Part shown: piece by piece, positions 1-64,000 of the stretch
Position numbering within the stretch: the first letter of the stretch is position 1
Layout: the number at the start of each line of letters is the position of its first letter
NCBI GenBank assembly: GCA_003009755.1
Contig: PXUB01000038.1
Location: 8,946-72,945 of the forward strand
Reading direction: 5' to 3'
Length of the DNA stretch: 64,000 nucleotides
DNA from: Thermoplasmatales archaeon SW_10_69_26
Lineage (GTDB): Archaea > Thermoplasmatota > SW-10-69-26
Made by a program: the position numbers and the translations under genes
Notes under the pieces: generated by a model
The model's database searches: none
Told to the model about the DNA's origin: nothing
Seen by the model: the letters and a program-made list of their open reading frames with translations, nothing else

Positions 1-189
1 TCGGTGATCGTGCGGCCGGGCTCGTGCTCGAAGGTTTGCCCCTCCTCGAACTCCTCGTAGTACAGGCCCACGTGGCGACCTCCGTTCGTCCGGCACGAGA
101 GGGTTCCCCGGTGAAAACCCTGGCCGCGATCCGATCGACTCCCCAAGGCATTAACCGGCTCCTGGGCGTCACGGGGTGTGAAGCTCGGC

Positions 190-630
190 ATGATGGAACG
201 CGTCGCGGTGGGAACGCTGCTGGTGTTGGGGCTGATGTTGGCGCCGTCCGCGGGGGCGATCGCTGACGATTCTTGGGTGACCGAAGCCTCCGGGCTCGTC
301 ACCGAGCAGACGGACCGCTGCGAGCGGCAAGGAGAGAACGGGTCCAGCACCGAGTTGGTCTACGACCACGACCGTCGGCGCTTCTTCGTGACGATCGACG
401 GGTGCGGGTCCCTGACGTGGGGGAACCTCGACACCTCGCTGACGGCCAACGTCGAGGAGACCGGCGACGAGTGCACGACGGCCTCGGATGGCACGATCAG
501 CTGTGAGGCCTCCTACGGACCCGACCGTAACCTCTCGTTCGAGCTGGGCCCCGACGGTGGCTTCGAGCTGGTTTTCGCCGAGGACGACCCGTTCGTCTTC
601 ACCGGGGACCTCGTCCGCGTCGACGGTTGA
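190..630 (+). CDS. Secreted acidic hypothetical protein (Cys-containing)
   Basis: Signal peptide (RVAVGTLLVLGLMLAPSAGA), acidic mature part with 4 Cys, host-like codon usage. Confidence 0.7.
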   Translation: MMERVAVGTLLVLGLMLAPSAGAIADDSWVTEASGLVTEQTDRCERQGENGSSTELVYDHDRRRFFVTIDGCGSLTWGNLDTSLTANVEETGDECTTASDGTISCEASYGPDRNLSFELGPDGGFELVFAEDDPFVFTGDLVRVDG

Positions 631-641
631 CCTCTCTCGGC

Positions 642-2246
642 TCAAGCGTCGCTGGCGGGCTCGACCTCGACGACGGCCGTCATCCCGGCCTCGCTGTGCT
701 CGCTGATGTGGCAGTGGATCAACCACGTGCCCGGGTTGCTCATCTCGACCTGGATCGTCACCGACTGGTAGTCGCGCACCGGATCGTTGGCGAGCACCGT
801 GTCCTTCCAAACGCGCTCCTCGGGGTCCTCACCGCCGTAATCGGAAACCATGAACCGTTGCCCGTGCAGATGCACCGTGTGCGGGACCGGCGAGTGCGCG
901 GCGTGATCGCCGCCGCCCCCGTGCTCGTGCACGATGTCGACCGTGAACTCGACGACGTCGCCGACCTCGTACTGGTAGCGAGGCTGCACCTCGCCGGTCG
1001 GCACGTCCACCAGTTGCCAGGCGAGCTCGCGGTCGGTCGGTTGCGCGTTGACCTCGCCCGCCGGCGGATCGGGGGCGCTGTGGTCGTGGCCGCCGTGGCC
1101 GTCGTCGCTCGCGTTGGGATCGGCCGGCATCGTCTCGTTGCGCAGCATGCGCAGATGCTCGGTGTGGTCGGGCTCCTCGGCGAGGAAGCCCTCTCGGTCC
1201 TCGGCCTGGGCGCGCTCGTGCGGCCCGGAGGGCGCCTCCTGGACGACCACGCTCTGGCCCAGCGCCTCGAAGGACGATGTGACGGTCGCCAGCGTCCACG
1301 TCGTCGCCTCGTCCACGATGCGAGCCGAGCTTTCAGCGTCGACCTCGACGTCGACGGTCGCCCGCTCGGCCGGACCCAAGCGCAGCCCGTGGATCTCGCG
1401 CGGCTGCTCGAGGTAGCTGGGGCCGGCCGCGACCTTCTCGACCGTGGCGAAGCCCTGGAAGTTCAGCCGCCAGGTGCGCGCGTTCGAGGGGTTGATCAGG
1501 TGCAGACGGTGGCGTTCCCCGGGGGCGACCTCGACGTCGGCCTCGGCGGTGCCGTTGACGAACGGCTGGTTGCCCCAGCGCCCGCTGTCGGCGTAGGTCA
1601 CCGCCTCCTCGTACACGTCCGGGACGTCGCCGTCGACGAGCCGCATGTCGTCCAGGTGGAGGACGGACTCGTCGGGGTAGCGCTCGGTGTCCTCCTTGGG
1701 CGGATCGACGACGATCGCGCCGTACAAGCCCAGCTCCTTCTGGACATCGGTGCGAACGTGGGGGTGGTACCAGAACACGCCCGCGTCCGGGACCTCGATC
1801 GTGTACTCGAAGGACTCGCCGGGCTGGACCGGCTGCTGGGTCAGGTTCGGCACGCCGTCGTTGGGGTTGTCCAGCCGCAGGCCGTGCCAGTGCACGGTCG
1901 TGGGCTGGTCGAGGTCGTTGGTGAACGTGACGTCGACCTCGGCTCCCTGTGGGAGGTGCAGCTCGGGGCCGGGGATCTGGCCGTTGTAGGCCATCATCCG
2001 GATCTCCTCGCCGGTCCCGGGGTCGTGCTTGACGTAGCTGGCGGTCAGCTCGAAGCTGTCGCCGTCGGAGAGGTCGACCCGCTGCGTGGGTTGGGCCTCC
2101 TCGAGGCCGCCCGTGGAGCGATCCATCGGTGTCAGCGGCGGAGCCTCGGCCTCCTGTTTCATGGGCTCGTCCTCGACGATGCCGATGCATCCGACGAGCC
2201 CGCTCGTGAGGAGCAGGACAGCTACGACGGCAGCTCTCACGGCCAC
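642..2246 (-). CDS. Multicopper oxidase, lipoprotein (CueO/Fet3/laccase-like)
   Basis: Cu motifs HWHG, WYHPH, HTVHLHG, HCHISEHSEAGM; lipobox LVGC; GTG start at 2246 (or 2240) about 25 nt below an AT-rich TATA-like box. Confidence 0.92.
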   Translation of the reverse strand: MAVRAAVVAVLLLTSGLVGCIGIVEDEPMKQEAEAPPLTPMDRSTGGLEEAQPTQRVDLSDGDSFELTASYVKHDPGTGEEIRMMAYNGQIPGPELHLPQGAEVDVTFTNDLDQPTTVHWHGLRLDNPNDGVPNLTQQPVQPGESFEYTIEVPDAGVFWYHPHVRTDVQKELGLYGAIVVDPPKEDTERYPDESVLHLDDMRLVDGDVPDVYEEAVTYADSGRWGNQPFVNGTAEADVEVAPGERHRLHLINPSNARTWRLNFQGFATVEKVAAGPSYLEQPREIHGLRLGPAERATVDVEVDAESSARIVDEATTWTLATVTSSFEALGQSVVVQEAPSGPHERAQAEDREGFLAEEPDHTEHLRMLRNETMPADPNASDDGHGGHDHSAPDPPAGEVNAQPTDRELAWQLVDVPTGEVQPRYQYEVGDVVEFTVDIVHEHGGGGDHAAHSPVPHTVHLHGQRFMVSDYGGEDPEERVWKDTVLANDPVRDYQSVTIQVEMSNPGTWLIHCHISEHSEAGMTAVVEVEPASDA

Positions 2247-2391
2247 CGTTTGACCGCGCCCTGGTATTTGAATATTGGTTAACGACAGGTGGTCACGGAA
2301 GCCCGCTGAGGACCCCAACAGCCCCGCACCAGGCTCGGGCCAGGGCGTCGCCGTTGGGTGACCACTCGCCGAGGTGACCCATACTGGGCGC

Positions 2392-3966
2392 TCAGATCAC
2401 GGTCCCGTGCTTCCTGTCGGGCATGTTGAACTCCTTGCCCTCGTAGGTGTCCAACCGCTCGATGACCTCCTGGCGCAGGTCCTCGGGCGGCACGATGTGG
2501 TCCACGATCAGCTCGTCGCCCATGACCTCGACGTCGATGTCCTCCCGGTACTCGGCGCGCTTCTCCTCGATGAAGGCCTTGCGCTCCTCGGGGTCCTCGA
2601 TCTCGTCGATCTTGCGCCGGTACACCGCGTTGACGGCCGCCTCGGGACCCATGACGGCGATCTCGGCGCTGGGCAGGCCCAGCAGGGCCTCCGGCTCGAA
2701 GGCCAGCCCACACATGGCGTACAGGCCGGCACCGTAGGCGCGGCGCGCCACGATCGGGATCTTGGGCACGGTAGCGGTGCTGGTGGCGTAGATGAACTTC
2801 TTGCCGCGCTTGAGGATGCCCTCCTGCTCGACGTCCTTGCCGACCATGAAGCCCGGGGTATCGCACAGGAAGACGAGCGGGATGTTGTAGGCGTCGCACT
2901 TCGTGATGAACTCGGCGGCCTTGTCGGCGCTGTCGGGGAAGATCGCGCCGGCTTTGTGCATCGCGTTGTTCGCCACGATGCCGACCGGGCGCCCGTCGAG
3001 GCGGGCCCACCCGGTGACGAGCTCGGGGGCGTAGTCCGCCGACAGCTCGAGGAAGCTGTCGCCATCGACGAGCGCGGTGATGACGTCCCGCACGTCGAAG
3101 GGGGCGTTGGGGTCCTCGGGCACGATGTCGGCGATCTCGGCCGGAGCTCGCCCGGGCTCGCGGGTCTCGTAGCGGGGCGGCTGTTCCTCGCAGTTGTCCG
3201 GCAGGTAGGACATGACCTGGGCCGCCAGCATCGCCGCGTGCTCCTCGTTCTCGGCGACGAGGTGGCAGGAGCCGGACTCCTCGGCGTGCACGTCGACGCC
3301 GCCCAGCTCGTCCATCGACACCTCCTCGCCGGTAACCATCTCGACCATGCGCGGCGAAGCGATGCACATGGCGCTCATCTCCTCGACCATGATCGTGACG
3401 TCGCAGAACACCGGCGTGTAGGCCGCGCCCGCCACGCAGGGCCCGTACAGGACGGCGACCTGGGGGATCTTGCCGGAGAGGATCGAGTGGTTGTAGAAGT
3501 ACTTCCCGATGCCGCTACCCTGGGCGAAGAACCCGGACTGGTCGGTGATGCGGGCCCCGCTGGAGTCGACCAGGTACAGCATCGGCTTGCCCGCGCGCAG
3601 GGCCCGCTCCTGCGTGCGCAGGAACTTCTCGACGCCCTTGTCGGCCATCGAGCCGGCCTTGACGGTGTAGTCGTTGGCCTGGAAGAACACCTTGCGGTCG
3701 TCGAGCGTGCCGACGCCGGTCACCATGCCGTCGGCCGGCAGCTGGTCGTCGGCGTTCGCGTTGGCGAAGAGGCCGTCCTCGAAGTCCGGTCCGTCGTCGA
3801 AGAACAACCGCAGCCGCTCCCGGACGAACAGCTTGTCGTCGTCCTTGAGACGCTTTCTGTACTTCTCGGGTCCGCCCTCCCGAATCTCCTCCATCCGCTG
3901 GCGGATCCGCTCCTCGCGGGAGAGCTCCTCGTCGGCGTCGGCCGAGGCACTGGCCTCCTGCGGCAT
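2392..3966 (-). CDS. Acyl-CoA carboxylase, carboxyltransferase (beta) subunit
   Basis: Motifs NDYTVKAGS, DSSGARI, GPCVAGAAY, DTPGFMVG, AEIAVMGPEAA, KHGTVI. Confidence 0.93.
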   Translation of the reverse strand: MPQEASASADADEELSREERIRQRMEEIREGGPEKYRKRLKDDDKLFVRERLRLFFDDGPDFEDGLFANANADDQLPADGMVTGVGTLDDRKVFFQANDYTVKAGSMADKGVEKFLRTQERALRAGKPMLYLVDSSGARITDQSGFFAQGSGIGKYFYNHSILSGKIPQVAVLYGPCVAGAAYTPVFCDVTIMVEEMSAMCIASPRMVEMVTGEEVSMDELGGVDVHAEESGSCHLVAENEEHAAMLAAQVMSYLPDNCEEQPPRYETREPGRAPAEIADIVPEDPNAPFDVRDVITALVDGDSFLELSADYAPELVTGWARLDGRPVGIVANNAMHKAGAIFPDSADKAAEFITKCDAYNIPLVFLCDTPGFMVGKDVEQEGILKRGKKFIYATSTATVPKIPIVARRAYGAGLYAMCGLAFEPEALLGLPSAEIAVMGPEAAVNAVYRRKIDEIEDPEERKAFIEEKRAEYREDIDVEVMGDELIVDHIVPPEDLRQEVIERLDTYEGKEFNMPDRKHGTVI

Positions 3967-4166
3967 GCATGGGCCAAGCCGACGCCCGTAGAAAAGCCTA
4001 CGCGGTCCCGAGGCCGCTCACGGGTCCCCGAACTGGGCGTCGAGCTGGTAGCGGCGGGGGCGCTCGTTGGCCGACGCGCTCGGGCTCGACCCGGCCCAGA
4101 CCCGCTCCGGGGGCGGCAGCGAGGGCAACCACGCCAGCCAGCACGCCCCCGCCATCGACGGGTCCG

Positions 4167-5627
4167 TCACCGGCGTCGGCGGCCAGCGAGGCTCGCCGCG
4201 GCCAGGCCGGTGGCCACGACGGCGAGGGCGCCGGGGCCGGGGGCACCGTTGCCGCCGGTCTCGCCGTCGGTCCCGTTGGCTCCGCCGTCGGTCCCCCCGT
4301 CGCCACCGTCGGTGGAGCCGGTGGCGATGACGTGGACGGCGCCCTGCTGCGTACCGTCGCCGGAATCGCCGGGGGCGCCGACGAGGGCCAAGTCCCCGGC
4401 GAGGGCGGAGCCATCTCCGAAGTCGTCCCCGTCCTCGCCGTCGTCGGGGCGGAAGGGCGCCGGGTCGGACCAGGAGGCTCCGTCGCGTGTCACCTCGAAG
4501 GCGGACCCGTTGCCTGAGGCGTCGACGATGGCGGCCCGATCGGAGAGGGCGAGCGTCGACCCGTAGTTGTCGGAGCCCTCGAGGGACGCAGAGGTGATGT
4601 TGGCGGTCTGGTTCCATGCGCCGTCGGTGCGTTCGAAGGCGTAGGCGGCGCCGTGGTCCGAGGCGTCGCCGAAATCCTTGTGCGGGGCGCCGCCGACGAA
4701 GACGTCGCCGTGGAAGGCGATGGCGGCGCCGAAGCGGTCGCCGCCGTCGCTGTCCTCGTGGGTGATCTCGGCGGTCTCGTTCCAGTCGCTGGCGGCGTAG
4801 GCGAAGACGCCGCCGGGGTAGACCCCGAAGGACCGGTCGACGCCGGGGGCGCCCACGAGCGCGGTCTCGCCGTCGAAGGCGACGGCGGTGCCGAAGGCCG
4901 TGTAGCCGTCCGAGTCCCGGTCGAGCTCGGCCTCGAGGCTCCAGGACCCGTCGGACCGTTGCCAGACGTAGGCCGTCCCGCTGAAGTCGTCGAACCCGTC
5001 GGGGGACTCGCTGGTGCCGGGGGCCCCGACGACGACGGTATCGCCCTCGAGCGCGAGGTCCGAACCGACCTCCTGGTCGCCGAAGGTATCGTCGGGTTGG
5101 AGGATGGCCTCGAGAGCGTATCCCTCGCCCTCGGCGGCGAAGACGTACACCGCGCCGTAGTCGCCGGCGAGGCCCCTGCTGGAGTCGTTCCCGGGCGCCC
5201 CGACGGCGATGGTTTCACCGTTGATGGCGACGGCCTCGCCGAACTCGTCGCCGTCCGCCGCGTCGGGTTGGGTGAGCTTGGTCTCCTGGCTCCACTCCCC
5301 GCCGTCGCGGGTGAAGACGTAGACGGCGCCCCGGTTGGCTCGGTTGTCGTCCTCGGCACCCTGGTCGTGGCGGGGGGTCCCGATGACGGCGGTGTCGCCG
5401 TCGATGGCGATGGCGTCGCCGAAGTCGTGCCTGTCACCGGGGTCGTCGGGCCGGAGCGTTGCCTCGTCGGTGGCCGCGGAGACCGTCGCCGAGGCCCCCA
5501 GGAGGGCGATCCCGGCGAGGAGGAGTGTGGCGGCGCAGAGCACCGAGGGCCTCGCGGCGGCGACGCCCGCGGTCCCTGCCCGTTGCGTGTCGTTCGCGCC
5601 TGGCATGGTCCGATCAGCGGAGGACAT
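4167..5627 (-). CDS. FG-GAP repeat (beta-propeller) surface protein with C-terminal sorting signal
   Basis: Repeated FG.A.A.DG.T..VGAP...GAVYVF units, signal peptide, Gly/Asp linker, C-terminal PGPG-TM-RRRR. Confidence 0.88.
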   Translation of the reverse strand: MSSADRTMPGANDTQRAGTAGVAAARPSVLCAATLLLAGIALLGASATVSAATDEATLRPDDPGDRHDFGDAIAIDGDTAVIGTPRHDQGAEDDNRANRGAVYVFTRDGGEWSQETKLTQPDAADGDEFGEAVAINGETIAVGAPGNDSSRGLAGDYGAVYVFAAEGEGYALEAILQPDDTFGDQEVGSDLALEGDTVVVGAPGTSESPDGFDDFSGTAYVWQRSDGSWSLEAELDRDSDGYTAFGTAVAFDGETALVGAPGVDRSFGVYPGGVFAYAASDWNETAEITHEDSDGGDRFGAAIAFHGDVFVGGAPHKDFGDASDHGAAYAFERTDGAWNQTANITSASLEGSDNYGSTLALSDRAAIVDASGNGSAFEVTRDGASWSDPAPFRPDDGEDGDDFGDGSALAGDLALVGAPGDSGDGTQQGAVHVIATGSTDGGDGGTDGGANGTDGETGGNGAPGPGALAVVATGLAAASLAGRRRR

Positions 5628-5730
5628 GCTGGCAGCGACCCGACGTGGGCCACTTAAGGGTTCTTAGATTCGGCGGCCCCGGTGGCGGCGCGGGCACGGG
5701 GATGTGCGGGGACGAGGGGAGCTCTCGATC

Positions 5731-6759
5731 CTACAGGATCCCGACGGCGGCCGTCTGGTCCCCTCGCGGCCGTGAACGCAGGTCGTAGGCCACCGACAAC
5801 AAAAGCGTCGTCACGACGAGGTTGATCGCGAAGTGAGCCGGGATCGGGTGGGCCACGACCCCGATCAACCCCGGCGGCGAGGCAACGCCGAACCCGTAGA
5901 ACTGGATCGCCTGGGCGAGCGTCTCCAGCACGTGGTAGCTCTGGGCGACGAGGAGCGCCCGGAAGGCGAGGGCTCCTCGCGTGCTCAGCCGCCACATCGT
6001 CTCCGTTCGCAGCCACGAGAGGTACACGACGGCCAGGGCCGCGAACACGAGGGAGCTGTAGACGAGATGGACCCAGACGACGTCGAACAACGCCCCGAGG
6101 ATGCCGACCGCCGCACCCGTCCCGGTCAGCCACTGCACCAGTTGGACCGTCTGTTCGTTCAGGTGGCCCAGCTGGATCACGACCGCGGCGGCGACGACCC
6201 AGGACACGCCCTTCGCCAGCGCCGGCCGGGTGATCCCCCAGACGCGACCACCGCCGGCCCGGGGTCCCTCGGGGGCGTCGTACGGTCGAGGCCGCGGCCG
6301 GAAGGAAAAGGCCACCGATAACAAGAGCGCCGTCACGACGAGGTTGATCGCGAAGTGGGCCGGGATCGGGTGGGCCACGACCCCGATCAACCCCGGCGGC
6401 GGGGCAACGCCGAAGCCGTGATACTGAGCGACCTGGGCCACGTGCTCGACGAGGTGGTAGCTTTGCACGGTGAAGACCAGGTGGAAGGCGAGGGCTCCCC
6501 GCGTGCTCGGTCGCCAGATCGTCTCCGTTCGCCGCCACGAGAGGTACACGACGGCCAGGGCCGCGAACACGAGGGCGTTGTAGACGAGGTGGACCCAGAC
6601 GGCGTCGAACAGCGCCCCGAAGATCCCCGACGGTTCCGCCACCCCGGCGAGCCATTGCACCAGCTGGACCGCGTGCTCGTTCATGTGGCCGAGTTGGATC
6701 ACGACCAGCGCTACGAGGGTCCAGAACATCGCCGTCGCCAGCGCCGGCCGGGCGAGCAT
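5731..6759 (-). CDS. His-rich integral membrane protein with two near-identical internal repeats (DUF6008-like, tentative)
   Basis: Two copies of VIQLGH.NE..VQLVQW...WVHLVY...QSYH..E...HPIPAHFAINL; about 8 TM helices. Confidence 0.75.
   Translation of the reverse strand: MLARPALATAMFWTLVALVVIQLGHMNEHAVQLVQWLAGVAEPSGIFGALFDAVWVHLVYNALVFAALAVVYLSWRRTETIWRPSTRGALAFHLVFTVQSYHLVEHVAQVAQYHGFGVAPPPGLIGVVAHPIPAHFAINLVVTALLLSVAFSFRPRPRPYDAPEGPRAGGGRVWGITRPALAKGVSWVVAAAVVIQLGHLNEQTVQLVQWLTGTGAAVGILGALFDVVWVHLVYSSLVFAALAVVYLSWLRTETMWRLSTRGALAFRALLVAQSYHVLETLAQAIQFYGFGVASPPGLIGVVAHPIPAHFAINLVVTTLLLSVAYDLRSRPRGDQTAAVGIL
5790..6750. repeat. Intragenic tandem duplication (about 5790-6225 and about 6310-6750)
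   Basis: Long near-identical DNA stretches, e.g. cgtcacgacgaggttgatcgcgaagtg.gccgggatcgggtgggccacgaccccgatcaaccccggcggcg occurs twice. Confidence 0.85.
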
Positions 6760-6791
6760 CCAGCCCCCCTCACCGCCGGTTCGGTGGTCCC

Positions 6792-7099
6792 TCACCCTCC
6801 GCCCTCCTCGGAAGCCTGGGCCGGACCCGCTCGAGGGCGTCCCCGGCGGAGCTGTCGGGACGTGCGTGATGCGAGACGAGGCCCGACGTGGGCGGACGGC
6901 GACACGTCCACGAGGAGGCCTGCGGGCACGGACGAGCCCACGAACGCCGCGGTCGGGAGGCCCCCAGACCCCACCGCGATGCCGGCCTCAGCGACGGTCT
7001 CGCGCCACGGGGCCCAGGCGACGTGCTCGTCGACGAACGGGACGGCCTCGACCCCGGCGACGAGGGCGAGTCCCGGCAACCGCGTGCGGCGATCTTGCA
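6792..7099 (-). CDS. Small hypothetical protein (doubtful)
   Basis: ATG preceded by GGAGG; lies co-directionally between two genes; no recognisable motif. Confidence 0.3.
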
Positions 7100-7124
7100 T
7101 CCCTCCCCACCTCCTCATTGAACG

Positions 7125-8021
7125 CTAGCGGGTCGCGTTCGGCGGGAACGTCATCGAGCTGTCCTTGTAGTTCCCGATCCCGAACAGGAAGTACGCGCGG
7201 GCCTGCTCCGTCGAGCCAAGCTCGTCGAGGATGCTTCCGTCGGGAACCGACACGGTGCCGGTCGCCTCGTAGAGGCTCGTCCCGTGGAAGTAGGTGTGAG
7301 CCCGTCCCAGCTCCTCGGTTCCCGGGATCGGCATGTAGCCCACGCACTCGAACAGGGAGTACGCGTGGCCCACGTACTCGTCCGTCACGCCGCCGCCACG
7401 CATCTCGTAGGTCCCGGCGTCCTCCCACGTCAGCGAGGCCTCGAAGGGACCGCCGGTCCGCTGGGTGAGGACGTCGAAGCCTGCCGAGAAGTCGAGGTCC
7501 GGGATCCCCTGCTTCTCGAGGAGGTCCTGCGAGGGCTGGTGATCGAAGGCCCCCTTGAACTTGTAGATGGCGAAGGCGTTCCCGATGTCCTCGGCAGGGT
7601 ACACGGGCGTCCACACCGTCGCGTGCTCCATGTTCTGGACCGGGGAGCCGTCGAGGCCGACCCCTCGCTCGCAGACCTCGAACTCCACGCCGATCAGCGC
7701 GTCCCCGTCGACCCCCGCCGCGTCGACGAGGGAGGGAGGCAGTCCAACGTCCTCGGGGCTGCGGGCCGAGAACCCGTCCGGCAGCCGCTGCTCGACGGCG
7801 GAGGCTGGAACGGGGACGAAGGCCATGACGAACTCGCACTCGGACAGCCCCCAGGGGAGACGGTCTGCTCCGTTCTCGGCCGCCGCCGGGCTCAACCCGG
7901 CGTCCTCGACCGTCTCGTCCGCCGAGGCTGCCTCGACCGTCTCGTCGGTCGAGGTCGCGAGGCAGCCGCTGAAGCCCACCGTGAGGAGAGCAAGACCCAA
8001 CAGGAGCGTTGCGTGTCGCAT
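7125..8021 (-). CDS. Acidic lipoprotein of unknown function
   Basis: MRHATLLLGLALLTVGFSGC lipobox; AT-rich promoter region at 8040-8090. Confidence 0.75.
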   Translation of the reverse strand: MRHATLLLGLALLTVGFSGCLATSTDETVEAASADETVEDAGLSPAAAENGADRLPWGLSECEFVMAFVPVPASAVEQRLPDGFSARSPEDVGLPPSLVDAAGVDGDALIGVEFEVCERGVGLDGSPVQNMEHATVWTPVYPAEDIGNAFAIYKFKGAFDHQPSQDLLEKQGIPDLDFSAGFDVLTQRTGGPFEASLTWEDAGTYEMRGGGVTDEYVGHAYSLFECVGYMPIPGTEELGRAHTYFHGTSLYEATGTVSVPDGSILDELGSTEQARAYFLFGIGNYKDSSMTFPPNATR

Positions 8022-8168
8022 CACCAACGCCAACCCCGGTATGTTATTAGGTATCTGCTGTTAACTGTGAATCCAAGTCTTACTACTAAGAATGGTTGGC
8101 TCGTCCAGCGCGACCCGGGTCGCCCCCGGCAGGCCGATGCCACGGAGGGCGCGGTCGAGAACTCCCAA

Positions 8169-8535
8169 GCGTGGTGGCTGTCGGTGTGTTCGGCCATCCG
8201 AGACGGCTCGGCGCGGTTGGTCCAGCCGTCTCGGAGTTCGTACGTCTCCTCCCTCCGGTCGGAGACGTACTCCCTGAACCCGCCGCGCGTATCTACCGGC
8301 GGGCCGAGACGAGGCTTGGACGTTGTCTGCTGCCTCGTCTCGGGGTTCGTACGTCGGCTCCCGGTGGTCGGAGACGTACTTCTTGAAGGTCACCGCGTGG
8401 TGGCTGTCGGTGTGTTCCGTGGTCCGAGACGGCTCGGCGCGGTTGGTCCAGCCGTCTCGGAGTTCGTACGTCGGCTCCCGGTGGTCGCCGACGTACTCCC
8501 TGAACCCGCCGCGCGTATCTACCGGCGGGTTCAGG
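8169..8535. repeat. Tandem hairpin-chain repeat (3 units) at gene 3' end
   Basis: CCGAGACG..CGTCTCGG then GTTC then GTACGTC..GACGTAC units at about 8197, 8304 and 8423; 8169-8303 is duplicated at 8395-8529. Confidence 0.85.
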
Positions 8536-8992
8536 CATACCCGAAGTGCGCCTCGAGGCGGTAGGTGTCCGAGGTGGCCAGCCACGCCACGACGACCAGC
8601 TCGTAGTCGCCGGGCTCGAGCGCCGCGTCCAACGTCTCGCGCTTGTCCAGCGGGCCCGTGCTGGCCGAGGCGACCGGCTCGCCCTCGGGACCGAAGACGT
8701 GCAGATCCAGGTCGTTCGTCGCGTTCTCCCAATCCAGCTGCGCCTGCACGCGCGCATCCGTGGCGACGGTGAACGGGTAGCTGAAGCACGAGGAGGCCTC
8801 CGCCTCGCAACGCTGATCGCGGTCCCCGCCAGCCGGGCTCGCTGCGGCCTCGACCCGGCGCTCGTCGTGCACGGAGTCGGGCAGCGAGGCCTCCGGGTCG
8901 CTGGCCGCGTCCACGGACTCCTCCCCGCCACCCACGCAGCCCGCGATCGGGGCCACCAGCAACACCGCCACGATCCAAGCCCGCTCACGCAT
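8531..8992 (-). CDS. Small lipoprotein with PPC-like beta domain
   Basis: Lipobox IAGC; LDWENATNDLDLHVFGP...PGDYELVV pattern typical of pre-peptidase C-terminal domains. Confidence 0.75.
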   Translation of the reverse strand: MRERAWIVAVLLVAPIAGCVGGGEESVDAASDPEASLPDSVHDERRVEAAASPAGGDRDQRCEAEASSCFSYPFTVATDARVQAQLDWENATNDLDLHVFGPEGEPVASASTGPLDKRETLDAALEPGDYELVVVAWLATSDTYRLEAHFGYA

Positions 8993-9113
8993 CAGGTCAC
9001 CCTCCAACCCCCTCGCCCTTAAATCGTCCGACAGGGCCGGGCTCGACAGCTCACCGCTCTTGCCACCGCAGCCTTCACCAAGCAAGCCGGGCTCGGGTCG
9101 ACGGAGCACGAGC

Positions 9114-10031
9114 GTGGCGATCGAGATCGACGGCCTGGCGAAGGCCTACGGCCGCCAGCGCGCCCTCGACGGGATCGACCTCGAGATCCCGACGGGCGCC
9201 ACGTGCGGCCTGCTGGGCCCCCAAGGCGCCGGCAAGACGACCCTAGCCCGCTTGCTGGCCGGCCTCGAAGTCCCCACAGCCGGGAGCGCCCGCATCGACG
9301 GGCACCCGATCGGAGAGCCCCAGGCCACCGCGCGCCTCGGCTACATCCCCCATCCAGCCGGCTTCGACGAGGGCCGAACCCCCCGCCAGATGCTCCGCCT
9401 GGCCGGCCGCCTGCACGGGATCCCCACCAGCCGACGAGAGCGCCGCCTCGAGCGCCTGCTCATCGACCTCGGCCTGGAACACCTCGGCGGCCACGCGATC
9501 GAGCACCTCGACGGAGGCCACCGACGACGACTGGCACTCGCGCACGCGCTCGTGCCCGACCCCGACCATCTCGTCGTCGACGAACCCACGCGCGGCCTCG
9601 GCCCCGCCGCCAGTCGCCGCATGCGTGAGGCCTTGATCGAGAAGACGCGCGAGCGCACGCTGCTCGTCCTCACATCCATCCCCGACGATGTCGAGGCCCC
9701 GTGCGAGCGCGTCGTCGGGATCGAGGACGGCACCATCGTGCTCGACGCCGGCGTCCACGAACTCGCCGCCGACCACGGCGTCGCCATCGCGATCGGCCTC
9801 GCCGGCGAGCTCCCCCAACGAGCCCTCGACGAGCTGCGCGAACACGAGGCCGTGGCCGCCCTCCGACGCGACCCGACCGACGCCGACCTCGAGCTGTGGC
9901 TTACCGACCCCGACGAAGCCCCGGCCGTCCTCCGCCTGCTCGTCGAGGCCGACGCACCCGTCGCCTCCTTCGACCGCCAGCCCCCACCGCTGGGCGCCAC
10001 CGTCGCCGAACACATGGAGGGCCAGCTGTGA
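9114..10031 (+). CDS. ABC-2 type ATP-binding protein (degenerate motifs)
   Basis: Walker A GPQGAGKT, signature LDGGH, Walker B LVVDEP, no His in the H-loop (VLTSIP). Confidence 0.88.
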   Translation: MAIEIDGLAKAYGRQRALDGIDLEIPTGATCGLLGPQGAGKTTLARLLAGLEVPTAGSARIDGHPIGEPQATARLGYIPHPAGFDEGRTPRQMLRLAGRLHGIPTSRRERRLERLLIDLGLEHLGGHAIEHLDGGHRRRLALAHALVPDPDHLVVDEPTRGLGPAASRRMREALIEKTRERTLLVLTSIPDDVEAPCERVVGIEDGTIVLDAGVHELAADHGVAIAIGLAGELPQRALDELREHEAVAALRRDPTDADLELWLTDPDEAPAVLRLLVEADAPVASFDRQPPPLGATVAEHMEGQL

Positions 10032-11143
10032 TCCCCTCCCTCACCCAGCTCGTCGAGGAGCTGGACGCCGGGCTCGAACGAGAGGATCCCGAGCTCGTCT
10101 CCGAGACCGCCCGAACCCTGCGGGAGACGATCGCGAGGGCCCTCGGCGACCGCCGCCTGCAGGCCGAGGACCCGATCCTCGCCCGACGTCGCCGCCTGCA
10201 CCAGCGCCTCGAAGTGTTGGAAGCCAAGGCTCAGGCCGGCCGCTTCGACGACGCCGACGACGACCTCGACGCCGTCCGCGAGATGGCCCACGAGACCGAA
10301 CGCGCCCTCGAGCAACGCCCTGCCGCCGACACCGAACCCGAACCCGATCCCGGACCCGGCCCCGACGCCAGCCTCCACCTGGCCCGCCGCGAAGCTCGCG
10401 CCACGGTGACGAGCCTCCCCGGCGCCGTCGTCGGGACCCTCAGCCTCCTCGTCTTCACGCTCGCCCTCCAAGCCAGCCTCGACGCTGCCCCGCGGACGCT
10501 GGCCGCCGTCTGGGCCAACGCCCGGACGCCGGCCCTCGCCCTGGCTCCCCTGGCCGGTCTCCTCGTCGGGATCGAGGGCCTCGCCGACGCCCGCGCCGGC
10601 CGCATCTGGCTTTCGGCCACCTCCGGGCTCTCGCGGACCCGGATCGTCGTGGCCGAAGCCCTCGGGGCGCTGGCCGCGCTTGCGGCTCTGCTGTTGGGGC
10701 CCGCCGTACTGGTGATCCTCGTCGGCCTGGGCCTGGGCTTGGCTCCCGACCCGACGACCACCGCGCCCGTCCTCGGGGGCCTGTTCCTGCTGGCGACCAG
10801 CTTCACGGCGATCGCCTTCGCGTTCGCGGCCCGCCCGTCCTCGCGCTCGGTCACGTTGGCCGGCACCCTCGCCAGCTACCTCTGCCTTGGACCGGTCTGG
10901 GAGGCCGCCTTCGCCGCCGGCCAGGCCGCCGGCCGCGGGCGGGGGGCGCTGGTCGCCTCCCTGCTGCGCGGGCTCTCCCCGGTGAGGGCCGCCGACGCCC
11001 TCCTCTCTTCCGTCGACCCCTACGCTCTCCCGGCTGGTCGAGGCCTTCTCGTCCTCGCGGGCTGGACCGTGGCCGGCCTCGCGTTGGCCGCCTACCTCGT
11101 GCAGGAGCGAGGGTTCGGGCGGCCTCACCACGGCGAGCCGTAA
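10028..11143 (+). CDS. ABC-2 type permease with extra N-terminal helical domain
   Basis: GTGA overlap with the ATPase; acidic helical N-terminus then about 6 TM helices with an EAA-like GLSRTRIVVAEALG segment. Confidence 0.8.
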   Translation: MIPSLTQLVEELDAGLEREDPELVSETARTLRETIARALGDRRLQAEDPILARRRRLHQRLEVLEAKAQAGRFDDADDDLDAVREMAHETERALEQRPAADTEPEPDPGPGPDASLHLARREARATVTSLPGAVVGTLSLLVFTLALQASLDAAPRTLAAVWANARTPALALAPLAGLLVGIEGLADARAGRIWLSATSGLSRTRIVVAEALGALAALAALLLGPAVLVILVGLGLGLAPDPTTTAPVLGGLFLLATSFTAIAFAFAARPSSRSVTLAGTLASYLCLGPVWEAAFAAGQAAGRGRGALVASLLRGLSPVRAADALLSSVDPYALPAGRGLLVLAGWTVAGLALAAYLVQERGFGRPHHGEP

Positions 11144-11174
11144 CTAGGACCCACAAGGTACAACAACCTGGGTC

Positions 11175-11192
11175 GTTTAGGGGTGCCTAAAC
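11175..11192. promoter_or_regulatory. DtxR/SirR/Idr-type metal-repressor operator (box 1)
   Basis: Perfect palindrome GTTTAGG-GGTG-CCTAAAC, 28 nt upstream of ATG 11221. Confidence 0.7.
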
Positions 11193-11220
11193 CCGGCGCG
11201 AATCCCGCGCAGGTGTTCCC

Positions 11221-13433
11221 ATGAGAGGCTCCCGACTCGCCACGATCGTGCTCGCGCTCGCCGTCACGACCGCCCCCACATCGTCACCGCCATGGGGGAG
11301 GACCGACCCGAGGACGCCGAGGCCACCTACCAACAGGCCTTCGCCCAGCACGGCGAGACCCTGCCCACGGTCGCGGACACCGTCGAGACCGCACTCGAGG
11401 ACGCCCGCCAAGCCGAGCCCGGCTCCGCGGAGTACGCCGCCGCCTCGCAAACGGCCAAGAAGGGCGTGCTCGCCCTCAGCTACCACGCCGCGCACCGATT
11501 CGCCGACGACGACAACCGCGACGAGGTCGAAGCCTACATCGAGGTCCTCACCACCAAGTTCGACGGCGAAGAGCAACTGACCGAGACGAAGACCGCCGTC
11601 ACCGACGACACGACCCCGCTCGACGAAGCGATGGCCACGCTCGACGCCGAGTACCGCGACCTCGTCACCGCCAAGGTCTACGCCGAGACCCAGGAAACCC
11701 CCGAGCTGCTCACCGCCGGCGAGACCACGACGGCCGCCAAGGAAGCCGGCGAGGCGCTCGGCTACGCGCTCAGCCTCCACGCAGGCGACCAGAGCCCACC
11801 CGAGAAGCTGTACGAGGAGCTCGACGGTCTCGTCGAGCACACGCTCGCCCAGGAGGAGGATGCCACCCGCGGCGAAGCCGACGAGATCCTCGCCCTGCTC
11901 GCCGACCACGCCCTCCAGACGACCCCCACCGAGAAGACCCAGGCCCGCCAAGCCTACCTGGCCGCCCTCGACGGGGGCGACATCGACCGAGCCGAGACGA
12001 TCTACGAGGGCAACTTCTCCGAACACGCCTCCGAGTACGCCCCCGAGGCCCACGACCGCATCAACCAAGCCCTCACCGACATCCGCCAAGCCGACGGCGC
12101 CAACCGCACCGTCCAGCACGAGATCCTCGCCAAGTCGCTGCTCGACGTCGCCTGGTCGGTCGGCTTCACCGAGCTCGCCGAGGACGAGATCCACGAAGGG
12201 CTGGGTTACCTGGCGATCCTCGTCGAGACGTTCGACGACCCCACCGACCCCGACGAATTGGGCATGGCACTGGGTCATGTCGCCGCCAGCCAGTCCACCG
12301 ACAACCCCCACCTGTCCACCGTCCGCGACACCGCCAGCGCCCACTTCCTCGACAAGGTCCACGAGGAGATCGACGAGGTCTTCATCAACTGGAACGACAC
12401 CGAGACCGCGCGCGAGAAAGCCATCGAAGGCGTCCTCTACTACCAGCCGATCCGCGAGGAGGTCGCCCACACGCTCTCCGACGAGGACGCCGACCACCTC
12501 GCCGACGAGCTCCGCGGCCTCTACAACGCCACGACCGCCGGCGACCGCGAGGAAGCCGAACACGAAGCCGAGGAAGCCCGCGACCTGCTCGCCTCCTACG
12601 AGAACGCGGGCGAGGACGTCACCGAGATCGATACCGTCCTCACCGACATCGAGCGCAGCCTCTCGATCATCACCGTCGAGATCGAGGAGTACGTCGACTA
12701 CAAGGCGGAGGGCAACGACGAGAAGGCCAACGAAGAGGTCGAGGAATCCAAGGCCTTCATCGGGCAAGCCATCGCCACCTTCGAGGACAACCGCCAGACG
12801 CTCGCGGCCGCCGACGCGCAAGCCGCCGACGAGCTCGAGGCCGACATGACCGAGATCCAAGATCGCCTCGAGGCCGAGGAGGACATCCCCTCCATCCCCG
12901 ACGTCGTCGAGCGCGCCATCGACCGCCTCGACGCCTTCGAAACCGACCAACCCGAAGGCCCTGCCGTCGACGTCGAGATCGGCGATCCCGTGAAGGAAGC
13001 GGAGACCGTCCGCGTGCCCATCCGCCTAGCCGACCCGCCGGAGGGCGGCTACAGCGTGCAAGCCACGATCACCTACGACGCCGAGCGGATCACCGTCGAC
13101 AGCGTCGAGATCCCGGCCGAGGTCGGCGCCGAGACGAGCTCGCCCGGCGAGATCCGCTTCAACGCCGCCGAGACCGAGACCCCGGCCGACCCCGTGATCG
13201 CCCAACTGCACCTCGCCCCCGCCGATCCCGATGCCCCGCCCGAGCTCTCGGTCGACGTCGAGACGCTCACGGACGGCCAAGGCGACCCCCTGGCTCTCGG
13301 CAACGTGACCGGCCAACAGCTCGACCTCGCCAGCGTCGGCGACGCGGGACCCACCAGCAACGTCCCGCTGGGTCCCGGCGCCCTCGTCGCCTCCATCGCC
13401 TCCGCGCTCGCGCTCGCCCGCCGACGACCCTGA
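11221..13433 (+). CDS. Secreted, membrane-anchored helical-bundle protein with C-terminal cohesin-like domain (frameshift at C-run 11273-11277)
   Basis: Signal peptide is in the 11221 frame and the main ORF is 11292-13433; one extra C joins them. Cohesin pattern TVRVPIRL...SVQATITYDAERITV...GEIRF...LTDGQG at about 12960-13313; C-terminal VPLGPG-TM-RRRP. Confidence 0.8.
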
Positions 13434-13444
13434 CCCCGACCCGC

Positions 13445-14332
13445 ATGTCGCTTGCCCGCGCCGCCGTCGGCCCGCTGCTCGCCTTCACCCTGGTAGCCGT
13501 GGCCTTCCCGGTCGGCAGCCAGGCGAGCGACGATCTCCGGGTGCCCCAGAGCCTCGCCGAACCCGCCGAGGACCTCCGCGATGGCCTCACCCAGGTCGCC
13601 GACGCCGACACGATCGACGAGGCCCGCCAGGCCCACGACGACGCCGTCCGAGGGCCGGCCGACCAACTGCTGCCCTACGCCAACGACCTCGCCGACCGCT
13701 CGGGGGACCTGCTGGCGACCTACCTCGATCGCCTGGACGAGCAGCTGGCGACCGGCAACCTCTCCGATGCCCGCTCGCTGGCCAGCGCCGGCGCCCAGCT
13801 CGTCGCCGACGACGTCCAACCCGTCGCCGAGCGCTGGGACCGCAACCGCACCGCGCTCGCCGCCGGCCCCGTCCAAGCGACGGACGAGGGCCCCGCCGTG
13901 GCGCTCGTCCTCGTCAACCCGCCGCCGGGGTCGATCGCCGCCGTCGACGCCAGCCTCACCCTCGAGGCGGCCACCCCGCGGTCCGCGAGCCTCGCGCTCG
14001 GTCAAGGCGAGACCACCGTCGACCCCGCCAACGGGACCGTGCGCTGGGCCAGCTTCGACGCCTCCGCGGCCGCCAGCTTGGCCACCGACGGCGCCCAACC
14101 CGTCGCGCTGGGCGAGGCCCGCATCGATCCCACCGGGGACACGATCGCAACGAACGTCACCGTGCACGATCTGCTCGACGCCGACGGCCAGTCCACGCCC
14201 GCGATCGGGCTCGCCAGTGACCGCGAGGTCCCCACCGACGGGACCGGCCTCCCCACGACCTGGCTAGCGCTGGGCGGGGTCGCGCTCGGCGCCGTCGGGC
14301 TCGGCTTGTGGGTCCAGAGGTGGGAACCCTGA
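13445..14332 (+). CDS. Secreted, membrane-anchored protein: helical domain plus divergent cohesin-like domain
   Basis: Signal peptide, acidic helical N-half, beta-rich VALVLVNPPPGSIAAVDASL...NGTVRWAS...LLDADG segment, C-terminal TM. Confidence 0.7.
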   Translation: MSLARAAVGPLLAFTLVAVAFPVGSQASDDLRVPQSLAEPAEDLRDGLTQVADADTIDEARQAHDDAVRGPADQLLPYANDLADRSGDLLATYLDRLDEQLATGNLSDARSLASAGAQLVADDVQPVAERWDRNRTALAAGPVQATDEGPAVALVLVNPPPGSIAAVDASLTLEAATPRSASLALGQGETTVDPANGTVRWASFDASAAASLATDGAQPVALGEARIDPTGDTIATNVTVHDLLDADGQSTPAIGLASDREVPTDGTGLPTTWLALGGVALGAVGLGLWVQRWEP

Positions 14333-15249
14333 GCGCCCCCATCGAAGCCCGCAACCTCACGAAACGCTACGACGACCTCGACGCCATCCGCGGCCTCTCC
14401 CTGAGCGCCGACGAAGGCCAGGTCCTCGGCCTCCTGGGCCCCAACGGGGCCGGAAAGTCGACCACGATCAAGGTGCTCGTCGGCCTCGTCCACCCCACCG
14501 AGGGCGAGGCCTGGATCGGCGGCCACCACGTCCAAGACGAGGGCATCCAGGCCCGCCGCCAGCTGGGCTACCTCCCCGAGGTCGTGGGCCTGTACGAACA
14601 ACTCACCGCCGAGGCATATCTGCGCTACATCGCCCGTTTCCACGGCACCAGCGGCCCCCGCGCCACCCACCGCATCGAGGCCCTGTTGGCCGACGTCCGC
14701 CTGACCCAAGCCGCGGACCGACCGATCGGCACCTTCTCCAAGGGTATGCGTCAACGCCTGGCGCTGGCCGGCGCCCTCTTCCACGATCCCCCCGTCCTCG
14801 TCCTCGACGAGCCGCTCACCGGGCTCGACCCGGAGGGCATCGTCAAGATGAAGCAGGCGATCGAGCAACTCGGCCGCCAGCGCACCGTGCTCGTCTCCTC
14901 CCACGAGCTCCACGCCGTGGAGTCGCTTTGCGACCGTGCGATCATCCTCCGCGACGGCGAGGAGCTCACCTCGGCGCCCGTCGCCGAGCTCACCCGACGC
15001 GATCCCCCTCGCTACACCCTCACCACGGCCGACCCCTTGCCCGAGCCTCGAGCCTTGACCGACGTCGACGGCGTCCGATCGATCCACGCCTCCTCCCAGA
15101 GCACGCTGCAGGTCGAGGTCACCGACGCCGACGCCGCCTCCCTCCTCGTGGACCACCTCGTCCGCGGGGGCCACCGCGTCCGGCACCTCGAACGCGACGA
15201 ACGCACCCTCGAGGAAGCCTTCGTCGACATCACGGGGGTCCGCGCGTGA
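14320..15249 (+). CDS. ABC-2 type ATP-binding protein (canonical)
   Basis: GPNGAGKS, FSKGMRQR, LVLDEP, SSH motifs. Confidence 0.92.
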   Translation: MGTLSAPIEARNLTKRYDDLDAIRGLSLSADEGQVLGLLGPNGAGKSTTIKVLVGLVHPTEGEAWIGGHHVQDEGIQARRQLGYLPEVVGLYEQLTAEAYLRYIARFHGTSGPRATHRIEALLADVRLTQAADRPIGTFSKGMRQRLALAGALFHDPPVLVLDEPLTGLDPEGIVKMKQAIEQLGRQRTVLVSSHELHAVESLCDRAIILRDGEELTSAPVAELTRRDPPRYTLTTADPLPEPRALTDVDGVRSIHASSQSTLQVEVTDADAASLLVDHLVRGGHRVRHLERDERTLEEAFVDITGVRA

Positions 15250-16445
15250 GCGATCCCTGGACCGACCTCGAGCAAGCCCTCGCCGGGGACGACCCCGCCC
15301 AGGTCCACCGCACGACCGACCGCATCCGCGACGCCGTGCGCGGGGCCTTCGAGGGCCGCCAGCTCGTCCGCGGCTCCCTGCTCGTCGAACGCCGCCGCCG
15401 GCTCGAGCACACCCTCGCCGAGCTCGACGACGCGGTCGCCGGCGACCGGATCGACGAAGCCCGCGAGCGAGCCGAGCAGGTCCGCGAGCTGGCCCCCGCC
15501 CTCGTCGACCAAGCCCGCCAGCTCGACCCGATCGACGCCGAGGAGGAGGTCTCGACCGGCGGCTGGTTGGCCAACGCCGGGACCGTCGCCCGCAAGGAAG
15601 CCGTGCTCGGCATCCAGGGAACGCGCGGGCTGTTGCTGTTCGGCATCCTGGGGCTCACGTTCGGCATCGGCCTGCGGTCGGCGATCGGCGGCTCCACGGC
15701 CACCGGCGGCCAAGCCAGCGTCAAGCTCGTGTGGAACTACGCCCACAGCCTCGCCTTCCTCGCCCTCCCGCTGGCCGGCCTCCTCGCCGGGCACGGGCTC
15801 GTCAACGAGGAACGCCGCTCGGACACGATCCACATCCTCGCCGCCCAACCCGTGGGCCGGATCGGGATCGTCCTCGGCAAGTGGCTGGGCATGGCCGCCA
15901 CCCTGGGCTTGGCCGTCGCCGCCAGCGCGGGGCTCGTCGGCACCGCCGCTTACGCCGTGACCGGGACGCTGGGCCCCCCGAGCGCCGCGGTCACCTACCC
16001 GCTGGCCTGCTTCGGGCTCGCCTTGGCCTTCGGCTCGATCGCGCTGCTGGCCAGCACCTTGCTCGAGCGCACCGGTCCCACCCTCGCCGTCGGGCTGGCC
16101 AGCTTCGTCCTGCTCGGCCCGGTCTGGCAGAACGCCTTCCTCACCCGCTCGCTGGAGCAGGCCGGCACGATCCCCGATCCGGGCTCCGTGCTCGTCTACC
16201 TCGCCACCCCGTTCACCGCCTGGTGGAACTGGACCAGCGAGCTGTTGGGTCCCGTGAACGACGCCACCGGGCTCCCCCAGGGCGAACCCTGGCACGCCGC
16301 GCTGGTCAACGCCGTCGAGACCGGGGCCCTCGAGGCGCTCCCGTTCTACGCGACCCAACCCTACTACGCGATCGTGATCGCCGCCTGGATCGCCGTCTGC
16401 CTCGGCCTCGCCGCCGCCGTCTTCCGCCGCCAGGATCTGGCCTGA
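15246..16445 (+). CDS. ABC-2 type permease with extra N-terminal helical domain
   Basis: GTGA overlap; VARKE, EERRSDTIHIL...PVGR.GIVLGKW (NosY/ABC2-like), multiple TM helices. Confidence 0.85.
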   Translation: MSDPWTDLEQALAGDDPAQVHRTTDRIRDAVRGAFEGRQLVRGSLLVERRRRLEHTLAELDDAVAGDRIDEARERAEQVRELAPALVDQARQLDPIDAEEEVSTGGWLANAGTVARKEAVLGIQGTRGLLLFGILGLTFGIGLRSAIGGSTATGGQASVKLVWNYAHSLAFLALPLAGLLAGHGLVNEERRSDTIHILAAQPVGRIGIVLGKWLGMAATLGLAVAASAGLVGTAAYAVTGTLGPPSAAVTYPLACFGLALAFGSIALLASTLLERTGPTLAVGLASFVLLGPVWQNAFLTRSLEQAGTIPDPGSVLVYLATPFTAWWNWTSELLGPVNDATGLPQGEPWHAALVNAVETGALEALPFYATQPYYAIVIAAWIAVCLGLAAAVFRRQDLA

Positions 16446-16492
16446 CCCGTGCGAAGATGAAACGGGACCGCAAAGGTACTAATGCCGGGCCT

Positions 16493-16510
16493 GTCTAGGC
16501 AGCCCTAAAT
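16493..16510. promoter_or_regulatory. DtxR-type operator (box 2), overlapping the start codon
   Basis: GTCTAGG-CAGC-CCTAAAT; one mismatch to the TTTAGG-N4-CCTAAA core of box 1; same upstream AAGGTAC element. Confidence 0.6.
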
Positions 16511-17483
16511 GGTGCCCGACGCCCCGCTGCCGACCCTGCTGCTCGCCGCGCTCGTCCTGACACCCAGCATCCCGGGCGCCCTCGGCCAGGACACCCTGTC
16601 CACCGAGGAGCTCGAGACCCGGCTCGACGAGCTGCAACGACGAAGCCAGCAAGCCGTCGACCGCTACGAGGCCGGCGACCGGGACCAGGCCCTCGACCAC
16701 GCCCGCCACGTCCGCGAGGCCTTCACCTTCGCGGAGGGCAACGCCTCCGTGCTCGAACGCACGATCAACGACGTCAGCGCGGTCACCATCGGTGAACAGG
16801 TCAAGGCTCAAGCCTCCCGCCTGGCCAGCGCCATCGACGCCGGCGACCCCGTCGAGGAGGTCCAACAGTCGCAGACCGAGCTGGAACCCCTGCTCAACCG
16901 GCTCGTGCTGGTCTCGAAAGGCGAGCACGCGCCCGCGAGCCAACGCCAACTCACCACCGAGGAATCCATCCACGAGGCCGCCCAGGAGGTCCGCGACCTC
17001 GTCGACGAGGCCGTCACCCTCTACACCGAAGACCAACCCGAGGCGGCGCAGAAGAGCGCCGAGGACGCCTTCTTCGCGTTCGAGCAGAACGGGCTCGGCC
17101 CCGACACGACCGTCGTCGACGAAGGGCTCGAGAACGAGGTCGAACACGACATCAAGAACTTCCAGGGGGAGGCCGGCGAGCCCGGCCTGGCCGACCTGAT
17201 CGAGCACGGCGCCCCCGTCGGGGAGGTCGAGGACCAGGCCCAGACGGTCCACGACGGCCTCGACCAGATCGTCACCCTGCTCGAGGCCACCAAGCCGCCC
17301 AGCGACCTCGGCGACGCCAACCAGGACGGCGACGTCACCATCGTCGATGCCCTCCTCACCGCGCAAGCCTCGCTGGGCATCCAGGCCGAGGACCCCACCA
17401 TGGACGCCAACCAAGACGACGCCGTCACGATCGTCGACGCCCTGCTGATCTCGCAAGCCGCCCTCGGCATCCGGGATCTGTGA
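16509..17483 (+). CDS. Secreted helical protein with C-terminal dockerin (type I-like) domain
   Basis: Signal peptide; duplicated Ca-loop/helix repeats GDANQDGDVTIVDALLTAQASLG and DANQDDAVTIVDALLISQAALG (about 17307-17469); AFFAFEQNG resembles the N-domain of the adjacent FTR1. Confidence 0.88.
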   Translation: MVPDAPLPTLLLAALVLTPSIPGALGQDTLSTEELETRLDELQRRSQQAVDRYEAGDRDQALDHARHVREAFTFAEGNASVLERTINDVSAVTIGEQVKAQASRLASAIDAGDPVEEVQQSQTELEPLLNRLVLVSKGEHAPASQRQLTTEESIHEAAQEVRDLVDEAVTLYTEDQPEAAQKSAEDAFFAFEQNGLGPDTTVVDEGLENEVEHDIKNFQGEAGEPGLADLIEHGAPVGEVEDQAQTVHDGLDQIVTLLEATKPPSDLGDANQDGDVTIVDALLTAQASLGIQAEDPTMDANQDDAVTIVDALLISQAALGIRDL

Positions 17484-17487
17484 AACC

Positions 17488-18873
17488 GTGACGACGACCC
17501 CGACCTGCGCCACACCGAGCCGCTCGACGAGCCCCAGCGCTTCGACCGGGCTCGTCCTCCTCGCCCTCGCGCTGGTCGGGACGAGCCTGGCCCCGACGGC
17601 CACCGCCGCCGGCGACGCGTCCCTCCCCGACCAACTCGACACCTTCCGCGCCCAGATCGAGACCGCCGTCGCCGACTACGAGGCCGCCTACGCCAACTAC
17701 ACGGAGGCCACAAGCGACGAGGAGCGCCAGCAGGCCCGCCAGGCCATGCACGAGGCCGGCCGCGCGGTCGGATCCGCCTTCCTCGCCTTCGAGCAAGGCC
17801 ACGGCGACGACGGCTCCCTGTCCGTGTTCATGCAGACCCAGATGGACCAGGGCTTCTACCGCTCCTTCGAGCAGGACGTCGTCCTGCTGCGAGCCACGAT
17901 GACGGACGCCGACACCGGCGAGGTCCCCACGCCCGCCGAGGTCGATGCCAAGACCTCGCCGGTGTTCCAGTCGCTGGACCGAGCCGAGGGCTGCTTGCCC
18001 GAGGGATGCGGGTCCGCCTGGACCGGCGCCGCCGCCCAGTCCTTCCTCGTGCTCCTGCGCGAGGGCTTCGAGGCGGTGCTGTTGGTGGGCGCCATCGTCG
18101 GTTACCTCCACAAGAGCCAACGCTCGGAGAAGGTGGCCAACGTGTTGAGCGGCGTCGGCGCCGCGCTGGTCGCCACGATCGCGACCTGGGTCCTCTTCGA
18201 CCGGTTGTTCGCCGCGGCCGCCCGCAGCTCGTTCGCCCAGGCCACGCTCGAGGCCGCCACGATGCTGTTGGCGTCCGCGATCCTCTTCTACGTCGGGTTC
18301 TGGCTGCTGTCGAAGACCGAGTCCGACCGCTGGCGAGCCTTCATCGACGGCAAGCTCGAGGATTCCCTGGCCGACGACCGCGGCTGGATGCTCGCCCTCG
18401 TCGGGTTCCTGGCCGTGTTCCGCGAGGGCGTCGAGACCGTCGTGTTCGTGCAAGCGATCTCGCTCGGCAGCGGCGGCGCCTGGGGGGAGATCGGGCTCGG
18501 CCTCGGGCTCGGGGTCCTCGCCCTCGCCGGGTTGTACTACGCGTTCCAACGAGCCAGCGTCTCCGTCCCGCTGCGGACGTTCTTCGGCGTCACCAGCGGC
18601 ATCCTGTGCCTGCTGTCCCTGCGCTTCCTCGGGTTGGGCGTCTTCGAGCTGCAAGAGGCCGGCCTGCTGGGCGCTACCCCGCTCGACGCCGTCGGTGCCG
18701 TCCTCGCCCAGAACGCGCTGCTTGGAACCCTGGCCGGCGCCCTCCTGGGCTTCTCGCCGACGCTCGAGGTCGCCATCGCTCAAGCGTTGCTGGCCGCCGT
18801 CATCCTCGCCGGCGTCGTGTGGACCTTCCTCGTCCGGCCCGCCCGAGCCACAGCCCCCGCCGCCGGCGGGTGA
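17488..18873 (+). CDS. FTR1/EfeU family high-affinity iron permease with extracellular N-terminal domain
   Basis: Two REGxE motifs (LLREGFE, VFREGVE), 7 TM helices, ELQEAG motif, signal peptide plus AFLAFEQG helical domain. Confidence 0.93.
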   Translation: MTTTPTCATPSRSTSPSASTGLVLLALALVGTSLAPTATAAGDASLPDQLDTFRAQIETAVADYEAAYANYTEATSDEERQQARQAMHEAGRAVGSAFLAFEQGHGDDGSLSVFMQTQMDQGFYRSFEQDVVLLRATMTDADTGEVPTPAEVDAKTSPVFQSLDRAEGCLPEGCGSAWTGAAAQSFLVLLREGFEAVLLVGAIVGYLHKSQRSEKVANVLSGVGAALVATIATWVLFDRLFAAAARSSFAQATLEAATMLLASAILFYVGFWLLSKTESDRWRAFIDGKLEDSLADDRGWMLALVGFLAVFREGVETVVFVQAISLGSGGAWGEIGLGLGLGVLALAGLYYAFQRASVSVPLRTFFGVTSGILCLLSLRFLGLGVFELQEAGLLGATPLDAVGAVLAQNALLGTLAGALLGFSPTLEVAIAQALLAAVILAGVVWTFLVRPARATAPAAGG

Positions 18874-18876
18874 GCC

Positions 18877-19629
18877 TCAGGGATCGAAGCCGTCCTCGTC
18901 CTCGAGGCTCGGGTGCTTGTCGGGCGGCGCATCGCGCGGCTTGGCGAAGTACTCCTGCATCACCTGCACGCTCTCGTGCTCGCGCCGGTTGCGCTCCTCC
19001 TTGGGGATCTCCTCGCACCCCTTGGGGACCTCGCGGTCGCGCAGCGTGAAGTAGCCCTCCGGGGCCACCCAGTCGTGGTAGAACGCCGGGTCGACGTCCT
19101 CGACGAGCGTGATCGCCACCTTCGCGCCGTGGCCGGCGCTCACGATCGTCTGGTGGTACTCCTCGGCCAGCCGGCCGGCCGCGTACAACCCGTCGACCGC
19201 GGTCCGGCCGTCGTCGTCGATCGCGACGTAGGTCTTCGAGCCGCTGTCCCGCAGGTCGACGTCCAGATCCTCGAGGTAGGCGGGGCTGGACTTCGTCGCC
19301 GCGATCACGTTGCCGGCGGACACCGTGCCCTCGCTCGTCTCGATCCGGAACCCGTCGCCCTCGGCCTCGATCGCCTCGACCTTGGCGTCGCGACGATCGC
19401 CGCCGTTGCGGTCGACCTGGTCCGCCATCATATCGATCAGCAACCGCGGGTTCACGCCGGCCGGGAACCCCGGGTAGTTCTCGAGGTGGGCGTTGCGCTT
19501 CACGATCGACGCCCCGTGGTTGATCACGAGCGTGTCCAGCTCGGCGCGCGCGGTGAAGATCGCGGCCGAGAGACCGGCCACGCCGCCGCCCACGATCACG
19601 ACGTCTCGGTGCTGGCTGGCCTCGGGCAT
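18877..19629 (-). CDS. FAD/NAD(P)-dependent oxidoreductase (thioredoxin-reductase-like, haloarchaeal type)
   Basis: IVGGGVAGLSAA, LENYPGFP, GLYAAG; C-terminal YHDWVAPEGYF...PKGCEE. Confidence 0.85.
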   Translation of the reverse strand: MPEASQHRDVVIVGGGVAGLSAAIFTARAELDTLVINHGASIVKRNAHLENYPGFPAGVNPRLLIDMMADQVDRNGGDRRDAKVEAIEAEGDGFRIETSEGTVSAGNVIAATKSSPAYLEDLDVDLRDSGSKTYVAIDDDGRTAVDGLYAAGRLAEEYHQTIVSAGHGAKVAITLVEDVDPAFYHDWVAPEGYFTLRDREVPKGCEEIPKEERNRREHESVQVMQEYFAKPRDAPPDKHPSLEDEDGFDP

Positions 19630-19767
19630 GGTCGTGGCCAGGCAACGTGGCGGACGTCAAGAAGCCACCGGCCCGGATCGGCCACCGATGCCACCCGGAT
19701 CGGCGGGAGAAGGCCTCACCACCCGTTCCGCAACGCCTAAGCCACAGAAGGGTCCATCTCCCCGGCG

Positions 19768-20697
19768 ATGACGGACCCCTGGCCCGACGTCTACCTCACC
19801 GGACCAGGCCGGTCGGGGACGACCTCCCTGTACCAGTACCTCACCCAGCACCCCGAGATCTACGCCGGCCCGACGAAGGAGCACCGGTACTTCGACGAGA
19901 CCGTGCCCGCGGTGGAGGACGACCCCCAGGCGCTGGCCGAGGCCCGCGAGGACTACCTCGACCGGTTCCGGGGAGCCGAGGGCCACGAGCTGGTCGTCGA
20001 CGGCACGCCCAGCTACGTCTACTACCGGGACGCGCTGGAACGCATCCACGAGAGGCGCCCGGATGCGCGGTTCATCACCAGCTACCGCGACCCCGTGGAA
20101 CGCACCTACAGCCTCTACTGGCTGATGGTCGCCTCCGGCAAGGAGGAGATGGACTTCCTCGACGCCATCGAGGAGGGCCTGGCCGACGACCGCGCCGGCC
20201 GCTACCACACCGATCGCGTCAAGTTCATCCGCAACAGCCGCCAGGGCACCCAACTGCAGCGCCTGTACGAGATCTTCGGCGAGGACCAGGTGCTCGTGCT
20301 GCTCTTCACCGACGTCGTCGAGGACACCAGCCAGGTGCTCGTCGACGTCGCCGAGTTCCTCGACATCGATCCCGAGGTCGCCGGCGAGCTCGACACCGAG
20401 ACCCAGCACAACGCCACGCCGGGCGTCCCGCCCAACGAGCTCGCCCACATGATCCGATCCTCCGACACGCTCAAAACGATCGCGCAGACGCTGTTGCCCG
20501 AGAGCGTGCGCGACTTCCTCGGCAACCAGGTGCTGCTCGAGGAGCGCGAGAAGCCACCGATGGATCCCCAGGCCCGACGCAAGCTCGCCGATGTGTTCGA
20601 ACCCGAGGTCCGCCAGGTCGAGAAGCTGCTCGACCGCGAGCTGCCCGAGCTGCGGGCCTCCTGGCCCGAGGACGTCGGCCGACGAGCCGAGCCTTGA
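19768..20697 (+). CDS. PAPS-dependent sulfotransferase
   Basis: 5'-PSB GPGRSGTTSL, KEHRYF, 3'-PB YRDPVERTYS. Confidence 0.88.
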   Translation: MTDPWPDVYLTGPGRSGTTSLYQYLTQHPEIYAGPTKEHRYFDETVPAVEDDPQALAEAREDYLDRFRGAEGHELVVDGTPSYVYYRDALERIHERRPDARFITSYRDPVERTYSLYWLMVASGKEEMDFLDAIEEGLADDRAGRYHTDRVKFIRNSRQGTQLQRLYEIFGEDQVLVLLFTDVVEDTSQVLVDVAEFLDIDPEVAGELDTETQHNATPGVPPNELAHMIRSSDTLKTIAQTLLPESVRDFLGNQVLLEEREKPPMDPQARRKLADVFEPEVRQVEKLLDRELPELRASWPEDVGRRAEP

Positions 20698-20699
20698 CG

Positions 20700-21740
20700 A
20701 TGGGCGAGCTCCCGCCACGGCTGAACTGGGCGCGGACGATCGCCGTCGCTCGCACCGGCCAGGCCGTCGACCGGCTCAGCGCGCTGCTTCACCGACCGCG
20801 CGTCGAGGATGCCATCGTGATCGCCAGCTCCCCCCGAGCCGGATCGACGCTGTTGATGGACATCCTCGCGACGCTCGACGGGTACCGGACCGTGTTCGAA
20901 CCCCTGCACCCGCACTGGTACGCGGGGGTCCGCAAGCTGGGGCTGGGTCCCCGGCCCTGCCTCGTCGACGGCGCCGCCCCCGAGGGCACCGAGGCCTACC
21001 TGCGCGAGGTCCTCACCGGCCGGGAGGCCGGCGCATACCGCCTGACCCGCTTCGCCGCCACGCTGCCCGGCCGTCTGCTCGAGGGCAACCTCGTCGTCAA
21101 GTGCGTGCGCCTGAACCGGCTGCTGCCCTGGTTCGAGTCCACCTTCGACACGCGCGGGACCGTGCTCCTGCTTCGCCACCCCTGCGCCACCGTCGAATCC
21201 CAGCTCCGCAGCAACGTCCACGGCTACCCCGACCACCGGGCCGGGTTCCCCCCGGCCGAGCAGGTCCAAGACCACGCCCTGCGAGCGCTGGACCTCGGCG
21301 CGCCCGAGGACCTCCGCGAGCGCATCCGCTCGGTCGACACCCCTGCCGGCCTGATGGCGCTGTCCTGGGCGGTGGACACCCTGATCCCGCTGAGCCATCC
21401 CGGTCCCGAGCGCACGACGGTGTTCTACGAGGATCTCGTCACGGACGGACCCGCCCAGCTCGATCGCCTGTTCGGCGCCCTCGACACCGCCAGGCCCGCC
21501 CGAGCGCTGGACGTGCTCGGTGCCCCCAGCCTGACCGTGGACGAGGACGCCGGGGGCCAGGACTACCTCGAACGCTGGACCGAGGGCCTCGACGACGAGC
21601 AGACCGACCGCATCCTCGAGATCGCCGCCTGGTTCGGCCTCGAGGACCTCTACGACGAAGCGCCCACCCCGCGCGTGGACCGCGCCGACGACGTCCAGCT
21701 GCCCGCCTGGGTGGACCGGCCGGCCCAGCCACAACGATAG
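20700..21740 (+). CDS. PAPS-dependent sulfotransferase
   Basis: SSPRAGSTLL, FEPL, LRHPCATVES, FYEDLV, ERW motifs. Confidence 0.85.
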   Translation: MGELPPRLNWARTIAVARTGQAVDRLSALLHRPRVEDAIVIASSPRAGSTLLMDILATLDGYRTVFEPLHPHWYAGVRKLGLGPRPCLVDGAAPEGTEAYLREVLTGREAGAYRLTRFAATLPGRLLEGNLVVKCVRLNRLLPWFESTFDTRGTVLLLRHPCATVESQLRSNVHGYPDHRAGFPPAEQVQDHALRALDLGAPEDLRERIRSVDTPAGLMALSWAVDTLIPLSHPGPERTTVFYEDLVTDGPAQLDRLFGALDTARPARALDVLGAPSLTVDEDAGGQDYLERWTEGLDDEQTDRILEIAAWFGLEDLYDEAPTPRVDRADDVQLPAWVDRPAQPQR

Positions 21741-21772
21741 GGCTCTTGTGTTGAGCGGCGTTCACCCGCCCG

Positions 21773-23371
21773 GTGCTCGCCCGCAAGAGCGCACTGATCG
21801 TCCTCAACGCCGTCGTCGGCGGCGCGTTGGGGTTCGTCGCCCTCAAGGTCGTCGCCCTCTACATGGGAGCGGGGATCTACGGCCAGCTCGCGTACGCGAC
21901 GAGCCTGGTCGGCCTGGTCATGTTCCTCGGCAACATGGGCTTCACCAAGGCCCATGCCAAGCGCGTCAGCGAAGGCGAGGACGTCGGCGACTGCGTGGCG
22001 ACGCTCACCGCCTGGAACGGCGCGATCGCGAGCATCTACATCCTGATCGTGCTCGGCGCGTTCGCCGCCAACGAGCTGTTCCTCGGCCAGGACCTGTTCT
22101 CCACGACGCAGACCACGATCCTGCTCGTCACGCTGGCCGAGGCCGCCTTCTTCATGCGCAAGGTCGCCCGCAGCACGTTCGAGGCCCGCGTCGAGGCGGC
22201 GCTCAGCGAGTCGGTCGTCTTCTTCGAGCACATCGTCCGCACCCCGATCATGGCGGCCGGCGCCCTCCTGTACGCCTCCTCCCAGGGCCGGGAGGGCCCG
22301 ATCTTCGGCTGGTTGCGCGCCAACGCGCCCGGGCTGACGGACATCGTCGCCGAGTACGCGCCCGAGACGCTGGCGTTCGCCGTCACGGCGGCCGCGGTCG
22401 TCTCGATGACGGTCGGGTTCGTCCTCTTGCTGCAGCGCGTCAAGCCCGGCGACTTCAGCATGAAGATGGTCCGCAGCTACGCCGAGTTCGGGCTGCCCGT
22501 CTTCGGCGCCAGCTCGTTCAACAGCCTGCAGCAGTACCACGACAAGGCCGCGCTCGGGTTCTTCTGGTCGGATGCGGTCGCCGGCCGCTACTTCGGCTTC
22601 CAGCGCCTGTTCAGCTTCCTGGAGGCCGTGTACGCCGCCGTCCGGTCGATGCTGTTCCCGATGATCAGCGAACGCCACGCCGAGGGCGACCGCGAGGGCG
22701 TGCGCCGGTTGTCCCGCGAGTCCCTGCGGTACCTGTCGATGATCAGCGTCCCCGCCGCGTTCGGCGCGACCGCGCTCGCCGAACCCCTCATCCGGATCAT
22801 GCTGTCCGAGGACTGGCTGCCCGCCGTCGAGGTCTTCATCGCGCTCGCCTTCGTCTACCCCCTGCGCGGCATCGTGCAGACCCTCACCCAGATCCAGTAC
22901 GGCAGCGACGAGCCGAAGATGTCCGCCGGCATCTCGATGTTCGGCTCGACGATGAACGTCGTCGTCGGCCTGCTGTTGATCCCCTCCAGCGTGCTCGGCT
23001 TCCAGCTCGGCGGCCTGGCCGGGCTCGGCGCGGCTGCTGGCACCCTCGTCGCGCTCGTGCTCGATGCCGGCGCGCGCGCCTACACGCTCCAGTTCCCGCT
23101 CGGCCGGCGCGTCTGGCTGAGCTGGCTGCGGCACTGGATCGCCGGCGGCCTGATGGCCTACGTCGTCTACCGAGCCAGCCTGGCCATCGGCGAGGTGCGA
23201 TGGTTCATCCTGCCGGCCTTGATCGCGCTCGGCGGCGTCGTCTACTTCGCCCTGCTGTGGGTGTTCCGCGACTTCGGGAGGGACGACGCCATGGTGTTCT
23301 GGGCCGCCGTGCACCCCGGCGAGATGGCCTCCTACGTCAAGGACGAGGTCCTGCTCGACGACGAGGACTGA
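21773..23371 (+). CDS. Oligosaccharide flippase (Wzx/MOP family)
   Basis: About 12-14 TM helices; YMGAGIYGQLAYA, DKAALG, LFPMISE patterns. Confidence 0.85.
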   Translation: MLARKSALIVLNAVVGGALGFVALKVVALYMGAGIYGQLAYATSLVGLVMFLGNMGFTKAHAKRVSEGEDVGDCVATLTAWNGAIASIYILIVLGAFAANELFLGQDLFSTTQTTILLVTLAEAAFFMRKVARSTFEARVEAALSESVVFFEHIVRTPIMAAGALLYASSQGREGPIFGWLRANAPGLTDIVAEYAPETLAFAVTAAAVVSMTVGFVLLLQRVKPGDFSMKMVRSYAEFGLPVFGASSFNSLQQYHDKAALGFFWSDAVAGRYFGFQRLFSFLEAVYAAVRSMLFPMISERHAEGDREGVRRLSRESLRYLSMISVPAAFGATALAEPLIRIMLSEDWLPAVEVFIALAFVYPLRGIVQTLTQIQYGSDEPKMSAGISMFGSTMNVVVGLLLIPSSVLGFQLGGLAGLGAAAGTLVALVLDAGARAYTLQFPLGRRVWLSWLRHWIAGGLMAYVVYRASLAIGEVRWFILPALIALGGVVYFALLWVFRDFGRDDAMVFWAAVHPGEMASYVKDEVLLDDED

Positions 23372-23372
23372 C

Positions 23373-24212
23373 TCACGCCTGGAACCCGTAGTCGGCCAGG
23401 AACGGGTACCGGTCGAGGCGCTGCTCGATCTCCTCGACGACCTCCGCGTCCCACTCGACCTCCTCCCGGCGGCGGTTGGGCTCGTCGTACACGAGCTCGG
23501 CACACGGCTCCAACCACTCGCTGGGCGCCTCCACGCCGAGGAACGACGCCATGTTCGATAGCTCGCGGGCGGTGTGCTGGATCAGGTCCTCGTGGCGCAC
23601 GTCCAGGTACTCCTCCTCGTCCATCTGCTCGCGCGCCCAGGCACACGTGTCGGCGAGCCGGAAGTACAGCCGGGTTGCCGAGGCCAGCGAGATGTCCCCC
23701 ACGCGCGCCATCGTCGTGATGTTGTCGAACGGGTTGCGGGTGACGTGCAGGGCCCGGATCGGATCCTCCACGCGCTCGCGCAAGAGCTCGAGCTTGTCCT
23801 CGTCCTGGGCAAGCCAGTTGCTCGTGGCCGCACCCTCCTTGTCCCCGATCACCTCGAGATCGGTCCAGGTGCCCTGCCAGGCGCCCTCGACGTCGTAGGA
23901 GTAGCCGGTCCACTCGCGGCCGCGGTCGGCGAACCAGCGATCGCGGTCGAGGATGAGCGCGTAGATCTGTTCCCGGGCGAAGCCCGGCTTCAGGTACCGC
24001 AGGACGTTGAGCTCGTGGCTGATCACCGTGTTCGGGTGGGCGTTCAACAGCTGGCCGACGAGCGAGTGCCCGCTGCGAGGGTACCCGATGAAGAAGCAGA
24101 ACGTCTCGATCCCGTCGAGCAGGGACCGCTTGCGGACCGCATCCCACCACGACGAGGCGTAGTCCGGCACGAGATCGTGCTTGCGACGGACGAGATCGAT
24201 CAGACCGCCCAC
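23373..24212 (-). CDS. PAPS-dependent sulfotransferase
   Basis: FIGYPRSGHSL, HPNTVISHE, TRNPFDNI, RHEDLI. Confidence 0.85.
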   Translation of the reverse strand: MGGLIDLVRRKHDLVPDYASSWWDAVRKRSLLDGIETFCFFIGYPRSGHSLVGQLLNAHPNTVISHELNVLRYLKPGFAREQIYALILDRDRWFADRGREWTGYSYDVEGAWQGTWTDLEVIGDKEGAATSNWLAQDEDKLELLRERVEDPIRALHVTRNPFDNITTMARVGDISLASATRLYFRLADTCAWAREQMDEEEYLDVRHEDLIQHTARELSNMASFLGVEAPSEWLEPCAELVYDEPNRRREEVEWDAEVVEEIEQRLDRYPFLADYGFQA

Positions 24213-24319
24213 GGCGTGGTCGAACCGATGGCATAGCTTAGGCGTTTCGCAAACGCGCCGGCGCCAAGCCCGGGTGAGAACTGAAAACCTAAACCGGCGG
24301 GCCCGCGTCCGTGCCAGCG

Positions 24320-25201
24320 ATGCCGGACCCGCCCGTCCCCCTCGACTTCATCGTGTTCGCGTCGCAGAAATCGGCATCGACGTGGTTCTGCCGCTGCCTC
24401 GACGAACACCCCGAGATCGCGATCGGGTACCCCTACGAGAAGCGGTTCCTGCGCGAACGGGAGGGGTGGGTCGAACGCGAGGAGAACCCGCAGTTCCTCG
24501 ACGACTGGGAGGCCTACCGCGACCAGTTCCCGGACAAGGAGGACCACCAGCTGCGCGGCGACGGCGACGTCGAGCTGTACTACAACGAGTCCGGCCCCGA
24601 CGTCGTCGAGAAGTTCTACCCCGACGTCAAGCTGATCGCGATCCTGCGCGACCCCGTGGCCCGGATCCGGTCCGAGTACGCCTACCGGGTGCGCGACCCC
24701 AAGGTCGAGGAAGGCACCCTCGAGGAGTACATCGACGAGAGCCTCACCATCGACCGATCCAGCTACGCCAAGCAGCTGGACCCCTGGTTCGACCGGTTCG
24801 GCGAGGACCAGATCCTCGGGCTCCCCTGGACCGAGCTCGGCGAGGAGGGCGAGGACCTGCTCGAGGAGGCCTTCGCGTTCCTGGACGTCGATCCCAGCGT
24901 CGAACCGCCCTCGCTCACGGAGCGCGTCAACCCCCACCGGGAGAAACAGCCCTGGTTCCAGGCCTTGGAGTCGGTGGCCCGCGGCCTCCGCCGCCTCGGG
25001 CTGGGACCCTTGATGGATCTGGTGAACCGCGTCGGGGTCGGCCCAGCCGTGCGCGAGGTCGGCGACCCGCCGGCCGACAAGCCCGAGATGCCGCCCGAGA
25101 TCGAGGCCGAGCTGCGCCGCGAGCTGGCCGACGACATCGACCAGCTCGAGACGATGATCGGCAAGGACCTCAGCGCCTGGAAACCCGAGCCCGAGGCCTG
25201 A
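24320..25201 (+). CDS. PAPS-dependent sulfotransferase
   Basis: ASQKSASTW, LDEHPEI, ILRDPVARIRS, C-terminal DLSAW. Confidence 0.85.
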   Translation: MPDPPVPLDFIVFASQKSASTWFCRCLDEHPEIAIGYPYEKRFLREREGWVEREENPQFLDDWEAYRDQFPDKEDHQLRGDGDVELYYNESGPDVVEKFYPDVKLIAILRDPVARIRSEYAYRVRDPKVEEGTLEEYIDESLTIDRSSYAKQLDPWFDRFGEDQILGLPWTELGEEGEDLLEEAFAFLDVDPSVEPPSLTERVNPHREKQPWFQALESVARGLRRLGLGPLMDLVNRVGVGPAVREVGDPPADKPEMPPEIEAELRRELADDIDQLETMIGKDLSAWKPEPEA

Positions 25202-25210
25202 GCCGCAGGC

Positions 25211-26392
25211 CTACTCCTCGACGAGATCGAGGAACACGTCCTCGTAGCGCTCGGCGCTTGTGTCCCACGTGTACCCGGATTCCACCGTCTCCCGCAGCCG
25301 CTTGCGGTCGGGGTCCAGCTCGAGCCCCTCGCGGACGGCTTCCACGATGTCGTCGTCCACGACCGTGAACCCGAGCAGTTCCTCGGGTAGCCAGGGCCGA
25401 CGGATCGCGGCCGGTGTCCCCTCCAACATCGCCTCCAACAGCACCATGCCGAAGGCCTCGGCCAACGAGGGCAGGCAGAACAGGTCGGCGGCCGCGTACA
25501 GCTGGTTGCGCTTGCGATCGGAAACCCACCCGTGCACGGTCACGCCCTCGCCCAGCGACCGCTCGTCGACGAGCGCCCGGAACCGGTCCAGGTCGGGCCC
25601 TTGCCCGGCGACGTGCACCTGGCAGTCCACCTGCTCGGCCACGTCGAGCAACGACCCGATGCGCTTGCTTCGATCCATGCGGCCCAGGTAGAGGACGACG
25701 CGTTCCTCGGCCCCGATGCCGAGGCGCTCGCGGGCTTGGGCCTGCTCGACGGGCGGGAACTCCTCGGGGTCGACGCCGTTGGGGACGATCCTCAACCGCG
25801 GGTCGTCGTCGGGCACCGACGCCAGCATCGAGACGACCGTGTCACTGACTGGCAAGATCGCGTCCAGCTCGGCCAGCTGGCGGTTCTCCTTGCGGGTCCG
25901 ACGCTGGATGTCCAACCACTGCAGCAACCGTCGGGGGTGGTAGCGGCCCTTCTCCTCGATGAGCTTCTCCCGCGAACCCCCCATGTAGTCGTGGTGGTAG
26001 GCGGTCCCGTGCACGGTCGCGGCGACCGGCGGGGCCTCCGGGTCGGCCAGGAACCCGGCCGCGTAGAAGCTCTGCACGTGGACGACGTCCGCGTCTAAGC
26101 CGTGCTCGCGCGCATGCTCGTGGGCGGCGGTATCGAAGAACCGCCACCAGTGGTACGCCGGCAAGCCTCGGGCCCACCAGGGGACGTAGGCCATCTCGCG
26201 CACCTCGACCCCCTCGCGAGTGTAGACCTCGGCCTCGTGATCCATGGCGGTCGTGAGGATCGTGACCTCGTGGCCCCGCTCGTGCAGAGCCGTGGCTGTC
26301 TGCCAGGTCACCTCCTCCATCCCGCCGCGCACGTGCCAGGGGAGGGTGGGGGCGACCGTCAGGATCGACAAGCTCCCCGGCGTGCGAGACAC
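25211..26392 (-). CDS. Glycosyltransferase family 4
   Basis: GGME, VPNGVD, LYLGR, EAFGMVLLEAM motif; start uncertain. Confidence 0.9.
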   Translation of the reverse strand: MSRTPGSLSILTVAPTLPWHVRGGMEEVTWQTATALHERGHEVTILTTAMDHEAEVYTREGVEVREMAYVPWWARGLPAYHWWRFFDTAAHEHAREHGLDADVVHVQSFYAAGFLADPEAPPVAATVHGTAYHHDYMGGSREKLIEEKGRYHPRRLLQWLDIQRRTRKENRQLAELDAILPVSDTVVSMLASVPDDDPRLRIVPNGVDPEEFPPVEQAQARERLGIGAEERVVLYLGRMDRSKRIGSLLDVAEQVDCQVHVAGQGPDLDRFRALVDERSLGEGVTVHGWVSDRKRNQLYAAADLFCLPSLAEAFGMVLLEAMLEGTPAAIRRPWLPEELLGFTVVDDDIVEAVREGLELDPDRKRLRETVESGYTWDTSAERYEDVFLDLVEE

Positions 26393-26413
26393 GAAGCCGT
26401 CAGCCGCTGTGCG

Positions 26414-26421
26414 TTTAAATA
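26414..26421. promoter_or_regulatory. TATA box between divergent glycosyltransferase genes
   Basis: TTTAAATA in a very short divergent intergenic region. Confidence 0.5.
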
Positions 26422-26433
26422 GTTGCTTCGATT

Positions 26434-27411
26434 GTGACCGTCGTGGCACCGCCCGACGTGTCGGTCGTCATCGTGGTGAAGGACGACCCTCGCGTGCTGG
26501 ACTGCGTGGAGGCCGTGCTGGCCCAGTCGGCCCCGTTCAGCGCCGAGGTCGTCGTCGCCGTCGACGACGATCCCACCGACGACACGCCCGACCTGCTCGC
26601 CGACGCCTTCGGTGACGAGGATCGGGTGCGCGTGCTCGAGACCACCGGCAACGTCGCCGAGGCCTGGAACGCGGGCGCCCGCGCGGCGCGAGCCGACGTG
26701 ATCGCCCGCATCGACTCCGACGCCGTCCCACTCGACGGGTGGCTGGCCGCGATCGCCCACCCCGTCCTCGACGGCGAGGTCGAGTGGTCGGCCGGCTCGG
26801 TGGAGGGCGTCCACACCGAGGGCCTGGTGGCCCGCTACTTCCACCACCGCACCGAAGCCTACTGCCGCCGCTTCGAGGACGAGCGCAACCTCCGCGACGA
26901 GGTGCCCTCCTGGAACGTCGCCTACGACCGAGCCACGCTCGAGGAGGCCGGCTGGTACGACCCCTGGCTGAGAGCCAGCGAGGACTGGGACCTCCACAAG
27001 CGCCTGGCCGACCTGGGCGCCCGCGGGATCTACGTCCCCGGGGCCCGGATCCGCCACCACCATCCCGAGACGATGGGCACCTTCGCCCGCAAGGAAGCCT
27101 GGTACAAGACGGGCCAGTACCAGATGATGCTCAAGCACGGCCCCGCGACGGTCGCTGAAGCCCTCGTCCTCCCCGCCGCCTACGCAGGCGTGCTCGCCGT
27201 GCTCGCCGCCGGGGTTCTCGTCCCGGCGATGGCGGGCGCCGGGCTGGGGCTTTTGCTCCTCGTGGCCGCCTGGCACGCGGTCGGCGGCCTGCGCGAGGAC
27301 GACCCCGCCTGGTACCTGCGTCCGCTGTTCCGCCCGATCGAGGCGCTGGCCGGCCTGTACGGGTTGGCGCGAGGGCTGCTCGTCTACGGCTTCACCCGGC
27401 CCTCGGGTTGA
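26434..27411 (+). CDS. Glycosyltransferase family 2 with C-terminal TM helices
   Basis: VSVVIVVKD, IDSD (DxD), SEDWDL motifs. Confidence 0.9.
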   Translation: MTVVAPPDVSVVIVVKDDPRVLDCVEAVLAQSAPFSAEVVVAVDDDPTDDTPDLLADAFGDEDRVRVLETTGNVAEAWNAGARAARADVIARIDSDAVPLDGWLAAIAHPVLDGEVEWSAGSVEGVHTEGLVARYFHHRTEAYCRRFEDERNLRDEVPSWNVAYDRATLEEAGWYDPWLRASEDWDLHKRLADLGARGIYVPGARIRHHHPETMGTFARKEAWYKTGQYQMMLKHGPATVAEALVLPAAYAGVLAVLAAGVLVPAMAGAGLGLLLLVAAWHAVGGLREDDPAWYLRPLFRPIEALAGLYGLARGLLVYGFTRPSG

Positions 27412-27425
27412 CGCGGTCGGTGGGC

Positions 27426-28280
27426 CTACCTCTCGCGCGTGGAGACGAACTCCGCCAGGTCCAGCAACCGCTTTTTGCCCTCCGTCTCCGGGATCGGTGC
27501 CAACAGCTCGAAGGCGCGCTCGACGCGCTCCATCGCGATCTGGCGGGCCTCGTCGGCCCCGTCGCCGCCGAGGGCGCGGGCGAGGTTGGGCGCGCCGACG
27601 CGGGCATCGATCCCCATCGGCTTGCCCGTCTCGTCGTCGCCGGCCACGTCCAGCACGTCGTCGACCGCCTGGAAGGCGACCCCGATCTGGACCCCGAAGC
27701 GACGGAACCGGTGCCGGATGTCCTCGTCGGCCTCGGCCAGCACGGCGCCGGTCGCGCAGGCTGTCCCCAGCAGGCTGGCCGTCTTCTCGCGGGCCACCTG
27801 TTCGGCCTCGTCGGGCTCCCAGTCGGGATCATCGTGCACCATCTCGCGGGCTTCCCCCACGATCATGTCCTGCACACCCTCCCGGGTGAGCTGGGCGACC
27901 TGCGGGCCCAGGTTCGAGCCCAGCCAGAACGCCTCGGTGAACAACGCGTCGCCGAGCAGCGTCGACAGCGGCTCGCCGATCAAAAGCGGCGCCGACAGCA
28001 GGCCCCGCCGGGTCTCGGCGTCGTCGAGGATGTCGTCGTGGACGAGGCTGGCGCAGTGGATGAGCTCGATCGAGGCGGCCGCGTCGACGACGTCCTGGCC
28101 GACGACCTCGCCGCCTGCGGCGTAGTAGGAGAGGAACAAAAGCCGCGGGCGCACGTACTTGCCGTCCGTCAGGAACTCGCTGAGCCACTCGTCGGGGATG
28201 CCAGGGATCTCGGGCCGGGTGTCGAGCAACCGCTCGCGGACGAGATCGGCTTCCCGTTCGCAGGGCAGCTCGATCCCCAT
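27426..28280 (-). CDS. Polyprenyl diphosphate synthase
   Basis: GKYVRP, HDDILD..TRRG (FARM), KTA, FQAVDDVLD (SARM). Confidence 0.92.
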   Translation of the reverse strand: MGIELPCEREADLVRERLLDTRPEIPGIPDEWLSEFLTDGKYVRPRLLFLSYYAAGGEVVGQDVVDAAASIELIHCASLVHDDILDDAETRRGLLSAPLLIGEPLSTLLGDALFTEAFWLGSNLGPQVAQLTREGVQDMIVGEAREMVHDDPDWEPDEAEQVAREKTASLLGTACATGAVLAEADEDIRHRFRRFGVQIGVAFQAVDDVLDVAGDDETGKPMGIDARVGAPNLARALGGDGADEARQIAMERVERAFELLAPIPETEGKKRLLDLAEFVSTRER

Positions 28281-29776
28281 CACGCGACCCCCCGAGCGGC
28301 GATCCCGACGGCGACCAACAGGCCGGTCGTGGCGTGCAGCCCCAGCGCGGCGGCCTGGTAGGCCACCAACTCGTCGGCCTCACCCTCGGCCTCGCGCACG
28401 CCGCGGACGACGTGCACGGCCAAGGGCAGCGTCGCCAGCGCACCCAGCGCGGGCCACGCCAGCCAGCCGGAGCCCACGAGGCCGACGATCGCGAGGTAGG
28501 CGAGCCCGAGCAGGCCCGCGATCGCCCACGGGGCGTGCTCGCCGACGCGGACGACCAGCGTCCGCTTGCCGGTGCGCTCGTCCCAGGGGGCATCCGGCAG
28601 CTCGTTCACCGCCAGCAGCGCGGCCATCAACGCGCCCACAGGCACACCCACCAAGAGGGCTTGGGCCGACAGGCCCCCCACCTGGACGGCGTGGGCCCCG
28701 GCCACGATCAGCGGACCGAACACCAGGCCCGCAGCCAGCTCGCCCAGGCCGCGGTGGCTGAGCCGGAAGGGATCGCCCGAGTAGGCGTAGCCGAGCCCGA
28801 CCCCGAGCACGCCCAACCCCAGCACCGACCCCCCGGTCGTGGCCGCCAACCACGAGCCCAGGACTCCGCCGAGGACGGCCAGGCCGACGGCGAGGGCCAG
28901 CACGCGTCGGGACCCCAGCAGGCCGCGCTGGATGACGCGCGAGCCGCCGGAGAACGGGGTCGGCGTCAGGTTGGCCTCGTCCACGCCGCGGCGATGGTCG
29001 TACACGTCGTTCAGCAGGTTCGCCGACAGGTGCAAGGCGGCCGCCGCGCCGAGCGCGGCACCGGCTCGGAGCGTGTCCAGGCTCGCCTGAGCGAACGCCA
29101 AGGCGGTCCCGACGAGCACCGGCACGATCGTCGCCGTCAGGAACCGGGCACGGGTGGCCTCGGCGAGCACGGCCAGCGGGTTGGGCCGCTCGTGGGCGTC
29201 AACCGACCAGTCCACGAGCAGCCTGTCCCCGTCGACGGTGACCTCCACCTCGGCCCCGATCTGGTCGACGAAGGCCTCCAGCAGGCCGGCCTGGAAGGCC
29301 ACCGGCAGCGAGCGATCGGGCCGCAAGCGGGCGCGGTGATCGTCGACGTGCTCGATGGCCAGGTCCGTGTCCGGGAAGAACCACGGGACGACCTCGTCGA
29401 CGGCCAGCTCGAGCATCCGGCGAGGCCGGCTCTCGAGGTGCTCGACGAGCGTCGTGTACATCGACGCCCACCGGTCCACGAAGCTGCGCCCGATGCGCGC
29501 CAGCCCTTGCTCGGGGTCCTCGGCGATCTCCTCCGCCAGCAGACCCAGGGCCTGGGTCCACGGCTCGGCCGGGACCGTCTCGTCCAGGCTCAACCGCTTG
29601 ACGTCGGAGGGCCCGCCGGCCGTGACGACGAGCTGATCCCACGGATCCAAGCCCAGGCTGGGCCGGTGGTTGGCCAGCAAGATCTTCCAGGCTAGGGCAC
29701 GGACGCTGCGATCGGTCCGGGGTCGGGTCGACGGGACGGCGGCCAGGGTCTCACCGCGGAGCCAGCCAGAGGACAC
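28280..29776 (-). CDS. menA: MenA/UbiA-family prenyltransferase fused to an N-terminal soluble (H-NOX/V4R-like) domain
   Basis: NLLNDVYDHRRGVD, FSGGSRVIQ, AYSGDPFRL..RGLGE, NELPD..D...GKRTL; about 190-aa soluble N-terminal extension; start uncertain. Confidence 0.8.
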   Translation of the reverse strand: MSSGWLRGETLAAVPSTRPRTDRSVRALAWKILLANHRPSLGLDPWDQLVVTAGGPSDVKRLSLDETVPAEPWTQALGLLAEEIAEDPEQGLARIGRSFVDRWASMYTTLVEHLESRPRRMLELAVDEVVPWFFPDTDLAIEHVDDHRARLRPDRSLPVAFQAGLLEAFVDQIGAEVEVTVDGDRLLVDWSVDAHERPNPLAVLAEATRARFLTATIVPVLVGTALAFAQASLDTLRAGAALGAAAALHLSANLLNDVYDHRRGVDEANLTPTPFSGGSRVIQRGLLGSRRVLALAVGLAVLGGVLGSWLAATTGGSVLGLGVLGVGLGYAYSGDPFRLSHRGLGELAAGLVFGPLIVAGAHAVQVGGLSAQALLVGVPVGALMAALLAVNELPDAPWDERTGKRTLVVRVGEHAPWAIAGLLGLAYLAIVGLVGSGWLAWPALGALATLPLAVHVVRGVREAEGEADELVAYQAAALGLHATTGLLVAVGIAARGVA

Positions 29777-30040
29777 GTTCCTTGAAAACGCTGTCCCCCC
29801 ACCGCCACGCGCTGTAAGGATAAGAAATGGGGGGGGGACCACCAAGTACGCGAAGGGACGCCAGGAAACAAAGACGAGCAGCTGCCGTGACAACGCCGCC
29901 CGGCGGCGAGTCACAGGGCCTTCATGGCCTTGGCGCTCCTTCGTGTCCTTCGCGGCCCCTGCTTAACGAGACAGCCGGCCACCGCCACCACGGCCAGCGA
30001 CCCCGAGGTTCTCAAGTAGGGCGAAGGGATACCCCTGCGC

Positions 30041-30859
30041 ATGGCCACGCTGACGTTCCTCGGGACCGGCGGGGGCCGGTTCTCGACGCTCTTCCAGACG
30101 CGAGCCACGGGAGGCGTCTACCTCGAGGACGGCCCAGCCCGCCTCCACATCGATCCAGGGCCCGGCGCCCTCCAGCAGCTGCACGAGGCCGGGCTCGACC
30201 CGACCGAGACCACCGGCGTCATGGTCAGCCACCGCCACCTCGATCACGCCAACGACGCCAACACCGTGATCGCCGGCATGACGCAAGGCGGCACCGAGGA
30301 ACGCGGCTACCTCGTCGGCTCCAAGAGCGTGATCGAAGGCCACGGCGACGAGGGCCCCGTCATCACGCGCCGCCACCGCGACCTCGTGACCGAGCACACG
30401 ACCGCCCGCCCGGGCGAATCGGCCCGCGTCTCCGGTCGCCGGGTCCGGTTCCTCGACACCGAGCACCGCGACCCCACCAACGTCGGGTTCGCGATCGAGA
30501 CCAGCGAGGGCACGGTCACCTACTTCACCGACTCCGTCGCGCGCGAGGATCTGATCGAGCAACTGCCGGGCGCCCGCGTCCTTCTGCTCGGCATCACCCG
30601 CCCGCGCGGCGCCGGCATCCCGGACCACATGTCGACCGAGGACGCCGTCGCCATCGCCGAACGCGTCCAGCCGGACCTGTTGGCCTTCACCCACCTCGGG
30701 CTCAAGCTGTTGCGCGGCGATCCCGAGGCCGAGGCCCGCTACGTGGAGGACGAGACCGGCGTCCGCACGATCGCAGCCCGCGACCTGACCCGGCTCGAGA
30801 TCGAGGACGCCATCACGGTCGCCCACCCCGAGACCCCGGAGATGGAGGCAAAAGGCTAA
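30041..30859 (+). CDS. Metallo-beta-lactamase fold hydrolase
   Basis: TFLGTGGGRF, IDPGPG, SHRHLDH, TEHRDP, FTD, PDHM, FTH. Confidence 0.9.
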   Translation: MATLTFLGTGGGRFSTLFQTRATGGVYLEDGPARLHIDPGPGALQQLHEAGLDPTETTGVMVSHRHLDHANDANTVIAGMTQGGTEERGYLVGSKSVIEGHGDEGPVITRRHRDLVTEHTTARPGESARVSGRRVRFLDTEHRDPTNVGFAIETSEGTVTYFTDSVAREDLIEQLPGARVLLLGITRPRGAGIPDHMSTEDAVAIAERVQPDLLAFTHLGLKLLRGDPEAEARYVEDETGVRTIAARDLTRLEIEDAITVAHPETPEMEAKG

Positions 30860-30936
30860 GAAGAGGAAGGGGATTCCCCGGCCCGTCCCGGCAAGAGTGC
30901 ACGGCCTCGTGTGCGAGCCCGGGGAGCGTGACGTTC

Positions 30937-31299
30937 ATGCTCGAAGAGAAGACCAACCCCCACCTCGTGGATACGGTGCTCGCGCTGAAGCAGGCCAGCA
31001 GCGAGCACGAGGCCCCCGTCTGGCGGGCCCTCGCCGAACAGCTCGAGAAACCCAGCCGCGTCCATCCGGACGTCAACGTCGGCGAGCTCCAACGCGTCGC
31101 CGACGATGACGCATCGATCGTCGCCGTGCCCGGCAAGGTGCTGGGCGGCGGGTACCTCGACCGCGAATTGACCGTGGCCGCCTGGAACTTCTCCGGGTCG
31201 GCCGAGGACAAGATCGAGGACGCCGGCGGCTCCGTGCTCACGCTGTCCGACGCCCTCGACGAGAACCCCGATGGCGAGAACGTGCAGGTGGTGGGCTAG
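30937..31299 (+). CDS. rpl18e: 50S ribosomal protein L18e
   Basis: KTNPHL...APVWR..AE.LEKPSR...VNVG...VPGKVLG.G; conserved operon position. Confidence 0.93.
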
Positions 31300-31719
31300 A
31301 TGACGAAGGTCTTCGACGCCGGCGGATGCGTCCTGGGCCGCCTTGCCTCCGAGCTCGCCCAACAGATCCTCCACGACGACGAGCCCGTCAAGGTCGTGAA
31401 CGCCGAGCAGGCGATCGTGACCGGCGAGAAGAACGACGTGCTCGAGACGTACCGCAACAAGTACCACCGCGGTACCGAGCGCAAGGGTCCGCACTTCCCC
31501 CGCGCCCCCCACCGGCTCGTGAAGCGCACCGTGCGCGGCATGATCCCCTACGACCAGGCTCGCGGACGGAACGCCTACGAACGGTTGAAGTGCTACATCG
31601 GCGTTCCCGAGGACGTCGACGAGTCCGAGATCCAGTCCCTCGACGACGCCCAGCCCAAGTCCGTGCGCGAGCACGTGACCGTCGCGGAGATCTCCCGGGA
31701 CCTCGGAGCGAAGGTGTGA
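31300..31719 (+). CDS. rpl13: 50S ribosomal protein L13
   Basis: [42 protein letters not shown]. Confidence 0.95.
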
Positions 31720-31724
31720 GTTCC

Positions 31725-32132
31725 ATGGCTGACGACGTTGTGAACACGAGCGGGAAACGCAAGGAAGCCGTCGCCCGGGCCACGGTCCGCCCCGGCGAGG
31801 GTCGCATCCGCATCAACAACCGACCGGTCGAGATCATGGAGCCGCGCGTCGCTCGCGACAAGATGCTCGAACCGCTGCGCGTCGCCGGTGTCGACCACCG
31901 CGACGACGTCGACATCAACGTGAGCGTCGAAGGCGGCGGGTTCATGGGCCAAGCCGACGCGGCCCGCACCGCGATCGCTCGCGGCCTCGTCGACTTCTTC
32001 GACGACCCCGAGCTGCAGCAGACCTTCCTGCGCTACGATCGATCGCTGCTCGTGAACGACCCGCGCCGCAAGGAGCCCAAGCAGCCGATGGGTCCCGGTG
32101 CGCGCGCCAAGCGCCAGAAGTCCTACCGGTGA
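31725..32132 (+). CDS. rps9: 30S ribosomal protein S9
   Basis: [32 protein letters not shown]. Confidence 0.96.
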
Positions 32133-32139
32133 TCGCACG

Positions 32140-32334
32140 ATGATCATCCCCGTCCGCTGCTTCTCGTGCGGCACGGTCATCGCCGACGCCTGGGAGGAGT
32201 ACAAGGAACGCACCGACGCCGGCGAGAACCCCCAACAGGTCCTCGAAGACGTGGGCCTGGAACGGTACTGCTGCCGGCGCATGCTCCTCTCCCACCGCGA
32301 GACGATCGACGAAGTGCGTCAGTACAGCATCTGA
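32140..32334 (+). CDS. rpoN: DNA-directed RNA polymerase subunit N (Rpo10)
   Basis: [11 protein letters not shown]...[11 protein letters not shown]. Confidence 0.96.
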
Positions 32335-32629
32335 GGGAGCATCTGAGGTCGACTCCCGTCGGCAGGCTGGCCTGAGCGGTCACGCTGACTGCGTCGGTCG
32401 GCATCGAGGTACCGCAGGTATACCTCTGCTTCGACCTCCTGGTCAGCGACCGCTCAGGGCCTCGACGTTCCCTCGAACCAGCCTGCCTCGGTCCGCCGGA
32501 CTCGGTCGCCGACGCTCAGATGCCGCAGCGGGCGGTGTGGACCGTGTCATCTATCGACCCGCACTGTCCCACCGGCGGGTCCGCCGTGGAGAGTAAGGCT
32601 AATGGGGAACCGGCCGTTCCCCGCCGCCA

Positions 32630-32702
32630 GGGCCCATAGGGTAACTTGGTATCCTTGCGCCTTTGGGTGGCGTTGATCCCCGTTCAAATCGGGGTGGGCC
32701 CA
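32630..32702 (+). tRNA. tRNA-Pro(UGG)
   Basis: Acceptor GGGCCCA/TGGGCCC-A, anticodon stem GCGCC/GGCGT with loop TTTGGGT, T-loop TTCAAAT; conserved position after rpoN. Confidence 0.95.
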
Positions 32703-32703
32703 C

Positions 32704-33070
32704 TTCTCGACGGCTGATGTCACAGCAGGACAGCCGTCGAGAAGCTCGACGGACCCGAGGCGTCGGCGAGGGTCCGTCTGAGCCTCGTGACCGCCAGCGA
32801 GCCCCCGAGCGCCCGCGGTCTCGAGGATGGTGGATGCAGGCTGACGTCACAGCAGAGCAGCCGTCGAGAAGCTCGACGGACCCGAGGCGCCAGCGAGGGT
32901 CCGTCTGAGGGGAGGGAAGCTCTGCTTCCCGAGCGAGGCCGCATCCATGCGGCCGGACCTCGAGACCGCAAGTTCGCACGGATCGACGATCCGTGCTCTC
33001 GCGAGGGTTCGCCGAGGGCAGGAACCCTCGCGACGAGCCCCGAGCGCCCGCGGTCTCGGGGATGGTGGGC
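32704..33070. repeat. Tandem hairpin-chain repeat immediately 3' of tRNA-Pro
   Basis: 13-bp IR at 32704-32716/32731-32743; about 68-nt unit duplicated at about 32715 and 32842; ccgagcgcccgcggtctcg.ggatggtgg occurs twice. Confidence 0.8.
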
Positions 33071-33366
33071 GGCGTCACTCGCAGGTAGGCGTCCGTGTGC
33101 GGTCGGAGGCTCCGGCCGGCTCGACCCCCCGCGGACGTCCGCTGGCGGACACGTCGAGTGAGAGAGCCTGGTAGCCGACGAGAGAGCCGGCCGCGCGGGC
33201 GATCCCTGCCAGGGCCGGAGTCGCGTTGACAGCTGCCGTCGGCCCAACCGATCGGCGTTGCAACACCTATCGAGACGGGTTCGGGCCGCTTGACCGGCGC
33301 GATGTGCAGTCTGGAACTCGTGACAAGCTTTTATAGCAGGGAACGGCAGCCCTTGGTGGCCGGTCC

Positions 33367-34086
33367 ATGGAAGGGTTCGACCGTATCTGCACCGGTGTCG
33401 CCGGTCTCGACTCCCAACTGGGAGGAGGGGTACCGCGAGGTACGTCGATCCTCCTCATCGCCGAATCCACCAACGCCCTCTACAAGTTCCTCGACGAGCT
33501 GGCCGCGTTCGGCGTCGAGCAGAAGGAGGAGGTCTTCTGGCTGGAGCTGGACCGCCCCTGGGACCTCGTCCGCGACAGCCTCGAGACCACGCTCGACGGC
33601 CGCCAGGGCAAGCTCACCGTGCTCAACGCCTTCCAACCCCACCTCGGTCAGGCGTCCACGAACGGCGACGCGATCGGAATGGAGACGATCGACCCCAGCG
33701 ACATCGAGGACGTGACCACCCACCGGTTGTCGAAGGTCGAGAAGGGCAACTACCGCATGGTGTTGACCTCGCTCAGCAGCATGCTGCAGACCGAGCCCGA
33801 GGACGAGGTGCTGGACTACGTGCGCCAGGTCGTCGCCCTCGGCCAGGACATGGGTGGCCTGCAGATCTTCACGATGGTCGAGGACGCCCACTCCGCCCAG
33901 ACGCTGGCCATGTTCAAGCACATGTGCACCGCCGTGTTCGAGCTGGGCATGGAACGCAAGGGCTTCGGCCTGTACTCCTACCTCAAGATCGAGAAACTCC
34001 TGGGCGTCCCCGACGCCGCCAACCTCATGCTCTTCGACGAGACCGACGAGGGCCTGCGCCTGGAGAACACCAAACGCGTGTTCTGA
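33367..34086 (+). CDS. RAD55/KaiC-like single-domain protein with degenerate Walker A
   Basis: RICTGVAGLDSQLGGGVPRGTSILL typical of KaiC/RAD55, but the P-loop reads AESTNALY; C-terminal LKIEKLLG...F..TDEGL. Confidence 0.8.
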   Translation: MEGFDRICTGVAGLDSQLGGGVPRGTSILLIAESTNALYKFLDELAAFGVEQKEEVFWLELDRPWDLVRDSLETTLDGRQGKLTVLNAFQPHLGQASTNGDAIGMETIDPSDIEDVTTHRLSKVEKGNYRMVLTSLSSMLQTEPEDEVLDYVRQVVALGQDMGGLQIFTMVEDAHSAQTLAMFKHMCTAVFELGMERKGFGLYSYLKIEKLLGVPDAANLMLFDETDEGLRLENTKRVF

Positions 34087-34145
34087 CCCGCACCGGTCAA
34101 GGCATCACGGGCAACACTTTAACGCCGCCAGGTCGCGTCCCCACC

Positions 34146-35159
34146 GTGCGCGTCACCCACGCGGTGATCGTCGGCCTCCTGCTCGTCAGCGCGGGCTGTC
34201 TGACCGGCGCCGACGAGACGGCCGAGGAGCCCGAGGACGGGAGCCTCGATGCTCGGGCCGACCCGAACACCGAGACCGACGCCACCTCCCGCGCCCCGGA
34301 ACCGGGCCCCCTCGAGGCCCCGCCCAGCTGGATCCCCGGCGAGTACTGGACGATCGAGATCGACAGCACCCTGCTCGACGAACCGATCACCTGGACGCGC
34401 GTCGTCGCCGGCTACAGCTCGGACACCTACCTGCTTGGCCAACCCGCCGAGGAGGCCACGCCGGCCGGCCTCCTGTTGCACGTGCCCGGCCTGGGCCCCG
34501 TCGACCAGGGCAACCTCTCCTACGGCGTGCACGGAGACGCCTTCCAGCCGACGGCGTTCCCGCTCGAGGAGGGCCAAGCCTGGCAGACGTCGTTCGAGGG
34601 CGACCCCGTGAACGCGACCGTGACCCGCGCCGGCGACGTCGCCGAGATCGCGTTCTGCTGCTCGCGGAACATCACCGCCACCTACGACCCCAGCGTGCGC
34701 GCGATCAGCTCGCTGTCCGTCGACGACGGCTTCCTCGCCTACGAGGTCACCGACCACGGCTACGCCTACGAGGGTGACATCGAGGTCCCCACCGAGCGCG
34801 AGGTCGTGTTCCTCCAGGGACGCGCGGCCGGCGCCCTCACGACCGACGGCTCGGCTGGCCCCCCGGCCGGGCAGGCCCAGGTCCCCGAGGCTGTGGACCG
34901 GGTCGCTTTCACGCAGATCGTCGGCAACCTCGACATGACACCCGCCGAGGAGATCGGCGCCTACCTCGAACGGGCCCAACTGCCGAACGGCTCCACCTAC
35001 ACCACCCAGCGATCGGCCAGAACCGACGGCCTGGCCATCAGCTTCCACGAGGCCGCCAACGCCTCCGGCACGTGGACCTTCGACCACGTCGCCGGCGGTC
35101 CCGGCCTGGCCTTCACCGAGGGCATCGGCTACCAGCTCGAGACGCGCACCCTCGGGTGA
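34146..35159 (+). CDS. Acidic lipoprotein of unknown function
   Basis: Lipobox SAGC, beta-rich mature domain. Confidence 0.75.
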   Translation: MRVTHAVIVGLLLVSAGCLTGADETAEEPEDGSLDARADPNTETDATSRAPEPGPLEAPPSWIPGEYWTIEIDSTLLDEPITWTRVVAGYSSDTYLLGQPAEEATPAGLLLHVPGLGPVDQGNLSYGVHGDAFQPTAFPLEEGQAWQTSFEGDPVNATVTRAGDVAEIAFCCSRNITATYDPSVRAISSLSVDDGFLAYEVTDHGYAYEGDIEVPTEREVVFLQGRAAGALTTDGSAGPPAGQAQVPEAVDRVAFTQIVGNLDMTPAEEIGAYLERAQLPNGSTYTTQRSARTDGLAISFHEAANASGTWTFDHVAGGPGLAFTEGIGYQLETRTLG

Positions 35160-35205
35160 GGCCCTCAAGGGTGGATACTTCAGGCACGACACCGATACCC
35201 CCTGC

Positions 35206-36552
35206 ATGGGTCTGGACGTCCGGGAACGGTTCCCCGTCACCGAGACGACGTTGACGAGCCCCGTCGACGGGGCCGAGCGACCGCTGGTCTACCTCGACCA
35301 CGCCGCCTCGACGCACGCGCCGACCCCCGTGCTCGACGCCCACAAACGCTTCCTCAGCGAAGCCTACGCCAACGTCCACCGGGGCGCACACCACCTCAGC
35401 GAGGTCAGCACGGAGGCCTACGAGGATGTGCGCTGGAAGTGCAAGGCCTTCGTCGGCGCCCGCCCGGACCAGGACGTCCTCTTCACGCCGAACACGACCG
35501 CCGCCCTCGACCTGGCCTCCCACCTCGTCGCCGACGAGCCCGGGTACACGCTCGTCACGACGATGGAGCACCACAGCAACGACCTCCCGCACCGGGAGAA
35601 GGGCGCCACCGCGCACGTCGGCGTCACCGACGATGGCCGGCTGGACCTGGCCGACCTCGAGGACAAGCTGGCCACGTACAAGACCAAGCTCGTCGCCGTC
35701 ACCATGGCCAGCAACGTCACCGGAATCCGGCCGCCGCTGGCCGAGATCACCGACCTGGCCCACAGCTACGGCGCCAAGGTCCTCGTCGACGGCGCCCAAG
35801 CCCTGGCCCACCTCCCCGTCGACCTGCGCGGGATCGGCGACACCGGCGGCCCCGACATGTTCGCCGCCGCCGGCCACAAGGCCTACGCCCCGATGGGCGC
35901 CGCCTTCCTCGTCGCCCCGCGCGAACTCGTGAACGACGCCGACCCCTACCAGCCCGGCGGCGGCACCGTGTCCCTGGTCGGCACCGACGACGTCGTCTGG
36001 ACGAAGGGCACCGACCGCCACCAAGGCGGCACCCCCAACGTGCCCGGCATCGTCGCCATGGGCGCCGCGCTGGACTTCCTGCGCGGCGTCGGCATGCAAG
36101 CCGTCCGCGACCACGAGCGCGAGCTGTTGACCCGCATGCTGGACGGCCTGGACGCGATCCCGGAGGTCGACGTGCTCGGCTCGGCCCCGGCCCGCGACCG
36201 CGTCGGCGCCGTCGGGTTCACGATCGACGGCGTCCACCACCGGCTGGCCTCCCAGATCTTCGACAACGAGCACGGCGTCGCCACCCGCAACGGCTGGTTC
36301 TGCGCCCACCCCTACATCGTGCGCCTGCTCGGCCTCGAGGACCGGGTGGACGAGCTGCGTCAACGCGTCCACGACGGCGGCAGCGCCCGCGAACCCGGGT
36401 TCCCCGGCGCGGTGCGCGCCAGCCTGGGCATCTACAACACCCGCGAGGAGATCGACCACTTCCTCGACGCCGTCCGCCAGGTTGCCGGCCGCGACTGGCA
36501 GGGCAGCTACGCCTACACCGAAGGCGACAACTGGCGTCCCGCCCGAACGTGA
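35206..36552 (+). CDS. Class V PLP aminotransferase / SufS-type cysteine desulfurase
   Basis: YLDHAAST, ANVHRG, MEHHSN, DGAQ, GHK (PLP Lys), RNGWFCAHP. Confidence 0.9.
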   Translation: MGLDVRERFPVTETTLTSPVDGAERPLVYLDHAASTHAPTPVLDAHKRFLSEAYANVHRGAHHLSEVSTEAYEDVRWKCKAFVGARPDQDVLFTPNTTAALDLASHLVADEPGYTLVTTMEHHSNDLPHREKGATAHVGVTDDGRLDLADLEDKLATYKTKLVAVTMASNVTGIRPPLAEITDLAHSYGAKVLVDGAQALAHLPVDLRGIGDTGGPDMFAAAGHKAYAPMGAAFLVAPRELVNDADPYQPGGGTVSLVGTDDVVWTKGTDRHQGGTPNVPGIVAMGAALDFLRGVGMQAVRDHERELLTRMLDGLDAIPEVDVLGSAPARDRVGAVGFTIDGVHHRLASQIFDNEHGVATRNGWFCAHPYIVRLLGLEDRVDELRQRVHDGGSAREPGFPGAVRASLGIYNTREEIDHFLDAVRQVAGRDWQGSYAYTEGDNWRPART

Positions 36553-36652
36553 GGTCGCCGGCGGGTGTGGGCCGGGCCCGCATGCCCGTCTCTGCCTGTA
36601 CCGTCGGCCCGATGCGAAGGTTGATACCCGGGCAAGCGTTAGATGCGGTCCC

Positions 36653-38275
36653 GTGACGCAAACGAGGTTCATCGTGGTCACGGGGGGTGTCCTCTCCGGA
36701 TTGGGGAAGGGCATCACGACCTCCTCGATCGGACGACTGTTGAAAGCCAGCGGGCTCTCCGTCACGGCCGTCAAGATCGATCCCTACGTCAACTGCGACG
36801 CAGGGACGATGAACCCCTTCGAGCACGGCGAGGTGTTCGTGCTCGAGGACGGGGGCGAGGTCGACCTGGACCTTGGGAACTACGAGCGCTTCCTCGACAC
36901 CAACATCCCCAAGGACAACAACCTCACCACCGGCAAGGTCTACCGCAGCGTCATCGAGAAGGAACGCCAGGGCGAGTACCTGGGCAAGACGGTCCAGATC
37001 GTCCCCCACGTCACCGAGGAGATCCGCGAGCGCGTCGAGGAGGCCGCCGCGAAGGCCAACGCCGACGTCTGCCTCGTCGAGGTCGGTGGCACCGTCGGCG
37101 ACATGGAGTCGATGCCGTTCCTGGAGGGCCTGCGTCAGCTGTCCCGCGAGCACGGCCGGGACAACGTCGTGTTCGTTCACACCACGCTGGTCCCGATCCT
37201 CGCCCCGGTCGGCGAGCAGAAGACCAAGCCCACCCAGCACAGCGTCAAGGAGCTGAAGGCGACCGGCATCGAGCCCGACATGATCGTGTGCCGGTGCGAG
37301 GAGCCGCTCGCGGAGAGCACGCGCGAGAAGATCTCGCACTTCTGCGACGTCGACACGGACGCCGTCGTCGGCGCCCCCGACGTCGACACGAAGTACCAGG
37401 TCCCCTTGCTCATCCACGACCAGGGCGTCGACGACTGGCTCGAGGAACGGTTGGACCTGGACCGGGACGAGCCCGACCTCGACCCCTGGAAGCGGTTCCT
37501 CGACGGCGTCCAGAACCCGACCCACGACGTCGAGATCGCGATCGTGGGCAAGTACACCGAGCTCGAGGACGCCTACATGAGCATCACCGAGGCGTTCAAC
37601 CACGCCGGCTCGGAGCTGTCGACCGACGTCGGCATCCGCTGGGTCGACAGCGACGAGCTGACCCTCGAGGACCTCGAGGAGGCCGACGACCCCGATGGCA
37701 TCCTCGTCCCCGGTGGCTTCGGAGCCCGCGGCACGCAGGGCAAGATCAACGCCATCCGGCACGCCCGCGAGGAGAAGATCCCGTTCCTCGGAATCTGCTA
37801 CGGGTTCCAGCTCGCCGTCGTCGAGTTCGCCCGCAACGTCCTCGGCCTCGAGGACGCCACCTCCAAGGAGCTGATGGAGGAGAGGGGCATCGACTCCGAG
37901 AACCCCGTCATCGACCTCCTCCCCGAGCAACGCTCCGTGGACGCCAAGGGTGGCACGATGCGGCTCGGTGCCACGCCCGTCCGCATCGACGCCGGCACCA
38001 CCGCCCACGAGCTGTACGGGACCGAGCTCGTGCTCGAACGCCACCGCCACCGCTACGAGGTCAACCCCCGCTACCACGACGACCTCATCGACCACGGTCT
38101 CACCTTCAGCGGCTGCGACTCGACCGGTCTCCGCATGGAGATCCTCGAGCACGAGGATCACCCATTCTTCCTCGGCAGCCAGTTCCACCCGGAGTTCAAA
38201 AGCCGACCCGGCGACCCCGCCCCGCTGTTCCGCGGGCTCGTGCAAGCCACGCTCAAGGCCGACGACGGGGTCTAG
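36653..38275 (+). CDS. pyrG: CTP synthase
   Basis: TGGVLSGLGKG, KIDPY, KTKPTQHSV, GICYG, QFHPEF. Confidence 0.97.
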   Translation: MTQTRFIVVTGGVLSGLGKGITTSSIGRLLKASGLSVTAVKIDPYVNCDAGTMNPFEHGEVFVLEDGGEVDLDLGNYERFLDTNIPKDNNLTTGKVYRSVIEKERQGEYLGKTVQIVPHVTEEIRERVEEAAAKANADVCLVEVGGTVGDMESMPFLEGLRQLSREHGRDNVVFVHTTLVPILAPVGEQKTKPTQHSVKELKATGIEPDMIVCRCEEPLAESTREKISHFCDVDTDAVVGAPDVDTKYQVPLLIHDQGVDDWLEERLDLDRDEPDLDPWKRFLDGVQNPTHDVEIAIVGKYTELEDAYMSITEAFNHAGSELSTDVGIRWVDSDELTLEDLEEADDPDGILVPGGFGARGTQGKINAIRHAREEKIPFLGICYGFQLAVVEFARNVLGLEDATSKELMEERGIDSENPVIDLLPEQRSVDAKGGTMRLGATPVRIDAGTTAHELYGTELVLERHRHRYEVNPRYHDDLIDHGLTFSGCDSTGLRMEILEHEDHPFFLGSQFHPEFKSRPGDPAPLFRGLVQATLKADDGV

Positions 38276-38277
38276 CC

Positions 38278-38808
38278 TTGCGCGTGATCGCCCTCACCGG
38301 CGTCCCCGGCACCGGCAAGACGACGCTTGCCGACCACGTCGACGACGTGAGCGTCCTCGGCGCCAACGACCTCGCCCGCCAGGTCGACGCCCTCGGGGGC
38401 CACGACGACGACCGCCAAGCCGAGATCGTCGACGAGGCCGCCCTGGCCGAGGGCGCAACCGACGCCTACCCCGAGGGCCCGGTGCTCGTCGAGGGACACC
38501 TGGCCCACCACTGCCCGGCCGATCTCGTCGTCCTGTTGCGCTGCCACCCCGACGAGCTGCGCGACCGGTTGGCGACCAAGGGCTGGAGCGAGGCCAAGAT
38601 CGAGGAGAACGCGATGGCCGAGACGCTGGACGCCCTCGTGCCCGAGATCGAGCAACGCCCCGCCGGCGAGCTCGACACCACCGACACCGAGCCCGCCCGC
38701 CTGGCCCAGACCATCGAGGCGTTGTTCGAGGACGGAGGCCCCGAGGTCGTCCTCGACCCGCTCGGCACCGCCGACTGGACCCACACCCTCGAGGAGGGCC
38801 CGCCGTGA
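38278..38808 (+). CDS. Archaeal AK6/Fap7-type adenylate kinase family protein
   Basis: LTGVPGTGKTT, VEGHLAH, LRCHP..L..RL..KGWSEAKIEEN. Confidence 0.88.
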   Translation: MRVIALTGVPGTGKTTLADHVDDVSVLGANDLARQVDALGGHDDDRQAEIVDEAALAEGATDAYPEGPVLVEGHLAHHCPADLVVLLRCHPDELRDRLATKGWSEAKIEENAMAETLDALVPEIEQRPAGELDTTDTEPARLAQTIEALFEDGGPEVVLDPLGTADWTHTLEEGPP

Positions 38809-39452
38809 CGCTGCACGACCACCGGGCCCGCTTCGAGGATCAACTGTCGCCGATCGTGAACTGGTGCATGGCTCACGACGTCTCGCCGAACGTCGTGTCC
38901 GTGGTCGCACTCGTGATCACCTCGGCCGCCGGCGTCGTCTTCTGGCAGTCCACCCCGGCCCGTTGGTGGCTGTTGCCCGTCGGCGCCTTCCTGTTGCTGT
39001 TCGGCGCCATGCTGGACTCGGCCGATGGTCTGCTGGCTCGGGCCACCGACCAGGCCAGCGCGCTGGGCGATTTCCTCGACCACGCCTTCGATCGGTTCGC
39101 CGACGTCGCCCTGCTCGTCGGCCTCACGTTCTCCCCCTGGGTGCCCTTCGAGATCGGCCTGTTCGCCATCGTGGGCACCCTGTTGACCAGCTACATGGGG
39201 ACCCAAGCCCAAGCCGTCGGGGTCGGTCGCGACTACGGCGGTCTCGTCGGCCGAGCCGACCGCATGTTCGTGCTCTTCTGCGGCGCGATCGGGCAAGCCG
39301 TCGTCGTCCCGCTCGCCGTGAGCCTGCCGCTGGGGCTCAACCTGGTGGAGGTCGCCGTCGGCTGGATCGCGCTCGCCGGCAACATCACGGCGCTGCAGCG
39401 GTTCTGGGGGGCGCTCGCGGCCCTCCGTGACGAGCGCACAAAGCCTAAATAG
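38805..39452 (+). CDS. CDP-alcohol phosphatidyltransferase
   Basis: SPN, DSADGLLAR...GDFLDHAFDRFAD signature. Confidence 0.92.
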   Translation: MTLHDHRARFEDQLSPIVNWCMAHDVSPNVVSVVALVITSAAGVVFWQSTPARWWLLPVGAFLLLFGAMLDSADGLLARATDQASALGDFLDHAFDRFADVALLVGLTFSPWVPFEIGLFAIVGTLLTSYMGTQAQAVGVGRDYGGLVGRADRMFVLFCGAIGQAVVVPLAVSLPLGLNLVEVAVGWIALAGNITALQRFWGALAALRDERTKPK

Positions 39453-39475
39453 TGCGCACGCTGCAAGGAGAAGCG

Positions 39476-40339
39476 ATGGCAGGCATCGCGAACACGGCGA
39501 AGACCGGCGGCTTGTTCCTCGGCATGGTGGCGTTGTTCGCCATCGTCGGGTTCCTGGTCGGCGGCTTCTTCGGCTCGGACCCGTACTCAGCGATGCTTCT
39601 GTTCCTCGTCGTCGCGGCCGTGCTCAACGGCGTCTCCCTGTTCTGGGGGGACAAGATGATCCTCAAGGCCTACAGCGCCGAGCAGGTCTCCGAGGCCGAC
39701 GAACCCGAGCTGCACCGCATCGTGGCGAACATCTCCGCCAACGCCGGCCTCCCGAAACCGGACATCTACGTGATCGACTCCCAGACGCCGAACGCGTTCG
39801 CGACCGGCCGCAACCCCGAGGAGGGCAAGGTCGCGTTCACGACCGGCCTCATGCGGCTCCTCGACCGGGACGAACTCGAGGGCGTGGCCGCCCACGAGAT
39901 GGCCCACATCGAGAACCGCGACATGCTCGTCATGACGGTCGCCGCCACGCTGGCGGCCGCGATCGGGTTCGCCGTCCGCATGGCGATGTGGGGCAGCATC
40001 TTCGGCGGCCGCGACACGCGCCAGGCCCTTCCCCTGCTGATCCTGCTCGCCGTCACCGCCCCCATCGCGGCCATGGTCGTCAAGTCCGCGATCAGCCGCG
40101 CCCGCGAGTTCAAGGCCGACGCCGGCGCCGCCGACATGACCGGCAACCCGCGCGCGCTCGCCAGCGCCCTCCGCAAGCTCGAGTCCGGCAACGACGCCAA
40201 ACCGATGGAGGGCGGCAACCCGGCCCACGCCTCCCTGTTCATCGCCAACCCGTTCCGCGGCGGCGTGCTGACCAAGCTGTTCAGCACCCACCCGCCGATG
40301 GACGAGCGGGTTCAGCGACTCAACGACATGGCGTACTAG
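39476..40339 (+). CDS. htpX: HtpX-family membrane zinc metalloprotease
   Basis: PNAFATGR, HEMAH, SRAREF.AD, FSTHPP. Confidence 0.93.
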   Translation: MAGIANTAKTGGLFLGMVALFAIVGFLVGGFFGSDPYSAMLLFLVVAAVLNGVSLFWGDKMILKAYSAEQVSEADEPELHRIVANISANAGLPKPDIYVIDSQTPNAFATGRNPEEGKVAFTTGLMRLLDRDELEGVAAHEMAHIENRDMLVMTVAATLAAAIGFAVRMAMWGSIFGGRDTRQALPLLILLAVTAPIAAMVVKSAISRAREFKADAGAADMTGNPRALASALRKLESGNDAKPMEGGNPAHASLFIANPFRGGVLTKLFSTHPPMDERVQRLNDMAY

Positions 40340-40790
40340 GAGAAGTCGTTGAGTCGCTGAAGAGGACGAACGCGGGGTCGCCGTACGCGTTCGTCCGAAT
40401 CGCGAGCATCGCTAGCGCGGAGGCTACCGTGCGCGCTCGATGCTCGCGAGAGCGGCAGGTTCGACGACATGACGTACTAAGAGAAGTCGTTGAGTCGCTG
40501 AAGAGGACGAACGCGGGGTCGCCGTACGCGTTCGTCCGGATCGCGAGCATCGCTAGCCCGGCGTATACCGCTCGGGCTCGATGCTCGCGAGAGCCCGAGC
40601 GACGCCATCGCACGCTCGGGCGAATCCAGAGACCGACGCGTCGGCCCCGGCTGTCGGTCTCTGGTTCCAGCGTTCGGGTCCACGAGCAGGTCGTGCGCGC
40701 TCGATGCTCGCGAGAGCCCGAGCGACGCCATCGCACGCTCGGGCGAATCCAGGGACCGACGCGTCGGCCGGGACTGTCGGTCTCTGATCG
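40311..40790. repeat. Tandem hairpin-chain repeats starting inside the htpX 3' end
   Basis: Perfect 17-bp IR at 40311-40327/40345-40361; 141-nt period duplication (40324/40465); a second unit with about 122-nt period. Confidence 0.88.
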
Positions 40791-40962
40791 CGTGCCGAGC
40801 AACCTCCCGGCATGGGCTTAGCACTCCACGCTCGCCCTCCTCCCCCCTCGGCCGACCGATGCTGCTCTCCCGATTGCTCGATACCCTTGGCGATGCCGGG
40901 GCTCGGCGGCAGGCCGCCTGGAGCACCGGCCGGCCCGCTCCGGCCGGCGCCCGGGCACGGGG

Positions 40963-43401
40963 CTATGGCGGCCAGGCGTACTCGTCGCTGGTCGTCGTGG
41001 CCCCGTCGGCGTTCGTGGCGCGGAACTCGACGGTCACGTCCTCGCCGACGTGCGTGTTGCGGGCCCACGAGCCCCAGTCGGTGCGCTCGAGCGAGAACCA
41101 GTCGCCACCGTCGACGCGGGCGCTGACGCTGGCGATCGCGTCCTCGCTGTCGACTCCGACCTCGATCCACCACTCGTTGCCGCGCGGCTCCACGAACGTG
41201 GCCGCGAAGCCGGAGCCGCTGGAGCCGTCCGGGCACGTCGTGGCCGATGGATCCTCGCCCCAGGCGTAGCAGCCCGACGTCGCGTGGGCCTGCGAGCCCG
41301 AGTGCGCCCGGAACTCGACGACCGTCCCCTCGGGCGCATGCTCGCTGGTGGCCCACGAGCCGTAGTCCTGCTGGCTCATCCCGAGCCAGCTGCCGCCGTC
41401 CAGGCGCACCTCGACGGCGTCGATCGACCGCTCGCTGGTCACGTCGACCTCGATCCACCACTCGTTGCCGCGCGCGTTCTCGAAGCTGGCGTCGAACCCG
41501 TCCGTCGATCCGCCGGACGAGCTGTCGGGGCAGCTCGTGGGCGAGGGGTCCTCGCCCCATGCATAGCAGTCTGACAAGGCGCGGTCACCGTCGCCGTTGC
41601 GGGCCTGCAGTTGAACGATCGCGCCCTCGGGGGCGTGCTCGTCGGTGGCCCACGAGCCCCAGTCCTGCTTGTCGAGGCTGAACCAGTCGCCGCCGTCGAC
41701 GCGGGCGCTGACGCTGGCGATCGACTCCGAGCTTGCGACGTCGGTCTCGATCCACCACTCGTTGCCGCGCACGTTCTCGAACGTCGCCGAGAACTCACCG
41801 CTGCTCGCCTCATCGCCAGAACCGCCGTCGTCGCCGCTCCCGTCGCCGGCCTCGCCGCTCGGCGAGCGGGCCCGTTCCTCGTCGGCGTTGCGCAGGTGGT
41901 TGTTCGGGTAGACCGCCTCGGCCGGGGACGGCGTGTCGTAAACCTGCAGGGCGCCCTCGCGGCACCCGACGTCGCGGTCCTTGCTGCAGTGGTCGCTGTC
42001 GCGGTGGATCGGCAGGACGATCTCCTGGCCGCCGTCGCCGTTCAGGTCGGCCAGCGTGGGGCCCTTGGAGACGACCCAGCCGCTGGGCGACGACACGAAG
42101 CCGCGCTTGATGCCATCCTGGTCGTAGATGCCGATCCCGTCGCTGCCGTCGACCTCGTTGGCGAGGATGTCGTGGGTCCCGTCACCGGTCACGTCGCCGA
42201 CCGCGATGTTCTTGTTCGACCAGTAGTTGGGCTGCTCGGTCCGCCACAGCAGGTCGCCGGTCGGGCCGTCGACGGCGAAGAGGTTCGAGGGGCCGGTGTG
42301 CTGCCACTCGCCGGGCTTGTGCCCGACGGTGTTCCAGTCCTGGAAGACGACGTCAAGCTGGCCGTCGCCGTCGATGTCGATCGGGACCGGGCGCATGTGG
42401 ACGTGCGGGTTGCTCCACGACCAGGTCTTCTGCCAGGCGACGTTGCAGTCGGCGTCAACGGCGAAGTAGTGGGCTTGGGCATCGTCCTCCCACCCCTCGT
42501 AGGGGGCGTCCTCGGGCACGTTGCGGACCCCGAAGACGGCCTCCAGGCGTCCGTCGCCGGTGACGTCGGCCAGCGTGGGAGAGACGCTGATGCTGCCGGG
42601 CCATACGCCGTGGTTCTGGGCGTAGAACTGGCAACGCCAGCCCATCGAGGCGGCGTCGTAGATCGTGATCCGCCCGCCGTCGCTGGGGAACACGGCCTCC
42701 TGGGCCCCGTCGCCGGTCACGTCGGCGACGAGCGGTCCGCCGTTCCCGTCGGAATGGTCGTTCCAGTCGTCGACGCTCCCGTCGGGGGCGAGCTTGAAGA
42801 CCGACGGCTGGTCGTCGAGCTGGGCGTAGGTGGCATCGTGGCCGTCGCCGCCGGCATCCGCCAGGAACGGGGGAGCGTCGGTGGCGGGCGTCTCCCAATC
42901 GCGGTTGGGGTCCTGCTGCTCGGGATCCATCCGGGTCTCCCACAGCCGCGTGAACTCGAGCTGGCGCTGGTCGTCGGTCGGGCGGGCCTCGAAGGCGGTG
43001 ACCCACGCGGCGCTGTTGGCGAGCACGATGTCGGTCACGCCGTTGCCGTCCGTGTCACCGATCGCGGGTCCGCCGAGCTCGCGCGGCGTCCAGCCGTCGG
43101 GGTGGTTGGTCGACAGCTCGGTGATCAAGCCGCCATCGGCGCCGTCGAAGACGTAGGCGTGGTTGTTGTCGTTGTGCGTGACGATCTCCTTGTCCCCGTC
43201 ACCGTCGAGGTCCACGGCGGCGATCGTGACCGCGTCGAAGGCCTCGTAGGGCGTGGGCGGGTCCGTCGTCGCCATGCTGATCCGGTGGTCGGGCTCGATG
43301 CCGAGATCCGAGTCGGCGCTGGCCGCAGCCGCGAGGCAGAGCACGCTCGCCCCGGCGAGCACGATCGCGGCGAGGACCCACCGTCGACCGGGCCGGGTCA
43401 C
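40963..43401 (-). CDS. Secreted FG-GAP/VCBS beta-propeller protein with three Trp-rich C-terminal repeats
   Basis: Signal peptide; D(L/V)DGDG..E/D repeats; 3 copies of F.A.F...RGNEWWIE..V.S...DGG.W..L...D(W/Y)GSWA...H..E. Confidence 0.85.
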   Translation of the reverse strand: MTRPGRRWVLAAIVLAGASVLCLAAAASADSDLGIEPDHRISMATTDPPTPYEAFDAVTIAAVDLDGDGDKEIVTHNDNNHAYVFDGADGGLITELSTNHPDGWTPRELGGPAIGDTDGNGVTDIVLANSAAWVTAFEARPTDDQRQLEFTRLWETRMDPEQQDPNRDWETPATDAPPFLADAGGDGHDATYAQLDDQPSVFKLAPDGSVDDWNDHSDGNGGPLVADVTGDGAQEAVFPSDGGRITIYDAASMGWRCQFYAQNHGVWPGSISVSPTLADVTGDGRLEAVFGVRNVPEDAPYEGWEDDAQAHYFAVDADCNVAWQKTWSWSNPHVHMRPVPIDIDGDGQLDVVFQDWNTVGHKPGEWQHTGPSNLFAVDGPTGDLLWRTEQPNYWSNKNIAVGDVTGDGTHDILANEVDGSDGIGIYDQDGIKRGFVSSPSGWVVSKGPTLADLNGDGGQEIVLPIHRDSDHCSKDRDVGCREGALQVYDTPSPAEAVYPNNHLRNADEERARSPSGEAGDGSGDDGGSGDEASSGEFSATFENVRGNEWWIETDVASSESIASVSARVDGGDWFSLDKQDWGSWATDEHAPEGAIVQLQARNGDGDRALSDCYAWGEDPSPTSCPDSSSGGSTDGFDASFENARGNEWWIEVDVTSERSIDAVEVRLDGGSWLGMSQQDYGSWATSEHAPEGTVVEFRAHSGSQAHATSGCYAWGEDPSATTCPDGSSGSGFAATFVEPRGNEWWIEVGVDSEDAIASVSARVDGGDWFSLERTDWGSWARNTHVGEDVTVEFRATNADGATTTSDEYAWPP

Positions 43402-44435
43402 TGGCCGCCACCTCCCGAGGTGCGTTCGAAGGTCCACTCGTACGTCGAGCCGTGCTGGACGCGGATCGCGGTCAGGCTGGCCGTCTCCGGTTCGTCGTCG
43501 ACGGCGAGCGTCCACCGCCAGGCGCCGCCCTGCGTGGAGTGGGCTGTGACGCCATCGACGGTGTTCAGGCGGAACCCGGTGTCGTCGTGCTCGCGAGCGA
43601 TGTGATCGGTGCCGGTCTCGTTGGACCAGTCGGAGACGAGATCGTGGAGGATGTAGGCGTCCGGGCGCCCAGTGTCGGCCTCCTCGTAGCGATGCAGCGT
43701 CGGCCGGGCGTCCGGGTCGTAGCCGACGACGTGCTCGGTGCGCTGGGGATCCTCGTTGCGGAACCCGTTGTAGTCGACGATCACCGTCGCCTGATCGGTG
43801 TCCGACCCGCCGGAGGGCCCGTCCCGTGAGGCGTTCTCGCGGGTCGTCGGCTCCTCGTCGCCGCCGTCGGCGGTCCGCCGTTCGCGTTCCCCGTCACTGC
43901 CGGCCTCGTCGGTGGCCGCCTCCGCCATCCGCCACTCGTAGGTCGCGTCCTCCTCGACGGTGATCGTGTTGAGGCTGGCGGTCTCCTCCTCGTCGTCGAC
44001 GTAGAGGGTCCACCGCTCGGGCGAGGGCTCCGCGGGGATCCCCTGCACCGAGCCCAGCCGGTACCCGAGCTCCTCCTCGTGGGTGACCTGGAGAGCGGTT
44101 TCGGTCTGCTCGCGGAGATCGGCCAGCAGATCGTGCGCGGTGTAGGCGTCGGGCCCGGTGGCGTTGGTGGCGTTCAGCGTATCCTCGGCCGGACGCTCGT
44201 CGGGGTCGTAGGTGACCGTCTGCTCCCACACCTGGGGGGCCTCCTCGCGGGCTCCGCCGAAGTCGAACACGACGGTCGCCTCCGAGGTGTCGCCCGCTTG
44301 GGTCTGAGAGGAGGGTTCCGAGGTCGTGCACCCGGTCAACGCCAAGGTCAGGCCCAGGCCCACGAGGACGAGCAGGCGGGCTCGGCTACCGTCCTCGTTC
44401 GAGGGACAAGAAGGGTCTGCAGGCAGGTGGCTCAT
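43398..44435 (-). CDS. Lipoprotein with two DUF4430/transcobalamin-like beta-grasp domains
   Basis: Lipobox LTGC; two copies of ATV..D..G...HDL...G(Y/F)RL..V.G...W.L.VDDE.ETASL..I.V....TYEW. Confidence 0.7.
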   Translation of the reverse strand: MSHLPADPSCPSNEDGSRARLLVLVGLGLTLALTGCTTSEPSSQTQAGDTSEATVVFDFGGAREEAPQVWEQTVTYDPDERPAEDTLNATNATGPDAYTAHDLLADLREQTETALQVTHEEELGYRLGSVQGIPAEPSPERWTLYVDDEEETASLNTITVEEDATYEWRMAEAATDEAGSDGERERRTADGGDEEPTTRENASRDGPSGGSDTDQATVIVDYNGFRNEDPQRTEHVVGYDPDARPTLHRYEEADTGRPDAYILHDLVSDWSNETGTDHIAREHDDTGFRLNTVDGVTAHSTQGGAWRWTLAVDDEPETASLTAIRVQHGSTYEWTFERTSGGGGQ

Positions 44436-44522
44436 CGGGGCCGAGCATGCTCTGCGACCCGAAAAACCCGCCTCGTGGCCGAGATGTACGGCCGGACTCA
44501 GCCTAGGGCTCGCCGGGGACGG

Positions 44523-45089
44523 TCAGGGTTCCTTGGCGACCTTCACGCGAGCTGCGCGCACCAACCGGTCCCCGATCGCGTACCCGGGCTGCAACAGCTC
44601 GATCACGTGATCGGGCTCGTGCTCGTCGGTGGTCTCCGTCAACAGCGCCTCGTGGCGCTCGGGGTCGAAGCGCTGCCCGGGCTCGGGCTCGACGCGCTCG
44701 GCGTCGAGGCTGTCCAGCTTGTCCTCGACGCGTTTGACGACGAGCTCCAAGCCCTTGCGCACGTTCTCGTCCGGGTCGGCCTCCAGGGCGCGATCGACGT
44801 CGTCGAGCACGCCGGCCAGCACCTCGACCAAGCCCGTGCGGGCCTCCCGTCGGGCCTCGTCTTTCTCTTGCTCGACGCGCTTGCGGTAGTTCTCGTAGTC
44901 GGCCTGGACCTTGGCCAGCGCGTTCGTGCGCTCCTCGAGCTCGGCCTCGAGACGCTCGCGTTCGGCCTCGAGGTCCTCGACCTGGCCCTCCAGCTCGTCC
45001 ACCGCGGCCGCGAGCCGTTCGGATCGCTCGCTGGGCGGGGCCGTCGACTCGCGGTTCGGCGCGGGATCGGCGGAGCCCTCGGGAGCCAT
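44523..45089 (-). CDS. grpE: Nucleotide exchange factor GrpE
   Basis: ADYENYRKR, LDDVDRAL, FDPERHEAL, QPGY.IGDRLVRAARVKV. Confidence 0.93.
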   Translation of the reverse strand: MAPEGSADPAPNRESTAPPSERSERLAAAVDELEGQVEDLEAERERLEAELEERTNALAKVQADYENYRKRVEQEKDEARREARTGLVEVLAGVLDDVDRALEADPDENVRKGLELVVKRVEDKLDSLDAERVEPEPGQRFDPERHEALLTETTDEHEPDHVIELLQPGYAIGDRLVRAARVKVAKEP

Positions 45090-45207
45090 CAGCCGCGCTT
45101 AGGCCTCTCCTGGGTTGAAGGTTACGGAGGAGACGCCCAGGGTCCAGCCCCGGGATCTCCCTGGCCCAGGAGGAGGCTGGAGGGTCGGGGCCGGACGGGC
45201 TCCGAGG

Positions 45208-45540
45208 CTACTCGTTTCCGCGGGTGCGGATCCCGCCCTCGGTGTCGAGGACCTTCGTCTCGAAGGTCTCGCACTCGGCGCACTTGTAGCCCTCGAGGAC
45301 CGAGGGTTCCCCGTCGACCTCGGCCACGCGGTTGGCCTTGTGCCAGGCCGTGGTCGCGCCGCACGTGTCGCACACGGCGGAGAACTCCGGCTCGAACACG
45401 CGCAGGTAATCGCCGTGCCCGCCTTGACGGTATCGCTTCTCGGCGAGGCCCAGCCGGCCTCTCCCGCGCTGGACGAGGCCGAGCGTGGCAAGCCCAGTGA
45501 CCGAGGGGTCGGACCGAGGTCGGATGGCTGCGACCACCAC
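45208..45540 (-). CDS. Small zinc-ribbon protein
   Basis: CDTCG and CAEC pairs; start uncertain. Confidence 0.55.
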   Translation of the reverse strand: MVVAAIRPRSDPSVTGLATLGLVQRGRGRLGLAEKRYRQGGHGDYLRVFEPEFSAVCDTCGATTAWHKANRVAEVDGEPSVLEGYKCAECETFETKVLDTEGGIRTRGNE

Positions 45541-45604
45541 CCGATCCGAGGGAGCCGAGGGACCGAGCTTAACGCTTTTCTACCCGGGGCCACCTCGCTC
45601 GGTT

Positions 45605-46534
45605 GTGGCAGCTCCAGCTGAGGGTCGTCGACTCCCCGACTGGCTGAAGGTTCGCCCGCCGGGAGGCGAGGAGTACAAGCGCATCAAGGAGATGCGGACC
45701 GAGCGCGAGCTCGCGACGGTCTGCGAGGAAGCCCAATGCCCCAACGTCGGCGAGTGCTGGGGTGGCGGAACGGCGACGTTCATGGTCATGGGCGACACCT
45801 GCACGCGCGGTTGTCGCTTCTGCGCCGTGGAGACCGAGCAGGACGGCCAAGCGCTCGATCCGATGGAGCCGGCCAAGCTGGCCCGCTCCGTCGACGAGAT
45901 GGATCTCGCGTACGTCGTCGTGACCAGCGTCGACCGCGACGACCTTCCCGACCAGGGAGCCAGCCACGTCGCCACCTGCATCGACACGCTGCACAAGGAG
46001 TGCCCGGAGACGAAGGTCGAGTTCCTCATCCCCGACTTCCAGGGCGAGGAGGACCTGATCAGCCTCGTCTGCGACGCCCAGCCGCACGTGCTCGCCCACA
46101 ACATCGAGACCGTGCGCCGCCTGACGCCGGAGGTCCGCGACGACCGCGCCGGCTACGACCAGTCGCTGGAGGTGCTGCGGTTCGCCAGCGAGTACGCCGA
46201 GAAGGCGCTCGACGGCCCGATGTACACGAAGTCCAGCATCATGGTCGGGCTCGGCGAGACCGAGGACGAGGTGCGCCAGGCGATGGACGACCTGCGCGCG
46301 GCCGGCGTCGACTTCCTGACGATCGGTCAGTACCTGCGCCCGTCCGAATCCCACATCGAGGTCGACGACTTCGTGCCCCCCGATCTCTTCGACAAGTACG
46401 AGGAGATCGGCGAGGAGAAGGGCTTCAAGTACGTCGCCTCGGGCCCGCTCGTCCGGTCCTCCTACCGCGCCGGCGAGTACTACATCTCGAACGTGATCGA
46501 GTCCGGCGACACCCCCGACCTGCCGCAGCCGTGA
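45605..46534 (+). CDS. lipA: Lipoyl synthase
   Basis: CEEAQCPNVGEC, CTRGCRFC, RSSY. Confidence 0.96.
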   Translation: MAAPAEGRRLPDWLKVRPPGGEEYKRIKEMRTERELATVCEEAQCPNVGECWGGGTATFMVMGDTCTRGCRFCAVETEQDGQALDPMEPAKLARSVDEMDLAYVVVTSVDRDDLPDQGASHVATCIDTLHKECPETKVEFLIPDFQGEEDLISLVCDAQPHVLAHNIETVRRLTPEVRDDRAGYDQSLEVLRFASEYAEKALDGPMYTKSSIMVGLGETEDEVRQAMDDLRAAGVDFLTIGQYLRPSESHIEVDDFVPPDLFDKYEEIGEEKGFKYVASGPLVRSSYRAGEYYISNVIESGDTPDLPQP

Positions 46535-46543
46535 GGTGATCGG

Positions 46544-47632
46544 ATGCCCCAACTCGACCAAGCCAAAGCGATCATGGACGACGACGGAGGGGTCCAGCGC
46601 GAGGTCAAGGTCCCCGACCTCTCCGAGGACACCATGCGCGACATGTACGAGGCGATGGTGACCACGCGCCTCATGAACGAACGCGGCATGAAGCTGCAGC
46701 GGCAGGGCCGCATCAACTTCTACGTCGGTTCCGAAGGCCAGGAGGCCGCCCACGTCGGGTTCGGCGCCGCCTTCGAGGATCAGGACTGGTACTTCCCCCA
46801 CTACCGCGATCCCGGCGTCGCGCTGTACCGGGGCGCCTCGATCGAGGAGATGGTCCACCAGTGCTACGGCACCGGCGAGGATCGGATGCAGGGGCGCCAG
46901 ATGCCGAACCACTACAGCTTCGAAGAGCTCAACTTCTACTCCATCAGCTCCCCCGTCGCCACGCAGATCCCCCACGCGGTCGGCGCCGCCTACGCCGCCG
47001 ATCTCGAGGGCGACGACGTCGTCACGGGCGTCAGCTTCGGCGACGGCTGCACCAGCGAGGGGGACTTCCACGTCGGCATGAACTTCGCGGGCGTCTGGGA
47101 CACGCCGACCGTGTTCCTGTGCGAGAACAACCAGTGGGCGATCTCGGTCCCCAACGAGAAGCAGACCGGCTCGGAGACGTTCGCCCAGAAGGCCGACGCC
47201 TACGGCTTCGAGGGCCGCCGCGTCGACGGCAACGACGTGCTGGCCATGTACGCCGAGGCCAAACGCGCCGTCGAGAGCGCCCGCGAGGGCGAGGGCCCGA
47301 CGCTGATCGAAGCCCTCACCTACCGCATGGGACCGCACAGCTCCTCGGACGATCCCGACCGCTACGTTCCCCAGGAGGAGATCGAGGCCTGGGCCGGGCG
47401 CGACCCGATCGACCGCTTCCGCACGTTCCTGATCGAGCAAGGCGTGATCACGGAGACCGAGGACGAGCAGATGCACGAACGCATCACGGACGAGATCGAG
47501 GCGGGCGTCCAGTCGGCCGAGGACGCCGAGGGGCCCACGATCCAATCGATGGTCGAGGACGTCTACGACGAGGTGCCCTGGCACCTCCAAGAACAGGCAG
47601 ACGACCTCAAGCGCTTCTACGAGGAGGACTGA
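46544..47632 (+). CDS. pdhA: 2-oxoacid dehydrogenase E1 alpha
   Basis: GQEA, YRD, TPP motif GDG.TSEGDF...NN, YRMGPHSSSDD; substrate (pyruvate vs branched-chain) not resolved. Confidence 0.9.
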   Translation: MPQLDQAKAIMDDDGGVQREVKVPDLSEDTMRDMYEAMVTTRLMNERGMKLQRQGRINFYVGSEGQEAAHVGFGAAFEDQDWYFPHYRDPGVALYRGASIEEMVHQCYGTGEDRMQGRQMPNHYSFEELNFYSISSPVATQIPHAVGAAYAADLEGDDVVTGVSFGDGCTSEGDFHVGMNFAGVWDTPTVFLCENNQWAISVPNEKQTGSETFAQKADAYGFEGRRVDGNDVLAMYAEAKRAVESAREGEGPTLIEALTYRMGPHSSSDDPDRYVPQEEIEAWAGRDPIDRFRTFLIEQGVITETEDEQMHERITDEIEAGVQSAEDAEGPTIQSMVEDVYDEVPWHLQEQADDLKRFYEED

Positions 47633-47635
47633 CAC

Positions 47636-48610
47636 ATGCCGGAGATGACGCTGGTCGACTCGGTGAACGATGCCCTGCACACGGCGATGGACGAGGACGA
47701 CCGCGTCGTCGTCATGGGCGAGGACGTCGGCGTGAACGGCGGCGTGTTCCGCGCCACCGAAGGCCTGCACGACAGCTACGGCGAGGAGCGCGTGATCGAC
47801 ACGCCGCTGGCCGAGGCCGGCATCGTCGGTACCGCGCTCGGCATGGCCATGTACGGCCTGCGCCCGGTGCCCGAGATCCAGTTCATGGATTTCATCTACC
47901 CCGGGTTCGACCAGATCGTCAACGAGATCGCCAAGCTCCGCTACCGGTCCGGCGATCAGTACGAGGCGCCCATGGTCATCCGCACGCCCTACGGCGGCGG
48001 GATCCGGGGTGGCCACTACCACAGCCAGTCCAGCGAGGCCTACTTCACGCACACGCCCGGCCTCAAGATCGTCGTCCCCAGCACGCCCCAGGACACGAAG
48101 GGCCTGCTGTTGAGCGCGATCGAGGACCCCGACCCGGTCATGTTCCTCGAGCCCAAGCGCGTCTACCGCGCCGTCAGCGACGACGTCCCCGAGGGCCACT
48201 ACACCGAACCGATCGGCGAAGCCCGCCTCGCCCGCGAGGGCGAGGACGTGACCCTGATCGCGTACGGCGCGATGCACCACGTCGCCATGGAGGCGGCCGA
48301 ACGAGCCGCCGACGAGGGCGTCAGCTGCGAGGTCGTCGACCTGCGCACCCTGGTGCCCTTCGACCGTGAGACGCTCGAGGAATCCGTCACGAAGACCGGC
48401 CGCGCCGTCATCGTCCAGGAAGCCCCCCGCACGGCCGGGTTCGCCGCCGAGCTGTCCGCGTTCCTGCACGAGGAGTGCATCCTGCACATGATCGCACCCG
48501 TCCAACGCGTCACAGGCCTGGACACCCCGTTCCCGTACACGCTGGAGGAGGAGTACCTCCCCACACCCACGCGCGTCCTGGATGCGATCGACGAGACCCT
48601 GACCTATTGA
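47636..48610 (+). CDS. pdhB: 2-oxoacid dehydrogenase E1 beta
   Basis: GEDVG.NGGVFR, DTPLAE, EIQF.DF, HSQS. Confidence 0.92.
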   Translation: MPEMTLVDSVNDALHTAMDEDDRVVVMGEDVGVNGGVFRATEGLHDSYGEERVIDTPLAEAGIVGTALGMAMYGLRPVPEIQFMDFIYPGFDQIVNEIAKLRYRSGDQYEAPMVIRTPYGGGIRGGHYHSQSSEAYFTHTPGLKIVVPSTPQDTKGLLLSAIEDPDPVMFLEPKRVYRAVSDDVPEGHYTEPIGEARLAREGEDVTLIAYGAMHHVAMEAAERAADEGVSCEVVDLRTLVPFDRETLEESVTKTGRAVIVQEAPRTAGFAAELSAFLHEECILHMIAPVQRVTGLDTPFPYTLEEEYLPTPTRVLDAIDETLTY

Positions 48611-48621
48611 GGTGACACACG

Positions 48622-49956
48622 TTGACCGAGGACTTCCACTTCGAGCTTCCCGACGTCGGTGAAGGCGTTCACGAGGGCGAGATCGTCAACTGGCTCGTCA
48701 GCGAGGGCGATCAGGTCGACGAAGACCAGGACATCGTCGAGGTCATGACCGACAAGGCGACCGTCCAGATCTCCGCTCCCGTCGCCGGCACGATCAAGGA
48801 GCTGCGTTACGACGAGGGCACCGTCGTCGACGTCGGCGACGTCTTCGTCGTCATCGGTCCCGAGGGCGCGGTCGAGACCGACGAGGAGGAGACCGCCGAC
48901 ACCGGCGGTGAAGACGGCGCCCCCGAGGCCGAGGCCGGCGAGACCGAGGCCGAGGAGGACGAGGACGAGGACAAGACCCTCTTCGAGCTGCCCGAGGGGC
49001 CCGGCGGCTCCGAGGACGAGCGCCGGCCCGCGCGTCAGCGCGAGTCCACGCCGTCGAGGTCGGGTGAGGTCCTCGCGATGCCGCGCGTTCGCCACGCCGC
49101 CAAGGACCGCGGCGTCGACCTGGCCAGCGTGCAAGCCACCGGCTCCCAGGGCCACGTCACCCTGCAGGATCTCGAGGCCTACCTCGAGGGCGAGGCCGGC
49201 GGCTTCGAGCTCGAGCACTTCGACTTCGACCTGCCCTCCGTCGACCGTGACCAGGCGCGCGAGGTCGAGCCGCTCAAGGGCCTGCGCAAGCGCATCGCGG
49301 AGAACATGACGCGCGCGAAGACCCTGCAGCCGCACTTCACCTACGTCGACGAGCTCCGCGCCGACGAGCTCGTCTCCACGCGCAACGAGCTCAAGCAGCT
49401 CGGCGAGAAGCGCGACGTCAACGTCACCTACCTGCCCCTGCTCGTCAAGGCCGTCGTCCGCGCCCTCCGCGAGCACCCGCGCTGCAACGCGCTCATCGAC
49501 GAGGAAGACCAACAGCTGGTGATCAAGCAGCCGATCAACGTCGGCATCGCCGTCGCCACCGACCGCGGCCTCGTCGTCCCCGTCGTCAAGAACGCCGACG
49601 AGAAGACCCTGCTCGAGATCGCCTCGGAGATCGAGACGCTCGCCCAGAAAGCCCACGAGAACCGTCTCTCGATGGACGACCTCACCGGCGGCACGTTCAC
49701 GATCACCAGCCTCGGCGCCGTCGGCGGCATGCTGGCGACCCCGATCCTGTTCCATCCCCAGGTTGCCATCATGGGCGTCCACGCCATCCGCGATGAACCC
49801 GTCGTCGAGGACGGCGAGGTCGTGCCCGGCAAGAAGATGAACCTCTCGTTCACCTTCGACCACCGCATCGTCGACGGCTACGACGGTGCCCTGTTCGCCC
49901 AGGACGTCAAGAAGTACCTCGAGGACCCGAACCTGTTGCTGCTCGAGGGCCGCTGA
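48622..49956 (+). CDS. pdhC: Dihydrolipoamide acyltransferase E2
   Basis: Lipoyl domain EVMTDKA, E3-binding domain, catalytic DHRIVDG. Confidence 0.93.
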   Translation: MTEDFHFELPDVGEGVHEGEIVNWLVSEGDQVDEDQDIVEVMTDKATVQISAPVAGTIKELRYDEGTVVDVGDVFVVIGPEGAVETDEEETADTGGEDGAPEAEAGETEAEEDEDEDKTLFELPEGPGGSEDERRPARQRESTPSRSGEVLAMPRVRHAAKDRGVDLASVQATGSQGHVTLQDLEAYLEGEAGGFELEHFDFDLPSVDRDQAREVEPLKGLRKRIAENMTRAKTLQPHFTYVDELRADELVSTRNELKQLGEKRDVNVTYLPLLVKAVVRALREHPRCNALIDEEDQQLVIKQPINVGIAVATDRGLVVPVVKNADEKTLLEIASEIETLAQKAHENRLSMDDLTGGTFTITSLGAVGGMLATPILFHPQVAIMGVHAIRDEPVVEDGEVVPGKKMNLSFTFDHRIVDGYDGALFAQDVKKYLEDPNLLLLEGR

Positions 49957-50029
49957 CGTCGCCCGGGCCCCGGCCAGCCGCCGCCGGCACCCGTCAAGCC
50001 TTTGAGACGGGTGCGGGTTGGCCCTCGCG

Positions 50030-50587
50030 ATGCTGGAGACCCCCGTCCTGGCGTTGACGATGGGCACGTGGACGATGCTCGGCCTGCTGGGCGTGTTCGC
50101 GCTCGTCGGGCTCGTCGCCTTGACGAGCAAGGGCCACGACCCGGCGGCAAGCCACGGCGAGCGTCGCCGCTACGTCTTCGGGCTCGGCAAGTACCCGCGC
50201 CTGCACGCTCTCCCCGAGCTGCGTGATCTGCCCGCCACCGTCGAACCGCTCGGCCCCGAGGGCCTCCGCAAGCTCGGCAAGAAGGCCGATGCCACGACCG
50301 GGCTCACCACGACCAAGTACCGCATCCCCGAGGGTCGACGTCCCTGGCAGCTGTCCGCCGACATCCCGGATACGGTCGAGGCGATCGAGATCGAGCGCGA
50401 GGGCGGCCGGCTTTGGTTCACCGCCGACGGCCACCTCACCGCCGAGCCGCCGCTCACCGAGGACGAGCTCGACACGGTCGGCGATCTCCTCTACGACGTC
50501 GAGGACCGCCCCGATCTCCGCGCCGACCGACGAACGTGGGCCCACAGCGTCGAGAGCCCCGAGAAGATCAACGCGAAGCGCGTGTGA
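50030..50587 (+). CDS. Membrane-anchored hypothetical protein
   Basis: N-terminal TM, acidic soluble part, host-like codons. Confidence 0.6.
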   Translation: MLETPVLALTMGTWTMLGLLGVFALVGLVALTSKGHDPAASHGERRRYVFGLGKYPRLHALPELRDLPATVEPLGPEGLRKLGKKADATTGLTTTKYRIPEGRRPWQLSADIPDTVEAIEIEREGGRLWFTADGHLTAEPPLTEDELDTVGDLLYDVEDRPDLRADRRTWAHSVESPEKINAKRV

Positions 50588-50756
50588 GGCCCGACTTTCG
50601 CTGGGGCTGGGCGGCCCCTCCCGCGCTTGGTCTCCCTGCTTTCCCTCCAGCCTTAGAATCGTCGGTCCTCGGGCTTGACTGGTGAGCCCGGCCTCCTCCT
50701 CCGGCGCAGGGGTCCGTGTCCCGTGGACGGCCCGTTCCAGCACCTGAGTTCACGCG

Positions 50757-51554
50757 CCGCTGTCATGGTAAGCGGGTGGACGGGTCTTGGTTGAACAGCC
50801 AGGCGAACGCCTGAGCCCACGCCTCGACCTCGTCTCTCGAGGCGTTGGCCGGCCAGCGTCTGCGGAACGGGCCGATCCGCTCTTTGAGCAGGCCAAACCA
50901 GGTTTCCACGGTGTTGCGGACCCCGCCCGCGGTGACCTGCCACGCCAAGCCCAGCACGTTGAGCGGCCAGGGGTACCACACGCCCCGGTCGACGTGGATC
51001 GCCGGCCGGTTGTCACACCGGGCCAACACGCCCTTCACAAAGCCCAGGGCCTCCACGCTGCTGCGGCCCTGAGTGAGGGCGACGTGGACGAGTTGCTGGG
51101 TATCAGGGTCGACGGCGGCCCACAGGAACAGCTCGGTGAGATGATCGCCGGCATCCTTGTCGCACTCCTCGGGCCACTCGGATCGGGGTTGCTCGATGGG
51201 CAGACTGGTCTCGTCAATGACCAGCCGCTCGTGGCGTTGGACGGATTGCTCGCGGAACAGGTGGCTGGCGCGGCGGTACCAGGCGCTGATCGGGTTGTAC
51301 GTGACCGGTTCAGCAAGCAGCGACACCAGTTGGCTGGTTCGCCGGCAGCTTAGGCCCGCGTGGTGCAGCAACAGGCTGAGGGCGCGGGTTCGGGGTTGCT
51401 TGCGGTCACGGTCGAAGATGTCTTCTTGGGTGAGGCGCTGGGTGAGCGTGCCGAGCAGGGCGTCGTTTTGGTGGAACACAACGGGCCCTGCTCGATGTTC
51501 TTCCTCGTTGTTGTGGTTCGTGTTCGGGTGGCTCCCCGCTTAACTAGACAGTCC
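50757..51554 (-). mobile_element. IS6-family insertion sequence (about 800 bp)
   Basis: Imperfect TIRs CTGTC-ATGG-TAAGCGGG (50760) and, on the reverse strand, GGACTGTC-TAGT-TAAGCGGG (51554); no flanking direct repeat seen. Confidence 0.82.
50763..51479 (-). CDS. IS6-family DDE transposase
   Basis: IDET, LWAAVDP, HVDRG.WY, NTVETWF..LKER; GLSCR HTH. Confidence 0.88.
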   Translation of the reverse strand: MFHQNDALLGTLTQRLTQEDIFDRDRKQPRTRALSLLLHHAGLSCRRTSQLVSLLAEPVTYNPISAWYRRASHLFREQSVQRHERLVIDETSLPIEQPRSEWPEECDKDAGDHLTELFLWAAVDPDTQQLVHVALTQGRSSVEALGFVKGVLARCDNRPAIHVDRGVWYPWPLNVLGLAWQVTAGGVRNTVETWFGLLKERIGPFRRRWPANASRDEVEAWAQAFAWLFNQDPSTRLP

Positions 51555-51603
51555 GTGGGAGTCCGCTAGGAACATTTAAGTCATGGTCCGAGGACGACAG
51601 GCT

Positions 51604-54511
51604 ATGCCGCGGATGTCTCTCGGCATCGTGGCGGCCTTGGTCCTTCTCCCAGGTTCGTCGATTCAGGCCGTGGCCTTTGGTATTTCTCCGGATGTAAACC
51701 CGGGCCAGGCAGCTGTAGAGATAGAAGAGGATCTGGCCCTGGCTCCCCGCGGAAGTATTGTGATTGAGGGCGACGAAGACTTTGAAGAGCGAACCGAGAT
51801 CAGCGGCGTCCGTGGTGGGACCGGAAGCCCTGACGATCCCTATGTCATCAGTAACTGGACGATCGCATCCACTGGTAGTGTTGGTATTCAACTCCGAGAC
51901 ACCAGTGCCCATGTTGTGATCCAAGATATCTTAGTCTCAGGCACTCCGCCAGCAACCTATGGGATCCATCTGGAAGGGGCAGAGAATGTAACTATCCGGG
52001 ATGTCCACATCGCGAGAACAAGCACGTTCCACACTCCCTTGGATGACATTCGAACTGGGATCATGGTCGAAGACTCCTCGAATGTGAAAATCGAGCGGAG
52101 CCAGATAGCGCCCCTCAGCACGGACCGCAGCCGCGCCTTCGTAATTGGATTGAGGGTGATGGATAGCACCCAGGTTGTTACCGAGAACGTGAGTATTGAG
52201 GCCGCTCGGACTCCCATTTCGGTCCAGCGGTCTTCGGCTCTTCGTGTAGCGTCAAGTACTCTGGCGGAGGATCCTGAAGAGCTTGTCGGGGATACGACAG
52301 TGTATCTCTTCCGTCCGGAGAACGTGACATTTGAGGAAGTTCTCTTTGACGGGGTTGGGTTGGATACTGAAGATACCACCAATCTCACATTCAGGCGAAA
52401 CGTAATTGCTGCTGACTCGGGTCGCGCTGGCGAGGTCTTCTCAAATCCGTTGGAAAGCGGAATCTCTTCGTTCGGGAAAGCCCAATCCATCGAGATTTGT
52501 GGGAGTGTCTTTAAGGATTTGACATTCGAGGCTGTGGCGATCGAAGGAGCGAACATAGAGATCCGCGGTAATCAGTTCCTAAACAATACAGACGCGCTTT
52601 CGATTCGGTCGTTTAGCGGAGGGGCTGAGATCCTACGCAATGAGTTCAAGGCCGTTGACCAGAACCTGGATCTCAAGTCCCCTGCTGCTCAAGTCCACGA
52701 GAACTCTTTCCCGGAGGACGCTTTCGACTCCTCTTTGTTTGTCAACGATACCAACGCCTCAGGGAATTGGTGGGGCCACCCGAGCGGGCCGTCGGTCGAG
52801 GGGGAGTCTGAGTCGGGTGAAGGCCATCCTGTACATATCCTCTCGGCGAATGTCACGTTCGCTCCAAACTTGACGGCCGAACCCGAAACCGGGCCCTCAT
52901 CGGTCGATTGTGGTGGCCACGAAGGTCCTGTTGGTGTCCAGGCCAAGCCGAATCTGGTAGCCAGTGCCCGCGCTGGGGTGCATCTCTCCTCCAACCTAAA
53001 CGAGAAGGTGGGCTCGGTCCACCTCAAGGCGAAGGCCAAGGTATCGACGGATGCAGAAACGTTCGAGGTATCGATACCCGAGCAGACACCGTCTCCGCTT
53101 AGCGAGGGGGCGGAGACGCGACCGGACGCTCGTGGAAGCCTTCAAGATCGAGGGCGATGAAGAGTTAGCTAAGCATCCGGCAGTGCGTGGAGGCGATGGC
53201 TCACCTGATGATCCCTATCGCATTTCCGATCTACTCGTGATCCAGGACCAGGTGTACGGGCTATGGTTGGCGAACGTGACCAGCCACGTCGTGATCCAAA
53301 ACGTGATCGTTGATGGATCCAAGCTGGCGACGACAGAGACTGTTCGGTGTACGACAGACACTGGGGATTGCGGGTTAACGCGGGGGCTTTTCCTGAATAA
53401 CGTGACAGATGCTACGGTCCGAGATGTTCGATTAGAGGACCAGTTCTGGGGGGTCCTCGTATCCGAGTCGGGTTCGGTGAATATGAAGCGAGTCGAGCTG
53501 GGTTTTCCTGCCACGCGAACCCTCAACCCTCTCTCGAACGAGACGGCGACGGCTACCACCTTTACTCGGGGATTCGATGTCTCTAATACGGGAGAACTGG
53601 CCCTGGAGAACGTGACTATCGGTGATGCTAGGGTTACATTCTCGGCTCGAAACATGGAACGGTTAGAGCTGACGAACACAGAGTTCAACGGTCGCTCGTC
53701 GGAAGCTATCGTTCAAAATGTTAGGGAAGTTGAGGTCTCACAGTCGGTATTCTCGAAGGTCCAGCTCTTGGTGGAGGAGCAGTCTGAAAACGTGACGATC
53801 GTTGGGAGTAAGTTCGCGGAGTCTCCTGGGGTCGCGATGCGCGTCCACGCACGTACCGATGCGCCCTCGGTGGAGTTGATCCGTGTATGCGGGTCCTTCA
53901 TTCAAAAATCTACAGGGAACGAAGCTCTTGATCTCTCCCGAACCAAACGGGTGGAGGTAATCGGCGCAACGTTCGAGGACACTGGGGGAGGGATACAAGC
54001 CCCGGACGCTAGCGAAGGGATCGAGGTGCGTCACTCGTCGATCACAAACACCTCCGGACCAGGGCTATTGCTTAAAGGATCAGGTATGGAGGTTCACAAC
54101 AACTCAATCGCAGGTAACGGCGATGCGAGCATACTAGAGGCTCACGAATGGGGAAACGCCTCTCACAACTGGTGGGGTGATCCAGATGGGCCGGACATCA
54201 AGTTCGAGGAAGGGCCGGGTGATGGGGACGATCTCTGGCCTCCTGTGAATGTCACTTTCCGTCCCTTCCTGTCTGGGCCACCGGAGACGGGCCCGTCGGC
54301 GGTGGATTGCAGGGGTTCGGGGACTGATCCTGGCGTGAAGGCTGAGCCGTCGATTCCTGTCGCCGCCCACGCGGGAGTAGGTATCGAGCATACCGTGAAT
54401 GTCAATGAGAAGATCGCCGACCGCCGCGTGAAGGAGAAGGCCAAAGTGAAGGCGGAGGCCGAGGCCAGTATCGGCCCGGTCGCGATCCCCACGGATCCGC
54501 TCCCCGAGTGA
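51604..54511 (+). pseudogene. Secreted tandem right-handed beta-helix (NosD/pectin-lyase-like) protein split by a 1-nt frameshift at about 53140
   Basis: ORFs 51583-53160 and 53051-54511 are paralogous (IEGDE...RGG.GSPDDPY.IS; NWWG.P.GP; PETGPS.VDC); removing one C at 53139-53140 gives ARGSFKIEGDEE, matching PRGSIVIEGDED; lower GC. Confidence 0.75.
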
Positions 54512-54775
54512 TCTGGCATATCTAGCCCTGGAGGACACCGGGGCCTCCTTCCCCGATTTCTTTCTCTGATCAGGCAGGTGTCTCGTCTTCTGTTCCTCTG
54601 CCTTCTTTTCTACCACCTCCCCCCTCCAAGTTAGCCTCTGTGCCTAGCGGTCACGAGGTACGCGCAGGATCACCGCAACCCCTCGCTCGAGGGACCCCCG
54701 GGCTCGACCACAGGCTTCGGGTTCCTCTGGGGCAACGGTGAGACGACCGATCAAGCGCGAACGGGCCTGCAAGGG

Positions 54776-55360
54776 GTGAACCTGGGCCCCGGTGACACCG
54801 ACGTCACCGGCTTCGGCGCGACCGCGTCGGTCGGCCTGGACCCGTTGAACCCCGACGGGGCCTATGCGGATAGCCCTGTCGGCTCTGCAGGCGCGACCGT
54901 GGGCGCTGTTCCCATCGAAGCCGTGGACGAGGTCGTGTACCACTACAACGTGCCGAACCCGATCTCGGACCCCGATGGGGGTATCATCCAGACGTACATC
55001 TACGTGCAGAACGAGCCAGGCGCGACGACCTTCGGGTCCAGTCCGATCACCGATCCTTTCGACCCTTCGCAGTTCTCGTGCCTGATCTTCGCCACCGAAG
55101 TCCCCCTCGAACAGACGGACGGCTGGCAGAGCTTCACCGTGGACGACGACACGCCGATGCACGACGGCGGTGGGGTCTGCGCCGGTAGCGAGGATGCTCC
55201 CACGACGTTCGGGGAGTACAAGGACGCGAACGCAGAGAAGACGCTGCAGACGACGATCGTCCAGACCCGCTCGGAGCCCGGGTCCACCTGGGAGGCCGGG
55301 AACCCCGTGTTCGTCGACGACGTGAGCGCCACCCTCGACCCGAGCCAGCTCGTCGGCTGA
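54776..55360 (+). CDS. Acidic beta-rich hypothetical protein, possibly 5'-truncated
   Basis: Host-like codon usage, surface-protein-like composition but no signal peptide. Confidence 0.55.
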   Translation: MNLGPGDTDVTGFGATASVGLDPLNPDGAYADSPVGSAGATVGAVPIEAVDEVVYHYNVPNPISDPDGGIIQTYIYVQNEPGATTFGSSPITDPFDPSQFSCLIFATEVPLEQTDGWQSFTVDDDTPMHDGGGVCAGSEDAPTTFGEYKDANAEKTLQTTIVQTRSEPGSTWEAGNPVFVDDVSATLDPSQLVG

Positions 55361-55733
55361 GGTCCGAGCCCCTGCCCTTCATCGAGCGGGGGGCCGACGG
55401 GCCCGGGGCAAGGAGGCCTCGACCGGGCCGAGGCATCCGCGTCGTCAGCCCGGTGCCTGGCGTGGCGGTGGATGCGGCCCGGGCAAGGGCCCTCGCGGTC
55501 GGCCTCCCCGGTCGGCCTGGGATCCCGGCGCTGGCGCAGCCTCGGAATCGACGGAGGCGACGCGGTCGGCCCCGATCCGATCCGTCCCCGAGGCATCGCC
55601 GGAGTGCTTCACGACCAGCCCGGACCGGCCTGGGTCCGGCCCTCTATGGTCGAGGCCCACCTGCCAACCGGTGAGGGAACGGCGCGGTCCGAGGCTTTTT
55701 CGTCCCCGTCCCCATGCGGGGACGAGAACCGCC

Positions 55734-57116
55734 ATGACAGATGACACCGACCTCCTCGTCGTCGGGGGCGGGCCCGGCGGCTACCACGCCGCGATCCGCG
55801 CCGCCCAACTGGGCCTCGACGTGACCTGCGTCGACAAGGGCTCCTTCGGCGGGGTCTGCCTGCACTGGGGTTGCATCCCGTCCAAGGGCCTCATCGGGAT
55901 GGGCAAGCTCGTCGACGAGATCCGCGAGTGGAGCGAACGCGGCCTCGAGGCGAGCGACCTCGAGGTCGACCTGGCCGAGACCCAGGAGTGGAAGCAGGGC
56001 CAGATCGACCAGCTGGCCCGCGGCGTCAAGCACCTGATGAGCAGCCGCGGCGTCGACGTCCGCGAAGGCACCGTCCGCCTGACCGGCGAGAACGAGGCCA
56101 CGATCGACGGTGAACCGATCACGTTCGACCAGGCCCTCATCGCCACCGGCTCCAGCCCGATCGAGCTGCCCCACATCCCCTTCGACGGCGAGACGGTGCT
56201 CGGCTCGCGCGAAGCGCTGGCGCTCGAGGAACCACCCGAGTCCCTGGCCGTCATCGGCGGCGGCTTCATCGGGCTCGAGATCGGTCAGTTCTACGAGCAG
56301 CTCGGGGCCGACGTCACCGTGGTCGAGATGCTGGACTCGGTCCTCCCCACCGCGGACGACGACCTCGGTGAGGAGCTGGGCCGCCAGCTCACCAAGCGCG
56401 GCCTCACCGTCCACACCCAGACCGAAGCCACCGACGCCGACGTCAGCGACGATGGCGTCCGCCTGAGCCTCGACGGCCCCAAGGCCGAACAGCTCGAGGC
56501 CGAGAAGCTGCTCGTCGCCGTCGGCCGCCAACCCAACACCGAAGGCATCGGCCTGGCCAAGGCCGGCGTCGAGACCGAGGACAGCGGCCACATCGCGGTC
56601 GACGACCAGATGCGCACGAGCAACGACGACATCTTCGCCATCGGCGACACCGTGCCCGGGCCCGCGTTGGCGCACAAGGCCAGCCACGAGGGCATCCACG
56701 CCGCCGCCGTCGCGGCCGGCCAGGACCACGTCGTCGTCGACTACCGCGCCATCCCGTGGTTCTGCTACACCACGCCCGAGGTCGCCGGCGTCGGCCTCAC
56801 CGAGGAGGAAGCCCGCAGCCAGCACGAGGACCCGATCGTCGAGCAGTTCCCCTTCGCCGCGCTCGGCAAGGCCAAGATGAGCGGCCACACCGACGGCTGG
56901 GCCAAGGTCATCGCCCGGCAGGACGGCGCGCTGCTCGGCGTCCAGCTCGTCGGGCCCGACGCCACGAACCTCGTCGCCGAGCCCGCGCTCGCGATCGAGA
57001 TGGGCGCCACGCTGACCGACGTGGCCGAGACCGTGCACGCCCACCCGACGCTGGCGGAAGTGTTCCTCGAGGCCGCCGAGGCCGCCCAGGGTCACCCGGT
57101 CCACGTCTCCAAGTAG
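55734..57116 (+). CDS. lpdA: Dihydrolipoamide dehydrogenase E3
   Basis: GGGPGGY, GGVCLHWGCIPSK, GGGFIG, HAHPTLAE. Confidence 0.96.
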   Translation: MTDDTDLLVVGGGPGGYHAAIRAAQLGLDVTCVDKGSFGGVCLHWGCIPSKGLIGMGKLVDEIREWSERGLEASDLEVDLAETQEWKQGQIDQLARGVKHLMSSRGVDVREGTVRLTGENEATIDGEPITFDQALIATGSSPIELPHIPFDGETVLGSREALALEEPPESLAVIGGGFIGLEIGQFYEQLGADVTVVEMLDSVLPTADDDLGEELGRQLTKRGLTVHTQTEATDADVSDDGVRLSLDGPKAEQLEAEKLLVAVGRQPNTEGIGLAKAGVETEDSGHIAVDDQMRTSNDDIFAIGDTVPGPALAHKASHEGIHAAAVAAGQDHVVVDYRAIPWFCYTTPEVAGVGLTEEEARSQHEDPIVEQFPFAALGKAKMSGHTDGWAKVIARQDGALLGVQLVGPDATNLVAEPALAIEMGATLTDVAETVHAHPTLAEVFLEAAEAAQGHPVHVSK

Positions 57117-57384
57117 ATCGTCTCGCCCGCCTGACGACGTCTCCCTCGGCCACGTGGGTCCGAGGGAGTCCTCCCAGCTTGTCGCCCCGGTCTGGTTATC
57201 GGGAGGGAACGCCCGATCGAGCCAGGCTGGTTCGAGCTCCCGTGAGGGTCTGGATGATCATCGACGGAGCCTGGCCGACGTCTCGTCCCTCTTCCCGGGT
57301 GGGCCTCCCGGCTGGGCGCTTGCTTTCGGGGGGCGAAACCCAATGCTTACATAAGGCGGGGCTGTCGCATGCAACGAGTCCGCC

Positions 57385-57537
57385 ATGCCCGGCACGAACA
57401 TCTGCGAGAAGTGCGGTCAACGCCGCAAGTCCGAGCGCCACGACTGCACGCCCTCCGCCGTCGAGAAGCAAGAGCGCATCGAGGAGAAGTTCGGCAACCT
57501 CCCCTCGGACCTCGGCGAGCCCGAAGACAACGAGTGA
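57385..57537 (+). CDS. 50-aa zinc-finger micro-protein (not in ORF track)
   Basis: MPGTNICEKCGQRRKSERHDCTPSAVEKQERIEEKFGNLPSDLGEPEDNE; CxxCG..HxC; TATA-like CTTACATAA about 30 nt upstream. Confidence 0.75.
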   Translation: MPGTNICEKCGQRRKSERHDCTPSAVEKQERIEEKFGNLPSDLGEPEDNE

Positions 57538-57577
57538 CGATCCGGCCGTCGGGCGCCGCCGGTCGCCGGCGGGCCCG

Positions 57578-58336
57578 TCCACCGTACATCGGGTGCTCGT
57601 CGGGCTGACCCGCGCCGGCGCCCGCCTGCTTTTGCATCATCCGCAGCGTCCGCTCGATGTTCTCGGCCTCCGTGTACAGCGGCTTGACCTCGATGTCGAC
57701 GTGATCGAGCAGATCGTCGACCGCCTCGATCACGCGCGCCGCGGCCCGCGCGTCCGGGTAGTTCGGATTGGCCTCGGCCAGCAGGCTCAGGCTGGGCATG
57801 TCTTCTCGCTTGCCCAGCGAGAGCAGCACGCCGCTGACACCCGTGATGATGCCGTTCGAGAACGTCTGGAGGTCGGCGGCGTCGAGCTTGTCCCGCAGCT
57901 CGCTCGTCGACGCGAGCCCGTACACCTCGACGTCCTCGTCCTCCTCGTCCGTCTCCTCGTCGGTCACCAGTCCCTCCGGCGAGACGACGAGCTGGCTGTC
58001 GTGCTCGAGCGCGAAGTCCAGGATCGTCTCCGCGATCGGCCGCACGAGGTGCTTGTCCGGCTGGAACTCGGACACGAACACGCACACCTGCTCGCTGGCG
58101 TAGATCCGCACCGGGAACATCGGCTCCCCGTCGCGCACGATCGACACCGTCGGGAACGCCGGCGCGTCCAGGATGCCCACCTGCTCGAGGTCCAGCAGAT
58201 CGATCAGGTAGTTGGCGCAGATCGTGGACACCAACCCGACCGAGGGGAACCCGTCGACGACGGCCGCCCCCGAGAGATCGACGTCCTCGTACAGATGCAC
58301 GTCCAGGTCCACGCCCCGGTTCCCGTCCGATGCCAT
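57578..58336 (-). CDS. PAC2-family proteasome assembly chaperone (expected stop after MYG is absent; ORF runs on to 57347)
   Basis: GFPSVGLVSTI, FP.RIY, GIITGVSG, YPDARAAA, HbYX-like MYG followed by GGA instead of a stop. Confidence 0.85.
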
Positions 58337-58506
58337 ACCCCCGGCACGCCCGCCGCCGTACTTCAACGGCCAGGGTTCGGGACCCCATCCCTGTCGCCTG
58401 CAACCCCCGACCGATAGCAGGGAAACCTTTTTGCCCTCGTAGTCTCAGTCGGCGGTCGGCAAAGGTTACCCCGGGACGCACGCCCGCGTCCCACCCAACG
58501 ATCAGC

Positions 58507-59400
58507 ATGGCGCAGCTCTCGCTCGTCCCGTTCTCCACCGACGACGCCTTCTACGGGGCCCTCAAGGCCCACGTCTACGGCACCGTGTACGATACGGTGC
58601 TGGAGGCGTTGCGCAGCGGCAACACTCAGCCGCTGCGGATGGCACAGAACGGCAGCGAGGGTCTCAGCGTCAAGATCGGTCGCTTCACTGCGCGCAAGGC
58701 CAACAACCTGTTCGTGCCCGACGGCGGCCCGGCCAACGCCAGCGCCGAGTTCTTCGGGTTCACGAGCCACAAGGTCCGCGAGAAGCTGTCCGAGCTGGCC
58801 GACACGGACACGATCGAGAAGGTCGGCCGCGGTCTGCGCGACGCCAAGGAGTACAACTGGAACGAGACGATCGAGAAGTACCAGCTGTGCTCGTATTTGG
58901 CCTTCCGCAAGGCCACCGGCTCCGACACCTCGCTCGCGCTCGAAGCCTACCGCATCCTGCAGACCTTCGGCGAGGACGCCTTCGAAGCCAACGACTTCAT
59001 CGAGGTCTACCAGCACGTTCACGAGGAGGAGTACTCCCAATCGCGCTGGGGCAAGCGCAAGTTCAAGGAGATCGCCGAGTCCTACGACTACAAGACCTAC
59101 ATCAAGGACCGGCTGAAGGCGCTGGCCGAACGCGACCTCGTCCGCGTGGACCGCCAGGAGGGCACCTTCGAGCTCACCCGCGAGGGCGAGGACGTGGCCC
59201 ACCACTTCGGTCTCTTCATCGACGAGGTCCCCTACAAGGCCTCGTGGAATATGTGTCAAGACTGCCCGGCACGCTCGCTGTGCTGGGATCTCCAAGTCAC
59301 GGACCTGGTCCTGGACGCGATCCGGGGCGAACCGGTCGGTCCCCCAGAGGACCACGGGGCCGGGCCGATGACGAGCGGCTCCAACAACGGCGCTGGGTAA
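58507..59400 (+). CDS. Putative winged-helix DNA-binding protein with C-terminal CxxCx5C motif
   Basis: IKDRLKALAERDLVRVDRQEGTFELTREG (wHTH wing), Lys/Tyr-rich, CQDCPARSLC. Confidence 0.7.
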   Translation: MAQLSLVPFSTDDAFYGALKAHVYGTVYDTVLEALRSGNTQPLRMAQNGSEGLSVKIGRFTARKANNLFVPDGGPANASAEFFGFTSHKVREKLSELADTDTIEKVGRGLRDAKEYNWNETIEKYQLCSYLAFRKATGSDTSLALEAYRILQTFGEDAFEANDFIEVYQHVHEEEYSQSRWGKRKFKEIAESYDYKTYIKDRLKALAERDLVRVDRQEGTFELTREGEDVAHHFGLFIDEVPYKASWNMCQDCPARSLCWDLQVTDLVLDAIRGEPVGPPEDHGAGPMTSGSNNGAG

Positions 59401-59733
59401 CCTTTGCCACAACGCTCAGCTGCGCCCACGGAGCCGTCGCCCGGAGGGGCCGTCCCTCCGGGCCATCCTTCCTCTTTCCGTCGCGGACGTGCACCGTCTG
59501 CGTCGGCATCCCCGCGAGCAACCCCTCCGGCGTCGTCGCCGAGGGCAGCCTGAGGCCTCCACCGTCCTGCTCTCGTCGCCGACCTCGATCCCGTCCCCGA
59601 CCGGAAAGGGCTGCTCGAAGGGCATCGAGGCCCCCGCGATCAGGGTCTCGCCGAACCGCTGGGCCGCCAACCCACGACGACGCCGCCCACCCCCGTTCGA
59701 CATCCTTTTGCCCCGGGCCCGGCTTGCCAGCAC

Positions 59734-61431
59734 ATGTCAGGCACGCGGGCCGAGGTGGACCTGTTCGCAGCGATCGATCCCGACTGGCCGCCGCTGGACG
59801 ACGTGCGCGAAGGCTGGCAGGCCCTCGACGAGGATGGCCGAGCCCGCGTCCGGCGCCGGCTGGCCGCCGTCCTGGCCGAGATCGAGCTTGACGACGAGGC
59901 CAACGAGGCCGCCGTCCGAGGCTTCCTCTCCTTCCTGGCCCAGGTCGAACCGATCGCCATCGACGTCCCGCTGCAAGCCCTGGCGGACGCCGAGGGAGAG
60001 GATGCCCGTCTGCACGAGCGCCAGCTCGCCGACGAGGTGTTCCACGCGCTGCTGTTCGCCCACCTCGCCGAGCGCCACGGCGGCCTCGCCGAACCGATCG
60101 GTGCTGCCGAAGACCTGCTGGCCGAGATCCGCGCTCCCGAGGACCTGGCCCACCGCGCCGTCCTGTTGAACCTCATCGCGGAGGCCTGGTTCGAGACCCT
60201 CTTCGAGCACGCCGCCGAGTGGGGCCTTGCAGACTAGGTGTTCGAGATCGCGCTCGCCGACGAGGAACGCCACGTCGAGGAGGGCCACGTCCACGCCGCC
60301 GACGTCGACCCCGAGGAGATCGAGGACCTCGTCCGCGACTTCGAGGAGAAGCTGTTCGCCCTCGTCCAGCACCCCCGCATCCTGTTGCCGATCCTCGAGC
60401 TGGCCGGCGAAGACGCCGCCCGCGACTTGTCGCGCGCCTACCTCGCCACGCACGAGCAAGCCCTCGCCGAGATCGGGCTCGAACCGCCCGAAGCCGTCGA
60501 CGAGATGGCTCACACCCTCGCGGAGCTCGAGAACGACACCGACGGCATCGGGACCCCGACCCGCATCGAGCCCGAGACGAACTGGCGGCAGACGGCCCTC
60601 CACCTCTGGGACACACCCCGCAACCCGGTCATGCACGGCTGGTTCGACGTCGAGACCGAGCCGATCCCGGACGAGCTTTTAACCCCGATCGCCGTCGCCG
60701 CCGTCGGCCGCGTCTGGCACGAGTACCCCCGCGTCAACCGGTACACGCTCGGCGACGAGATCTACGAGCCCGACGGCGTCAACGTCGGCGTGCGCGTAAC
60801 TCTCGGCGACGACCACGAGGCCCTGTCCACGATCGTCGTCCCCGACGCCCACGAGCGCTCGGTGACCGACATCCAACGCATCCTGGAAGCCGGCGTCCAC
60901 GAGATGAACCGGCTGGGCCGACAGCTCGAGCCGATCGACCCGACCGAGGAGACCGAGCCGCTGCGCGCCGTGCTGCGCGACGAGGAGCTGATGAGCATGG
61001 TGCCGCCCGAAACCGTGGCCGCGCCCGTCACCGTCGCCAACTCCGGTCCCTCGGGCATGGTCGCAGGCTTCGGCGCCATGCCCGGCGCGCTCGGACAAAG
61101 CGTCGAGTTCGTGCTCGGTCGCATCGAGCAACGCCCCAGCTGGAACGGCGACCGCTACGTGCCCGCCGACCACGTGACCGTCGGCTGCTCGGCCGACCAT
61201 CGCGTCATCGACGGCCACCACGCCGGGCAAACGATGGACCGGCTACAGACGGCCCTCTCCGAGGACGCCGTCGACGAGATCCTCACCCGAGACGACACGA
61301 TCCCCGCCGACGCCGACCTGGGGGACGTCGCGCTCAGCCCGGTTGGGATGGGTACCCAGCAGGTCGAACTCATGATGTCCTGCAAGCTGCCCTTCTGGCT
61401 GGGATGGATGTGTTGGCTGTTCAAGAAGTAG
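59734..61431 (+). pseudogene. Ferritin-like di-iron domain fused to an E2-type acyltransferase catalytic domain, interrupted by in-frame TAG (60235-60237)
   Basis: E..DEVFH..E..(TAG)..DEERH ligand set spans the stop; downstream DHRVIDG motif; both ORFs are in the same frame. Confidence 0.72.
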
Positions 61432-61578
61432 GGCCGGGCCTCGCGCCCCAGAGACTGAAGGCGGCTCGCAGAGGAATATGAAAACGAGGGAGGGGGCGCC
61501 CATCGGGCCGGAGCTCGTCCTCGCCCGTCGGGCTCGGGTCCCCGCGTGCCGAGGATCGTCGCTGCTGACAAGATCCCA

Positions 61579-63282
61579 CTAACGGTGCCCGAACACGGCG
61601 TCGACCTCGTCCTCGCCGACGCGTTCGATGCGGCCGAACCCGTAGCGTTCGAACTGGACGAGATCGTCGGCGTCGTGGTCGAGGGCGGCAGGTTCGACGA
61701 CACCGGTCTCCGTGGAAGCGTCGGGGCGAAGCACGGAGGCCTCGGGGCTATCGGGAACGGCCCACTGCACGATCGGGCCCTCGCGGTCCTCGGTCGGCAT
61801 GCGGGATTCGAAGCGAGCTAGCCCGTCGCCGAGCCAGGTCGCATCGAGGCCATCCTTCAGCCGGAAGCGGGTGCCCTCCTCGAGGTCGGCCACCTCGTCG
61901 CTGGGGACGAGCACCTCGCCGGTGATCGTCATCGTGCGCACGCCGCGATCGGTGTCGTCGGGGTGGACGGCCAGCTCGGCCTCGATCGGGTCCTCGAGGC
62001 CCTCGATCGTGACCGGCGTCGGGTCCGGCACGAAGAACAGGCGGTCGGCCCGCTCGTCGAGGAGCTTGCGGTTCTCGGCCGCCAGCGTCTCGAAGCTGAC
62101 GTCGATGTCCTTCTCGGTCAGGCCGAGGTCGACCCAGAAGGTCACGATCGCTTCAGGTAGGAACCCGCGACGCCGCAGGGCCTTCAGCGTCGGCAGCCGG
62201 GGGTCGTCCCAGCCGTCGTACGCGCCGGCGGCGATGTCGGCTTGCATCGTGCTCGTCGAGAAGGTGCCGAACTCGTGCATGCCGACCCGGCCCCAGTGGA
62301 GGACCTGGGGGTACTCCCAGCCGAAGTGCTCGTAGAGGAACCGTTGCTTGCGTTCGCTGTCGGCCAGGTCCTTGCCGCGGATGATGTGGGTGGTGCCCTC
62401 GCGGTAGTCGTCGACCGCGGACTGGAAGTCCAACAGCGGCCAGACGTGGTACTCCGAGCCCACGCGGCAGTGCGGGTTCTCGTCGACGTCCACGATGCGG
62501 AAGGCGACCCAGTCCCGTAGCGCGGGGTCGTCGTGTTGCATGTCGGTCTTGATCCGGAGCACGCAATCGCCGGGCTCGTAGCCGCCCTGCATCATGCGCC
62601 GCCAGCGGCTCTTCTGCTCTTCGACGGGTTCCTCGCGGTGAGGGCAGGCCTCGGCAGCCTTCTTGTGTTCGCGGAACTGCTCGGGCGAGCACTCGCACGT
62701 GTAGGCGGCCCCGATGTCGATCGCGGTCTCCGCGCAGTCGTAGTAGGCATCCATGCGGTCGCTGGCGCGCAGCACGCGGTCGACGTCGGCGCCGAGCCAG
62801 GCGAACTCCTCCTCGAACCAGTCGTAGGCTGGACGGGATGGGGGCTTGTTCACCGGGTCGGTGTCGTCGAAGCGCAGGATCAGCGTGCCGTCGTAGAGGT
62901 CCGCGTACCGCCCGTTGATGCACATGCCCCGCGAGTGGCCCAGGGAGGGCGCACCGTTCGGGTTCGGCGCGAAGCGCATCACGACGTCGCCGCCCTCGGC
63001 GTTCGGCAGCTCGGGCAGGCCCTCGCGCTGGCTGTCCTTGGCCTCCATCTCGATCGAGCCGAGCTCGTCCAGCTCCGCACGCTGGTCGGTCTCGTCCAGC
63101 TCGTTGATCTGGCCCACGATGCGGCCCGCCACGCGGGCCACCTCGTCGGGCTGGTCCTTGTAGTCCTCGTCGTAGGACATGATGCGGCCGATCACCGCAC
63201 CCTGGTTGGCCTCACCCCTGTGGTCGAGGGCGTTCTGGAGGGCGAAGCGCCGAGCCAGCTCCTCGAGTTCGTCCGCGGACAC
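61579..63282 (-). CDS. gltX: Glutamyl-tRNA synthetase (archaeal type)
   Basis: RFAPNPNG..SLGH, LRFDDTDP, THIIRGKD, GWDDPRLPT, QFERYGF. Confidence 0.95.
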   Translation of the reverse strand: MSADELEELARRFALQNALDHRGEANQGAVIGRIMSYDEDYKDQPDEVARVAGRIVGQINELDETDQRAELDELGSIEMEAKDSQREGLPELPNAEGGDVVMRFAPNPNGAPSLGHSRGMCINGRYADLYDGTLILRFDDTDPVNKPPSRPAYDWFEEEFAWLGADVDRVLRASDRMDAYYDCAETAIDIGAAYTCECSPEQFREHKKAAEACPHREEPVEEQKSRWRRMMQGGYEPGDCVLRIKTDMQHDDPALRDWVAFRIVDVDENPHCRVGSEYHVWPLLDFQSAVDDYREGTTHIIRGKDLADSERKQRFLYEHFGWEYPQVLHWGRVGMHEFGTFSTSTMQADIAAGAYDGWDDPRLPTLKALRRRGFLPEAIVTFWVDLGLTEKDIDVSFETLAAENRKLLDERADRLFFVPDPTPVTIEGLEDPIEAELAVHPDDTDRGVRTMTITGEVLVPSDEVADLEEGTRFRLKDGLDATWLGDGLARFESRMPTEDREGPIVQWAVPDSPEASVLRPDASTETGVVEPAALDHDADDLVQFERYGFGRIERVGEDEVDAVFGHR

Positions 63283-63560
63283 ACGCCAGCAACCCCCGTC
63301 GCGGAGAAAACGCTTCCGGGTGGCTCTGGCAAGCCCTTGCGTGGGAAACCGTTCCCTGTGGCCTCGCTTCTCACGCAACGCCTAAGAGGGACGCGCTGTT
63401 AGGGATGGATCCCGGTCGCCCCGGAGCGGGATGCCCTGCTCCCGGCCTCGGGCCACCCCGGCCCGGACGGGAGGATACAAAATAGGGCGTCCCCTACCTG
63501 GGATCGCGATCACGGTCGACCTGCCCCGCCCCCTCGCCCCGGGCCCGACCCTGGGCGAGG

Positions 63561-63684
63561 ATATATATGGGATGGGTCCTTACCTGTGATCCCGACCTGG
63601 GAGCGCGACGCCGGCCCCTGCCGGTTCAGTCCGGTGCCTCGGTTCGGCGATTCGACCCCCCTACCCTGCCCGAAAGGTATATTA
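63561..63684 (+). promoter_or_regulatory. Two tandem TATA-like promoters
   Basis: ATATATAT at 63561 and BRE/TATA-like CGAAAGGTATATTA at 63671 in an otherwise GC-rich non-coding region. Confidence 0.5.
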
Positions 63685-64000
63685 GGGGGGCGCGATGTAC
63701 TCGCGTTCCCGCCGTGACCGCTCGGATGGAGCGGATCGCGGGGGACGATCCGCGCCACACAGATGGGTGGAGGGAGCATACCGCTCACGATGAACACCCG
63801 GATCCAGGGCGCGGAACATCACACGATGTGGGGATCCGAGAAACCCGGCCTCTCGCGAGGTCGTGATCTCTCGTGTCCGACGTACGAACCGAGTCACGCG
63901 AGACAGGTTGGTGAAATCTCCCTGTCCCGCTGATTCCCAATCTTCCCAACGATTGGGCCCATACATCCGGTCCTTGTGGCCGGGCTCATTCGGCTGTGCC

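Follow-up and report, generated by a model that had tools for sequence, protein, structure and literature searches.

We identified two palindromic boxes that, judging from their sequence, are very likely operators for a metal sensor of the DtxR family that resembles archaeal TroR. They lie in a 64,000-nucleotide stretch of DNA from the Thermoplasmatales archaeon SW_10_69_26 (the window). Each box heads a putative operon: operon 1 would comprise the genes for a cohesin protein, a 295-aa protein and an ABC-2 transporter, and operon 2 those for a dockerin protein and an FTR1 permease (Table 1). Both operons are probably induced together under iron scarcity. The kind of element is already known; this instance and its targets are new. 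The initial annotation had proposed a single Fe/Mn-repressed regulon for the two operons. A shared metal-repressed regulon is supported by the match to published sites, the near confinement of the box to iron genes, the presence of two DtxR homologues and the contiguous operon of relatives, but the targets point to iron and not to manganese.

Table 1. Coordinates of the features at the two operons, in window positions
Feature	Position	Strand	Remarks
BRE/TATA-like element of operon 1, AAGGTACAACAA	11155..11166	+	Putative role
Operator 1 (predicted), TTTAGG-GGTG-CCTAAA	11176..11191	.	16-bp core
Predicted transcription start, operon 1	11191 (+/- about 2 nt)	+	First A of AAGG plus 36
Leader hairpin GCGCG-AATCC-CGCGC	11196..11210	+	Folding -13 kcal/mol, z = -1.97; weak evidence
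Cohesin-domain surface protein gene	11221..13433	+	Pfam Cohesin E = 7.8e-4, 20.1 bits, under the 24.1 cut-off
295-aa secreted, membrane-anchored protein	13445..14332	+	Operon 1
ABC transporter ATPase	14308..15249	+	Pfam ABC_tran, E = 7.5e-32
ABC-2 type permease	15246..16445	+	Pfam ABC2_membrane_2, E = 3.9e-25
BRE/TATA element of operon 2, AAGGTACTAATG	16473..16484	+	-36 to -25 from ATG
Operator 2 (predicted), TCTAGG-CAGC-CCTAAA	16494..16509	.	16-bp core
Secreted helical protein with C-terminal dockerin	16509..17483	+	Pfam Dockerin_1, 22.7 bits vs 22.9 cut-off
FTR1/EfeU-family iron permease	17488..18873	+	Pfam FTR1 E = 2.6e-23; NCBIfam EfeU/Ftr1

Two rare palindromes in predicted archaeal promoters

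The two 18-mers of the initial annotation, GTTTAGG-GGTG-CCTAAAC at 11175-11192 and GTCTAGG-CAGC-CCTAAAT at 16493-16510, were confirmed in sequence and position. Box 1 sits in the 77 nt that separate a permease stop codon (11143) from the ATG at 11221. The start codon of the dockerin ORF (ATG, 16509-16511) is overlapped by box 2, as had been noted, and the A of this codon is also the final A of the box. The pattern TAGG-N4-CCTA occurs in the window only as these two boxes, against 0.07 expected, and just one of 100 shuffles of the window reached two sites. Across the genome (2,816,557 bases in 49 contigs), [CT]TAGG-N4-CCTA[AG] is found at 3 sites and TTTAGG-N4-CCTAAA with at most two mismatches at 8.

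The genome is archaeal. It encodes TBP, its proteins are acidic, its relatives are Thermoplasmatota MAGs, and a search of the genome for sigma-70 found none; the host is a salt-adapted archaeon. Because the genome is archaeal, we read the AAGGTAC heptamers at 11155-11161 and 16473-16479 as the BRE/TATA part of an archaeal promoter. A genome-wide upstream profile of 305 ORFs with unambiguous starts has an A+T peak at -36 to -25 from the ATG, with a maximum of 0.52 at -28 over a background of about 0.30. Leaderless promoters of this genome carry AAGG or AAAG followed by a T/A-rich box in the same interval. The element of operon 2 coincides exactly with this peak, operator 2 occupies -15 to +1 of its gene, and the dockerin gene is probably leaderless. 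Box 2 thus shows the arrangement of an archaeal promoter, with a TATA element near -27, a purine-rich BRE and an operator before the start. The element of operon 1 resembles the leaderless promoters of the genome and has the heptamer and 13-nt gap seen at box 2; the promoter assignment at box 1, and the predicted start of operon 1, follow from this identical spacing. Each box would lie between the TATA element and the predicted start, a position typical of archaeal repressors.

The initial annotation had described one promoter layout for both boxes, with AAGGTAC 19-20 nt upstream. The spacing holds, at exactly 20 nt from start to start in both cases, and the layout takes on a corrected meaning as that of an archaeal BRE/TATA. 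Taken by itself, the heptamer is no rarer than expected by chance. The window has two copies (1.14 expected; at least two in 29 of 100 shuffles) and the genome has 32, counting both strands. What gives the heptamer weight is its constant distance from the palindrome, together with its place in the promoter. Beyond these two elements, the promoters agree at 16 of 41 positions (random mean 11.8, P = 0.13). Since this similarity is not significant, the likeness is limited to the functional elements and does not reflect a recent duplication.

The box recurs at iron genes of this genome and its relatives

We examined 22 FTR1 loci of relatives and found boxes upstream at 16 of them. The loci hold 26 sites, compared with 0.45 +/- 0.61 (maximum 3) in 100 dinucleotide shuffles, an enrichment of more than 50-fold, and every site either precedes the FTR1 match or falls no more than 27 nt from where it starts. 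Three of the relatives have orthologous cohesin-dockerin-FTR1 loci, and in two of these (G003 and G011) boxes head a contiguous operon. G003 has two boxes before cohesin-dockerin-FTR1 and one before the operon for the 295-aa protein and ABC transporter; G011 has three before cohesin-dockerin-FTR1. The third, G010, keeps the genes but has no box at either FTR1 locus, showing a strong TTTTTATAA TATA box instead, and we count it against the operator assignment.

The 26 sites were used to build a weight matrix that contains no site from the genome under study. Scanning the 2.8 Mb with this matrix gave six matches of at least 12 bits. Box 1 is the best in the genome (24.1 bits), followed by a site upstream of the gene for a 759-aa FTR1 protein (C22:27256, 21.3 bits), a site 52 nt upstream of a ferritin gene (C25:110485, 19.8 bits) and box 2 (16.4 bits). 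The two remaining matches are weak (14.5 and 12.4 bits) and have no clear target gene. Random scattering, which would have spoken against the initial annotation, is not seen, and the motif occurs almost only at iron genes. A box is present at both FTR1 loci of the genome, and at the second FTR1 gene and its orthologues it follows TATATC after 9-10 nt. The same regulator probably also controls this second FTR1 gene and the ferritin gene. For this ferritin gene, the best TATA-like element is found downstream of the box, an arrangement that would fit activation under plentiful iron.

Some observations count against the operator reading. Box 2 deviates at a nearly invariant T (TCTAGG) and has a low score (16.4 bits), and only one of three ferritin-family genes has a box. 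Neither of the two Peripla_BP_2 genes has one of the six matches; C22:27256, the closest, lies about 8 kb away from the Peripla_BP_2 gene on C22.

Comparison with known DtxR-family sites

The closest known case is archaeal TroR. In the sections of the Haloferax volcanii study drawn on here (PMC10783522), TroR represses iron uptake, and its ChIP-seq motif TTTAGGC-N3-CCTAAA, written TTTAGGC-NNN-CCTAAAANAN, is backed by reporter mutagenesis. Our boxes share the motif TTTAGG(C)-N3/4-CCTAAA with that operator; of the 12 positions specified in TTTAGG-N4-CCTAAA, box 1 agrees at all and box 2 at 11. Boxes in tandem, spaced by about 30 bp, are described in Hfx. volcanii and are also present in G003, G011 and other relatives. 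TroR also activates the iron-storage gene dpsA while uptake genes are repressed, a pattern that the ferritin gene would parallel here. The two cases differ in phylum (Halobacteria vs Thermoplasmatota MAGs) and in targets, which are siderophore genes in Hfx. volcanii and FTR1, cohesin/dockerin and ABC-2 genes here; the main text of the TroR paper has no mention of "FTR1" or "permease". They also differ in position: in Hfx. volcanii the motif is reported some 100 nt before the start codons, compared with -15 to +1 here, and this counts against the operator reading.

According to the portions of a study of Actinobacteria used here (PMC8464063), the 14-bp sequence TTAGGNNNNCCTAA (TTAGG-N4-CCTAA) is the site of one IdeR/DtxR dimer. 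Of the 10 positions that this site specifies, box 1 has all and box 2 has 9, and the geometry of one dimer per 14-16 bp is shared. For the classical bacterial operator, the same source gives the consensus TTAGGTTAGSCTAACCTAA. That operator is a 19-bp site whose four CCTAA repeats bind two dimers, and it occludes a sigma-70 promoter. In contrast to this odd-length site, the present boxes are even-length, with two half-sites in 16 bp, and stand singly in a TBP/TFB promoter. The flanks of both boxes contain no further TTAGG or CCTAA, so they are not 19-bp two-dimer boxes.

Candidate regulators and alternative explanations

A DtxR homologue had been presupposed, and our search of the genome found two, on C15 and C24, both away from the locus and above Pfam cut-offs. 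The C15 frame is at most 182 aa, with N and C domains and without the SH3 domain, and by domain make-up resembles TroR and Idr. The C24 protein (231 aa) has a FeoA/SH3 domain and resembles SirR. We consider it unlikely, though well worth weighing, that the boxes are operators of the same kind bound by the long C24 paralogue, perhaps in response to manganese or several metals and not iron alone. This would suit G036 (96% complete), whose FTR1 is preceded by boxes and whose sole DtxR homologue has a long open frame of 228 aa, and G003 (78% complete), which has boxes and in which the long form is the only one found; yet G010 has only the long form as well, without boxes. The recognition-helix segment P-A-S-A-[TS]-[ED]-M-x-Q-[KR]-L is nearly the same in the short and long clades, but all four SirR-like genes examined bear a distinct palindrome of their own, TTTAG-N6-CTAAT, just upstream, which suggests a separate specificity. 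As for the metal, the best NCBIfam model for both paralogues is an MntR model, with scores far under its cut-off, whereas the target genes, those for FTR1 permeases and ferritin, are concerned with iron. The Hfx. volcanii proteins also argue for the short form, since TroR, whose motif this is, is described without SH3 and SirR with it (PMC10783522).

Binding by some other regulator, such as a Fur-family protein, ArsR or another wHTH factor, is highly unlikely. The genome does encode a Fur-family homologue (C47, 34117-34446), but its gene is immediately upstream of a ferritin-like gene (34670-35083), a position that would fit a PerR-like local role, and the classical Fur box is A/T-rich, unlike these boxes. 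An ArsR mutation is described as accompanying troR deletion in Hfx. volcanii (PMC10783522); against this, the box is a DtxR-family site in archaea and bacteria (PMC10783522, PMC8464063). We give still less credence to the palindromes acting as RNA hairpins, whether as leader structures or to terminate or process the transcripts of the ABC operons upstream. The boxes lie 32-50 nt after an ABC-2 permease stop and could form a stem of 6-7 bp with a 4-nt loop, yet neither is followed 3' by a T run, no Rfam match was found at E up to 1, and the box also precedes FTR1 genes whose neighbours are different. Conservation is seen in the half-site letters and not in the stem: among 24 arm pairs with departures from the consensus, just 3 remain complementary, which indicates a DNA site and not an RNA stem. 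Least credible of all is that the palindromes arose by chance or are the functionless relic of a copied promoter. The unremarkable frequency of the heptamer would allow it, but the excess of palindromes in the window, the enrichment at relatives' loci and the location of the four best genome matches, all at iron genes, argue against chance, and the absence of significant likeness between the promoters outside their elements argues against a relic.

A model for iron-responsive control

Our preferred model, regulation by a TroR-type iron sensor, would work as follows. The 16-bp box TTTAG-G-N4-C-CTAAA would accommodate one dimer directly 3' of AAGG-TAC(T/A)A and reach the transcription start. When Fe2+ is sufficient, the metal-loaded dimer would occupy the box and exclude RNA polymerase from the promoter; when iron is scarce, the dimer would be released and operons 1 and 2 transcribed together. 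What we show directly is the sequences, their rarity, positions and conservation, and the presence of DtxR homologues; that a regulator binds, which metal it senses, in which direction it acts and where transcription starts are inferences. The proposed mechanism resembles that of MDR1 of Archaeoglobus fulgidus, a DtxR-family repressor that Bell et al. are said to have described in 1999. MDR1 reportedly has operators at or downstream of the start site, stops polymerase recruitment while leaving TBP/TFB binding unaffected, and controls its own ABC metal-transporter operon via several operators.

The 295-aa protein has no match in Pfam or NCBIfam, and its orthologues head the ABC operon in G003 and G010. 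The GTG start of the ABC-2 permease overlaps the ATPase stop (GTGA). The dockerin protein contains duplicated D-x-N-x-D-G segments and has three orthologues that are 44-56% identical, and the FTR1 permease has an N-terminal helical extension of about 180 aa. The cohesin protein has orthologues in G003, G010 and G011, with signal peptides and identities of 30-41%. In the window, the cohesin signal peptide is encoded by an ORF (11221-11580) that does not share the frame of the main ORF (11292-13433). The shift from one frame to the other falls within or close to a C run at 11273-11277, and the contigs of run X1 are broken at 11277/11278.

The predicted operators belong to a familiar kind, and their value lies in giving a testable label, iron limitation, to products without an assigned function: the cohesin surface protein, the dockerin helical protein, the 295-aa protein and the ABC-2 transporter, beside FTR1. 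They extend the TroR-type box, in the accounts consulted here defined experimentally in a haloarchaeon, to uncultured Thermoplasmatota, and place it in the classical archaeal repression position. We tentatively suggest, at a little less than an even chance, that the locus encodes an iron-starvation-induced surface assembly. The secreted helical dockerin protein would dock on the membrane-anchored cohesin, beside FTR1 and the ABC-2 transporter, and capture or hand over iron. One DtxR-type regulator would repress uptake promoters at the start site and activate ferritin from upstream of the TATA element, and the pairing of box and regulator would be conserved from Halobacteria to Thermoplasmatota. 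If this is true, it would be the first physiological role for an archaeal cohesin-dockerin pair; the role of non-cellulosomal archaeal pairs is described as unclear in the relevant text of PMC9012536. That text places dockerins of ANME archaea on metal or solute uptake components, such as TroA-type binding proteins, and describes no regulatory element or FTR1 link for them. What the two cases share is a dockerin tied to uptake; the dockerin described here is borne by a helical protein that belongs to no known family.

We also observed an SD-like AGGTG (11211-11215) just 3' of the leader hairpin of operon 1, and a hairpin, GTACGCG-ACC-CGCGTAC, at the matching place in the G003 orthologue.

Two palindromes match operators of the DtxR family

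The initial annotation had read two palindromes in the window as DtxR-type operators of a cohesin operon (operon 1) and a dockerin-FTR1 operon (operon 2). Both 18-mers, GTTTAGG-GGTG-CCTAAAC (box 1) and GTCTAGG-CAGC-CCTAAAT (box 2), were recovered where it had placed them, and the end of box 2 indeed falls on the ATG of the dockerin ORF (16509-16511). The heptamer AAGGTAC precedes each 18-mer by exactly 20 nt, start to start. It occurs twice in the whole window, both times at these promoters; its frequency alone is within chance, 29 of 100 shuffles reaching two copies as well. The core TAGG-N4-CCTA is also found twice, solely at the boxes, against an expectation of 0.07; two copies were reached in 1 of 100 shuffles.

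We compared the boxes to characterized sites. TroR of Hfx. volcanii is a DtxR-family iron regulator with the ChIP-seq motif TTTAGGC-NNN-CCTAAAANAN (PMC10783522). TroR represses iron-uptake genes and is required for dpsA expression, and a reporter in which both motif copies are mutated loses iron repression (PMC10783522). Bacterial IdeR binds TTAGGNNNNCCTAA as one dimer (PMC8464063). Box 1 fits both sites perfectly, and box 2 departs from them once (TCTAGG). This fit supports the earlier reading of the two palindromes as DtxR-type operators, with binding as a prediction. The results support the boxes as candidate operators that are new members of a known DtxR/TroR kind, in a new lineage and with new targets. 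Leyn and Rodionov reportedly analyzed archaeal DtxR regulons by comparative genomics in 2015, and their work may already list related motifs.

Features of the locus and related sites in the same genome (C, contigs; L, extracted loci)
Feature	Position	Remark
ABC ATPase	9060-10031	
ABC-2-like permease	10028-11143	distant paralogue, without box
GGACC, operon 1	11146-11150	
AAGGTAC, operon 1	starts 11155	
Box 1	11175-11192	between 11143 and the cohesin gene; 24.1 bits
Leader hairpin	11196-11210	between operator 1 and SD-like AGGTG; ATG 11221
Cohesin-domain protein	11221/11292-13433	Pfam Cohesin 20.1 bits, cut-off 24.1
295-aa protein	13445-14332	no family
ABC ATPase	14308-15249	
ABC-2 permease	15246-16445	
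GGACC, operon 2	16464-16468	
AAGGTAC, operon 2	starts 16473	
Box 2	16493-16510	after the ABC-2 permease gene, overlapping the dockerin ATG; 16.4 bits
Helical protein, C-terminal dockerin	16509-17483	Pfam Dockerin 22.7 bits, cut-off 22.9
FTR1/EfeU permease	17488-18873	
Matrix match	C22:27256	21.3 bits; about 30 nt 5' of the 759-aa FTR1 protein
Matrix match	C25:110485	19.8 bits; 52 nt 5' of a 166-aa ferritin
Two weak matrix matches		14.5 and 12.4 bits; target gene not obvious
Second FTR1 (L038, C22)	2919-7225, minus	759-aa fusion and the 675-aa ORF after it
Multicopper oxidase	L040:3272-4471	after the C24 DtxR gene
TTTAG-N6-CTAAT	C24:5170-5185 (L040 5170-5185)	upstream of the SirR-like gene
Fur-family protein	C47:34117-34446	
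Ferritin/Dps-like protein	C47:34670-35083	

The motif is rare in the genome and its best matches lie at iron genes

The genome assembly comprises 2.82 Mb in 49 contigs (69% G+C), and a genome-wide motif scan returned few sites. [CT]TAGG-N4-CCTA[AG] was found at three places in 2.8 Mb, and TTTAGG-N4-CCTAAA with up to two mismatches at eight. A weight matrix trained solely on sites from relatives' loci gave six matches of at least 12 bits, our threshold. The four best lie at the two operons, the second FTR1 gene and a ferritin gene. Since these assignments put matches at each, both FTR1 loci of the genome are covered by a box. A box was found at one of the three ferritin-family genes; neither of the two Peripla_BP_2 genes has any of the six matches. 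Within the window, the best score beyond the two boxes was 6.3 bits.

Most FTR1 loci of relatives carry an upstream box

FTR1 homologues were present in 17 of the 41 genomes searched, including the window's own. At least one upstream box (up to two mismatches) was found at 16 of 22 FTR1 places in relatives: within about 110 nt of the FTR1 domain start at 11, 700-1300 nt upstream at three, and heading a cohesin-dockerin-FTR1 operon at two. The box is absent from the other six, one of which (L027) has just 39 nt 5' of the match. The relatives' loci contained 26 box sites in 112,139 bases, compared with 0.45 +/- 0.61 (maximum 3) in 100 dinucleotide shuffles.

A search for further orthologous loci gave just three among species-representative genomes (G003, G010 and G011) and none among metagenome contigs. 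All related loci among the species-representative genomes come from MAGs of uncultured Thermoplasmatales/Thermoplasmatota archaea, and the gene order of these three differs from that of the window. G003 has a box followed by the 295-aa gene, ABC ATPase and permease, then two boxes followed by cohesin, dockerin and FTR1; G011 has three boxes followed by cohesin, dockerin and FTR1. In relatives, these last three genes thus form a single boxed operon. The window differs in that the 295-aa/ABC module separates the cohesin gene from the dockerin gene, with one box for each half. Because relatives join the genes under common boxes and the window boxes each half, this comparison lends independent support to the earlier proposal that both operons belong to one regulon, which is predicted here.

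G010 has the same full gene set as G003, yet we found a box at neither its cohesin operon (L034, G010:C7, 13520-13600) nor its second FTR1 locus (L031). A strong TTTTTATAA element stands in the cohesin promoter instead, and this genome may no longer place these genes under iron control.

Other explanations for the palindromes

A role of the palindromes as RNA hairpins is unlikely. The half-site letters are kept but pairing is not (3 of 24 deviating pairs are still complementary), no T run follows the palindromes, and an Rfam search of 10900-17600 at E values up to 1 matched no family. The evidence is also against chance, given the excess over expectation in the window and in relatives' loci and the iron genes at the best genome matches. 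The likeness of the two promoters could stem from a recent duplication, but this is unsupported, with just 16 of 41 positions alike (P = 0.13).

A Fur-family protein might recognize the boxes, and the genome does encode a homologue on C47. Against this, the gene adjoins a ferritin-like gene and the box is a DtxR-family site. The Fur-family gene lies directly 5' of this ferritin/Dps-like gene, and a TroR-type box is absent there; the two look like a PerR-type pair.

Promoter architecture

The genome is archaeal, so its promoters are to be read in TBP/TFB terms. TBP was found, sigma-70 region 2 was not found in the genome, and the acidity of the proteins of the locus and the Thermoplasmatota titles of its relatives agree with this. 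Near-identical DNA is present in halite metagenome runs, and none of the runs found to contain it is an RNA run. The "same promoter layout" of the initial annotation holds for the shared heptamer and the 20-nt spacing, but the layout is one of archaeal TBP/TFB elements. Upstream of 305 ORFs with an unambiguous ATG, A+T content rises from a background of about 0.30 to 0.52 at -28, with a peak spanning -36 to -25. The profile also shows A enrichment at -35/-34, a slight increase between -12 and -10, and C/G favoured at -2/-1. It is the signature of leaderless archaeal genes, and many genes of the genome appear leaderless. In the strongest examples, a T/A-rich box comes after AAGG or AAAG.

In the box 2 promoter, AAGGTACTAATG occupies -36 to -25, and -15 to +1 is taken up by the operator. 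Applying the same spacing to operon 1 places its predicted start near 11191, which would leave a 30-nt leader. This leader contains a small hairpin with an energy z-score of just -1.97; a differently spelled hairpin occupies the matching place in G003 (L033), and the SD-ATG arrangement recurs in the G010 orthologue. Promoters of the second FTR1 gene and of its orthologues have TATATC, 9-10 nt and then the box. In archaeal repression, the operator usually lies between TATA and the start, as for MDR1. At the ferritin gene, TTTTGTAG is the best TATA-like element, and the box precedes it by 11 nt; this position would suit activation, as by TroR at dpsA.

A single GGACC occupies a matching place in both window promoters. 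In promoters of 759-aa-type FTR1 genes (L021, L026, L028 and L029), an inverted repeat, GGACC-N5-11-G(G)TCC, lies just 5' of the BRE; the own-genome copy (L026) is imperfect. The repeat may be a second regulatory site.

Candidate regulators

Our search for DtxR homologues identified two in the genome. The C15 protein consists of just the N and C domains, as in TroR and Idr, and the C24 protein (231 aa) has a FeoA/SH3 domain, as in SirR. Names given to homologues of the regulator are generic. The multicopper oxidase encoded after the C24 gene is a possible ferroxidase partner for FTR1. No box was found near either DtxR gene (best scores -0.4 and 4.6 bits), which fits the constitutive troR expression reported in Hfx. 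volcanii (PMC10783522).

Orthologues of the short, C15-like form occur in G002 and G011. The same query found none in G003 (78% complete), which has boxes, or in G010 (89% complete), which has no boxes and in which only the long form was found. Another relative with boxes, G036, has a single DtxR homologue in a 228-aa frame, and the recognition-helix segments of the short and long clades are near-identical. For these reasons, either paralogue may be the cognate regulator. A different, conserved palindrome, TTTAG-N6-CTAAT, lies just upstream of all four SirR-like genes examined (C24 and the orthologous L046, L047 and L048), beside TATA-like TTAA/TTTAAA, and is possibly an autoregulatory operator. 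That SirR-like genes carry this element instead hints that the TTTAGG-N4-CCTAAA boxes may belong to the short paralogue.

Genes of the locus

Proteins of the locus are strongly acidic (pI near 4). The Cohesin and Dockerin Pfam scores both fall slightly below their cut-offs; the duplicated calcium-loop segments of the dockerin are kept in 4 of 4 orthologues. A predicted complex of cohesin 552-690, dockerin 258-324 and two Ca scored 0.20 against a mark of 0.32, which weighs neither for nor against their pairing. The dockerin protein was modelled with AlphaFold2 (mean pLDDT 70.4), and a Foldseek search of the PDB with this model gave no match at E <= 0.001; EfeM and imelysin reached only E of about 0.9, so the helical domain is left without a family assignment. 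The one paper found that mentions cohesin, dockerin and "Ftr1" in archaea uses "Ftr1" for a methanogenesis enzyme and not the permease.

Translation from ATG 11221 gives a signal-peptide ORF in a different frame from the 713-aa cohesin ORF, which runs from 11292; the frame changes at or near a C run (11273-11277). All three cohesin orthologues have an in-frame signal peptide. Because contigs of X1, a sequencing run with near-identical DNA, end and begin exactly at 11277/11278, the frameshift may reflect an assembly error or a mixture of strains. The cohesin C-terminus (13380-13433; orthologues in L034 and L035) combines Pro-Gly(-Phe) with a hydrophobic helix and a tail rich in Arg, a pattern that is clearest in G010 and resembles a PGF-CTERM archaeosortase anchor.

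The first ABC ATPase and ABC-2-like permease genes, a distantly related pair without a box, share the strand of box 1 and lie directly 5' of it; read-through from them into the cohesin gene is possible. The second FTR1 protein joins an N-terminal FTR1 domain to about 490 residues of no family, and the 675-aa ORF that follows its gene has no Pfam match. This long FTR1 type (about 773 aa) also occurs in G001, G002, G003, G005 and G010.
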